DNA from: Squalus acanthias
Taxonomy: Eukaryota
NCBI GenBank assembly: GCA_030390025.1
Contig: CM059432.1
Coordinates: 87,856,001-87,920,000, forward strand
Reading direction: 5' to 3'
Length of the DNA: 64,000 nt
Part shown: one piece after another, positions 1 to 64,000 of the stretch
How the letters are laid out: every line of letters begins with the position of its first letter
Numbering within the stretch: the first letter of the stretch is position 1
The notes under the pieces: model-generated
Databases searched by the model: none
What the model was told of the DNA's origin: nothing
What the model saw: the letters and a program-made list of their open reading frames with translations, nothing else
Made by a program: the position numbers and the translations under genes

Positions 1-47
1 CACGCATGCACAGAGGGAGTCAAAAAGCCGTGCAAATAATCACTCCG

Positions 48-465
48 TTTTTTTTATTCGTTCATGGGATATAGGCATCGCTGGCAAGGCCAGCATTTAT
101 TATCCATTCCTAATTGCCCTTGAGAAGGTGGTGGTGAGCCACCTTCTTGAACCGCTGCAGTCCGTGTGGTAAAGATACTCCCACAGTGCTGTTAGGGATG
201 GAGTTCCAGGATTTTGACCCAACGACGCTGAAGGAACGGCGATATATTTCCAAGTCAGGATGGTGTGTGACTTGGAGGGGAACTTGGAGGTGATGGTGTT
301 CCCATGAGCCTGCTGCGCTTGTCCTTCTAGGTGGTAGAGGTTGCGGGTTTGGGAGGTGCCGTTGAAGAAGCTTTGACGAGTTGCTGCAGTGCATCTTGTA
401 GATGGTACACAGCTACGGTGTCTCGGTGGTGCAGGGAGAGAATGTTTAAGGTGGTAGATGGTGGT
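48..465 (-). mobile_element. 3' end of poly(A)-tailed LINE family B (CR1/L2-group non-LTR retrotransposon)
   Basis: Minus strand reads ...IYKMHCSNSSKLLQRHLPNP..., then AATAAA and an A-tail. The same sequence recurs at 9100-9450, 11465-11810, 35408-35940 and 47870-48300. Confidence 0.85.
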
Positions 466-852
466 CATTGAAACATTTCAGATTCTATGAACGATTGACA
501 GGGTAGATGCTGAGAGGTTGTTTCCCCTGGCTGGAGAATCCAGAACTAGGGGGCATAGTCTCAGGATAAGGAGTCAGCCATGTAAGACTGAGATGAGGAG
601 GAATTTCTTCACTCAGAGAGTTGTGAATCTTTGGAATTATCTAGCCCAAAGGGTTGGAGATGCTGAATCTTTGAGAATATTCAAGGCTGAGATAGATAGA
701 TTTTTGGACTCTAGGGGAATCAAGGGATATGAAGATCGGGCGGGAAAGTGGATTGAGGTCGTAGATCAACCATGATCTTATTGAATGATGGAGCAGGCTC
801 GAGGGGCCATATGACCTACTCCTGCTCTTAATTCTTATGTTCTTATGTTCTT
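466..852 (+). mobile_element. CR1 LINE 3' fragment
   Basis: Encodes FPLAGESRTRGHSLRIR...FFTQRVVNLWN (CR1 ORF2 C-terminus) and ends in a (TTCTTATG)n tail. Confidence 0.9.
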
Positions 853-854
853 AT

Positions 855-1280
855 TAGTCCTTAAGCACATGCCACGCCACTCCTGTAGACTTCAGGCAAT
901 TTTAAAGAAGTCTAGAAAGCACCAAACTTCTACAACTCAGCAACAGATATTAGAAATCAATCAGAAATGAACCTGTAAGTAGGTGATGATCCCTTTAAAA
1001 TAGCACTGATGGGGTCCTTCCTGATACTGAATGCATGTTCAGCTGTGCGAGGTTAAGAGAGAGCGTTAGCTCCAGTGTTGAGGTCAAAAATGGAGTGCTG
1101 GCCTCAAGATCTGCCTCCTCTGAATACATACGGCCCATGCTCCCAGCGTGGACGCTAACACCCTCACCAAAATGGTGCCTGGCACGGCCCGCACCAGAAG
1201 TGTGCGTGCACTGCTCGGATGCCATTTTCAGCATCCATAGCACCCAAACAACTGACACTGCTCAATCGATTTTCTAGCCC
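855..1280 (-). mobile_element. Harbinger terminal fragment (region upstream of transposase plus TIR)
   Basis: Homologous to 35130-36129 and 53990-54435 (GATGATCCCTTTAAA motif). Ends in ATTTTCTAGCCC, a variant of the TIR AATTTCTAGGCC. Confidence 0.7.
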
Positions 1281-1299
1281 TTTAACTCTGACATGTTTT

Positions 1300-1520
1300 T
1301 AGGTTGGGAGTTTGTAGTGTTGCATCCAGCTTTTCAGAAGTAGGTTCTTTGGCACCTTCACAGTAGCCCAGACGTTTTGACTGGTTCTGAAAAATATTAC
1401 ACATAACATTCTGTGACCTCGTAAGTGGTGCTGCACCCTTTCCAGCTGCCACAGATGTTCCTCTTCAATCTTTCCAGTTATCAAACTATAGTCAAAAGCT
1501 GACAGATTCCCTTTTTCAGC
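1300..1520 (-). mobile_element. Degenerate Gypsy-like reverse transcriptase fragment
   Basis: LITGKIEEEHLWQLERV resembles the DDILITG.T.EEHL..L..V segment of Ty3/Gypsy RT. Short and decayed. Confidence 0.4.
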
Positions 1521-1759
1521 CATTGTACTATTCAATATATTATTCTTTGGCTGATGGCATAGGTGCAGCCCATTCCATACTGGAGTGAATTATAACAATT
1601 ATGCATAATAATATAGTTAAGGCTCGTATCTATCATCTTATAGGATTTGTTGAAAGGTGTGCAAGAGCAACAACCTAATGGACTTTTGTCATCCTGCAGG
1701 TTTGGCAGCCAGGGTCAGACTTGGATACTGGCCCACTTCTAAGTATGGTAAGTGTATAA

Positions 1760-2666
1760 ACGTCGATTTTAACCTGAAGCAGACAATGGGCAGTCGGAGT
1801 GCACCCGTTGTGGGTGTGAAGCCTGAGCCATTTGAGGCCCAGGCCTCAGTTACCTGCCGCTGGGGAGTTGTGGGCACATGCTGCAGCTTGCTGCTTGTGG
1901 GTGGACAGGAAACCATCAGACTCCCACACTGAGCTGGCTGACAGTCAGACCCGGGGGTTGGGAGTCAATCCCGGGGGCCTCAGATGGGGTGGTAGCAGGA
2001 CGGAGTCTTTTGTGGGTCCAGGAGGAGTCACCAAAATAAATTAAACATCGCCTGGGCTGTTTATTGAGCGGCGTTTTCTGGGCCCTTTAAGGATAAACAG
2101 GCAGACCGTGCGTGGTGCATGCTCTACCCATTTGTACCTCAAAATTCCAACCAGAGCCCTATATATATCATAGGGACCCGATTTGCATATTGCAAGTGGC
2201 CTCCCATCTGAAACAGGCGGACGCTCCAACCACCCATCTCAGGACCCTAACCAAGATGGTGGCAGCTGGAGTGTCAGCATAATTAAAGTAGAGGTCATAG
2301 TTTCAGAATAAGAGGTCGGCCTTTTAGGACTGAGATCAGGAGAAATTTCTTCACTCAGAGGGTTGTGAATCCTTGGAATTCTCTGCCCCAGAGGGCTGTG
2401 GATGCTCAGTCGATGCGTATATACAAGGCTGAGATCAATAGATTTTTGGACTCTAGGGGAATCAAGGGATATGGGGATAGGGCGGGAAAGTGGAGTTAGT
2501 GTAGAAGTTCAGCCATGATCTTATTTGAATGGCGGAGCAGGCTGAATGGCTCCTGGCCTACTCCTGCTCCTAATTCTTATGTTCTTATAAGCGGTAAGTG
2601 ACCCAACACCACTATCAGGCCATTACTGCCCCACTTATGCCAAGCGGAGTGAGTTAAAATCGGCCC
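1760..2666. mobile_element. Harbinger-type MITE interrupted by a CR1 3' fragment
   Basis: Inverted termini GTCGATTTTAAC / GTTAAAATCGGCCC. Internal motifs resemble other MITEs in the window. Confidence 0.5.
2285..2588 (+). mobile_element. CR1 LINE 3' fragment
   Basis: Near-identical to 550-852, with a (TTCTTATG) tail. Confidence 0.9.
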
Positions 2667-3454
2667 TACAGTCTCCACAGATAGGCACAGTACCATCTGA
2701 TTTTGTTTCTTATGTAGGGCCTCAGAATGTCATGGAAAAGGTGTGGTACCGTGTGATATTACAGAAAGCTACATGCAATTTAAAAAAAAATGTGGTTAAT
2801 TATTAACAGCCATGTAAACACTGCCGGTGATTTTATTACTTCCACATTCACATCTGCCCTCTCCACCTGAACTATTGTTTGTTGCTATGGAAGCAAAAGC
2901 AGATGGACTAGGATGACAAGGACGAGTGGCACAAAGAGGTCACCACTCAGCATCAGAACTCACTCTCCGGCAGCTCGTCAACCGATTCACATCCAGTTGG
3001 CTGTGATCTCAATGGATCCCGTTAGGCCTTAATTAGTTCCAGTTTCTTCCAGTTCTTATAAGCTGTTAGGATTTCTTTAAAATATAAATAACTTGGTTAT
3101 TGTAACTGATGTCTCAGAATGCTTGACCGTGCAATCAATAAGAAACATTAGAATGTGTAAATTGCTGACCCACTTAGTTTCTAATCTGAAAGTTAAGAGG
3201 ATTTGAAATTAACTGATTATTCAAAGGATTGTTGAAGGAGTTTTTATGGTGACGGAAATATTCCTGTGCGAGGTTCCTTCAATATTTCCCTTTAATACTA
3301 CACCAGGTTTCAAAATAACTACTTCTTTTGTTAATTTGATTTGTCCACCATGATAAATTCATACAATTACCCATTTTTATTTCATTGTAATTGCAAGCAA
3401 TTTCATTACCTTATTTGACATTGCAATAATCTGCCAATTAAAGATATGTAACTA

Positions 3455-4021
3455 CAGGAAACTCTCTTTTAACCGGCACCTAAATATCCGGAAATCTCTC
3501 TTAACCGGCAAAATTCAGGAGTAGGTTCAGGTAAGTTTTACTATACAGTATATTAGTGGCCGTGTGGCTTTGCTCGCCTCAGAATACTGATTTGTCCCGT
3601 TTTGGGGGTACAGTGATCAGAATGGCAACCCCCCTCCTCTTAGAGTGTTTCTATCATTTATATTTGATGGAATATTTGAATTTCAATGGGTCTCCACGGA
3701 AAAGACAATACCCCGATTCTGACCTTTCGCCCCCACGAAAGGGGGGTCAATGTTCTTCCGACTCGGACCTGTCACCGCCACGGAGGAAGAAGCCGGAGTC
3801 TCGCGATTCGGAACACAGGCCTGGCTCGGGGAGCTCAGACCCATCGCCCCCTCGGCAGAGGCTGCCCTCCCGTAAGCCGGCTCCCTCAGGATATAGGCAG
3901 GCGCATGTCAGTGTGTACGGGGCTCTCGTACATTGGGAGATATAACTCATCCGTTATCCGGATTTTTGATTAACTGGCACCATGCCGGTCCCGTCGGTGC
4001 CGGTTAATAAAGAGTTTCCTG
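3455..4021. mobile_element. Non-autonomous Tc1/mariner (pogo/Tigger-type) TIR element carrying a captured host exon (Pack-TIR)
   Basis: 26-bp TIRs CAGGAAACTCT(C/T)T(T/A)TTAACCGGCACC (24/26 identical). TA on both flanks (3453-3454, 4022-4023). Subterminal TTAACCGG/TTATCCGG repeats. Confidence 0.9.
3688..3900 (+). pseudogene. BUD13: Captured BUD13-like exon fragment (RES-complex splicing factor, DSDLSPPR repeat region)
   Basis: Open frame GSPRKRQYPDSDLSPPRKGGQCSSDSDLSPPRRKK...GSSDPSPPRQR. Repeated (S)DSDLSPPR motifs are characteristic of vertebrate BUD13. The two DSDLSPPR copies differ only at third codon positions. Confidence 0.7.
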
Positions 4022-4764
4022 TAGTATGTAAAAAAATAACACTTCTAATATTCTGCTAGGACCACCATTTAAAATTTGAGTGGGCTGAGCATTCACACAT
4101 GCTGGCAGCCTGATCCTGTTTTCTAACAAAGCACTGGACAGTGATAAATGCTGCATGCTCACCATTTCACTTTTAACTCGGACCTAGTAATTATGTGGGG
4201 GTGGGGTGGGGTGGGGGGGCTGCTGATTAAGATAATTATTATCTTGTGCAGGTTAGAGTAGTCCATGACAGGATTACTTACAATCAGCATTCTCTGTCAC
4301 AGTTCACTTGTGTCCTATGGCATTGCTCATGGGAAGTTAGAAAATATGTTGCTTGATAAGGACAGGAGGATTAGATGGTATATTGGAGATTGAGATAAAA
4401 TTGTACGTGAGAAGGTTATTATATAGTTGGAGAGGTTTGGAAAAAAAGGAAATAAGTATAAAAGTACATTAATGCAGAATATATAAATATATAAATGTTA
4501 TAATAAAAAGTATTAATATATGTAATGCATATATAGTGCACATATATGTGAAACAAACTATTGAGCATTATTTGTATGTAGTATTTTGTATATAAATCAT
4601 ATAATACAAATATTAAAAACGTTTTATAATTTTATGTCCATTTCTCTGGTGACTGTTGGAGGGGGTAAATTGGGGAGTTAGGCTTTAGTGATAGGCTTAA
4701 GGGGAACTATAAAATGTATGGGGAAGAGCGAGACAGAAACAGTTGGAGGACTTGGGGACTTCTG

Positions 4765-6674
4765 GGGACATCTGGGGACTTGTGCCAAAATTGGGAGAGC
4801 TGTCCCACAGACTAGTCAAGCAACAGCCTGACATCATCATACTCACAGAATCATACCTTTCAGACAATGTCCCAAACTCCTCCATCACCATCCCTGGGTC
4901 TGTCCTGTCCCACCAGCAGGACAGACCCACCAGGGGTGGTGGCACAGTGGTATACAGTTGGGAAGGAGTGGCCCTGGGAGTCCTCAACATTGACTCCGGA
5001 CCCCATGAAGTCTCATGGCTTCAGGTCAAGCATGGGTAAGGAAACCTCCTGCTGATTACCACCTACCGCCCTCCCTCAGCTGATGAATCAGTACTCCTCC
5101 ATGTTGAACACCATTTGGAAGAAGCGCAGAATGTACTCTGGGTGGGGGACTTCAATGTCCATCACCAAGAGTGGCTCGGTAGTACCCCTACTGACCGCGC
5201 TGGCCATGTCCTGAAGACATAACTGCCAGTCTGGGCCTGCGACAGGTGGTGAGAGAACCAACATGAGGGAAAAACCTACTTGACCTCGTTCTCACCAATC
5301 TACCTGTCGCAGATGCATCTGTCCATGACAGCATTAGTAGGAGTGACCACCGCACAGCCATTGTGGAGATGAAGTCCCGTCTTCAAACTGAGGACACCCT
5401 CCATCGTGTTGTGTGGCACTACCACCGTGCTAAATGGGATAGACTCAGAACAGATCTAGCAGCTGAAAACTGGGCATCCATGAGGTGCTGTGGGCCATCA
5501 GCAGCAGCAGAATTGTATTCCACCACAATCTGTAAACTCATGGCCTGGCATATTCCACACTCTACCATTACCATCCAGCCAGGGGACCAACCCTGGTTCA
5601 ATAAGGAGTGCAGAAGAGCATGACAGGAGCAGCACCAGGCGTACCTAAAAATGAAGTGCCAACCTGGGGAAGCTGCAACACAGGACTACATGCATGCTAA
5701 AAAGTGGAAGCAGCATGCTATAGACAGGACTAAACGATCCCACAATCAACGGATCAGATCAAATCTCTGCAGTCATACCACATCCTGTCGTGAATGGTGG
5801 TGGACCATTAAACAACTAATGGGAGGAGGAGGCTCCATGAATATCCCCATCCTCAATGATGGTGGAGCCCAGCACGTGAGTGCAAAAGACAAGGCTGAAG
5901 TGTTTGCAACCATCTTCAGCCAGAAGTGCCGAGTGGATGATCCATATCGGCCTACTCCCCAGGTCCCCACCATCACAGAAGCCAGTCTTTAGCCAATTCG
6001 ATTCACTCCACGTGATATCAAGAAACGGCTGAGCACACTGGATACAGCAAAGGCTATGGGCCCCGACAACATCCCGGCTATCGTGCTGAAGACTTGTGCT
6101 ACAGAACTAGCCGTGCCTCTAGCCAAGCTGTTCCAGTACAGCTACAACACTGGCGTCTACCCCGACAATGTGGAAAACTGCCCAGGTATGTCCTGTCCAC
6201 AAAAATCAGGACAAATCCAATATGGCCAATTACCGCCCCATCAGTCTACTCTCAATCATCAGCAAACTGATGGAAGGTGTCATCGACAGTGCTATCAAGC
6301 AGCACTTACTCACCAATAACCTGCTCACTGATGCCCAGTTTGGGTTCCGCCAAGACCACTCGGCTCCAGACCTCATTACAGCCTTGGTCCAAACATGGAC
6401 AAAGGAGCTGAATTCCAGTGGTGAGGTGAGAGTAACTGCACTTGATATCAAGGCAGCATTTGAACAAATGTGGCATCAAGTAGCCCTAGTAAAACTGAAG
6501 TCAATGGGAATCAGGGGGAAAACGCTCCACTGGCTGGAGTCATACCTAGCACAAAGGAAGATGGTTGTGGTGGTTGAAGGTTGAAGGTCAATCATCACAG
6601 CCCCAGGACATCGCTGCAAGGGTTCATCAGGGCAGTGTCCTAGGCTTCAGCTGCTTCATCAATGACATTCCCTC
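4765..6674 (+). mobile_element. LINE family B, 5' part (APE endonuclease plus RT, frameshifted)
   Basis: IWGLVPKLGEL...PDIIILTESYL...DRPTRGGG...GDFN (APE domain); GPDNIP...YRPISLLS...QFGFR...LDIKAAF...QGSVLG (RT domain). Contains stops and frameshifts. Confidence 0.9.
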
Positions 6675-8558
6675 CAACATAAAAGCAGATTGTAAAAGCT
6701 TCTACAAGTATGTAAAAAGAAAAAGATTAGTTAAGACAAATGTAGGTCCCTTATAGTCAGAAATGGGAGAATTTATAATGGGGAACAAGGAAATGGCAGA
6801 GCAATTAAACAAATATTTTGGTTCTGTCTTCATGGAAGAGGACACAAATAACTTCCCAGAAATGTTAGGGAACCAAGGGTCTAGTAAGAAGGAAGAATTA
6901 AAGGAAATTAGTATTAGTAAAAAAATAGTGCTGGTGAAATTAATGGGACTGAAAGCTGATAAATCCCCAGGGCCTGATAATATGCATCCCAGAGTACTAA
7001 AAGAGGTAGCCATGGAAAGAGTGGATGCACTGGTTGTCATCTTCCAAATTCTATAGATTATGGAACAGTTCCTGCAGATTGGAGGGTGGTAAATGTAATC
7101 CCCATTATTTAAAAAAGGAGGGAGAGAAAACAGGGAAATACAGTCCGGTTAGCCGAATATCAGTAGTAGGGAAAATGCTAGAGTATTATAAAGGATGTGA
7201 TAACAGGACACTTAGAAAATATCAATGGGATTAGACAACATCAACATGGATTTATGAAAAGGAAATTGTGTTTGACAAACCTACTGGAGTTTTTTGAGGA
7301 TGTCACTGGTAGAATAGATAAGGGAGAACCAGTGGATGTGGTGTATTTGGATTTTCAGAAGGCCTTTGATAAAGTCCCATATAAGAGGTTAGTGTGCAAA
7401 ATTAATGCACATGGGATTGGGGGTAATATACTGACATGGATTGAAAATTGGTTAACAGACAGGAAACAGAGAGTAGGAATAAATGGGTCTTTTTTGGGGT
7501 GGCAGGCGGTGACTCGTGGGGTACCACAGGGATCAGTGCTTGGGCCCCAGCTATTCACAATATATATCAATGATTTGGATGAGGGAACCAAATGTAATAT
7601 TTCCAAGTTTGCTGATGACATGAAACTAGGTGGGATTGTGAGTTGTGAGGAGGATGCAAAGAGGCTTTAAGGCAATTTAGACAAGTTGAGTGAGTGGGCA
7701 AATACATGGCAGATGCAGTATAACGTGGATAAATGTGAAGTTATCCACTTCGGTAGGAAAAACAGAAAGGTAGAGTACTATTTAAATGGTGCTAGATTGG
7801 GAAATGCTGATGTACAAAGGGACCTGGGTGTCCCTGTAAACCAGTCACTGAAAGCAAACATGCAGGTGCAGCAAGCAGTTAGGAAGGCAAATGGTATGTT
7901 GGCCTTCATTGCAAGAGGATTTGAGTACAGGAAGCAAGGATGTCTTACTACAGTTATACAGAGCCTTGGTGAGACCACACCTGGAGTAGTGTGCACAATT
8001 TTGGTCTCCTTACCTAAGAAAGGATATACTTGCCACAGAGGGAGTGCAGCGAAGGTTCACCAGACTGATTCCTGGGCTGGCAGGACTGTCGTATGAGGAG
8101 AGATTGGGTCGACTAGGCCTGTACTCATTAGAGTTTAGAAGAGTGAGAGGGGATCTCGTTGTAATGTATAAAATTCTGACAGGGCTAGACAGACTGGATG
8201 CAGGGAGGATGTTTCCCCTGGCTTGGGGGGGGGGGGGGGGGGTCTAGAATGAGGGGGTCACAGTCTCAGGATATGGGGTAGGACATTTAGGACTGAGATG
8301 AGGAGAAATTTCTTCACTCAGTGGGTGGTGAACCTATGGAATTCTCGACCACAGAAGGCTGTGGAGGCCAAGTCACTGAATATAATTAAGAAGGAGATAG
8401 ATAGATTTCTAGACACAACAGGCATCAAGGGGTATGGGGAGAGAGCGGGAATATGGTATTGAGATAGAGGATCAGCCATGATCATATTGCATGGCGGAGC
8501 AGGCTCGAAGGGCCGAATGGCCGACTCCTGCTCCTATTTTTCTATGTTTCTATGTTTC
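6675..8558 (+). mobile_element. 5'-truncated CR1 LINE nested in LINE family B
   Basis: RT motifs QHGFMK, YLDFQKAFDKV, GVPQGSVLGP, KFADD; (TTTCTATG)n tail; multiple stops. Confidence 0.95.
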
Positions 8559-9450
8559 TATAAGGTCAGAAATGGGGATGTTCACTGATGACTGCACAGT
8601 GTTCAGCACCATTCACAACTCCTCAGATAATGAAGCAGTCCATGCCCGCATGCAACAAGACCTGGACGACGTTCAGGCTTGGGCTGATAAGTGGCAGGTA
8701 ACATTCGCGCCACAGATGTGCCAGGCAATGACTATCTCCAACAAGCGAGAGTCTAACCACCACCCCTTGACATTCAACGGCTTTACCATCACCGAATCCC
8801 CCACCATCAACATCCTGGGGGTCACCATTCACCAGAAACTGAACTGGACCAGCCACATAAATACTGTGGCAACAAGAGCAGGTCAGAGGCTAGGTATTCT
8901 GCAGCGAGTGTCTCACCTTCTGACTCCCCAAAGCCTTTCTACCATCTACAAGGCACAAGTAAGGAGTGTGATGAAATACTCTCCACTTGCCTGGATGAGT
9001 GCAGCTCCAACAGCACTCAAGAAGCTTGACACCATCCAGGACAAAGCAGCCCATTTGATTGCCACCCGATCCACCACCTTAAACATTCACTCCCTCCACT
9101 ACCGGCGTACCGTGGCTGCAGTGTGTACCATCTACAAGATGCATTGCAGCAACTCGCCAAGGCTTCTTCGGCAGCACCTCCCAAACCCGCGACCTCTTCC
9201 ACCTCCTCCAAGTTCCCCTCCAAGTCACACACCATTCTGACTTAGAAGTATATCGCCGATACTTCATTATCGCTGGGTTAAAATCCTGGAACTCCCTCCC
9301 TAACAGCACTGTGGGAGTACCTTCACCACACGGACTGCAGCGGTTCAAGAAGGCGACTCACTACCACCTTCTCAAGGGCAACTAGGGATGTGCAATAAAT
9401 GCTGGCTTTCCCAGTGACGCTCAGATCCCATAAGCGAATAAAAGAAAAGA
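8559..9450 (+). mobile_element. LINE family B, 3' part (continuation of 4765-6674)
   Basis: Resumes at IRSEMGMFTDD, directly after CFINDIPS at 6650-6675. Ends AATAAA...A-rich tail. Confidence 0.9.
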
Positions 9451-9469
9451 TTTGTACTGGTGAGTGTAA

Positions 9470-10800
9470 AATGGCTTGAGCAAGGAACAGTATAACCAGG
9501 CCCATGCAACTATCTGTATTGTGATTGAGCACACCATTGGAATGCTGAAGGGTCAATTTACTGGTCTTTTCAGTACATCATGAGTAGTCTTCCAATTTAT
9601 GACTGCGTGCTGCATATTGTACAATTACGTCCTGCAGAAAGGCCTAGTAATAGAATTCCCAGAGGAGGAAGGCACACCAAGCCATGGGGCCACATTTTGC
9701 AGAGGAACAACATCAGTCGGAAGAAGAGACAGAAGATCCACCATTACCTGCTGCAAGAGACGTTTGCACCCAAATCATCAAAAACACCTTCTTTTAACAC
9801 TGAGTGAAGGCAAACGCCCAACCTTGTGATTGACTGCAGTCCACCAACCTTTGTCTACTCTTACATGCTCCTACTCCACAGAATCCTGCATACCATCCCC
9901 ATCTGAACAGTCACATAAATATCATCAAATGACAGGTCAGACATTCCAGCAGCTAAGGACAGTGCTTATAATCAGTTCACCTTCACTCTCGAGAAAACTA
10001 TTTATTTGCAGCACAGGCTTACATCATTATGACTATTAGTTACAAACACCGTGCTTCCCCTTGGTGCCCCTGTGTGATGTCCTCAGGTTTAATCTACCGC
10101 GCCTTCTAGGTGCTACCTGAGTGCCAGGGGTGCGGGAGATGGCCGGCTGCAAATTGTGACTATGAGCCTATTCGGACTAAGGTTGCCCTAATCTGAAGGG
10201 CAGTTGAGTTGTCAGATGGACCTGCTGCAGACTGCATCTTTGTTGCTGTTACCAGGGCAGCCTATTTCTGCTGGCCGAGACCATGCATATGCAGGCATCT
10301 GAAGGATCTGGAGGAGGCCATGCTTGTGCTGCTACCATGAGGGGCAGTGGCTTCATGTGTGTGAACTCCTCCTATGTCACTGCTACTGGATCTTGGTTCC
10401 AGCTGAAAACTGATCAGTGAGAAGGCTGACTCAATGGTTGCTGAGAGTTCTTGGAAATCCAGAGGGATGCTGGTCTCGATCCTGACCCCAAGGGCTACAA
10501 GTATGGCGCTCAGCAGTCTCTCTAATTCGTTCCCCAAGAGCTCCAGGACTGGACTGCAGTCTGTGCATCTATGTTGGAGTGGGACTCTGAACTGGTGGGA
10601 GGGAATGTTACATTCACTCATGGAGCTGCCACATGTTCCAGGCACACTGCAGCAATGACAAGCCTTTTCTGACGGTGCTGCGAAGGATGGTATTAGACTC
10701 CACCATTGCCCCTGCCATCTGCTACATGTCCTCTGAGTTAATCCTTGGTGTGTGGATTCTGCTGCCCCTTTAAGAGCGGCATTTTAAATGATTTTAAATT
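9470..10800. mobile_element. Degraded Harbinger remnant (transposase 3' part on +, Myb-gene remnants on -)
   Basis: Fragments resembling ...IEHTIG.LK... and CCILYN on +. Minus-strand pieces resemble the Myb-gene region of the intact elements. Convergent layout. Confidence 0.5.
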
Positions 10801-11464
10801 CTCCAGCTGTGCCCACGCTCTGCCCCCTCCTCCTTCAGGGTAAACAGCCATTGGCAGGAAAGAGCTACACACCCAGTTCACCCAACAAATATGCTGAATC
10901 CGGAAATTGGGATGGGGTCAGTGAAACAAATCACAGGCAGTTGGAAGTCCAACCCATCAAAACATACAGCAGCAGAGTAGGACCACAGGAATTCCAGGGC
11001 TCCTGTCTGGACAAATCTTATCTATCTGTAGTTTAACCAAATCCTGGATTAAAGTGAAGTGATTGTATAACACATTTCTTGGACTCTTGATTTAAAGATT
11101 TCTCTGGCTCCACTTTGTCTGGTTAATAGTCTGTTCTTTATTTCACTCATTCCAAAGCAGGACAATTCTGACTGTTGGATCATACTCGAGAAAAAGACCC
11201 AAAGAGGCTTTCTGCCCTGTGAGGTTTGTTGACAGAAAGAAGATAGTAGGAATGTTTACTACTCAACAAGTGAAAGTGAAGAACACAGAGATTTATTACT
11301 AGACTTAAAGATGGCTGCTCCAAATTGACTAAAAATGTTCACTCGCAGTTATCTGACCAGATGTTTGAGACCCAGAAGGAACAAAGTGGAGAATGAATTA
11401 TGGCTATAATTTATATCAGTAAAGTACCAAACATGTAAAGTTACAAATGACATCCTCTGTGACT

Positions 11465-13305
11465 TTAAAAAATATCATTCTGGGGATATGCGTGTCACTA
11501 GCAAGCCCAGCATTTATTGACCATCCCTAGTTGCCCTTGAGAAGATGGTGGTGAGCCTTCTTTTTGAACCACTGCAGTCCATGTGATGAAGATACACCCA
11601 AGTTTTGTTAGGTAGGAAATTCCAGGAATTTGACCCAACGACGATGAAGGAACAGCGATATATGTTCAAGTCAGGATGATGTGTAACTTGGAGGGGAACT
11701 TGGACATGATGGCGTTCCCATACACCTGCTGCCCTTGTCCTTCTAGGTGATGGAGGTCGCAGGTTTAAGAGGCGCTGTCAAAGAAGCCTTGGCGAGTTGC
11801 TGCAGTGCATCCTGTGCACCGGTGGTCGAGGGAGTGGATGTTTATGGTGGTGGATGGGCTGCTGATCAAGTGGCCTGCTTTGTCTTGGATAGTGTCAAGC
11901 TTCTTGAGTGTTGTTGTAGCAGCATCCATCCAGGCAAGTGGAGAGTATTCCATCACACTCCTGACTTGTGCCTTGTACGTGGTTCAGAGGCTTTGGGGAG
12001 TCAGGAGGTGAGCCACATGTTGCAGAATACCCAGCTTCTGACCTGCTCTAGTAGCCACAGCATTTATTTGGCTGGTCCAGTTGAGTTTCTGGTCAATGGC
12101 GACTCCCAGGATGTTGATGTTGGGGGATTTGGCGATGGTAATGCCATTGAATGTCAAGGGGAGGTGGTTAGACTCTCTCTTGTTGGAGATGGTCATTGCC
12201 TGGCACTTGTATAATACGAATGTTACTTGTCACTTTTCAGCCCAAGCCTGGATGTTGTCCAGGTCTTGCTGCATGCAACATGGACTGCTTCATTATTTAA
12301 CAAATTGTAAATGGATCATCCACTCAGCACTTCTGGCTGAAGATGGTTGAGAATGCTTCAGCTTGTCTTTTGCACGCACATGCTGGACTCCACCATCATT
12401 GAGCATCGGGACTTTCGTACAGCCTCCTCCTGTAGTTGCTTAATTGTCCTCCACTATTTGTGTCTGGATGTGGCAGGACAGCAGAGCTTTGACCTGATCT
12501 GTTGGTTGTGGGATTGCTTAGCTCTGTCAACAGAATGCTGCTTCCTCTGTTTAGCATGCAAGTAGTCCTGTGTTGTGACACCTCACTTTCAGCTACGCCT
12601 GGCATGCTCTTCTACACTCATTATTGAACCAGGGTTGGTCGCCTGGCTTGATGGAGGAGTGATGGGTATGCCGAGCCGTGAGGTTACAGATTGTGGTGGA
12701 ATACAATTCTGCTGATGATTGCTCATAGCGCCTCATGAATGCCAAGTTTTGAGCTGCCAGATCCGTTCTTAATTTCTTCAACTTAGCACAGTGGTAATGC
12801 CACACAACACGATGGAGGGTGTCCTCAGTCTGGCAGCTATGTCCTTCAGGACTCGGCCAGCTCAGTCAGTGATGGTACTACCGAGCCAATCTTGGTGATG
12901 GATATTGAAGTCGCCCACCCAGAGTATATCCTGTGCCCTTGCTACCCTCAGTGTTTCCTCCAAGTGTTGTTCAATAAGGAGGAGTACTGATTCATCAGCT
13001 GAGGGAGGGCGGTAGGTGATAATCAGCAGGAAGTTTCCTTGTCCATGTTTGACCTGAAGCCATGAGACTTCATGGGGTCCAGAGTCAACATTGCGGACTC
13101 CCAGGGCCACTCCTTCCCGACTGTATACCACTGTGCCCCTGCCTCTGGTGGGTCTGTCCTGCTGGTGGGACAGGACATACCCAGGGATGGTGATGGAGGA
13201 GTCTGGGACGTTGGCTGATATGTAGGATTTTGTGAGTATGACTATGTCAGGCTGTTGCTTGACTAGTCTGTGTAACAGCTTTCCTATCTCTAGCACTAGT
13301 CTCCC
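11465..13305 (-). mobile_element. LINE family B copy with internal deletions
   Basis: APE domain at 12862-13296 (LVKQQPDIVILTKSY...GDFNIHH), RT C-terminus at 11765-12300, 3' tail at about 11465. Confidence 0.9.
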
Positions 13306-13399
13306 TGCCCATTGTCTTTGGTCCTCACTGCAAACTCAATACTGTTGCGACTGGTTCCATCCCCCTGCCCGGCCACTATCTCAGGTTGAACTAGACTAT

Positions 13400-14096
13400 T
13401 TACCACCATGCTGTCCTATTTGAACCTGAGTTGAATTTCCTCTCCATCACAAAGACTGCCTACTTCCACGTCCATAACATTATCTGCCTCGAACTCTGCA
13501 TCAACACTACTGAAACTCTCCTTTTTCACCTCCAGTCTCGAGTATTCCAGTGCTCTCCTGGCTGTGCTCCCATCTTCCACAATCTGTAAATATTAGTTCA
13601 TCCAAAACTCGGCTGCTTCTGATCCTATCCCACATCAAGTCTCACTCACCCATCACTCCTGTCCTTGCTGACCTATGTTGACTTCCGGTCCCCACATGTC
13701 TCTAATTTAAAATTCTCATCCTCATGTTTAAATCCCATCACTGCCTTGCCCCTCCCCATCTTTGCAATCTCTTCCAGCCCTACAACCCATCCACAACCCT
13801 CTGTTCTTCCAATTTTGGCCTCTTGTGCATCTCTGCGCCCTTCACCCCACCATTGGCAACCGTGGCTTCAGGCATCTACGTTCCACGCATTGTAATTCTC
13901 ATCCTAAACCCCTCTGTATTCCCATCTCCCTCTCTTCCTTTAAAATTCTTCCCAAAAAACTACCTCTTTGACCAAGCTTAAATCAAAATCTCCTTCTTTG
14001 TCTCGACTTACATTTTTGTCTGATTAGGTCTCGGTTAGCACTTTGGGACATTTTTCTAGTTTAAAGGGATATATAAATGCAAGTTGATGTTGTTGT
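13400..14096 (+). mobile_element. L2-type LINE 3' end
   Basis: Decayed L2 C-terminal sequence (SSLEYSSALLA..., ...PITPVLADL), ending ...TATAAATGCAAGTTG(A/T)TGTTG, a tail also used by the SINEs. Confidence 0.7.
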
Positions 14097-16669
14097 ATCT
14101 ATGTTAGCTCAGTTGTACTGAGGCTATAGGAGGACTTGTAGGCATTGATTCCATAGTAAAATACTTCAAAGTCATGTGAAGGCTTTAGCTAAAAAACGAT
14201 CCCTGTTGTGCTGTTCAATGACATTTGCAAAAATAAACAAGAAAGACTACTTTTAAATCTAGTGTGGCAAACTTACTATTTCGATATTTCAATTACAGTC
14301 CCTAAATTAATTAAATCACAAATTTTGCTGGGGCTGTTTTTGCTAGAATGTACTGTTAATTTCAAAATAATGGCTGGGGAAATGTTACTTTAAGGAATTC
14401 GTTTTGCTTCTGTTTTCTAAAGCACAAATGTGTTTTCCATTACTGATTACCTACAATAATATACCCAGTACTTGGAATATGTCAAACAATTAATTATTTT
14501 ATTGTTTATACTGCTATAGTAGAGTACAGATGAATGCATCTCTCATCCAAGTATAATTCTGATTAGATCCAAATACAGAATTATAATTACATTCAATCAG
14601 TTCCCATTTACTCCCACTATATAAAAATTCTAATCTTAAATATGTAATCCTGCTCCAAGCATAAAATGATTCCCAATTATTCATATTTTCTTTTCTCATC
14701 CCATTGAATGCCATCAGTATAATAATTTCAACCACAGCTTGCACACTAACAACCTAACAACAAAATATTTTTAAATTTAAATTCACGTTCAGTATTAGTG
14801 CTTGCATAGTGTTAAAACACAAGCAAATCTGTAAAAATACTAATTGAAGCATCTCTTGACAAACCAATTGTATTTTAAAAAGAACAAAAAACCTAAGCTT
14901 AAAAATTATGGTCAGCAAAGGATTAATGGAGATGTAGCCAGTTAACAAGCCACCAGGGATTCCTTCCATGTTTGGGGTTAGCTACTGCTGTGACCACTAC
15001 TTTCTGATATAATTGGGCTGACCAGCTCCCAGGACTGTACCCAGGAACCATCCAGCACAGCCTGGGCATCATCTGTAGCGGTGGAGCACACCCTGGGCCA
15101 CGTGGTGTCATAAAAATCCCTGTCTCCGGAGAAGTAATAAACAGCGTGTTGAGCCCTTTCCTCTGAAAAAAGATCAAGAAGGTTGCCAGGAAGGTTTTGG
15201 AATGGTCCTAAGGCACCAGAAATCTTCCACTCAATCCCAGGGAGCCATACCTAAACCATCCAGGTTGACTGCCGGAAGGAGCAGGGACAGAGCAAAGAGG
15301 AGATCAGAATGAATCCTTTTTGCAATGGCATTCCAAAAGATCAAAGTTGGTCAGACCTTTTAGTGCTGCCTTTACTTTGACTGCTTGGGCTAGGGCTCAG
15401 GTGTAAAAAAGCTGGTTGTACCATGGTGCAGGGAACAGGGAAATGAGATTAGAGTAGATGGAAAGGAAAATCGGGCGAGGTTTCTAATGGGCAGCCAATC
15501 CGCTATCACCTATTTTCCACCACCTCTGAAAGTTAAAATTTGCCCTGTTATCTCCAATCGAAGAGCTAGCAGTTGAACAAGCACAATGGGCAGAATGTCC
15601 TCCTTTTCTGCCGTAACTTCAATGATTCTATGATCCTTCACATACATACCTCATTGCTTCTTGAGCTCCTGAGAAGGTTTGCATCGTAAGAGCTCTTTTT
15701 TCATTTCCCCTCTTTTTTCAGCTCATCCTAATCTGCTGAAGTCTTGTAAGTGCTTCAATTACACTTGGCTTGTTGATGAATTCGCAGACAATATTCTACT
15801 ATTTTAGGTTCCACATCAACATGGTAAAGGAGAGAAAAATAGTCCCCAAAAAAGACAAAGAGAATTCATAAAATGCCAACAAAAATTCATAACAGAAGCC
15901 AGTACAGTAAAAAATAAAAAGGCTAAAAAGCATCAGCCTTCTTAACAGCCGTAGTACTCATGCAGCTTCCTGTAGACTCAGACAACAGGAGCAACCTGCC
16001 CAATCCCGTGTGTGGTTGGTCCTCCTTTTATCTGTTGTCTTGTTCTACAAGCAAATAAATAATGTTGAGATGTTGGAAGTTTGAAGAACACAGATGCCTA
16101 CCTGCGTCCCACTGTGTGTGTGAGTAAATAAACATACATCATGCACCAGGATTTGTTGTAAGCCTGTTTTGCAGGTATAACTTTATAGATATGACAATAA
16201 TTCCTGATTTTAGTCGCAGCTGGAAAATACGGCCTGTAGCTATATGGACATGTGTGTAAATCTATGAAAGAGCTATAATGTTGTCTGACTGCTTTGCACA
16301 TGACTTCAGTCAAGGTGTAACCGATTGAGAGGAAACTCTTTGTGGCTTGCACACTTTATCCATGTGTTGTCCAGGGAAATACTGGCTAGCCTTATCTCAG
16401 CAGATTTCCAGGGGCTGACAACCTTTTACCTCACCTGCTGCCAGTTTCTCTATGTTAGACATTGCATTTGTCCTCTTGGTCACCTCCTCCTGCACATTGC
16501 AAACAGTTGTCCTGTGTGGAGGCTTCTCCCGCATCTTTCATCCACCTCTTAAAGGAGCAGCGCTACAACTGTTATCACTAAAAGGAAGTCTTCTTCACAC
16601 CTGGAGCACCTGGGGGACCATTCTCTTGCCAAGATTTCTTCTGAGGCTCTAACTTTCTGTATATGAATC

Positions 16670-17065
16670 AAAATCCACTCCCCCTTTTAAATGGCAGCTG
16701 CAGCTATTTAAGAGCTGCCACAGCATATGATATCCTACCCCCCGCCCACATTAAGTAAGTTATACCAGCAGGCCCATCCGGGACAGGAGCTCACCATTAA
16801 TAAATCAGTAGGCCAACTCCGGAGGATCCAGCAAGCTTGGCCAAACTGACAGGGGTGGGAGGGTGAGAGGCGGAGGTGATCGAGAGGGAGAGGGCCTTTA
16901 AGAAGCAGAGGAGACGATTGGGAGGGGGCCAAGTGGGGCCCAGCAACGGTCTTCAGGACTACAATGGACTCTGGAGGAGCATTCCTGCTCCTCCCAGCTC
17001 CATATTCAGGTAAGTATTTTTTGAAAAACTTACCTTTTTGTTGGGGGCCTCCAGCAGTTCCTTTA
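16670..17065. mobile_element. Harbinger-type MITE fragment truncated by the adjacent CR1
   Basis: Shares GGAGCA..CTGCTCCTCC.GCTCCA.ATTC.GGTAAGT...ACTTACC with the MITE at 55443-56080. Confidence 0.55.
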
Positions 17066-17074
17066 TATGTCTTC

Positions 17075-18910
17075 TATAAGCTTCTATAGGTATGTTAAAA
17101 GGAAAAGACTGGCGAAGGTAAATGTAGGTCCTTTACAGTTAGAGATGGGAGAATTTATAATGGGGAATGAGGAAATGGCTGGGAAATTAAATAAATACTT
17201 TGTTTCTGTCTTCACGGAGGAAGACACAAAAAACCTCCCAGAAATACGAGAAAACCAAGGGTCTGGCGAGAATGAGGAACTTAAAGAAATTATTATTAGT
17301 AAAAAAACAGTACTAGCAAAATTAATGGGATGAAAAGTCGATAAATCTCAAGGACCGGATGACCGACATCCTAGGGTTTTGAAAGAGGTGGCCATTGGGA
17401 TAGTGGACGCATTGGTTGTCATCTTCCAAAATTCTATAGATTCTGGAACGGTTCCTGCAGATTGGAGGATAGCAAATGTAACCCCGCTATTTAAGAAAGG
17501 AGGGAGAAAGAAAACGGGGAACTACAGACCTGTTAGCTTCACATCAGTAGTTGGGAAAATGCTGGAATCTATTATAAAGGATGCAATAACTGGGCACTTA
17601 GAAACTAATAGTAAGATTGGGCAGAGTCAACATGGATTTATGAAAGGGAAGTCCTGTTTGACAAACCTATTGGAGTTCTTTGAGGATGTAACTAGTGGAG
17701 TAGACAAAGGGGAACCGGTAGATGTGGTGTATTTGGATTTTCAGAAGGCCTTCGATAAGGTCCCACACAAGAGGTTGGTGAACAAAATTAGGGCACATGG
17801 AATTGGGGGTAATATACTAGCATGGATTGAGAATTGGTTAACAGACAGAAAACAAAGAGTAGGGATAAACGGGTCTTTTTCAGGATGGCAGGCTGTGACT
17901 AGTGGGGTACCGCAAGGATTGGTGCTTGGGCCCCAGCTATTCACAAGCTATATCAATGATTTGGATGAGGGGACTAATTGTAACATTTCCAAATTTGCTG
18001 ATGACACAAAGCTAGGTGGCAATGGCAGTTGCGAAGAGGATGTGAAGAGGCTTCAAGGGGATTTCAACAGGCTCAGTGAGTGGACGAGAACATGGCAGGT
18101 GGATTATAATGTGGATAAATGTGAAGTTATCCACTTTGGTAGAAAAAACAGAAAGGCAGAGTATTTCCTAAATGGTGAAAGATTGGGGAATGCAGATGCT
18201 CAAAGGGTCCTGGGTGTCCTTGTACATGAGTCACTGAAAGTGAATGTGCAGGTGCAACAAGCCATTAGGAAGGCAAATGGTATGCTGGCCTTCATTACAA
18301 GAGGATTTGAGCACAGGAGTAAAGAAGTCTTACTCCAATTATGTAGGGCCTTGGTGAGACCACACCTGGAGTACTGTGTACAATTTTGGTCTCCTTACCT
18401 AAGGAAAGATATACTTGCCATAGAGGGAGTGCAACAAAGGCTCACGAGATTGATTCCTGGGATGGCGGGACTGTCGTATGAGAAGAGATTGAGTAAACTA
18501 GGCCTGTATTCTCTTGAATTCAGAAGAATGAGAGGGGATCTCATTGAAGCATACAAAATTATTACAGGGCTTGATAGGGTGGATGCTGGGAGAATGTTTC
18601 CCTTGGCTGGGGAGTCTAGAACCAGGGGCCACAGCCTCAGGAGACCATCGAGATGAGAAGAAATTTCTTTACACAGAGGGTGGTGAATCTTTGGAATTCT
18701 CTACCCCAGAGGGCTGTGGAGGCTCAGTCATTGGGTATATTCAAAACAGAAGTCGATAGATTTCTGACTAGTAAGGGCATCAAGGGATATGGCGATAAGG
18801 CCGGTGAATGGAATTGAGTCAGAAGATCAGCCATGATCTCATTGAATGGCGGAGCAGGCTCGAAGGGCCGAATGGCCTACTCCTGCTCCTATTTCTTATG
18901 TTCTTATGTC
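17075..18910 (+). mobile_element. 5'-truncated CR1 LINE with a 425-aa open RT segment
   Basis: ORF 17379-18656 carries the RT motifs (QHGFMK, YLDFQKAFD, PQG, FADD); (TTCTTATG)n tail. Confidence 0.95.
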
Positions 18911-19516
18911 CTGTACTACTACTTTACAGTAATAATCAGGCTTTACCTTGATGCTCTTTTCTCTTTTGTGCAGTTTCTTCCAGATCTTCATCCAGATACT
19001 TCCATGTTTTTGAGACTGCATTGATCTATCCTGCAGCATGCTGCCATGCTCATTGTCTCGTGTCCATAGTTGGAAGCCATTTCCCCCCACTAAAAACCTC
19101 CTCATTTTTCTCCATTTCAGCAGTTCACAGTAAATGGAAGACTTGCCTGGTAAAATTAGCTTTTCAAACAGTGTGTGGAGGTATTTCATATAAATATTGC
19201 TTTCTCCAGAGCTTTTCAACATTTAGGCTGGTTGAGGAACTTATTATTATAGCTGGAATGTTGTGATTAGTTGCTTTCTGTTCTCAATAACAAAATTGCA
19301 TTCTTATGAATTGCACCACGATTGTAATTAAACTGGAGTCCCATGATTTAGTCGTAAATTTAGATTAAAAAAGGGCAATTCTCATGTTTTTTTCTTGAAC
19401 AAAGGGAATTTTAGCCTCAGTTAGGTGTCAGGTGCTAACAGGAGGTGAGAGTTTCTATTTAATTGAAATTATTCTCTTAGTTTCTTCCTTCCTGTTTAAT
19501 TAATCTGTTGTGCAAC

Positions 19517-21134
19517 TGTAGAGTTTCGCAATTATCGCGATTCAAATAACATGAGAGAAGCAGATTCAATTGATCAGTTTTATTAAACGAAATGCTATCC
19601 TGATAATAAAGGACACAGAAGCCTGTAAAATGGCCGCCGCGCATCGTGGCAGAAGCTTCCAGAAACACAGTGGGCAGACAAGATGGCGTCGAATATACAT
19701 TTCAGTATAAGATTGGATCATACTCGGTACACATTGATAAAGACAGGATGCAACCCGTTTGCATTGTGAACAATAGCAATGATATAAGTGCTGGAATCGT
19801 TTTCCTATGCACAGTAAGAATCATTGAACTGGGCAATCGAAGGCCCATCCAGACACATCAATACACAAATACCCCCCCGGCTCAACAATGAGAGAGACAT
19901 TGGCGGGTGATTAAGCCAGTATTCGGGGGGCCCCAAAACCAGTCGAGGAGACGATTCATACACATCCTGGCTGGTTCAACAATAGGGAAGACATTAACGG
20001 ATAGTTGGCCAGTTTCAGGTGCTACCGAAACCCGTTAAGAAGATAATCGCCCCATGCTGGGAGTTTTAAGCGCCAAAATCACACAAAGGATAAACATTAA
20101 GATTTGAGCGGGAGATAAAGCGGACACAACAGTATAACTATAGAGAACAAATGTCCATCGGGCTCTTGACTCTTCCTGAACTCGCTTGATTTGTGGGCTC
20201 TTGATTTTCTCTCTGGACTTTGTTGACTCTTGACTCTTAGCCGTACTGGTCGGTTATTCGAGTGTTGGGTGGAGCTCAATCGGAACGAGCCGCCCCGACA
20301 AGGGCAAGTAACAGGGTACACCATCCCGAGTGTCGGTAAACGGTGTCTGGACCCGGAGGCCCGAGAAAACGAGAAGAGAAGAAGACGAGAAGAAATTCCA
20401 CGTGCCGCCACGGTCAGTAAACCCCGACCGCGCCCGAAAATATATAACGACAAGAACTTTCCTTTGAGTTCTACCGAATTCTACATGTACCGTAACACAG
20501 GAAGATCCTTCTTTGAATTCTAAGACGGTTTGAGTCCATCGACTGCTTCATGACAACAGGGAGTCTGGCCTGCTTTTCGCAGCAGCGAAAGTAAACAAGT
20601 GGGGTGCAGAAACCCTTCCAAACACGTGACAGTCAGGTGCTGCAGCGAAACGAGCTGAGTGCCTCACTTTAAAATCTCCGAAGTAAGCCGAATGGTGAGC
20701 ATGTTTTCCGATCCTACAAATCCAGACGTAGTTTAGGTATTGTTAAGGGAGGGGGGTTTTTAATCAGGTTAAGGTAAAATGTGTTCCCCTTTTTACGATG
20801 TGCCGTGTGTTCTCCATTTCCATAGACCAAGCTTTATGTATGTGTGTATACTTGTACTCTCTTTGATTTGCGCCTATGACATGTATTTCATGATTTTAGA
20901 TGCCATGCAATAAAGATTTTCATTTTGTGCTATTCAACCGGGTCTATTTGAGTTTTTCTCTGCATTACTGCTCCTTGCATCTAAGTCCAGGTGTCAGAAC
21001 CGTAAGGGCGAGTGGGTCAAACCACTCACAGGTGCTTATTGCAAAAAGGCTGGCCGGAGACCAGAGCAAGCAATAGTATAGGCAACGAAGGCCTAACCTT
21101 GCACCAGCACCGTCTGAGACACACCCCCCTTACA
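19517..21134 (+). mobile_element. Solo LTR, 1618 bp (ERV or Gypsy)
   Basis: Begins TGTA and ends TACA. CAAC sits on both flanks (19513-19516, 21135-21138). Internal TATATAA at 20441 and AATAAA at 20909. CpG-rich relative to its flanks. Confidence 0.7.
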
Positions 21135-21160
21135 CAACTGAATCTACACAACACTCACAT

Positions 21161-21209
21161 CATTGTTAGGGAACAACAACAACAACAACAACAACAACAT
21201 TGTTAGGGA
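21161..21209. repeat. (AAC)n microsatellite flanked by a 12-bp direct repeat
   Basis: CATTGTTAGGGA at 21161-21172 and 21198-21209. Confidence 0.85.
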
Positions 21210-21280
21210 GCCTCATTGTAATAGCCTATATTGTATTGTGATTTACATTTGTGATGTCTAAATCAATGAATCATTCAATG

Positions 21281-21495
21281 AAACAACAACAGAAAACACT
21301 GGAAAAACTCAGCAGGCCAGGCAACATCCGTGGAGAGAGAAACAGAGTTAACGTTTCAGGTCGAAACCCTTCGTCAGAACTCGACCTGAAACGTTAACTC
21401 TGTTTCTCTCTCCATGGATGTTGCCTGGCCTGCTGAGTTTTTCCAGCGTTTTCTGTTGTTGTTTCAATTTTCCAGCATCCGCAGTATTTTGCTAT
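21281..21495. mobile_element. Penelope-like pseudo-LTR end in inverted (hairpin) arrangement
   Basis: About 83-bp near-perfect inverted arms (21281-21363 / 21381-21463). Sequence matches the 3' end of the Penelope element at 46255-46390. Confidence 0.85.
21344..21381 (-). ncRNA. Minimal type I hammerhead ribozyme motif (Penelope-type)
   Basis: Minus strand AGTT-CTGACGA-AGGGT TTCG ACCT-GAAA-CGTT-AACT gives the CUGANGA core, stem II, GAAA, palindromic stem III and stem I. Confidence 0.7.
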
Positions 21496-22154
21496 CGAAT
21501 CATTCAATGAATATTGCCTTGTTAGTTTTTAACTTTCAAGTTTATGAAAAGTAGTTATAAAAGCTTGGCTGCATGTTACTTGAAAACATTTAACTTTTTC
21601 TGACAGTTTCATGCTAGATTTCTTTTTTTCATGTTGATTGGCTACTCTCTCTTCCAGAAAGAAACTTCAAACATTTCCTACATTTTTCCAATACTGGATC
21701 TCTACTCTTAATTCAGACCACCTCATACTGCACTGATATGACATTGGCATTCTCGCACACTTTGTTACTGTGACCTTTCAGAAGAAGACTTATGCTGATC
21801 TGCACAACATATTTTGGGCAAAAATACACTAGGATAATGCCAATATTTTTTTGAAATCATCAAACTGCTCAAGCACACACTGTACCATATAAATGTTGCC
21901 AAGCAGCACTCAGACTGCAGTCTAATCATTAAATAAGGTGCTATCAATCCTAGAAACTATAGTTGGTTGTACTTATTGTAAGTGTTAATGTTCACCAAAG
22001 GAATACCTTTCATGTTCAGTTTGCTGAATTTTCAGATATAATTTGTGTCATGGCAGCAAACAGTAAATAACCCATTTTTAGCACAACTCTTAGGTCATCT
22101 TTAAATAGTGCCATGGCATCTTTTCCATTCACTGAAACAGGTAGATAAAAGAAG

Positions 22155-22602
22155 AAAGAAAGAACTTACATTTACAAAGTATCGTTCATTATGTCAGGAC
22201 GTCCCAAAGTGCTTTACAACCAATGAAGTACTTTTGAAGTGTTTTAATGTAAGTACAGATAGGGCCTTGGTTAACATTTCATCTGAAAAATGACATTTCA
22301 ACAACGCTGTGCTACACTGAAGTGTCAGCCTAAATTATTCACTCAAGTCTTTGGGCAAGATCTTGACTCTGCAATAGTGTAAAACAGGTGATAGGGAGTC
22401 AGCAGCCCGTTTTACATCTTTCCCGATTTTTATTTCCATTGCGTCAAAGGAAATAAACATCACGAGAGATGTGAAACGGGCTGCCGACGCCCTATCACGT
22501 GTTTCACACTATCGCACAAAATCAGCATCAACCACTTGGAGTGAGATTTGAACCCTGAACCATCTGGCTCCGAGATGAGAATGCTACTAACCGAACCAAG
22601 CT
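22155..22602 (-). mobile_element. Degenerate Deu-SINE (SacSINE1-like), interrupted by a palindromic MITE
   Basis: tRNA-like head at 22540-22602 (minus strand: CTTGGTTCGGTTAGTAGC...GGTTCAAATC), Deu-domain remnants, L2-like tail. Homologous to 55157-56236. Confidence 0.7.
22353..22534. mobile_element. Palindromic (foldback) MITE
   Basis: Arms 22370-22440 and 22445-22516 are reverse complements over most of their length. Confidence 0.75.
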
Positions 22603-22694
22603 GAGGTGTGTTCGATGGCTCCTGTATGTTGAACCCGTTAAATTAATAATTATGAAAAAGTTGTACACTATTGTACAACTAATGCTAATATAAT

Positions 22695-24358
22695 ATTGGA
22701 AAACCGCAACTGTAACTCCCCTATTCAAGAAAGGAGGCAGACAGGAAGCAGGAAACTATAGGCCAGTTAGCCTAACATCTGTCATTGGGAAAATGCTGGA
22801 ATCCATTAATAAGGAAGTAATAGCAGGACATTTAGAAAATCATAATACAATCAAGCAGATTCAACATGGTTTTATGAAAGGGAAATCGTGTTTGACAAAT
22901 TTACTAGAGTTCTTTGAGGATGTAACGAGCAGGTTGGATAAAGGGGAACCAGTAGTGTATTTGGATTTCAAGAAGGCATTCGATAAGGTGCCGCATAAAA
23001 GGTTAATACACAAGATAAGAGCTCACAGTGTTGGGGGTAATATATTGGGCTGGATATTCTGACCCCCACGGGTGTGTACGAGCTGTATATGCACCTGTAG
23101 GGGCCTCGCAAGTGCCGGTTTCAGGCATGCGAAGCGCACGCGCTAAAACCCGGCACAAGAATTCTCTTGACAGATCCTCCGCCTGCCCGGGAGAGGGGCC
23201 TCCACGGGTGGAGAGTTCCGCTTTCTGTACAACCTCCGCCCGCTGAAAATCTTTAAAAAGCCAGCTTTTACCAGCATAAGAGTTTTAAAAAATAAATAAA
23301 TAAAAAAAATTTCACTCATTTATAATTTAAAAATACTTTAAAAAAGCTAAGTTTATTTTTAGCCCTGTAAAAAGCTTTAATTATTTTTTTCAAAAAATTA
23401 AATTTTTGTTTAAAATATTTAATTTAATGTAATTTTAACTAATTTTAAATACGTGATTTAAAAAAAAATTATTTAATGTTTAACTGTGTTTTTTAAGTGA
23501 TCCCCATTCATACTCTTGACAGATCTATGCGTAGAGCCCTGTCAAAAGTGTGAAGGTGGATTCCCTTCTTTGATTGGTTCTCCACATGATCCCTGGGATC
23601 CTGGGGATGCTTGCGAAGCGCCTGCTCCCCTGGGATACCTGGGCCTCTGCGCGCGCGCACCAGGAGAGGCCCAGGATCAGAAGTGTCGGGACCTATGGAG
23701 CCAGCAGGTAAGTGCGTAGATTTTTCCCGCTCGGAGGCATCCGCACGCAGGAAGCCTCCGATCGGAAAATCCGCCCCATTAGATTGGATAGAGGGTTGGC
23801 TAACTATCAGAAAGCAGAGAGTCGGAATAAATGGGTCATTTTCAGGTTGGCAAACTGTAACTAGTGGGGTGCCACAGGGATCAGTGCCGGGGCCTCAACT
23901 ATTTACAATCTATATTAATGACTTGGATGAAGGGACCGAATGTACTGTAGCCAAATTTGCTGACAATACAAAGATAGATGGGAAAGCAAGTTGTGAGGAG
24001 TACACAAAGAGTCTGTAAAGGGATATAGATAGGTTAAGTGAGTGGGCAAAAATTTGGCAGATGGAGTATAATGTGGGAAAATGTGAGGTTATCCACTTTG
24101 GTAGGAAGAATAGAAAAGCAAAATATTATTTAAATGGAGAGAGACTACAGAATGCTGCGGTACAGAGGGATCTGGGGGTCCTCGTACATGAAACACAAAA
24201 AGTTAGCATGCAGGTACAGCAAGTAATTAGGAAGGCAAATGGAATATTGACCTTTATTGCAAGGGGGATGGAGTATAAAAGTAGGGAAGTCTTGCTACAA
24301 CTGTACAGGGCATTGGTGAGACCACACCTGGAGTACTGCGTACAGTTTTGGTCTCCTT
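22695..24358 (+). mobile_element. CR1 LINE fragment interrupted by a MITE and a second CR1; resumes briefly at 26160-26195
   Basis: RT motifs are continuous across the insertions: ...GGNIL|DWIEGWL... and ...QFWSP|YLRKDILAL. Confidence 0.9.
23047..23777. mobile_element. Harbinger-type MITE
   Basis: Imperfect 13-bp TIR GGGCTGGATATTC / GGGGCGGATTTTC. 3-bp TSD ATT (23044-23046, 23778-23780) inside CR1 coding sequence. AT-rich core. Confidence 0.85.
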
Positions 24359-26155
24359 AGAAACATAGAAACATAGAAGATAGGAGCAGGATTAGGCCAT
24401 TCGGCCCCTCGAGCCTGTTCCGCCATTTAATGAGATCATGGCTGATCATCCAAATTCAGTACCCTGTCCCTGCTTTCTCCCCATATCCCTTGATCCCTTT
24501 AGCCTTAAGAAATATATCTAACTCTTTCTTGAATATATTTAATGAATTGGCCTCAACTGCCTTCTGTGTTAGAGAATTCCACAGGTTCACCACTCTCTGG
24601 GTGAAGAAATTCCTTCTCATCTCAATCCTAAATAACTTAACCCTTATCCTTAGACTGTGACCCCTGGTTCTGGACTCCCCCGCCATCGGGAACATCCTTC
24701 CTGCCTCTAGTCTGTCTAGTCCTGTTAGAATTTTATAAGTTTCAATGAGATCCCCTCTCATTCTTCTAAACTCTAGCGAATACAAGCCCAATCGACCCAA
24801 TCTCTCTTCATACGTCATTCCTGCCATCCCAGGTATCAGTCTGGTGAATCTTCGCTGCACTCCCTCCATGGCAAGAACATCCTTCCTCAGATAAGGCGAC
24901 CAAAACTGCACACAATACTCAAGGTGTGGTCTCACCAAGGCCCTGTGCAACTGCAGCAAGACATCCTTGCTCCTGTACTCGAATCCTCTCGCTATGAAGG
25001 CCAACATACCATTTGCCTTCTTAACCGTCTGCTGCACCTGCATGCTTACCTTCAGCGACTGGTGCACAAGGACACCCAGGTCTCGTTGCACTTCCCCTTT
25101 TCCCAATCTATTGCCATTCAGATAATAATCTGCCTTCCTGTTTTTGCCACCAAAGTGGATAACCTCGCATTTATCCACATTATACTGCATCTGCCATGTA
25201 TCTGCCCAATCACCCAACCTGTCCAAATCATACTGGAGTTTCTCTGCATCCTCCTCACAGCACACACGCCCACCCAGCTTTGTGTCATCTGCAAACTTGG
25301 AGATATTACATCTAGTTCACTCGTCTAGATCATTAATATATATTGTGAATAACTGGGGTCCTAGCACCAATCCCTGCAGTACCCCACTAGTCACTACCTG
25401 CCACTCGGAAAAAGACCCGTTTATTCCAACTCTTTGCTTCCTGTCTGCCAACCAGTTCTCTATCCAAGTCAGTACCTTACCCCCAATCCCATGTGCTTTA
25501 ACTTTGCACGCTAATCTCTTATGCGGGACCTTATCGAAAGCCTTCTGAAAGTCCAAATACACCACAGCCACTGGTTCTCCCTTATCTATTCTACCAGTTA
25601 CATCCTCACAAAATTGCAGTAGATTAGTCAAGCATGATTTACCTTTTGTAAATCCATGTTGACTTTGTCCGATCCTGTCACTGTTTTCCAAGTGCTCTGC
25701 TATTACATCTTTTATAATGGACTCTAGCATTTTCCCCACTACCGATGTCAGGCTTACCGGTCTATACTTCCCCGTTTTCTCTCTACCACCTTTTCTAGAT
25801 AGTGGGGTTACATTAGCTACCCTCCAATCCATGGGAACTGTTCCAGAGTCGATAGAATTTTGGAAGATGACCAGTAATGCATCTACTATTTCTAGGGCCA
25901 CTTCCTTAACTACCCTAAGATGTAGATTATCAGGCCCTGGGGATTTATCGGCCTTCAATCCCGTCAATTTCCCTAACACCATTTCCCTACAAATACTGAT
26001 TTCATTCAGTTCCTCCCTCTCATTAGACCCTATGTTCCCCGACATCTCTGGGAGGTTATTTGTGTCCTCCTTTGTGAAGACAGAACCAAATTTTGTATTT
26101 AATTGGTCTGCCATTTCTTTGTTCTCCATTATAAATTCCCCTGATTCTGACTGCA
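24359..26155 (-). mobile_element. 5'-truncated CR1 LINE nested antisense in another CR1
   Basis: ORFs 25317-26156 and 24456-25265; (TTTCTATG)n tail; TCCTTA duplicated at the flanks. Confidence 0.95.
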
Positions 26156-26195
26156 TATCCTTCCTTACTTAAGGAAGGATATACTTGCCCTGGAG

Positions 26196-26709
26196 AAGGG
26201 CCTCTGCGGGCAGATAGTTCCGCTTTTTGGAGACCCTCCGCCCGCAGAAAACCCTTACAATTCTTATGCCTGGTAAAAGCAGGATGAGAGTTGATTTAAT
26301 ACTTTAAAAATACTTTAAAAAAGGTAAGTTTATTTTTACCCCCGTAAAAAACTTATTTTTTTCAAAAAATTAAAATTTTGTTTAAAATACTTAATTTATT
26401 GTAATTTCAAGTCATTTTAAAAGTGTGATTTAAAAAAAAAAATTTAAAGTTTTACTATGATTTGGGGGTGATCTCCATTCATATATTTGACAGGTCGTAC
26501 TGTCAAGTGTATGAAGGGAAAATCCCTTCTTTTATTGGCTCCCCATGGCCCACGTGATCCCAGGGACGCTGCGAACTGCCTGCGCCTCTGGGATACGTGG
26601 GCCCTGCGCATTTGAAGTTTGGAGAGGCCCAGGAGCAGAAGCGTGTGCGTCCCGGGAGCCCTCAGGTAAGGGCGTAGATTTTTCCAGATCGCAGGCCTCA
26701 AATATGGGC
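26196..26709. mobile_element. Truncated relative of the 23047-23777 MITE
   Basis: Colinear with 23195-23777 (GC-rich arm, AT-rich core, CCCCATTCATA motif, GC-rich arm). Confidence 0.75.
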
Positions 26710-26812
26710 CATTATAACAGTGACTGCACTTCAAAAAGTACTTTATTGGCTGTAAACCGCTTTGGGACATCCTATGGTCATGAAAGGTACTCGAAAATAA
26801 TTTAGAAAAATA

Positions 26813-27896
26813 ACCCCCGCCAGTTGGACTGCTAGTCTCCCCCTTGAATGCCATTGTTCAGCTGTTCCCCTTGCTGCTGATTGAAGCTTGGGCTTTGGCT
26901 GTGAGATCCTGAGCCAGGGGCCAACAGATGAGACCAGGGTGTCAGGCCTGATTTGTTCATGGGGTATGTTGAACTGAGAGAGGAGCCGAGGGAGTGGGGC
27001 TGCACTCAACGGCTGTACCGCGCGCTGCTCTCCACCTCTCCGAGCCCAGCATGAACAACGGCAGTTGGAATTTACGATGTAAAATCAGAGCATGCAATTC
27101 CACCAAGCCTCTCGCCGCAGAACTCCAGTCCCCTGTAACTCTCTCCCTCTCTCCCCCTCCGTTACTCCAAGCCCCAATCGCCGAGACCCAATCTCCTGAA
27201 CTCTCCCCTTCCCATGTCCCAATCTCCCAAGCACCCCCTCCATGATTCCCAATCTCCCAAAGCTCCCCTCCCTGAGTCCCACTCTCCCGAAACCCCCTCC
27301 TCAGTCCCAATCTCCCGAACCCCCCTCCCCAATTCCAATCTCCAGAAACCCCGTTCTCCGAATTCCAATCTCCTGAACCTCCTCCTCTAATCCCAATCTC
27401 CAGAACCCCACCTCCCTATCCCAATCTCCCAAACCACCACACCTCCTACTCCCCACCACCCCTCCCCTCGAGTCCCAATTGCCTGAACACACCGCGGACT
27501 CGGATGAAACCGTTGCGTTGGCTGGATGCTCTTCCTGGCTCCACAACTGTACCGAAGACCATTGCTGGACCCCACTCGGTCTGCTCCCAATGCCCTCGCC
27601 TCCCTCCCGATCACTACCTTTGCTCTCAATCACCACCCTCACTCTTGATCACCCCCTCCCTCCTCATCGCCTCCTCCCCCTCTAACGACTGACCTGCTGC
27701 CAACACAATGGCTCAAAATTTACATCCGCTTCACCGGCAAGCTGCCTGGGGACCCACAGCAGGTGTCCACAGCTCGCCAGTCTAATTTAAATGAGGCCCA
27801 ATATCGAGTGTGCCTCGGCCTTACCCGTTCTGGCACAAGGATCGTTCCCTACGCCTAGTTTGCTCTGGTAGATTGGTGCTATCTAATTTCACCCCC
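26813..27896. mobile_element. Probable Harbinger-type non-autonomous element with an internal C-rich minisatellite
   Basis: Right end AATTTCACCCCC resembles the Harbinger TIRs. Repeats of roughly CCCAATCTCCnnAACCCCCT at 27165-27480. Confidence 0.45.
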
Positions 27897-27899
27897 ATA

Positions 27900-28760
27900 G
27901 TGTTTCCACTGCCTGATCATCCTTACTGAAATCCCTACTTTCTACAGCTGCAGTTGTGTATTTTATCAATATTGCTACTCATCCTCATTTCCCAATTTTC
28001 CAGTCCTTTTTAAAGATCCTATAGTCTGGAATATTTATCTTCCAATTAGCCAAGTCTCTGTAACAGCTACTCCTCATACCCGTTAAGTTCAATTTGTGCT
28101 TCTAACTCACTTGTTTTATTTCTTGTGCTATGTGCATTTGTGTACAGAACTCGTAACGGTCTCCACCCTGTCTTTATGTCCTGCTGGTCTTTTTTCACAT
28201 TTTCTGACTTACTGTGTGGATTTTTCCATTCCACCACCACTCCCCAGCTAGTTAAAATCTTTTCCCACCGCCCTATTACCCTTTCCGCAAGGACTTGGGT
28301 GCCTCTCCGGTTAAGTGAGGTCATCCTGTCTGTACAGCCTCCCTGATTCCAAAAGTGGTCCCAGGAATCTGAAGCCTCCCTTCTACACCATTCTTCCAGC
28401 CACATGTTAATAATCCTAACCTGTTTCTCCATGTCAGGTTCAGAGTGTGGCATAGAGAGTAATCCAGAGGAGGTTCTGCTCCTGATTGTAGAATTTAACT
28501 CCTTAAATTTGTTTTGCAGAACCTCGAACCTACTCCTATCTATGTCAATCATTCCACATGAACCACGACCTCTGGCTGCTCGCCATCCCATTCCAGAATC
28601 TTTTGTGTTCACTCTATGATGTCCCGAACCTTGACATCTGGGAACCAACTTACCATTCGAGACCCTGGATCACATCTACAGAAGAAGCTATCCAGCCCAA
28701 GTATAGAATCCCTCACAATCACCACTCACCTATCCTTACTACCTGTGCTGTTTTCCCAAT
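27900..28760 (-). mobile_element. Old CR1 fragment spanning ORF1 (SGNH esterase-like) and the start of ORF2
   Basis: ...NMWLEEWCRRE...WDHFWN...LNRRGT.VLA (ORF1) followed by LRVLYTNAHS.RNK (APE start). Confidence 0.75.
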
Positions 28761-28789
28761 GGGTAACTACTAGCTTGTCAGTGCCTTGT

Positions 28790-30245
28790 AGTCATAGAAT
28801 TACATAGAATGTACAGCACAGAAACAGGTCATTCGACCCAACGGGTCCATGCCAGTGTTTATGCTCCACACGAGCCTCCTCCCACTTTATCTAATCCTAT
28901 CAGCTTAACCTTTAGTTAGTCAGACACGACCTTCTCTTAACAAATCCATGCTGACTGTCCTTAATTAATCCGTGCCTTTCTAAATGATGATTAATATTGT
29001 CCCTCAGAATTTTTTCCAATAATTTGCCCACCACCGAGGTTAGGCTGACTGGCCTGTAATTACTCGGTCTATCCCTTTCTCCCTTTTTAAACAACGGCAC
29101 AACATTAGCAGTCCTCCAGTCCTCCAGTCCTCCAGTACCACACCTGTAGCCAGAGAGGATTGGAAAATGATGGTCAGAGCCTCCGCTATTTCTACCCTTG
29201 CTTCTCTTAACAGCCTGGGATACATTTCATCCGTGCCTGGTGATTTATCTATTTTCAAAGATGCTAAACCCCTTAATAGATCCTCTCTCACTATGTTTAT
29301 CTCATCTAATATTTCACACCCCTCCTCCTTAACGACAACGTCTGCATCGTCCCTCTCTTTTGTGAAGACAGATGAAAAGTATTCATTAAGAACCATACCC
29401 ACGTCTTCCACCTCCACACAAAAGCTTTCTTTTTGGTCTCTAATGGGCTCTACTCTTACTTTGGTTATCCTCTTGCTCTTTATGTATTTATAAAACATCT
29501 TTGGGTTTTCCTTGATTTTATTTGCCAATATTTTTTCATGCCCTCTCTTTGCTTTCCTAATTTCCTTTTAAATTTCATCCCTGCACTTTCTATACTCCTC
29601 TAGGCTTTCTGCAGTATTTAGCTTTCAGTATCTGATATAAGTTTCCCTTTTATGCCTTATCCTACCCTGTATTCTCCTTGAAATCCAGGGGGCTCTAGAT
29701 TTGGGAACATATTTGCTCTGAACCCTCACTATCTCCTCCTTGAATGCTTCCCATTGCTCTGACACTGATTTACCTTCAAGTAGCTGTTTCCAGTCCACTT
29801 TTGCTAAATCACTTCTCAGCTTAGTAAGATTGGCCTTTTCCCAATTGAGAATTTTTACTCCTGATCTATCTTTGTCCTTTTCAATAACTAAGCTAAATCT
29901 ACCTGAATTATGATCACTACCATCAGAATGCTCTCCCACTGATACCCCTTCCACCTGCCCAGCTTCATTCCCTAAAAGCAAGACATAACCGCCCCCTCTC
30001 TTGTTGGGCTTGCTGCGTACTGGCTAAAAAAGTTCTGCTGAATGCATTTTAAGAATTCTGCACCCTCTGTACCTTTTACACTGATTCAATCCCAGTTAAT
30101 ATTAGGATAGTTGAAATCTCCTACTATTACTGCCCTATTGTTTTTGCACTTCTCAGAAATTTGCCTGCCTATTTGCTCTTCTATCTCCGTCTGACTATTT
30201 TGGCGTCTATAGTACACTCCCAGCAGTGTGATTGCTCCTTTTTTG
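28790..30245 (-). mobile_element. CR1 LINE with large internal deletion
   Basis: APE/linker through QHGFVKRRSCLTN is joined directly to the 3' UTR and tail at about 28910. Confidence 0.85.
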
Positions 30246-30745
30246 ACATGGGATAGCCCTTGTCACTCAGTAGCTAACCACTGGTTTGTCTTGTTGGCTC
30301 AACCACTGAGGGAACAGCAAACTGGCGTAGAATTGAAGCATCATGACTGCTACCAGGATACTGTGCATTCTCCACCATGATTTGCTGAGCATGGTCGCAC
30401 ACCAACTGCACATTCAATTTCAATGAGTGATAACCTTTGTGGTCGGGGTACATCTCAGCATTTCTATACAGTGCTGACAAAGCCACGTACATGCAGTCGA
30501 TGGTGTCCTGCACCATGGGAAGTCCACTATCCTGGCAAAGCCACATGCATGCTCCGTCTGATTCTCTCTAGCTATAGTGAAGACAATGAAGTCCCCACTC
30601 CTGGCATCTGTCACCTCTCTTATGCAGCAGTGGACGGCGAACTGTGAGATATTGCAAATGTCGCTTGCTCCAGCCTGGAAGGATGCCGATGCGAAGAAAC
30701 ACAGGGCCATGGTCACCTTCACAGGCACTGGCAGCACTGTCTTTT
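30246..30745 (-). pseudogene. Harbinger (HARBI1-type) transposase fragment, middle part
   Basis: VLPVPVKVTMALCFFASASFQ...ISQFAVH; IDCMYVAL...KGYHSLKLNVQLVCD...PGSSHD...DKGY. Confidence 0.85.
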
Positions 30746-30905
30746 GTTGGACATCCTGGAGAGATGTATGTTGGACATCCTGGAGAGGTGTATGTTGGAC
30801 ATCCTGGAGAGATGTATGTTGGACATCCTGGAGAGGTGTATGTTGGACATCCTGGAGAGATGTATGTTGGACACCCTGGAGAGATGTATATTGGACATCT
30901 TGGGG
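30746..30905 (+). repeat. 24-bp tandem repeat, about 6.5 copies
   Basis: Unit TGTTGGACATCCTGGAGAG(A/G)TGTA, head-to-tail with no spacers. Confidence 0.95.
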
Positions 30906-33900
30906 AGTTAAAAGTTTAACAGTCGAACTTCTTTGCATCGGAGATGTAAAGTGCTTGTGTAAGGGAATAAGTGTAGGTAATAAAGCGTAGCTTTAGTTTT
31001 AGGGTAATTAAAACAGGAGTAGCAAATCCATTTCAGGAAGTCTTGTTTATAGGAAGTGGTTTGAAGTAAACAATTGCAAACTGTTTACATAGATAGTCTG
31101 TTTTCAAAGGATTTGCGAAATAGATACGTCATTTTGACATTTTCCTTTGATATAGTCAAAAAATGGTATATAAAGGAGCATAGTTTTCAACAGTATCTCA
31201 GAGTGTACTTGAAAGATACAGAAACCAAATATCCACTCTCTGTTTTCAGTTAAAGACCGATCACCTTTACTGTATATCAATAAAGTCTGTTCCGTATACT
31301 CCACTACAAAGCCTCGTCCTTACTCAAAATGTGCTGTTGTGAACCAGAGGAGAAAGGAGGTTGACTCCCTAACATCCTGCTGAAAGAGTATCAGGAGTTA
31401 AGATCTAAATTAAAAAGCAGGACCTCGAGGGTAATAAACTCTGGATTATTGCCCGAGCCATGAACAAATTGGCATAGAAGCAGACAGATCAGGAGAATTA
31501 ACATGTGGCTAAAGGGCTGGTGTTGGAAAGAGGGGTTCCTTTTCATGGGACACTGGCACCAGTTCTGGGACAGGAAGGAGCTGTACCGATGGGACAGGCT
31601 CCACCTGAACTGGGATGGGACCGTGTCCTAGCGGAAAGGGTAAATAGGGAGGTGGCAAAGGCTTTAAACTAATAAGATGGGGAGAGAGATCTACAAGAAA
31701 CGGAACCAGCCTAAACATAAACAAAACAGGAAAAGAGAGCATAGGAAAGAATAAAGTAAGGGAGGACATTGATGGCAAGGGAATAAATAGTTATAGAACA
31801 GGAGTCTAAAAAGATGGCTAAACATAAAGTGAGAGGAAATCCAATTAAAAATGACTTAAACTGTCTGTACAGCAATGCACACAGTATCCGTAATAAAACA
31901 GGGAAGCTGGAGGCAATCATGCATTGCGAGGAACCAGACATAGTAGGGATTACTGAGACATGGCTACAGAAAAATCTGGACTGGGAATTTAACATTGCAG
32001 AGCATTACATATTTAGAAAAGATAGGGAGGGAAAAAGTGGAGGTGGAGTAGCTGTACTTATTAGGGATAACATAATGGTAGTAGAAAAAAGTGACACAGG
32101 TATCAGCAAGACAAAAATAGAATCCATATGGATAGTGATAAAAGATAATAAAGGATCAATCACACTAATAGGCGTAGTCTACAGATGACCTAATAGTGAA
32201 AGGGAGGTGGAGGAAGAAATATGCAGACAAATTAGGGCAATGAGTAAAAAACATAGAATAATAATCATGGGGGATTTCAACTACCTCGATATTAATTGGA
32301 CAGAAGAAGTAAGTAAAGGGGATAAGGGAATGGAGTTCCTACAATGTGTACAGGACTCCTTTCTAACCCAATATGTAAAAAGCCCAACAAGGGAGGATTC
32401 GCTATTGGATCTAATAATGGGGAATGAACCAGAGCAGATAAGAGAAGTAAAAGTAGGGGAACATCTAGGCAATAGTGACCATAATATAATATGCGTTAAG
32501 ATGATAATTGAGAAGGACATAAGCATGATGAAAACCAGGTTAATAGATTGGAGAAAAGCTGATTTTGAGGGGCTGAGAATAGAACTTGGAAAAAGAATGG
32601 GCAACAATATTGGCAAACAACGATGTAGAACAGCAATGGGAAACATTTAAAATGGTGTTCAACAGAGTGCAGGAAAAATAAATTCCGCTGAAAGGAAAGA
32701 ACAAACTAAACAATAATGATACTGCATGGATGAATAAAGCCATAAGGGAAAAATTGAGGGTAAGGAAAGAGGCATACATTAAGTACATAGACAGCCAGGG
32801 AGTGCATGATTAGGAGAATATGAAAAGATTAGGAGAGAAGTCCAAAAAACAATTAGGGAGGCAAAGAGGAACTATGAAATTAAATTATCAAGGAACATAG
32901 AACAAAATAGTAAAATATCTTACAAGCGCATCAATAAAAAAAAGAATGTTGGGATGGGAATAGGGCCATTAAGGGATAGACAGGATAATACCACAGGTAA
33001 CGATAGAGAGATGGCAGAAATATTAAATAATTATTTTGCTTCAGTATTTACCAGGGAGATAGAACAGGTGGACATGACATTGGATGATGAGATTAGCAAT
33101 GAGACAAGTGCATTTAAAATAAAAAGAGGGGATATATTAAATAAACTAATAAAACTCAAAGAGGATAAAACCCCATGTCCGGATGGATTGCATCCACGCA
33201 TTTTAAAAGAATCTAGGGAAGAGATAGCAGAGGCATTACTACACATATTTAATAATTCATTAGAAAAAGGTGTAGTGCCAGAGGACTAGTGGATAGCTAA
33301 CATAATACCTATATTTAAGAAGGGCGATAGAACATGTCCAGGGAATTACAGACCAGTCAGCTTAACATCGGCGGTAGGAAAAATAATGGAATCCCTACTA
33401 AAGGAGAAAATAGAACATCTAGAAACCAAAAATATAATAATGAATAGTCAGCATGGATTTCAAAAGAGAAAGTCTTGCTTGACCAACCTTATTGAACTTT
33501 TTGAAGAGGTAACAGAGAGAGTAGACAATGGTAATGCAGTAGATGTAATTTATCTGGATTTTCAAAATGTCTTCGATAAGGTACCCCATAATAGACTGAT
33601 GAACAGATCAGAGAATGTAGAGTCAGGGGACAAGTAGCAGAATGGATAGTTAGCTGGCCTCAGGACAGAAAGTAGAGAGTGGGGGTAAAGGGTAGCTTTT
33701 CACAGTGGCAGAAGGTGGGTAGTGGTATTCTACAAGGATCAGTGCTGGGACCACTGCTGCTCACAATTTATATTAACGATTTAGACTTAGGAATCAAAAA
33801 CACAATTTCTAAATTTGTGGATGACACCAAATTGGGGGGATAGTCAATACTGAGAAGGACTGCAACAAATTACAGGAGGACATTAATAAACTTGCAGAAT

Positions 33901-34740
33901 GGGCATATAATTGGCAAATGAAGTTCAACACAGATAAATGTGAGGTATTACATTTTGGTAGGAAGAATAGGGAGGTCACTTATCACTTGGAGGGTGCGAG
34001 TCTAGGTGGGGTAGAGGAACAAAGGGATCTCGGAGTACAAATACACAAATCACTACAAGTTGCGACACAGGTTAGCAAGACCATAAAAAAAGCAAACCAA
34101 GCACTAGGGTTTATTTCTAGAGGTATAGAATTGAAAAGTAGGGAAGTTATGCTAAACCTGTATCGAACGTTGGTTAGACCACACTTAGAGTACTGTGCAC
34201 AGTTCTGATTGCCATATTATAAAAAGGATATAGAGGCACTGGAGAGGGTGCAGAGAAGATTTACAAGGATGATACCAGAAATGCGAGGGTATAAATATCA
34301 GGAAAGGATGAACAGGCTGGGCCTCTTTTCTCTTAAAAAAAGAAGGCTGAGGGGTGACCTAATAGAGGTCTTTAAAATTATGAAAAATGTTGATAGAGTG
34401 GATACAGAGAGAGTGTTTCCACTAGTGGGGAAGAGCATAACTAGAGGCCATCAATATAAGATAGTCACCAAGGAATCTAATAGGGAATTCAGAAGAAACT
34501 TTGCCCAAAGAATGGTGAGAATGTGGAACTCGCTTCCACAGGGAGTAGTTGAAGCAAATAGTATAGATGCATTTAAGGGGAGGCTAGATAAGCATATGAA
34601 GGAGAAGGGAATAGAGGGTTATGCTGATAGAGTTAGATGAGGAAAGATGGGAGGAGGCTCGTGTGGAGCATAAACGCCAGCATGGACTGGTTGGGCCGAA
34701 TGGCCTGTTTCTGTGCCATATATCCTATGTGCCATATATC
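30746..34740 (+). mobile_element. Near full-length CR1 LINE (partial ORF1 from ~31340, ORF2 ~31850-34640, degenerate)
   Basis: SGNH-like ORF1 remnants; NCLYSNAHSIRNK...GITETW...GDFN...SDHN (APE); RT motifs; 3' UTR. The 5' boundary is inferred from the interrupted transposase. Confidence 0.85.
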
Positions 34741-34741
34741 C

Positions 34742-34793
34742 TCTCCACGGATGCTGCCTGGCCTGCTGAGTTTTTCCAGCGTTTTCTGTTGTT
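34742..34793 (+). mobile_element. Short Penelope pseudo-LTR fragment in the CR1 tail
   Basis: Matches 21407-21460. TATATCCT is repeated on both sides. Confidence 0.7.
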
Positions 34794-34807
34794 ATATCCT
34801 ATGTAAT

Positions 34808-36129
34808 CCTTGCCCTGGTGTGAGGCTGCAGGTCTGGTTGCAAGAGGTGGCAGAGTTCTGTGAGCACCTCCTTCGTAAAGTGAAAATACCTCAGACAGTG
34901 CTCCAGGCTTAGGTTGAGGTAAGAGAATTGCTCTCGGAAGACCCTAAGTGGGTAATGCTTCCTGCTGAGACCCCTTCTCCCCCTCCTCCTCCTCCCTCTG
35001 TGATCAGCTTGTCCTCTTCTTCGCTGCCTCTGCTCCATCTCCCTGTCATGCTGCAGGCCAAGGGGGATGACAACTAGAGCACCCATGACCAGAACCCTTG
35101 AAGTCAGAAGCAAGGCCTTCTCCACTTGCAGCACCACTCCATGTCATCTCACCAACTTTAAATAACTCTAGAAAGCCCCAAACACTTCCACAAACTTACA
35201 CAGAGCCAGTAGAAATCAAAAGGCAAGTTACCTGAAAGTTGTTGATGATCCCTTTAAATAGCACTGGTGGGGGGTCCTTCCTGCTGCTGAACAAATGTTC
35301 AGCTGTGTGAGGTTAATACAGGGCATTAGTTCCAGCGATGATGAGGAAAATGGCAGCGCTGGTGTCAAATCAGCATTGCGCGTTGATTGACGTCACGATC
35401 TGCCTACTTTTATTCGTTTATGGGATGTGGGCGTCGCTGCAAGGCCAGCATTTAGTGACCATCCCTAATTGCCCGTGAGCCACCTTCTTGAACCGCTGCA
35501 GTCTGTGTGGTGAAGGTACTCCCACAGTGCTGTTAGGTAGGGAGTTCCAGGATTTTGACCCAGTGACGATGAAGGATCGGCAATATACTTCTAAGTCAGG
35601 ATGGTATGTGACTTGGAGGGGAACTTGGAGGTGGTGGTGTTCCCATGCGCCTGCTGCCCTTGTCCTTCTAGGTGGAAGAGGTCGCGGGTGTGGGAGGTGC
35701 TGCCGAAGAAGCCTTGGCGAGTTGCTACAGTGCATCTTGTAGATGGTACTCACTACAGCCATGGTACGCCGATGGCGGAGGGAGTGAATGTTTAAGATGA
35801 TGGATGGGGTGCCAATCAAGTGGGCTGCTTTGTCCTGGATGGTGTCGAGCTTCTTGAGTGTTGTTGGAGCTGCACTCATCCAGGCAAGTGGAGAGTATTC
35901 CATCACACTCCTTACTTTTGCCTTGTAGATGGTGGAAAGGCAAGTGTGCTGGAAGTACTTACCATACTTCCAGAGCACGCTCCTAATGGCTGCCCTACCA
36001 CCCTCACCAAGATGGCGTCTGGCGCGGCCTGCACCAGGTGTGTGCGCACGCTGCTCGGACACCAATTTGGACCCAATTCGGAATATGTAGTGCCCAAACA
36101 ATGGACACTCGTAACCAAATTTCTAGGCC
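34808..36129 (-). mobile_element. Harbinger 5' part: transposase N-terminus, upstream region and TIR (interrupted by LINE B)
   Basis: MGALVVIPLGL...YPLRVFREQFSYL...FTKEVLTELCHLLQPDLQP; TIR AATTTCTAGGCC at 36118-36129. Confidence 0.85.
35408..35940 (-). mobile_element. LINE family B 3' fragment
   Basis: LSTIYKAKVRSVMEYSPLAWMSAA..., same 3' end as the other copies. Confidence 0.9.
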
Positions 36130-37974
36130 TCTTTCTGTCCTACCCACTGAAGTTGTTATATAGTAGAAACTACAAATTAAAGTTTAGATGAATAAATACT
36201 TAGCTTTCTCTGGCCGCCACTGCTCCTCGCTTGTAGGTTGTTGTTGCTTTTGTTGTTTGTTGCTTTTTCTTTGGTGGTTGCAAACAGGGTGGATAGGAAA
36301 AATAATCCCATGAGTCTGTTGGAGCTTTTACTATGGAAATGAAGGTGGTTGACTCACCTGCTAGCACTTCTAAATAGTTGTGACACCCTATGCAAACCCC
36401 TGGCCTACCATTCGCTGAATCACGCTGTATCCCAGCATTCATCCACGCTGAAATGCGTCTATTATGTTACGCTTGTAATGCTTCATATGTTGCCTTTGTT
36501 TCTATTGGCAAACACTGTGCCACTGAATGCCAGCCTTTGCCTACAAAGATCAACTGTGGCTTCAGCACAGAAGACTGAACCACTGTTGACCTTATTCTGT
36601 TGTGTCTACATTTCATGTACTGTGGGAAAGCAAAATTGCTTTAATCCATTATGCCACATCTATTAATTTCTGTACATGACAATACTTCTTTCACAACCCA
36701 AAGTATAAAACATGTGACCCTTTGGTTGTATATGAAACAATTTCTTCCTGGGAATCATTGGTGCCCTTCTGTTTAAGTTCAAATGGCTCATCAAAGTTTG
36801 ACGCAGATGAGACAAAGAGCTCACATTGCTCCTATTACGTTATTCTGACTTTTATTAGTAATTGGACAAACAGAATCAGCATGTGGCAGTTGGAACATGG
36901 CATTTCATGGTAAAATATGCACCTTTGAAATGTGCTTCATAAAAATCTGTCGAATTTTCTACTCAAAAGAAACATTTTGTTTTCAATCTCTTTATTGCCA
37001 AAGTCAACCAATCGTGTAGTGTTGGGCTCAAGCCAACTTTCGTTTGTACAATCAAGTAAAATTTGGAAGGCTAATAAATTGGAGCACTTTATTTACACTA
37101 CTATTATAAAGTGATTCTTTAAAAATATTGCTTGTCTAAATTATTCCCCTCCTCACTTCAGGCTGGGATAGGGTTCCATGGGCTCTGACCATCCTCTGGT
37201 AACTCATGCAACAAAAACTTGCATTTATACAGCACCTGTAATGTAATGAATTGTCCCAAAGCATTTTGCAAAGGTGAAACTGGACACTGAGCAATGAGAC
37301 GAGAAAATTTAGGGGAGGGGACTGATGGTAGAAGTGGCCATTTGTCAATGCTGCATTACCTGGAGATTTGGCAAGGGATCTTAAAGAGGCAGAAAAGCAT
37401 CGAAGGTGAATGAAGATGCAGATTTGTAGGCCTTATCAGATAATGATGCCTAAAAATGTAACTGTATGGGAGCCAGATTGGAGGGAGAGGGAGGCCTTTA
37501 CTAGGCCCTCTCCTTCCATTAACAAACACTGGAGCCTTACTGCTGCTGCTCTGGGCCTACAACTATCGTCTACCAGGTGGTCTTAGAAAGTGTCGATAAG
37601 AAGGATAGATAGGAGGAGAGTGGGCCAGGAAGCTGGGTCTTGTTCCCCCACCAACACTTACATGAAATGGGTAGGGAATGAATGACTGCTGGCAGACCTG
37701 GTGGAGGTGTAAATTGGGGGTCGGAAATTGAGGTCTGCACAGGGAAGCGGCTGTAGGCCTCATCGCCTCATTTTCCCACCATTTCTACTGCTCTCCTGCC
37801 TAATTTTAGGTGGGACAGCAGAGCAATATTGAGCTCTGAGTGACAGCAAATAATTCGGTTGTGGGAGACATCACTCAATATCCACACACCGCAAACTTCT
37901 AGCAGGGCTCATCGGATAGAAATCAGGAGCAGGGATATTCTTATGCTGCCTTACTATAGTTCTTAAAGCTGCTG

Positions 37975-39110
37975 ATAGAATCATAGAATCATAGAATGGT
38001 TACAGCACGGAAGAAGGCCATTCGGCCCGTCGAGCCCGTGCCAGCTCTCTGCAAGAGCACTTCAGCTAGTCCCAATCCCCCGCCCTTTCCCCATAGCCCT
38101 GCAAATGTTTTTCTTCAGGTACTTATCCAACTCCCTTTTGAAAGGCATGATTGCGTCTGCCTCCACCACCCTTTCAGGCAGTGCATTCCACATCCTAACC
38201 ACTCGCTGCGTAAAAAAGTTTTTCCTCATGTTGCCTTTGGTTCTTTTGCCAATCACCTTAAATCTGTGTCCTCTGGTTTTCGACCCTTCTGCCAATGGGA
38301 ACAGTTTCTCTCTATCTACTCTGTCGAGAGCCCTCATGATTTTGAACACCTCTATCAAATCTCCTCTCAACCTTCTCTGCTCTAAGAAGAACAACCCCAG
38401 CTTCTCCAGTCTATCCATGTAACTGAAGTTCCTCATTCCTGGAAACATTCTCGTAAATCTTTTCTGCACCCTCTCTAAGGCCTTCACATCCTTTCGAAAG
38501 TGCGGAGCCCAGAATTGGCCACAATACTCCACTTGAGGCCGAACCAGTGTTTTATAAAGGTTCATCATAACTTCCTTGCTTTTGTACTCTATGCTTCTAC
38601 TTATGAAGCCCAGGATCCCGTATGCTTTATTAACCACTTTCTCAATCTGCCCTGCCACCTTCAACGATTTGTGCACATATACCCCCAGGTCTCTTTGTTC
38701 ATGCACCCCCTTTAGGATTTTACCGTTTACTTTATATTGCCTCTCTTCATTCCTCCTACCAAAATGTAACACTTCGCATTTTTCTGCAGTAAATTTCATC
38801 TGCCACGTGTCCGCCCATTTCGCCAGCCTGTCTATGTCTTCTTGAAGTCTATCACTATCCTCCTCACGGTTCACTATACTTCCAAGTTTTGTGTCATCTG
38901 CAAATTTTGAAATTGTGCCCTGTACACCCAAGTCCAAGTCATTAATATATATCAAGAAAAGCAGTGGGCCTAGTACTGACCCCTGGGGAACACCACTGTA
39001 TACCTTCATCCAGTCCGAAAAACAACCGTTCACTACTATTCTCTGCTTCCTGTCACTTAGCCAATTTCATATCCATACTGCTGCTGTCCCATTTATTCCA
39101 TGGGATTTAA
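37975..39110 (-). mobile_element. CR1 LINE 3' part (second subfamily, (ATTCTATG)n tail)
   Basis: ORF 38062-39033 GVPQGSVLGP...FADD...; tail (CATAGAAT)n on the + strand. Confidence 0.95.
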
Positions 39111-41690
39111 CATAGAAACATAGAAAAATAGGAGCAGGAGTAGGCCATTCGGCCCTTCGAGCCTGCTCCGCCATTCAATACGATCATGGCTGACCTCTAT
39201 CTCAATACCATATTCCCGCTCTCTCCCCATACCCCTTGATGCCTTTTGTGTCTAGAAATCTATCTATCTCCTTCTTAAATATATTCAGTGACTTGGCCTC
39301 CACAGTCTTCTGTGGTAGAGAATTCCACAGGTTCACCACCCTCTGAGTGAAGAAATTTCTCCTCATCTCAGTCCTAAATCTCCTACCACGTATCCTGAGA
39401 CTGTGACCCCTCATTCTAGACCCCCCAGCTGGGGGAAACATCCTCCCTGCATCCAGTCTGTCTAGCTCTGTCAGAATTTTATATGTTTCCACGAGTTCCC
39501 CTTTCATTCTTCTAAACTCTAGTGAATACAGGCCTAGTTGACCCAATCTCTCCTCATACGACAGTCCTGCCATCCCAGGAATCAGTCTGGTGAACCTTCG
39601 CTGCACTCCCTCTATGGCAAGTATATCCTTTCTTAGGTAAGGAGACCAAAACTGCACACAGTACTCCAGGTGTGGTCTCACCAAGGCCCTGTATAACTGT
39701 AGTAAGACATCCTTGCTCCTGTACTCAAATCCTCTTGCAATGAAGGCCAACATGCCATTTGCCTTCCTAACTGCTTGCTGCACCTGCATGTTTGCTTTCA
39801 GTGACTGGTGTACAAGGACACCAAGGTCCCTTTGTACATCAACATTTCCCAATCTATCACCATTTAAATAATACTCCGCCTTTCTGTTTTTCCTACCGAA
39901 GTAGATAACTTCACATTTGTCCACGTTATACTGCATCTGCCATATATATGCCCACTCACTCAACTTGTCTAAATCGCCTTGAAGCCTCTTGGCATCCTCC
40001 TCACAACTCACAATCCCACCTAGTTTTGTGTCATCAGCAAACTTGGAAATATTACATTTGGTTCCCTCATCCAAATCATTGATATGTATTGTGAATAGCT
40101 GGGGCCCACTAGTACCCCACTAGTCACCGCCTGCCACCCCGAAAAAGACCCATTTATTCCTACTCTCTGTTTCCTGTCTGTTAACCAATTTTCAATCCAT
40201 GCCAGTATATTACCCCCAATCCCATGTGCTTTAACTTTGCACACTAACCTCTTATGTGGGACTTTATCAAAGGCCTTCTGAAAATCCAAATACACCATAT
40301 CCACTGGTTTTTCCTTATCTATTCTACCAGTGACATCCTCAAAAAACTCCAGTAGGTTTGTCAAACACGATTTCCCTTTCATAAATCCATGTTGACTTTG
40401 TCTAATCCCGTTGATGTTTTCTAAATGTCCTGTTATCACATCCTTTATAATAGACTGTAGCATTTTCCCTACTACTGATGTTAGGCTAACTGGTCTGTAG
40501 TTCCCTGTTTTCTCCCTCCCTCCTTTTTTAAAGAGTGGGGTTACATTTACCACCCTCCAATCTGCAGGAACTGTTCCATAATCTATAGAATTTTGAAAGA
40601 TGACAACCAATGCATCCATTATTTCCATGGCTACCTCTTTTAGTACTCTGGGCTGCATATTATCAGGCCCTGGGGATTTATCAGCTTTCAGTCCCATTAA
40701 TTTCTCCAGCACTATTTTTTTACTAATACTAATTTCCTTTAATTCCTCCTTCTCACTAGACTCTTGGTTCCCTAGCATTTCTGGGAAGTTATTTGTGTCC
40801 TCTTCTGTGAAGACAGAACCAAAGTATTTGTTTAATTGCTCTGCCATTTCCTTGTTCCCCATTATAAATTCTCCCATTTCTGACTGTAAGGGACCTACAT
40901 TTGTCTTCACTAATCTTTTTCTTCTTACATACTTGTAGAAGCTTTTACAATCCGCTTTTATGTTCCTTGCAAGTTTACTCTCATACTCTATTTTTCCCCT
41001 CTTAATCAATCTCTTGGTTCTTTTTTGCTGGAGTCTAAACTGCTCCCAATCCTCAGGCTTGCTACTTTTTCTGTCAACTTTATATGACTCCTCTTTGGAT
41101 CTAATACTATCCTTAATTTCTTTTGTTAGCCATGGTTCGGACGCTTTTCCTTTTGTGTTTTTGCGCCAGAAAGGAATGTATAACTGTTGTAATTCATGCA
41201 TTCATTCCTTAAATGTTAGCCATTGCCTATCCACTGTCATGCCTTGTAATGAAGCTCCCCAATCTATCATAGCCAACTCACTCCTCATACCTTCGTAGTT
41301 TCCTTTGTTTAGATTTAGGACCCTAGTTTCAGATTGGACTTCTTTACTTTCCATCTTAATGAAGTATTCTATCATGTTATGGTCACTCTTCCCTAAAGGA
41401 CCCTGTACAACAAGATTATTCATTAACCCTTCTCATTGCACAATACCCAATGTAGGATAGCCTGTTCCCTAGTTGGCTCCTCAATGTACTGGTCTAAAAA
41501 AACATTTCGTACACACTCCAGGAATTCATTCTCCACAGTATTATTGCTAATTTGGTTTGGCCAGTCTATATGTAGATTAAAGTCACCCATGATTACTGTA
41601 GTACGCTTGTTACATGCATCTCTAATTTCCTGTTTGATGCCATCCCCTACATTACCACTACTGTTTGGAGGGCTATAGACAACTCCCACC
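39111..41690 (-). mobile_element. Young-looking CR1 LINE, 5'-truncated within the APE domain
   Basis: ORFs 41423-41740, 40020-41201 and 39202-40074 tile ORF2 with few disruptions; (TTTCTATG)n tail. Confidence 0.95.
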
Positions 41691-42110
41691 AATATTTTGC
41701 CTGCCAAGCTTTGATTCCAATTTACCCGGGCCAGATCCATTCTTAACCCACTGAAATTGGCCTTCCTTCAATTAAGTATTTTTACTCTAGATTGCTCCCT
41801 GTCCTTTTCCATAGCTAATCCAAATCTTATGATACTATGATCACTGCTCCCTAAATGTTCCCCTGCTGACACTTGCTCCACTTGACCCACCTCATTTCCC
41901 AGAACCAGATCCAGCAATGCCTCCTTCCTCATTGGGCTGGAAAAGTACTGATCAAGAAATTTCTCCTGAACACACTTCAGAAATTCTTCCCCCTCTCTGC
42001 CCTTTACACTATTACTATCCCAGTCTCTATTAGGATAATTGAAGTCCCCCATTATCACTACTCTATAATTCTTGCACCTCTCTATAATTTCCCTGCAAAT
42101 TTGCTCCTCT
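41691..42110 (-). mobile_element. CR1 APE-domain fragment
   Basis: IMGDFNYP...LLDLVLGNE...SDHSIIRF. Confidence 0.85.
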
Positions 42111-42309
42111 CAGTATACGAGATACATATACTGATTGTCTTTCTGTCTAAATCATCACGATTCAGTTTTGAAATGCTAAAGTTATTGCAGTTCTCAATGA
42201 TTTAACAATGAGCAAACAAATGACAAGGAACAACATATAAGCAGTAAGTATTGTAATTGAAATACCAAAGAAGGGGCAAAGGCAACTGAGGGTGCAATTA
42301 ACAAAACAA

Positions 42310-43284
42310 GGGGATTATTTTGGTGAAAGGGTGAAAATAGGCACTAAGTGGGTGCTGGGCTAATAAGACACGCCTGTTTGAAAGTCTGGTTTAGCAATTT
42401 TGGACCTAATTGCTGATTACTGATTTGAACTTGCCTGGAGGTGCTAAAACAGACATCTGCAGGTTTAGCACTCAAGTGCTGATTAGAATCAATTTTCGTG
42501 GAGCAGTATATTTGGGCTCCACGCATCCACTTCAACTGAAGATATGAGATACAAGAGCAGGTTTCAGGATGGCTGAGGGAGAGGGAACACAGGTTCTCGG
42601 ACGCGGCACTAGAGGCTCTGGTGGAGAAGGTCCAGAGGAAGAGGAAAGTCCTGTACCCGCAGGGGGAAGGAGCCCACCTCGCCCTCCTGTCCCTCTCCCC
42701 TGCAGCAGTTGGTGCTGCTCTGCCTGGCCTCATGTCCTCCTCCCATTCCTCCTCTAGACCAAGGGGGGACCCCTAGCAAGATGTCCATGACCAAGCACTC
42801 CCTTTCTCCTGGTGACTCCTATAAGGTGTCCAATTAGGTAGAGCAGCACAGCACTCACTCTTTTTAGGTGAAGTCCTCAGAGAATTTCCGGGATAAATGT
42901 TGATAGAGTGTTGAAGTCTTGAGCATAAAGTCTCGTGATGTGTTTCAAAAGTCCTCTTCAAACCTCCAGCAGCAATTGCTCAGTGAAAGGTGAGTATCCC
43001 TTTTAAGTAGCGCTCGAAATCCTCAGCGACGACTTGTTTACTCCTATTCAGCTAGTCGCTGTTAGAAGAGGGCATTAGTTCAATTGCTAGCCACGAAAAT
43101 GTCATGCAGCCTCTGTAATGGGTGCTTAGAGACAATTAGCCTCTTAACGATTCTCCGGGTGGCTGTTCCTAGCGCGCGCTTCAACTCCTTTGCAAAGGTG
43201 GCATCTTGCACTAAAGGCAAGCTAAACCATGACCCCATCTTGGCCACCTTGGAGGCTCTAAAGTATCTGGGGAAAATCACCCCC
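42310..43284. mobile_element. Internally deleted (non-autonomous) Harbinger
   Basis: TIR-like ends GGGGATTATTTT / AAAATCACCCC(C) with CAA on both flanks. Left half matches the Myb end and right half the transposase end of the element at 56237-60389. Confidence 0.8.
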
Positions 43285-45234
43285 AAATGTTTAAATTAAA
43301 ACAAAAAAACTACTGGGGTTCTGCAATTTTGAAGGAAAAACAACAGAGGGCTCAGAAACAATTGATAAAGCAGGATGAGAATGAAAGAAAATAGAATGTT
43401 AGGCTAGAGGGAGCAGTGAAAATTCATGTGCACCCTATTAGATATGATGTAGTAACATCATGTCCACATAGGAGGATTTGTACTGTGAATAGATAAGGTG
43501 GACAAATGCCATGCAATGTCAGTTGACCTTGGATGACATGTGGAGGCTAGAGCCAGCATAGACTAAAAAACTACAAAATTCAGTTTATGAGCATCTACGC
43601 ATTTTAGGTGATTCTTATAATATTTACAATAAGATAATTCTGCTGCCAAGAAGAGTTATTTAATCAAGACCTGTCTTCTGGATGCTGAAGATTATCCCCT
43701 TCACTCCAGCACAACTTAACTGGAATAGAAAAGATGAGAAGACTATTGAAGACGTCATAGCGTAGATTATCCAATCAGTCATGAGATCAACCAGAAGTTG
43801 GGTGGTGTGCAATTGCACCCGCCTGCCTGTAGTGCACTAACTTCAAACAATAATCGAGCTCTAGGCAATTCATTGTGAGTTTGCCCATTGGGGCAGAAAA
43901 TTATGCACTGCTGCAGGATTTCAAGTTTAAAGGGGCAGGAATCCAATTTTTCAAAGGCTGCATGATGGAAAGATTCTATGCCCAAAACAATACGTACAAG
44001 TGGGGTTGGCCACAGAGTGGTTAAGTTCTCTGATGGGACCATCTATATAAACTCTTTTTAGGGAAATGCAGCAGAGAAAGGGAATCCTCTTTGGCCCTCA
44101 AGGAGAGCACCCTAGAGAAAATGGAAGGATGTAGCCACCAGTGTAAATGTTTCCTCTGCAACACTGCAGGTCAGCCAAGGTAGGAGAACTTTTAATAATG
44201 CATTGTAATAAACAGGCATGGTACTTGCAGTTACACCTCCCTCACATTGTCTTAAAGTATTTTCAAATCTTACCATGAATACCCACAACAGTACAGGATG
44301 CCATTCACACTCCCAGCCTTTACCTAGAAGCGTTTCTTCATTTGTCTCCTTACATGGATTCAACTCAAAAGAATCCTAAGTGCTGAAGATCAGCTCTGAA
44401 TCAACAGGATTAATAACATTTTCAGATGTCTGGAGGGATGGGGGATGGGGAATGTTACAGCAGCCTGTCACATAACATTAGGGGAAGTCCCACTTTATGA
44501 AGTGGCTCATGTAATGTCATGCTAACAGTGTCATCTACAGAGACAATTAAAAAAGATACAGTTACCACAAACCACTTTTAATATATAGTTGACAGATACT
44601 ATTAAAATGAAATGCAATGTGTACACTTCCTGTCCACATATGTTACTTCCTGTAACACTTTTAACGTCAACGTTTATGATTAAACTTTCTATGCAAACAT
44701 GTTTAGCGGGTTTCTGCATATAAACATTTTATAATGGGGAAACCAAATCTAAACAGACACATTACAGTTTGTTGATGCACCAAACAAACTGCTCAAAAAT
44801 GTTTTTGGAAAATAAATTACCAACAATTATTTTCTCAATAACTGAAATTTCTATTCTTCAAAATAGGATTATAAATATCATTGAAAATTCACAAAATACA
44901 CATTTTAAAATAACATTGCTCTAAACTGCAACAGTGGCTACACTTCTCTGGATGTGAAGTATTTGGGACATCCTGAGGTTCTGAAAGATGCTATATAAAT
45001 GTTGGTTCTTTCTTTCGTAACAAGATTGAAATTATCCATTAAATTGTTTCTTTTCCTGTCTTTTAATACTTTCATTAAAGCTTTTACTTAAAAGCCAAAG
45101 CCTCGTTCAAATGCCTGGGCTTGGATTTGATATTTTTGCCCAGAGTGATGACTGTTGTTTGAGGGCAAAAGGTAGATCCTGCAGTCTGAGCATGTGCAGT
45201 GTGTACAATATCCCAGGATGCATTAGTAGCACTT

Positions 45235-46390
45235 GAACTGCTCTGACGATGCCACTTTCCATACTAATGCTTCCGACATGTCTTCGTTTTCCTCAACCGA
45301 GGATTCCCCTCTACTGTGGTTGACACGGCCCTTGACCGTGTCCGTTCTATTTCCCGCACTTCTGCTCTCACCCCTTCCCCTCCCTCCCGGAACCACGGTC
45401 CTCACCTTTCACCCCACCAGCCTTCACATTCAACAGATCATCCTCCGCCATTTCCGCCACCTCCAGCGTGATCCCACCATCAAACACATCTTCCCCTCAA
45501 CTCCCCTTTCAGCATTCCGAAGGGACCGTTCCCTCCGCGACACCCTGGTCCTCTCCTCTATCACCCCCAACACCCCTTCCCCTTCGCCTGGCACCTTCCC
45601 GTGCAAGCGCAGGAGATACAACACATGCCCTTTTATCTCCTCCCTTCCCACTGTCCAGGGCCCCAAATACTCCTTCCAGGTGAAACAGCGATTTACTTGT
45701 ACTTCTTGCAATTTAATATACTGTATTCGCTGCTCACGATGCGGTCTCCTCTACATTGGGAAGACCAAACGTAGATTGGGTGACCGCTTTGCGAAACACC
45801 TCCATTCAGTCCGTAAGGTTGACCCTGAGCTTCCGGTCGCCTGTCACTTTAATTCACCGCTCCACTCTCACTCAGACCTCACCATCCTCGGCCTCTTACA
45901 CTGTTCCAATGAAGCTCAACGTAAGCTTGAGGAACAGCACCTCATCTTTCAACATCAAGTTCAACAATTTCAGACCATAACCTCTGCCCCTATCTTTTTT
46001 TTCCATTTTATTTTCTCTCTCACATGGCAGGTGTCTTTCATTCTGCCATTGCCATTTACACTTCATCTAGAGCCATCTTTTGTTTCTTAACTTGTCCCAT
46101 TACCATCTCCTTTTGCCTTGCACCATCATCCCTTTTGTCTCTTAATCTCTCCTGCCTTTTATCCTATCACAGAACTTCCCTTTTGTTCTTTCTGCCCCGC
46201 CCCCCTTTCCCTGCCCCTACACTTGCTTAAAAACCTGTTCCATCTCCAGCTTTTTCCAGTTCTGATGAAGGGTCATCGACCTGAAACGTTAATTCTGTTT
46301 CTCTCCACAGATGCTGCCTGACCTGCTGAGTATTCCCAGCATTTTCTCTTTTTATTTCAGATTTCCAGCATCCACAGTATTTTGCTTTTG
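45235..46390 (+). mobile_element. Penelope-like element 3' part: GIY-YIG endonuclease plus pseudo-LTR
   Basis: FPCKRRRYNTC...FTCTSCNLIYCIRCSRCGLLYIGKTKRRLGDRFAKH...VACHFN. Confidence 0.9.
46257..46294 (+). ncRNA. Minimal type I hammerhead ribozyme motif in the Penelope pseudo-LTR
   Basis: AGTT-CTGATGA-AGGGTC ATC GACCT-GAAA-CGTT-AATT. Confidence 0.7.
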
Positions 46391-47869
46391 TAAAATGATA
46401 AACTACTCTCTCAGTCTCTAGCAAAATCTATTTGGTTATTTTTCAAAATGATTTGAAGGTAGAGGACAATATTCAAAAGTTTTATTAAGGAAAAAATTGT
46501 ATTGAGTGTTTTTGAAAACAGAGGTTGTGTGTGAGAGAGAAAGAGCAAAAAAAGATGACAGACAGTACTGATTACACACCGTTGGAGCTTTAGTTTGGGC
46601 AGAAAGAGACAGACACAGAGGTACACTTTCAGGAACCAATTGCAAAACAACAAATTTAATATGGTAGAGATCTCTCAGGAAAGTTACAAACTTGCTGCCA
46701 GATCTAAGACCTCCCCCCTTCCCGCCCAAGCGCTATCAGGCTCATGCTCTTCCCCTCCCTTTACTGCTGACAGGAATCCACAAGTGAAAGTTAAAATCTG
46801 CTGCCTGGAATTCAATCCCCAAAATACCAATAGAAATCACAGAATTAGTAAAAATCCAATTTGACTTATTCAGTCATTGTAAACCAGTGGCCCTGATGTT
46901 CTGCCCTACATGGCATATACATATCTGATTGTTGTAAAACAATGATTCTGCTGACTCACAGTGAACAATGTCACGAGCGATCTGCTGTTCAGTGAAACTC
47001 TAAAATACTGATTCATTGGTAAACTGTTTAAAATTGAAATATCTGGTTAAGTGGAAAAATGGTGTTGGAAGGTCACAGGTTCGATCTTTGGTGTGGGCTT
47101 AGCTGGCTGATCTTGGGTGGCAGTGATAGGACACAACAATTTGCCTCAGTGTCACTGTGCTGAGGAAGAGGAAATTCAACCAGGAGGCCCATTCCTGAAT
47201 ACTATCCATTGTCTCCTGCTTGAAAGTGCACTTGTGTCTTAACCTCACTTTCAAAAGAACACCATCCTGCACCAATGCAACATTTTCATTTCTCACATTA
47301 GTCATTCTTTTAACCTCTGAGGCAGATTGCCAATTTACTGCCACATTTATGGGAAATGTTGTGCTGTGGACTCATGGCCATTATAAACACAGTTGAACCC
47401 GAGTCTGTCCAAACTTATTTCACTTGGGAAACATAGGACTGCCAGAGAGGAGCATTTCATCTCACTATGGTGGACTGATTGCAATCTAGATAACAGAAGT
47501 AAAAGGGTAGTGTAAAAGGTCACTGCAACAACTAGCTTTCCCTAAGTTTTCTATCTCAAGAGATTTACAGCAATCATCATTAGCTACTCCTTCCAAAAAT
47601 AATCATTCCAATGTTTAATATTAAAAAGTAGAAATATAGACAGTTGCTGAACAAAATGAAGCTTCTTAATCCCCCAAATTCGTAAAATAGACTCTCTATG
47701 TATGGATCGCCGGTAGAGTTGCTCATTGTAGGTCGATGTTACACTATTTTGTAAGGACAGCAAGCTTATACAATGTTTGAATAATGTATTACTCTGCTGT
47801 TGAGATGGAACTCAATCCTTTCATGTCCACAAAATGTAATTGTTATTAAGTAAAGAGAGCCTCAGGTCT

Positions 47870-49054
47870 TTTTTTTTAATTCATTATGGGATGTGGGCAT
47901 CACTGGCAAGGCCAGCATTTATTGCCCATCCCTAATTGCCCTTAAGAAAATGATGGTGAGTCACCTTCTTGAATTGTTGCAGTCCGTGTGGTGAAGGTAC
48001 TCCCACAGTGCTGTTAGGGAGGGAGTTCCAAGATTTTGACCCAACGACAATGAAGGAATGGCGATATACTTCTAAGTCAGGATGGTGTGTGACTTGGAGG
48101 GGAACCTGCAGGTAGTCGTGTTCCCATGCACCTGCTGCCCTTATCCTTCTAAGTGGTAGAGGTCACGTGATTGGGAGGTTCTGTCAAAGAAGCCTTGGCG
48201 AGTTGCTGCAATGCATCTTGTAGATGGTACACACTGCAGCCACGGTGCGCCGGTGGAGGAGGGAGTAAATGTTTAAGGTGGTAGATGGGGTGCCAATCAA
48301 GCAGGCTGCTTTTTCCTTGATGGTGTCAAGCTTCTTGAGTGTTGTTGGAGCTGCACTGATCCAGGCAAGTGGAGAGTATTCCATCACACTCCTGACTTGT
48401 GTCTTCTAGATGGTGGAAAGGCTTTGGGGAGTCAGGAGGTGAGACAATCGCCGAAGAATACCTAGCCTCTGACCTGCTCTTGTAGCCATATTATTTATGT
48501 AGCTGGTCCAGTTAAGCTTCTGGTCAATGGTGACCCCTAGGATGTTGATGTTGGGGCTTTCGACAATGGTAATGCCATTAAATGTTAAGGGGAGGTGGTT
48601 AGACTTTCTCTTGTTGGAGATGGTCATTGCCTGGCACTTGTGTGGAGTGACTGTTACTTGCCACTTATAAGCCCAAGCCTGGTTGTTGTCCAGGTCTTGC
48701 TGCATGCAGGCACGGACTGCTTCATTATCTGAGGAGTTGCAAACGGAACTGAACATTGTGCAATCATTAGCAAACATCCGCACTTCTGACCTTATGATGA
48801 AGGGAAGGTCATTGATGAAGCAGCTGAAGATGGTTGGGCCTAGGACACTGCTCTGAGGAACTTCTGCAGCGATGTCCTGGGGCTGAGATGATTGGTCTCC
48901 AACAACCACAACATCTTCCTTTGTGCTAGGTATGACTCCAGCCAGTGGAGAGTTTCCTCCCTGATTTCCATTGACTTGAATTTTACCAGGGCTCCTTGAT
49001 GCCACACTCGATCAAATACTGCCTTGATGTCAAGGGTAGTCACTCTCACCTCAC
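47870..49054 (-). mobile_element. LINE family B 3' half
   Basis: GEVRVTTLDIKAVFDRVWHQ...CFINDLP...MFAND...; A-tail. Confidence 0.9.
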
Positions 49055-49470
49055 CATAAGAACATAGGAACAGGATTGGGTCATTCAGGCCCTCGAGCCT
49101 GTTCCACCATTCAATTAGATCATGGCTGATCTGAATCTTAACTCCATCTACCCATCTTGGTTCTGTAACCCTTAATACTCTTGCTGAACAACAATCTATC
49201 AATCTCAGTTTTTAAATTTTCAATTGACCTAGCCTCAACAACTTTTGGAGGAGAGAGTTCCAGATTTCGATTAACCTTTGTGTGAGGAAGTACTTTCTGA
49301 CATCACCCCTGAACGGCCTAGCTCTAAATGTAAGGTTATGCCCCCTTATAGAATCATGCAGCACAGAAGGAGGCCTTTTGGCCCATTTTGCCTGTGCCGG
49401 CTCTTTGAAAGAGTTATCAGATTAGTCTCACTCTAGTCCCACTCCCCTGCTCTTTCTCCATACCCCGGTA
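49055..49470 (-). mobile_element. Two CR1 3'-end fragments
   Basis: CR1 3' UTR hairpin and tail sequences at 49055-49345 and 49348-49470. Confidence 0.75.
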
Positions 49471-50173
49471 AAGGTCAATCAGAGTCCAATTGTTGTTTGG
49501 TAAGAAAACGATGCAGATTGAGTGCCTGGCTTTCTCTCGCTCTCTTTTTTTTTAAAGGTTGTTTTGCATCTAGAACAAAGGAGGTAATTTTCTGCTTCAT
49601 GATCCCAGCAGGAAGACTCAACTGCCAGACATGCATGTCAGAAATGTCCTAACTATTAATTTGCACAGCGCATGCCTGAATTTCTGATAAGTAATCCCAG
49701 CAATGTTCCATGCTGTGAGTGCAAAAGCAGAAGTTACCTCTAAAGTGCTGTGTGATGTCAAGTGCGCAGCAACTTAAGTGTGACAGACAAAAAATACACT
49801 AAACCTTCAGATAAGACGTTAAACCGAAGGCTCCTAGCCGTGTTCAGGTGGATGTAGCAGTTCCATTGGAACTGACAGCTCACATAGGCACAGGCTCCTG
49901 ATGGAAAACATTGTTGTAACAATTTCAAACACAGAAAATACTATTCATGGTAAAATGGCCATTGAATAGTTATCAATTCTGCTGCTTTACAGTTTCCATG
50001 TAAATATGCACGTAATCATAAAATTTGAGCCTGAAAAAATTATTAACACTCCGACATAATCTAATCAAAATGCAGTTTGACTTATTCAATCACCATAAAT
50101 CAGTGATCTTGATCAAATATTTCACCTTAGACAGGTAGCCTATGATTCACTGAGCAAAGCCACTGGAGAGCTG

Positions 50174-50320
50174 GGGGGTGAATTTCCACAGGAGTTCTCC
50201 CGCTCGTCCACTGTACCCATGGAAACCCCAGAAAAATGGGGTAAGTGGCTATATGCTCTTTTTCAAAGGTTTCCATAGCCCTTCTGCCAAAATTTATGGC
50301 AGACTAGCAGGAGAACTCTG
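50174..50320. mobile_element. Small palindromic MITE
   Basis: GGGGGTGAATTT start; GAGTTCTCC...ATGGAAACC / GGTTTCCAT...GGAGAACTC inverted arms. Confidence 0.5.
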
Positions 50321-50718
50321 ATGCTTTAAAATCTCATTATATTTTTGAGTTTATTGTAGGAATGTTTTTCCAACTCTCAAGGAGTCAACTCTCAATGGCC
50401 TAGAAATTAGATATGGCCACAAAATGGGCAGTGTTAAGGCCCAACGATGTTAAGCTGTGCCAGGTCAAAGTGGTCTAGGTAGCATGCAAAATTCATGCTC
50501 AGTCCTCAATAACATGTTGTAGTCTTGATCTCAGCGCTAAAACCGCTGCTCATTGGCTTACCACTCAACAGGTGGGCCAATATCGGGTCCAGTCTAATTC
50601 CCAGTCAGGTTTGGCACAGGCTTTATTCAGTACTTAAAGGGGAGGTGCATTGATGCTACAGCACCTCACTGTCAAGCCACTTCCAACGTCACCTGGAAGA
50701 AGATGGCAGTGTAAACAC

Positions 50719-52586
50719 ATGGCTGAGCCTCAGCAAAGGGAGAGAGCCAACAGATTTCCGAGGGGGCTCTTGAGGCACTGGTGGTGGCCGTGGAGATGAG
50801 GTGGGCTGTCCTCTTCCCGCAGACTGGCAGGAAGCCCTCACCACACACATCTCGAAGGCTCTGGCAGGAGATGTGACAGCCAGCATTGTGGTCCACAGGT
50901 CGGCCATCCAGTGCTGAAAGAAGTTTAATGACATCACACAGCAGATCAAGGTGAGTGAAGGCTTCAGCAACTGCACCCCAAGCCTCACACACTGCTCAAT
51001 GCACCACACCCCCAGCACTCACCTACCAACAATCTCTAGCTATCACCACTCCCACCTCACAATCATAGCTTCTCTTCACCCTCATAACCTTACCACTACT
51101 GCAACACTCACACCCACATCTCACACCTTGCACACACTGACAGCTATTCAACAATGACAGGCACATCACTCAAACACATTGCACCATACACACTGACACA
51201 CTTCCCTTTCTCTTGCAGGCCAAGGTCGCACATAACAGGAGGGAGCAGCAGCAGACAGGTGGGGGGCAAGATGCCATCCAGGACCTCACTGACCTGGAGG
51301 AGCGAGTGCTGCAGATCATTAGGCAGCGGATCGTGGAGGCCGTGGCAACCGGCAAGGTTGAAGCCCTTGGGGACAACAACGGTATGCTCATTCCTAATCT
51401 TTCTTCTCCCATCCCACTTCCCCCTCATCCCACAATCTCTTCTCACTTTCAAGCTGTTGATGCTGTATGCATGCCTCTCTTTCTTCCCCCACTGCTCCCC
51501 ATAACCCGACTCTTGTGCCTTTCTGCTTTCAGCTAATCAAGACCAAGCACCCAAGCAGCCTGATCCCAAGTTGATGCAGGAGAGCGAGAGGGAAGAAGAA
51601 GAAGAAGATGCAGCATCACTGCAGCTGTCACTCGCAGACACCAGCTCAGAAACTGGCACTGTGCGTACTTTAGCGTAGAAGTGGGATCTGCACAGGGTGA
51701 AGCACCAGGCACGAGTGGGCTGCAGCAAGGCGGGGGGGAAAGGGTAACTCGGGGGCCAGCTCCCCGGAGGGCGAGTTCGTGCGCAAGTTCTGCTGCACAG
51801 GACTCAGATGAGAACCTCGATGGGGCGGCCTTCAGAAGAAGGGTGATGGGCGTACACACCGAATTGCTAGGTGCAATGGAAAGCCTGCCAGAGAGCCTCT
51901 TGGCAATGTCAAGGAGCATGGAGGAGTCCGTCTCCAACATTGCAAGGGGCTCTATGAGGAGCTTGGAGCCTAGGATTTCCAGGCTGGAAATGATGGAAAA
52001 CTCCCGAAGAGACCGTGTCGACCCAGACATGATGCTGCGTGTGATGGGCGATGTCACGGCTGCCATTGCAGCACAGGCAGAAGTGACCCAATGTCTTAGT
52101 GCTGCAGCGGAAGCGCAGACCGCTCTCATGCAGTCTCAGCTTGCTGTCACCCAACCTCAGACCGCTATCATCGTGGCTGGGTTTACCAGTGTCGACCAGG
52201 GCTTGCAGGGTGTCGCAGTAGCCCAGCAATCTGTCCTCCAACAGATTGCTAGGAATGCTGAGGCGGTGCCCTGGGGGAGTGGCAGTGGGTCAGTGGAACA
52301 GGAGCCTGCTGTCCTCTCTCAGGATGACAGTATGCCTGTTCCCACCACTGCCACTCCACCATTGCCCTTGCCACTGCCTGTCAGCCAGCCAGCCCAGACT
52401 ACTGCCGCCCATGCTGAGGTGGTGCAGTCTACAGCCGGGTCTTCTAAGGCCAGAGCTGCTCGAGGTCATCCTGCAAGGCCATTTGAAGTCTCTCCCATGG
52501 AAACTCAGCAGCCTTTCACCAGTCTTGCTGCAGCCACTGGGGGAGCACTTCAGAGGAGCACTAGTAGGACAGGAAAGGGCACCTGA
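50719..52586 (+). pseudogene. Harbinger Myb/SANT-like DNA-binding protein gene, 3 exons (~50719-50950, 51219-51381, 51533-52586), disrupted
   Basis: RERANRF..ALEALV...LW...QC*KKFND (Myb/trihelix). GT-AG introns AAG|GTGAGT, TTGCAG|, G|GTATGC, TTTCAG|. Exon 2 carries the AHNRREQQQTGGG motif. Confidence 0.85.
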
Positions 52587-52795
52587 AAGACAGGTACTAA
52601 GGGATTGCACAAGGGTGATTAGTTCATATCGTAAGTGTAAATATGTGTCAATTGATTTTTGATAAATTTATTAATTTTGTTTGGAATCTTTTGTGGTTGG
52701 CCTCATTTCAGCTTTGTGCCCAGGAGGACGCTGTGATATTCCATGTTAGAGGGATTGTATGATGGGAATGTGGTGAGCAACGGGGATCTGGGGTT

Positions 52796-53941
52796 TCATT
52801 CATTGGAATCGGAGTCTGATGAGGCGTTCACGGACAGCCCGTCTGGAAGGGTGATTGGCTGTCTGCCTCCTCCCTTCCTCCTCCTCCTCTCCCTCCTCCT
52901 CCTCCTGAGGTGGTGGTGCAATCCTGGTGGCAAGGGCTGCGCCCTCATGATGGCTAAGCTGTGAAGCATGCAACGGACCACCACAAAATGGGACACCTGC
53001 TCCGCTGAGTACTGGAGGGCTACCCCCGAGCGGTCAAGGCAGCGGAACCGTTGCTTCAGTAGCCCGATGGTCTGCTCGATGATGTTCCTGGTGGAAGCAT
53101 GGCTCTCATCATAGGAGTGCTGGGCTTGAGTGGGGTTGCGGAGGGGAGTCATGAGCCAGGTGGAGAGCAGATAGCCCTTGTCTCCGAGCAGCCACCCTCG
53201 AGTTTCATGTGGTGGCTGGAAGTTTGCTGGCACATTGGACGGATGCAGGATGAAGGCTTCATGACTGCTGCCAGGATAGCTGGCATTGACCATCAGGAAG
53301 CGCTGGGTGTGGTCGCACAACAACTGCACATTAAGTGAGTGGTAGCCTTTGCAGTTACAGAAGATCTCAGGATTGTTATGCGGCTCCCACAAAACCATGT
53401 GTGTATGGTCAATGGCGCCCTGCACCATGGGGAAACCCGCTATCCTGGCAAAGTCACATGCACATTTGTCCTGCTTCTCTCTGCTCAGAGAGAAGATACT
53501 GTAGTCCCTTCTCCTGGAGTACAGAGCCTCAGGGACCTCCCGGATGCAGCGATGGACGGCAAACTATGTGATGTTAGCTACGTCTCCTGCTGCAGACTGG
53601 AAGGATCCGCTGGCGAATAAATTGAGGGCCACGGTGACCTTGACTGCCACTGGGAGAGCCATGTTCGCTGTGCTCTCAGGCTGCAGGTCTGGTTGCAGGA
53701 GGTGGCAGAGTTCTGTGACCACCTCCTTGGTGAAGCAGAGCCTCCAAATACACTGCTCCTGGCTTAAGAGGATATAAGAGAAGTGCTCTCGTAAGAACCC
53801 AGGTGGGTAAGGCCTCATGTTGTGAGCCCTCCTGGCTCTCCTCCTCCTCCCTCTATGCACATCTTCTCGCCTTCTTTGCTGCCTCCGCTCCCTCTCCCTA
53901 AGATACTGGAGCGTGAGGGGGACTGCCAGTAGAGACCCCAT
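52796..53941 (-). pseudogene. Harbinger (HARBI1-type) DDE transposase, disrupted
   Basis: GAIDHTH...KGYHSLNVQLLCD...PGSSHE...LLGDKGY...RNIIEQTIGLLKQRFRCL. Stop/frameshift near 53430-53565. Confidence 0.9.
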
Positions 53942-54859
53942 GATTGTGAGCAAGTGTTGTGAGCAGAAACCTTTGAATAAGAATGAAGACGTTCTCCACT
54001 TGCCCCAACACTCCTGTTACCTTAGAACCTTGAAAGAAGTTAATAAAGCTGCAGAAAGCTGCACAGAGCCAGTCAAATGACAGAAACAAGTCAGCTGCAA
54101 GTTGTTGCTGATGATCCCTTTAAATAACGCTGCTGGAGCCTCCTTCCTGCTTGTCAATGCTTGGTCAGCTCGTTGCACTTAAGGCATGCCGGTAAGTGGT
54201 GCGCCAAAGTCAAAACTCGCAGTTTGGGCATCAAGTGAGCATTGCACACTCACTGATGTCACAATCCACATAATCTACATATCCCTAGTGAGCGCAGACA
54301 TCAGCAGAGCTGCCCGCCATCCGAAAATGGCAGCCACTGCGGGACCTGCTGGCAGCGGGCGGAAGGTCGGCGGCTGCCATATTTCCCCTGAATCTGGCGG
54401 TAACGGGTGGCGCTAAAACCCCGAATTTCTAGGCCAATATGTATTATCCCACAACACTGTGTCACCCATACTCTGACGGTGTGGCCTTCATTAGGATTCG
54501 TTTTGTACCTATGATGATTATGAACAGGGTTGAACCCTATTATTTTACTTGAAGACCTGAAACCTATCAAGTTTTAAAAATATCTGGGATTATTTGAATT
54601 TCCACAAAGTTATAGATTCATCAAAAATTGGGAATAGTGTGGCGGATCGCCACCTAAAACGGGCATAATCCACTCTTCCGTCTGTGGACAAACTTCCAGC
54701 ACCTTCCCCTTTAAGGCACATTACCTTTAAGGCAGAAGGGGGCGGGGCCTCAGGTTTTACCCAGAGAATTCTGGCAGTTTTTCCAGAGAATTCTGGGAGC
54801 AGCTAGCTCAGCCATTTTTGTGTGCCATGCAGTGAATAAAAGTTTCTTGTTTTCCACAT

Positions 54860-55090
54860 ATGGATTCAGCCTCCATTCGTGTTTCGCGGCAGCCTCAACA
54901 ATAGCCTTAAACTTAAAAGTGGGAGACTGGAAAGACAGTTTAGATTCAGATACGTTATGACAAGGGTGGAGAACATTTTGAAAGAACTGCCCAGAGAGGC
55001 AGTGGCATTGGTCAGGAAATTCAAGAGAGAATTCAATAAGTACCTGGATAAAACCTTGATTGAGGATATGAGAAATATTGTGGGATATAT
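54860..55090 (+). mobile_element. Old CR1 3' fragment
   Basis: FRGSLNNSLKLKSGRLERQFRFRYVMTRVENILKELP resembles the CR1 C-terminus. Confidence 0.6.
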
Positions 55091-55156
55091 TTCCTAGAAA
55101 ATTGAATTTTTCCATTTCTGTACATTCCTAAATTCCTATGAAATGATATATAAGGG

Positions 55157-56236
55157 ATCAGTCTTGGCTCAGTGGTAGCACTGTTGCCATTGAGTCAGCA
55201 AGTTGTAGACTCAAGCCCCACTCCAGGACTTGAGCACAAAGTCTGTTAACACTTCAGTCTAGTACTGAGGGAGTGCTGCACTGTCGGAGGTGCCATTGTT
55301 CGGATGAGACACTGAACCGAGGGCTCGTCTGTCCTCTCGGGTGGGTGTAAAAGAACCCATGGCACTATTTGAACAATAGTAGGGGATTTCTCCCAGTGTG
55401 CTGGCCAACACTTATCCCTCAGTCAACACTGCCAAAAACAAAGGTCTAGAAATTGAATCATGCCTGAATTCGGTCACGCTCTGGGTGCAGCTGCTGCTGT
55501 GCCTATAAAGGCCGGCGGGAGGACCACACAAACTTACTCCGTGGCCTCATTTGTTTATTGCCACAAGTCGTGGCCCTAGAGGCAGCTCGCCAATCATGGG
55601 GAGCAAAATCGATCGACTGGGTCACCAGCCAAGGGCAGCAGGTAAGTTCGGAGGAGGAGATGGCGAGGCAATGAGGAGTGCGGGTCGGCAGTGGATCACT
55701 GTTTTAATGTGGAGCACTTCTGCTCCTCCTGGCTCCACATTCGGGTAAGTATAAATATTTTTACTTACCCTGTTGGTGGCAGCCTGCAGCGGTCCCTTTA
55801 GGGATGCCTGGTTTGGCTGCTGTACGCCTGTGAAAATTGACCACAACATGCATGGTGTAAGCTGCGCTCAATCATGACTCAATTTTGGAAAGGAACCCGA
55901 AGCAAGCATTAAGTCTCCGATTTGCCAATTTCAGGCAGGCTTCCTGGACGACTACAGAGTGCCATAACCAATATGATGTGCAGCGCACTTCCGGCATGGA
56001 CTAAGCCATCTCACGCCGCATACCATATTAGATCCCCAAGCACCCGTTTCACGCCTGGTGCGCAATCAAATTTCTAGGCCAGATTATCTGAACACTTATC
56101 TCATTGCTGTTTGTGGGATTTTACTGTGCGCAAATTAGCTGTCGCCTTTCCCTACATCACGAGAGTGACTATATTTCAAAAGTATTCCATTGGCTGCGAC
56201 GTCGTAATGAGATGGAAGGCACTTTATAAATGCAAG
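55157..56236 (+). mobile_element. tRNA-derived Deu-SINE (SacSINE1-like), interrupted by a MITE
   Basis: A box TGGCTCAGTGG and a degenerate B box; Deu domain GTACTGAGGGAGTGCTGCACTGTCGGAGGTGCC...; 3' ...TTCAAAAGTA..TATAAATGCAAG tail. Confidence 0.85.
55443..56080. mobile_element. Harbinger MITE sharing the TIR of the 50397 element
   Basis: GGTCTAGAAATT ... AATTTCTAGGCC. Flanks AAA/AGA. The SINE is continuous across it. Confidence 0.85.
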
Positions 56237-56794
56237 GGGGGAGAATTTCCCTGGATACTTTAGGCGCATAAGAGCCTCTGAGGTGGCCAAGATGGGGTCT
56301 TAAGATGCAACGCCAGTTTAGCTTGACTTTAGCGCAAGGCGCTGTCTTGGTAAAGGAGTTAAGTGCGTGTTAGGAATGGCCGGCCGGAGGATCATTAAGG
56401 GGCTGTTTAACAATTAAATTGCCTGCTAGCACTCATTAAAGAGACTGCACGGCATTTTGGTGGGTAACGCTGCAATTAACGACCCCTCCTAACAGCGACC
56501 TGCTGAACAGGAGTAAACAAGTTGTTGCTGAGTATTTTGAGCGCTACTTAAAGCCATGCTCAGCTTTCAATGTTCACTTGCTGACTGAGATCGACTGACT
56601 ACACTGCGTTTGAAGAGGACTTGTGAGACACATTGGAAGACTTTCTGGGACTCTTTGTCAAGGCTTCATCAACACCTGATTAACATTATTCCCAGAAATT
56701 CTCTCAGAACTTCACCTAAAAACAGTGAGTGCCGTGCTACCCTACCTTATTGGACACCTTATGGGAGTCACAAGGAAAAAGGGAGTGCTTGGTC

Positions 56795-58090
56795 ATGGGC
56801 ATCTTGGTAAGGGTCCCCCTTGGTCTGCATGAGGAATGGCAGGAGGAGATGAGACACCAGCTGCTGCAGGAAGAGGGACAGGAGGGCCAGGAGGGCGAGG
56901 AGTGCTCTCAGCAGAAGGCCCTATCCACTCAGGGTCTTCAGCAATGTTCCCGCTAAGCTGCACAGCCGTGGTTTGGAGGTTCCGCGCAGGCTACTCACTG
57001 GTTTTTATCTGGGAAAAAGCTCGCATGCGCGAAAATTTGAATGGGCCGCGCAGCCAGTTCAAGGGCCCACACACCAAAAAAAGGGAACATTGGTCTTCCG
57101 AGAGCACTACTCCTACATTCACATGACCCAACACCAGTGCATGAGGAGGCTACACTTTACCAAGGAGGTCGTCACAGAAATCTGTGGCCTTGTGGAAGGA
57201 AGACTCAGCCCTCACAGCACAGCTAGGACTGCATTGCCTGTGGCGGTCAAGGTCACAGTAGCACTTAACTTTTATGGAACCTTCCAGGCTGCCATTGGTG
57301 ATATAAATCACATATCACAATCCTCTGTGCACTTTTGCATAAGGGAGGTCACTGGGGCTCTATATGCTTTCGGGAATGACTATATATCATTCCGTATTGC
57401 CAGAGAAAACCAGAGGCAGAGAGCTCTAGGATTCGACAGGATTGCAGGATTCCCTATGGTCCAAGTACCATTGACTGCAAACATGTGACCATGCGAGCCC
57501 CTCATTTAAACTCGGAGGTGTTCAGGAACAGGAAGGGATTCCATTCCCTCAATGTACAGCTTATCTGTGACCACCAGCAGCGCATCATGCAGGTGAGTGC
57601 CTGCTATCCAGGGAGCTGCCATGATGCTTTTATAATGAGACAGTCATCCATCCCACAGATCTTTGAGCCCCAACGCAATGTGCACGGCTGGCTAATAGGT
57701 GACAAGGGATACCCTCTGATACCATGGCTCATGACTCCCCTGAGAAAGCCCCAGATACCAGCTGAGCACTCATACAATGAGAGCCACTCAGCCACCAGGA
57801 ATATCATTGAGCAGACCATTGGGGTCCTCAAGCAGAGGTTTGGATGCCTTGACTGGTCACAAGATTGGCCGAAAGGTCTCCAGATTTGTGGTGATTTGCT
57901 GCAGGCTCCATAATCTGGCGATCATGAGAGACCAGCCACTACCACCAGCAATTGTGCCAGAGGGTCAAGCTCAGGAGCCACAAGAGGAGCAGGAGGAGGA
58001 AGAGGAGTAGGAGGGGGACCAGGAGGAGGGTTCCAGGTAGACAGCATGCACCTGGGAGGGACGCTCACTGCCATCTAATTGAGTGCTTTT
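56795..58090 (+). pseudogene. Harbinger transposase, disrupted (hAT MITE insertion, frameshifts)
   Basis: VFREHYSY...FTKEVV...ALPVAVKVTVALNFY...RKGFHSLNVQLICD...PGSCHD...GDKGYP...RNIIEQTIGVLKQRF. Confidence 0.9.
56942..57092. mobile_element. 151-bp hAT-type MITE
   Basis: TIR CAATGTTCCC / GGGAACATTG. 8-bp TSD GTCTTCAG / GTCTTCCG. Confidence 0.9.
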
Positions 58091-58341
58091 GAGAGACCAT
58101 CAGACTCCGGAGCACTGTTGCCACATGATGCACCTTCCACGACTGAGGATCCTTCAGGAAGTCCATCATCAGCACTCAATCCTTTCAATCCCTTGCCCAT
58201 GAAAACCACAATAAAAAACCCACCAAATCCACCAATACCCAATTACCATAATCAATCTTTATCTGCAGCACAATCAAACAATGGAAACATCACACAACTA
58301 ACAAATATTAAACTATTCACCCTGGTGCTTACACTTACTGG

Positions 58342-60119
58342 CTATCCAGAAGTGCTCTTGCGTAATCTGGTGCTTCTACGAAGTGCAACCCCAGTGGCAA
58401 TAGTAGGCGAGGTGGATGGCTGCTGAGAATCTGAAGAGGGCAGTTCAGATGTCCTCCTGCGATGTCCTCGAGAGGCTGTGGACCATGAAGACCCCACCTC
58501 AGACTGCACCATCTCAGCGTGGGCTTCAGCAGTCTGGGCCACCTGGCTGACAGGCAACTGCAAGGGCAAGGGCTGGGGAGGGAGCAGCAATGCTGGCATC
58601 CAGAGAGAGGCCAGTAGGTTCCTGCACCATGATTCCCACGCCACTACCTCGGGTCCTCTGTACAGCCCGCCCAGTGACTTTGTCATTCCATGCAAGCTGT
58701 AATGACTGCATTGGAAGCTGCAACCTCGGACATCAGCCGCTGCATGATGTTGGGCTCCAGAGGTCTCTGGCTGGAATTGGCCAGCCTCTTCACGCTGGAG
58801 AGGATGTGTTCCAGGCTCTGTGTCAAGCCACAGACCAAGGTGGAGGTGGACTCCTCCATCCCTCTAGCCACGATCTGTAAGCTTTCAGGCAGGCTCTCCA
58901 TTGCACCAAGCATTTGGTTTGTCAAACCCATCAGCCTTCTTCTGAAGCTTGGCCCTGCGAGGTCCTCATCGGACTCCTGTACAGCAGAACTAGTATGTGA
59001 CCTTGCCCCCTGGAAAGGTGGCACCTGTGGTGTCCCTTCCACCTGGCGTGGCTGCTGTCCACAAGTGCCTGGTGCATTCCACTGTGAGGATCCCTCTTCT
59101 AACCTCACCTCTAAGTTACATGTGGTGCCGGTCTCTGAGCTGGTGCCTGCGACAGTGGTAGCAATTGATGCAGTGCCATCTTCCTCACTCTCCTCCTCCT
59201 CTTCCTTCAGGGTGTGTGGGGGGGGGGGGGGGGAGGTGGTTGTTGCTCGTCTTGCACTTGCTCTGGGGGGGTTGGGGGGAGGGGGGAGGTGAATTTTGCT
59301 CCTGGGAGCCTGCAATGATAAAGCTGGAAGGATTAGGGTGCAGCGTGAGTGGCCACTATAGGAGGATGTGAGTGATGAGACCATATGGATCTTGGGAGTG
59401 AGGATAGCTTTGGAGGACTAGGGCTCAGGAATGTTTATGCATCAGTAAGGAAGCTGGAGTGACCACATACCTCTAGGTGATATGCACCCTGCTCTGCCTC
59501 TGGCCACAGCGCCTCCCACTTCCCTTCCGATCTCGGCCAGCACTGCCTCCTCAAGAGGAGTGATGTCATGCAGGCGTGGTTGACCTCCCCTGGTCAGGTC
59601 CTGCTGGTGCCTGTTATGTGCAATCTTGTCATGGAAGAGAAAGAGTGGTGATTGTGAATGAGTGTGTTGACAGGTGTGTTTGTATGTGTGTGATGCTTCA
59701 TATGGTTGAAGAGCTGTGAGATGTGTTTAAGGTATGAGTAGTGCCTGTGAAGGATGCAATAGTGTGGGGTGTGTGCATGTTAATGTATAGTTAAATGGTG
59801 GGGATGCAATGTGTTAAGGTTGTGATGCTGGTGGTGGTGCAGTTATTGAGCAGTGGGTTTGTGAGATTGGCTCTTACCATGACCACTCGTGTCAAGTCAT
59901 TAAATTTTTTGTGGCACTGGAGCCATGTCCTGGGGCCAGGGCTCCTGGCTGTCACCTCCCGGGCAGTCTCATTCCATATGCTCGCATTAGCTGCCTCTGT
60001 GGTCTTCTTCCCCCATGCGGGTAGAGGATATCTCTCCTCCTCGCTACCTCCTCCATCAGGACCTCCAGTGCCGCATCCGAGAACCTGTGCAACCTCTCCC
60101 TTGGTCCCTGAGCCAGCAT
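58342..60119 (-). pseudogene. Harbinger Myb/SANT-like gene, 3 exons (60119-59878, 59630-59471, 59309-58342), disrupted
   Basis: RERLHRFSDAALEVLMEEV...IWNETAREV...RTWLQCHKKFNDLTR. Donors ATG|GTAAGA and GAG|GTATGT. The exon 2 acceptor is mutated to CAT. Confidence 0.85.
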
Positions 60120-60774
60120 TCCACATTGGCTTCTCTCCCAACCAGCGTACTCCACACCTTCAATGGAAGTGGGTGAGTGTCGGCTACATATACAGCTCCA
60201 GGAATATTGTGTCTAATCAGTATTAAACCAGCAGGTGTTGGTTGCAGTGCCTGCAGGTATGTTCAAATCATGATAATCATCAATTAGCCCGAAAATTTCA
60301 TGCTAAATCCACACTTTCAAACAGGTATTTCTTATTAGCACAGCACCCATTTAGTGTCTGTTTTCACCTTTTGGCCAAAATTGCCCCGCTTTCTTTTTTA
60401 TCGACACTACAGAGATCTGAGCCCCTCACATGTATTTTTACAATTTCAATCTTGCAACCAAAGTTTGAAAGGCTGTGGTTTTCAATGACTAATATTTTAG
60501 GGAGTGACCAATAACCCACGCTCTGATCTCCATCGGTTGTCTAAAATGTTCTAGATTTTAATCATTTTTTATTGAGGTGGCGAATTAGGAGTCAAGAAAA
60601 ACCTTGATTTGGAAATGTATTAATTGATCCCAAAAATTCAAGCAACACAATCGGAACAAAAAGTTCAGTGGTTTTATTTGAACGGGCTTCGCCGCAATTA
60701 CAGTTGTGCGCCGCAAAACTGGGGCTCTTGGATTTGGATAATGTGCAAGTTTACTAAACTTGTTCTATCCTGTG

Positions 60775-60885
60775 CAAGACTACGGGGAAAGGGCAGGAGA
60801 GTGGGACTAATTGGACAGCTCTTTGAAAGAGCCGGCACTGGCACGATGGGCCGAATGGCCTCCTTCTGTACTGTATCATTCTATT
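60775..60885 (+). mobile_element. CR1 3' tail fragment
   Basis: GGGCCGAATGGCCTCCTTCTGT...ATTCTAT. Confidence 0.75.
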
Positions 60886-62144
60886 CCTTTGCTGACTTTA
60901 CTCAACGAGTGCGAACATGAAAATATGGAACATTTCCTGTGTGAAAATATAGTTTCTCAACTGCGGTTCGTGCGTCACTTTGCTCTTAGTGTTTTTTTTA
61001 TCTGACTTACAGCATGAAATATGACCCGCTTGAAGCTGTCGTTCTTTGGCAAAAATCAAAACTTGTAAACTGTGCGGTGAGCTGACAGTTATAGATCTAG
61101 CGCGCTTCTTAAATCGGAATGCTGCAAACCCTGGTCCTTTGCTAGTTTGGCGAGTAATGTAATGGCCATTAATGTGCATATTCACTCCTCTCCTGTGTGT
61201 GTAAAACACTCTCCCACGACGACCAGTATTGGATTTCATCCGGAACAGGGGCTGGGAGTCTCCCACCGAGGCTTCAAAGCGCTTGTAAATGTAGATCTGT
61301 ATTTAAAGTTTGTCATTCTTTTGTTGTTCCCGGAAATCCCTTGTATTGTTGCCGGAGTGATATACTACAGCCCACAACACATGTGGCATATAGGGGGACG
61401 TGGGATTATTTTATACTCCGCATGGTTTAAGCTGTCATTTGAAAGAAAGATAAGAACTTTGTGCCCCGTTTTGCAACGCGGTTTGGTTTTGGCATCTCTT
61501 AACCTTCCACAGCACATCATTCAAAAACATTCGAGTAAAGACATCAGTCTAAGCAGTCCGTTTCCTGTCACTTCTGAAACCATCCAAAGCAGGTGCTGTC
61601 AAAGATGGACTTGTTTTCTATAAGTAATGAATGCGTTAAACTCAAACTTTGGAAATCGGGTTTCACCATCATTCTCCAGAGGAACTGTGCCAATCATTAC
61701 TTAATTTCCAAAAATTTTAATTAAACATGGTTTTAATGCGTACGGATGAGTTTTGTGTGCGTTTAGACTTTCTATAAGACTTCTGCCGAATTCCCCCTCC
61801 CTCAAAACTGTATGCACTAGTTTGGACAATTTCCAAATTATCTGTGTTTAAAATATTGTTCAATGTGTCTGAAATCTGGAAAAAGGGAGGATCCCCGAAA
61901 ATGGTATACGGTTCACGCTTTGTACTGACACCGAGTCCCGTGTCCTCCTCCCCCGCCAGCTCTCCAAATTACACACATATGTGGTTTGGAAAAGCTTATG
62001 ATGACAGTCTGGCAACAGTGAAAAGAGCAACAACGAAGGCATTGGGTTTCCAGATGATAATGTACTGATTCAGGGGCCGTGAAGAGTTAAAGAGACACCA
62101 TCATCAAGGAGAATGAGTTTGCCTTCCTGAAACGTTTTGCCGAA

Positions 62145-62151
62145 TATAAAA
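62145..62151 (+). promoter_or_regulatory. Candidate TATA box of the PI15-like gene
   Basis: TATAAAA about 190 bp upstream of a splice donor (GAG|GTGAGC at 62339/62340) and about 545 bp upstream of the ATG. Confidence 0.55.
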
Positions 62152-62174
62152 GCCCAATAACTGTGACCTCAGAC

Positions 62175-62339
62175 CAGCAGAAACCCCTCTCTCTTATAGG
62201 GTTCCTTCCACGCCACATCCCTGCAAGTCTTACCTCACTCCTATCGCAAGAGTAAAATACTTTTCAAGAATCCTTCCAGACGGACTTTGAAATTTGGAAG
62301 GACTCGACCTACATTTTTGCCAGTGACTGCATGCAAGAG
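62175..62339 (+). other. Putative non-coding first exon
   Basis: Lies between the TATA box and the donor GAG|GTGAGC. Candidate acceptors TTCAG (62640) or TTGCAG (62659) precede the ATG. Confidence 0.5.
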
Positions 62340-62690
62340 GTGAGCTAAATTTATCGTTAGACTAAATATATTTCTAACGCCAGAATAAGGGATTCGAAGA
62401 GCAGCCGTGTTTATCGAAATATACATTGACCAGCAAGGAAAATACGAATTAATCAGGTTATTTTAAAAGTGTTAAACAGTTATCTGAATATTTCCATGTA
62501 TTTGCTTTTGAAGAATAATATTGGAATGATGTATAGTTAATGTATTCACTAATATAGGATGCGGGGTTTTCCCCCCGAATTGGGAGTTTGGAAGTTGCAC
62601 CTTAATGTTAAACTACCTGCACACATTGTTCTTTATTCAGTATAACATCTGGTTTGCAGTGCACCGCTCTTCAAACTTCAACCGGGAAAC

Positions 62691-62960
62691 ATGAGGCTCT
62701 GCTCCACACTGAGTCTGATCAGATTACTGTGCGCTCTGCATGGAACAAGTGCATTTGTTTCAGCAAATGTCACCGAAACGCTCCTTTCATCCAACTTCAG
62801 CGAGAAAGAATCGTCTTGGAGAAAATATCTGGGACCTGGGAATGTCCCTAAAGCCAGACGGAGGCGATATATCTCCCAGAATGACATGTCGGTTATTCTC
62901 GATTACCACAATAAGGTTCGAGGTCAAGTCAACCCACCTGCTGCAAATATGGAGTACATG
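62691..62960 (+). CDS. PI15: First coding exon of a peptidase inhibitor 15-like (CAP/SCP-domain) secreted protein
   Basis: Signal peptide, N-glycosylation sequons (NVT, NFS), furin site [34 protein letters not shown] matching PI15. Phase-0 donor ATG|GTGAGT at 62960/62961. The rest of the gene lies beyond the window. Orthologue versus paralogue is unresolved. Confidence 0.9.
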
Positions 62961-63879
62961 GTGAGTTCATTGTCCCGTTTCTGAACATAATTCTCCCCCC
63001 CCCCCCCTCCCCCTCCCCGCTGGAATGCGTGTTCGCCAATCAAGCAATCATAGGCTGGTTTTAGTCAGGGGAGATGGTAACTAATACATTTCTAACACAG
63101 ATTCATAAATGTCTCAGCAGCTTCACACCCCCTACCGGAGAAACATGTTAAATAGCCAGAACGTACAAGAAATGCAGAGTTCTTCTTACTTTTCAGCGGT
63201 TTATTTAAAATTCCAAGGAATATGTCAAAAAGCGGAAGCTAAAGATTCACTGCAATACGGAAAATGAATTACTTTAATGCTCCAACTGGTTGGTCCAAGA
63301 ATTCCGTCCCCTTCAATGAGTTCGATAAAGAGTTCTGTATGAATGCAAATAAAATATTATTTGAAAAAAGAGACAATATTCCTACAGAAGGGCTTTTCAG
63401 GTCGAACGTTCTGAGGCTGCACACACTAACTTGGCCATTTAGTGGGATAAGGGATGTAGGAGATGCTTTTCTTGAAAAGTTATTCTAATATTTCACAGTA
63501 CATCTGTCAGCTTGTCTCTAGGGCCACGGGCGGGCAGCAGTGACAGACTAACACCATTTAATATCACCTTGTAGAATGTAAGCTGTACTGATCAAAACAA
63601 TACGAAGTGTTGGAAAATATAAACAGCCAACTCAAGCACTAAAACCTTTCTATTACCATTAATCACCTACTTTTCACTTTCAAATATATGCAATTTTGAG
63701 GAGATTAGTGGATCTGTATTCATGTTTTCCACAATATCAGTGGGTGATGTCCATTTTTGTTTGTCCTACAAAAAATAAGTAAAATGTATCTTCACTATAA
63801 TTATCCATTTGAAAGGCACACCAATCAATGAAAAAGTGCTTTTTATTTCTTTTCAAGCACACATGGTAAGGTAAATCAT

Positions 63880-64000
63880 GTTAAGAGAGATGCAATAAAT
63901 ATAGAGTAGTGATAATGGGGGACTTCAACTATCCTAATATAGACTGGGATAGTAATAGTGTAAAGGGCAGGGAGGGGGAAGAATTTATGAAGTGTGTTCA
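63880..64000 (+). mobile_element. CR1 APE fragment in the intron (runs off the window)
   Basis: RVVIMGDFNYPNIDWD...GEEFMKCV; near-identical to 41960-42075. Confidence 0.85.

Follow-up and report, generated by a model that had tools for sequence, protein, structure and literature searches.

A fragment of a BUD13 exon carried at hundreds of loci by Pack-TIR elements of the Tigger type in Squalus acanthias

RESULTS

Structure of the element and its surroundings

The window, a 64,000-nucleotide stretch of the Squalus acanthias genome (contig CM059432.1, hereafter C8, of assembly GCA_030390025.1, positions 87,856,001 to 87,920,000), contains a short transposable element (Table 1). In agreement with the initial annotation, which had been made from the sequence alone, the element is bounded by 26-bp TIRs, identical at 24 of 26 positions and separated by 515 nt, and by a TA target duplication, and its open frame encodes DSDLSPPR twice (3715-3738 and 3760-3783) and SDPSPPR once. 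The element is short, has no transposase, exists in high copy number and has its ends in common with an autonomous partner, and is thus a MITE; the match of its ends to this DD32D partner also bears out the earlier assignment to the pogo/Tigger type as a non-autonomous member. The open frame had been described as BUD13-like. Real BUD13 coding sequence is indeed present, limited to 3688-3891 and not extending over the whole frame. An ATG at 3622 opens 107 aa in frame with the BUD13 part, and a Pfam search of the 136-aa frame returned 0 families.

Among the best 40 of 2,079 matches scored, at least 20 were full-length copies (window copy included) with 90-100% identity, located at unrelated loci with unrelated flanks and having TA at both ends in nearly all cases, which shows that the element is not a product of chance. 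The reversed-pattern controls for the genome pattern counts reported below all gave 0. No host gene was found around the window copy among 66 frames of at least 120 codons, a length that short exons would escape. The weak GIY-YIG match elsewhere in the window is possibly a Penelope-type element.

Table 1. Features of the element and of the rest of the window (window coordinates)
Feature	Position	Strand	Remark
Left TA target-site duplication	3453..3454	.	
Left 26-bp TIR	3455..3480	+	3455-3517 in common with autonomous Tigger-type elements, 87-94%
Interior of the cargo-free parent MITE	3518..3687	+	20 bp missing (deletion)
Chimeric open frame, 136 codons	3535..3945	+	MITE sequence, BUD13 frame and swapped arm
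Internal fragment of BUD13 exon 6 (cargo), 204 nt	3688..3891	+	198/204 identical to the donor
Remnant of the parent MITE, 4-5 nt	3892..3896	+	Right of the capture junction
3' arm from the 364-bp sister subfamily	3897..4021	+	96% identical
Part of the 3' arm common to autonomous elements	3935-4021		
Right 26-bp TIR	3996..4021	-	
Right TA target-site duplication	4022..4023	.	
LINE-type reverse transcriptase/endonuclease fragments	6123-9237, 12865-13335, 17334-18653, 22694-26168		
Further LINE-type fragments	31787-32647, 38065-41201, 48409-49211		
GIY-YIG and Haspin-like kinase	45230-46087 and 29043-29567		Weak matches below Pfam cut-offs
DDE_Tnp_4 (Harbinger-type) transposase pieces and a weak Myb/SANT match	52799-53563, 57380-57910, 59794-60159		

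Origin of the cargo

The top three matches of the translated cargo were shark BUD13 proteins (E 6e-22 to 3e-20, 71-78% identity), and at the nucleotide level the cargo was 97% identical (E 3e-96) to exon 6 of BUD13, at G000:C22:64252232-64252029 on the minus strand. Exon numbers come from tblastn mapping, which placed 11 exons over about 18 kb. The initial annotation would have been overturned by the lack of any matching host gene or by the window locus being the true BUD13 exon. The former is answered by this match, and the latter is ruled out because the gene lies on C22 and the window copy on C8. Among the scored matches there was a single TIR-free donor, making the source locus unambiguous. 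Across copies, the donor match was 97-100% over exactly the same interval, and a single one of the 204 sites separates the present BUD13 gene from the captured state. A search of the genome for the Bud13 Pfam family yielded the C22 gene and a degenerate C13 copy (5/5 candidates), with no retrocopy among these five. The C13 copy (G000:C13:35041247-35041739) is partial, comprising two 3' exons separated by a short gap, with 69-82% amino acid identity and one stop, and does not include exon 6.

Exon 6 is 281 nt long; the cargo begins 38 nt past its acceptor and stops 39 nt before its donor site, so that no splice site or intron was taken along. The cargo has a GC content of 65%, and the donor segment contains 19 CpG. 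The initial annotation had envisaged a host exon with intron-like flanks, captured at the DNA level. The cargo is instead internal to the exon and its flanks are those of the parent MITE described below: the interior at 3518-3687 matched neither a BUD13 intron nor the two autonomous elements compared, and the other parts of the element had no significant match in 30 kb of the BUD13 gene. A BUD13 intron origin of the flanks was thus rejected. With the cargo wholly within one exon and MITE sequence on both sides, capture at the DNA level cannot be read from the BUD13 cargo. The two DSDLSPPR copies differ at six third positions, which had been taken as a sign of past protein-level selection; five of the six exist in the host exon as well, and the remaining one, also synonymous, is a CpG transition private to the window copy, so that the reading holds for BUD13 before capture and not for the element.

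No family sequence was present around the donor in C22:64.14-64.37 Mb (230 kb). Intron 5 of BUD13 contains a tandem array of a ~67-nt unit (G000:C22:64252330-64252660) that ends ~100 nt upstream of the captured segment and is a possible candidate for a fork-stalling site.

Capture into a cargo-free MITE

A cargo-free parent MITE of 569-600 bp, having the same left and right interior as the carriers, was found in 17 matches (L061, L062, L076-L092). Comparison with this parent showed that 47 nt were exchanged for the 204-nt cargo. The alignments were clean, with a blunt left junction (0 nt) and a 2-nt microhomology at the right junction that was not significant (chance P about 0.15). Sequence common to the parent and the autonomous element is confined to ~63 nt at the left end and ~87 nt at the right end. 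A 39-mer and a 36-mer of the parent interior gave 16 and 42 matches, respectively (up to 3 mismatches), corresponding by coordinates to 27 carriers and 15 cargo-free copies. All were at known element loci, and there is thus no separate donor of this interior within 3 mismatches. None of the 17 parent copies was on C22. Together with the lack of family members within 230 kb of the donor, this leaves no cis link between donor and recipient. L093 is a form related to the parent MITE (L081) whose interior is filled with a tandem 29-nt unit, which also occurs in the right arm of the BAZ1A carrier described below.

Distribution and relationships of the carriers

A 32-mer of the cargo (up to 3 mismatches) matched 778 places (395 forward and 383 reverse; control 0), one of which is the BUD13 gene, giving ~777 carriers against 17 copies of the direct cargo-free parent. 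Copies with and without cargo, both envisaged by the initial annotation, therefore exist. The right capture junction was present at 106 places and the left junction of the full 204-nt cargo at 28 loci; from these three counts, ~78 copies are of mid length and ~670 are short. A sample of 60 loci was drawn from 100 exact-match loci, comprising 56 of 59 on C1 (three C1 loci already in hand were left out) and 4 on C2. It consisted of 55 copies of a ~332-bp form with 102 nt of cargo and 5 of a ~550-bp form with at most 189 nt, and 59 of the 60 had TA on both sides. As a whole, the family end pattern had 19,525 matches, or roughly 10,000 elements if both ends match; carriers are thus less than a tenth of the family, and BUD13-free subfamilies occupied 20 of the 20 TIR loci fetched.

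The carriers fall into forms of ~726 bp (full cargo), ~550 bp and 332 bp and the 567/588-bp form of the window. For their comparison, L029 and L030 (the same loci as L026 and L022) and L028 and L071 (no TIR pair found) were left out, and identical sequences were collapsed before the cargo was compared. The 550- and 332-bp forms have one left deletion in common, whereas the full and 550-bp forms have a common right junction. At cargo position 175, which is T in the host, C was found in 25 of 26 copies with the full cargo and in 17 of 17 of mid length, and a change present in 44 of 44 short copies was also present in 11 of 17 mid-length copies. These nested deletions and the common junction and changes indicate one capture followed by trimming. 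The 332-bp form is 94-99% identical to the host exon, and five copies of it at different loci were identical to one another. The cargo of L022, L024 and L026 has a 135-nt internal tandem duplication (element positions 286-420).

Autonomous elements and replacement of ends

A transposase frame was present at two of the 20 TIR loci fetched, both occupied by elements of 2.5-2.7 kb. Among the best 79 of 2,337 transposase matches scored, 59 had a stop-free frame of 604 codons or more, with 98-99% identity. The 12 copies fetched were 2.6-2.75 kb long and flanked by TA on both sides; all 12 had the DD32D triad, 11 encoded 585 aa, and their ORFs diverged pairwise by 0.2%. The transposase has CENP-B_N, HTH_Tnp_Tc5 and DDE_1 domains, and among named proteins it is closest to 'jerky protein homolog' (JRK-type), with 64-74% for the best matches. 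Judging from these sequences, a very young DD32D Tigger-type transposon is likely to mobilise the carriers, and we infer that the family, with its young, low-divergence copies, may be active today. L194:1390-3144, like other loci, holds such a very young Tigger/JRK-type transposon and is a candidate active element. Several transposase copies, most with a stop or a shortened frame, are clustered on an unplaced contig (G000:C3806).

The window copy is chimeric, its last 125 nt from the 364-bp subfamily replacing the right interior of the parent. On the lineage to the short form, a single step altered several sites of the left 62 nt together, giving a variant that also occurs in subfamilies descended from the autonomous element; the interior remained 97-99% identical. 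Relative to the autonomous ends (left 62 nt/right 45 nt), the parent had 9/5-6 differences, full-cargo copies 8-10/5-7, and later classes 2/5, 2/1 and then 1/1 (332-bp form), as counted in one or two representatives of each of four or five classes. Copy number rose (17, ~28, ~78 and ~670) as the end differences fell, length and end match being confounded.

A second captured gene

The same ends (90-97% left, 83-92% right) occur on a 461-bp element, L205:2910-3370, that carries part of BAZ1A. Its 55-codon frame, which includes PHD, is 98% identical over its full length to the best ray and shark BAZ1A proteins; the coding part stops at GT and is followed by AT-rich sequence. The family has thus captured at least two genes, in separate elements. 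The first 96 nt of this carrier are 97% identical to the 364-bp subfamily, including 18 nt that encode VFLHLS in the BAZ1A frame.

The 364-bp subfamily (L102:203-566; at least 150 copies) has a CpG-rich interior after the 18-nt BAZ1A remnant. Judged by this remnant, the subfamily probably descends from a BAZ1A carrier and later gained the CpG-rich piece, possibly a third captured fragment; it would then have supplied the 3' arm of the window copy. A donor of the CpG-rich interior was not found among the best 40 of 197 and 150 of 5,292 matches, the searches being crowded by copies, and two frames in this interior had no Pfam match.

Decay of the cargo and its presence in sequencing runs

Among 88 distinct copies, 74 private changes comprised 15 synonymous (~22 expected given the site classes), 57 replacement and 2 stops, and 12 of 12 distinct cargo indels shift the frame. 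Selection on the captured frame, as in Pack genes of the Ssk-FB4 type, was not found, and the cargo decays neutrally. Its divergence from the captured state at non-CpG sites is 1.0-1.7%, and 65 of the 88 copies have no stop or indel in it. CpG sites of the cargo mutate ~3 times faster than its other sites in copies with the full cargo and in the 332-bp form, the pattern that methylation would produce, and not in the 189-nt form. In the 332-bp form an AG closely precedes the cargo, and GTAAGT donors are located at positions 65 and 247.

Four of 10 runs were compared, the contigs of which are only guessed to be RNA and therefore show presence, not transcription. Contigs with the joint of the 332-bp form were found in runs X1 (organism A), X4 and X5 (organism B), and one X4 contig crosses the right capture junction, extending 60 letters on one side and 32 on the other. 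The left MITE interior (L025:1618-1729) had no cover in the four runs. The run of organism C contained the same MITE ends; the capture junction was not seen in it, which is not evidence of absence. In organism C, the exon is covered by a contig that has a 6-nt insertion and 12 differences relative to L025, of which three are private to L025. If this contig is the BUD13 of organism C, the capture is younger than the split from that organism. At L025:1754-1868, contigs of X4 and X5 have ~375 unmatched letters followed by the beginning of the full cargo and, after it, the right arm of the 332-bp form, and are probably assembly chimeras of a host transcript and the element.

DISCUSSION

The carriers are best explained, with good confidence, as a multicopy Pack-TIR hitchhiking on a young Tigger-type family, the cargo having been amplified as a passenger after capture during gap repair. 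The comparisons show the following history. A cargo-free MITE of ~570 bp lost 47 interior nt and gained 204 nt of BUD13 exon 6, once, and the ~726-bp product moved by TA-targeted transposition to many chromosomes. Trimming and re-fitting then produced the ~550-bp form (189-nt cargo), the 332-bp form (102-nt) and the 567/588-bp form of the window with its sister 3' arm, and the left and right ends gave way stepwise to ends of the newest autonomous lineage. The capture and the swaps of arms and of ends could all represent template switches in the repair of a double-strand gap, left by excision or arising at a stalled fork, with chromosomal DNA as the most likely template. The 585-aa DD32D transposase would work in trans, and the 332-bp form may have become dominant through its shortness and end match, not its cargo. 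As the microhomology is within chance and the left junction blunt, we infer the repair pathway only.

The template may alternatively have been RNA, with BUD13 mRNA, pre-mRNA or cDNA made by a LINE reverse transcriptase patching the MITE gap and the later history being the same. The cargo is fully exonic, the donor chromosome differs from that of every parent copy found, and LINE-type reverse transcriptase fragments fill the window. However, no carrier examined has an exon-exon junction or poly(A), no BUD13 retrocopy was among the five Bud13 candidates, and the BAZ1A cargo passes a GT donor, which excludes a spliced mRNA there if the tail is intron. Furthermore, of 204-nt pieces that overlap the 281-nt exon by at least 100 nt, about one in four would lie entirely within it. 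We thus regard an RNA template as rather unlikely.

The cargo could act at the RNA level, in line with the suggestion of the initial annotation that the element might supply BUD13-homologous RNA, with antisense or small RNAs pairing with BUD13 mRNA over 102-204 nt and either tuning BUD13 or making the host spare the elements from silencing. Consistent with such a role, the 332-bp form is close to the host exon, carriers occur in both orientations and outnumber the direct cargo-free parent, bud13 is needed for early zebrafish development (PMC6047831), and small-RNA pairing is raised for Pack-TIRs in the text of Tan et al. (PMC8277862). On the other hand, carriers form only a small part of the family, the TIR loci fetched were all BUD13-free, amplification goes with end match and loss of cargo, not gain, and the faster CpG mutation of the full-cargo and 332-bp forms is that of methylated copies. 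An effect of this kind is therefore improbable. Equally doubtful as a whole is a wider reading in which a still-active Tigger family would behave like the Pack systems of plants, collecting host gene fragments one after another (BUD13, BAZ1A and probably a third, CpG-rich piece) and preserving their mobility through end swapping, with germline small RNAs from the ~780 BUD13-bearing copies coupling transposon silencing to the expression of an essential splicing factor. Serial capture and end swapping did take place in this family; the coupling through BUD13 RNA is conjectural.

The initial annotation had also raised the element as an exon-shuffling vehicle, a proposal now weakened because no host splice site is carried. 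A coding role, as a new peptide or through splicing into host genes, would draw on the window ATG in frame with BUD13, the many copies free of stops and indels, and the AG and GTAAGT donors of the 332-bp form. Yet there is no purifying selection, all indels shift the frame, and frames should still be open when divergence is 1-2%. The length of the putative cassette, 164 nt, is not divisible by three, and the cargo consists of low-complexity repeats and lacks the Bud13 Pfam domain, making such a role very unlikely. Chance resemblance, a segmental duplicate or a real BUD13 exon, suggested only by the low complexity of the SPPR repeats, can safely be set aside given a match of 198/204 to one exon of an 11-exon gene without nearby TIRs that ends exactly at MITE sequence on both sides.

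The plant Pack-MULE, Pack-CACTA and Pack-Mariner are non-autonomous TIR elements that, within one family, carry fragments of several genes. The shark family differs in belonging to a vertebrate and to the pogo/Tigger type, and its two proven cargos are on different elements. In vertebrates, the capture of genes at high copy number is already known through another element class, the Helitrons. In bats, 54 genes and 12,382 copies of host fragments are given by Thomas et al. (2014, PMC4224331); these resemble the shark carriers as high-copy vertebrate gene fragments and differ in moving by a rolling circle and having no TIRs.

The transposase can be compared with Tigger of the pogo superfamily, for which Gao et al. 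(2020, PMC7386202) give a TA target, 8-33-bp TIRs, a single ORF and DD29-36D, and from which JRK is derived. DD32D lies within this range, and the CENP-B_N, HTH_Tnp_Tc5 and DDE_1 domains agree likewise. By these features, which pogoR has too, the predicted protein fits Tigger as defined there. At least 59 open ORFs in the shark compare with a vertebrate maximum of ~8 intact copies in a limited survey with its own criteria (PMC9219625).

The closest known systems are the animal Pack-TIRs (Tan et al., 2021; PMC8277862), of which 370 are described in the main text, without mention of 'shark'; the same text describes them as nearly all single-copy and arising without transposition, 4 (1.4%) being multicopy, with frog examples of 3 and 5 copies. 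Like them, the BUD13 carrier is bounded by TIRs and encloses a piece of host sequence whose parental locus is unlinked; its cargo is GC-rich, as in the multicopy cases. Host sequence lies between both TIR flanks of one element, its 204 nt and 97% identity to the donor are within the limits of 100-5000 bp and at least 90%, the donor is free of a TIR element, and several loci have their own target-site duplications. Microhomology in Pack-TIRs has a median of 2 bp (0 and 2 nt here), and the replaced gap a median of 4.6% of the element (47/569, or 8%, here) (PMC8277862). A family element near the parental gene, as expected under FoSTeST, where excision follows capture, was not found within 230 kb of BUD13, and with the cargo inside one exon, no exon junction or poly(A) pointing to a retroduplicate was seen. 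The published pipeline demands a unique best match and annotated TE ends (PMC8277862), and high-copy cases could thus be missed. The BUD13 carrier fails the unique-best-match filter because sister copies score higher, which is a rule of detection, not a property of the class. The shark family differs from the Pack-TIRs described in that main text in its ~777 carriers instead of a few copies, its coding cargo, the fragment of a second gene and the exchange of ends among carriers (PMC8277862). Ssk-FB4 of Drosophila, as described in the same text, is likewise a TcMariner-type element that amplified captured coding sequence; it involves a nearly whole gene at three loci that is translated and positively selected, whereas the BUD13 cargo is neutral and at hundreds of loci (PMC8277862).

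In the literature searched, which included few subscription journals and neither Repbase nor Dfam, there was no report of a BUD13-carrying element or of a vertebrate TIR capture at this copy number. One capture at ~777 loci is two orders of magnitude above the vertebrate examples of 3-5 copies. One genome contains the donor exon together with the cargo-free parent, the intermediates and dozens of open transposase genes. Capture, trimming and end exchange can thus be followed in full, and the capture mechanism can be tested with the native transposase. The second captured gene suggests that such cases may hide inside repeat consensus sequences, and in practical work the carriers will interfere with assembly, repeat masking and the mapping of reads at BUD13. 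The shark family is thus a Pack-TIR by membership, and is new in its scale, its two cargos and the traceable exchange of its ends.
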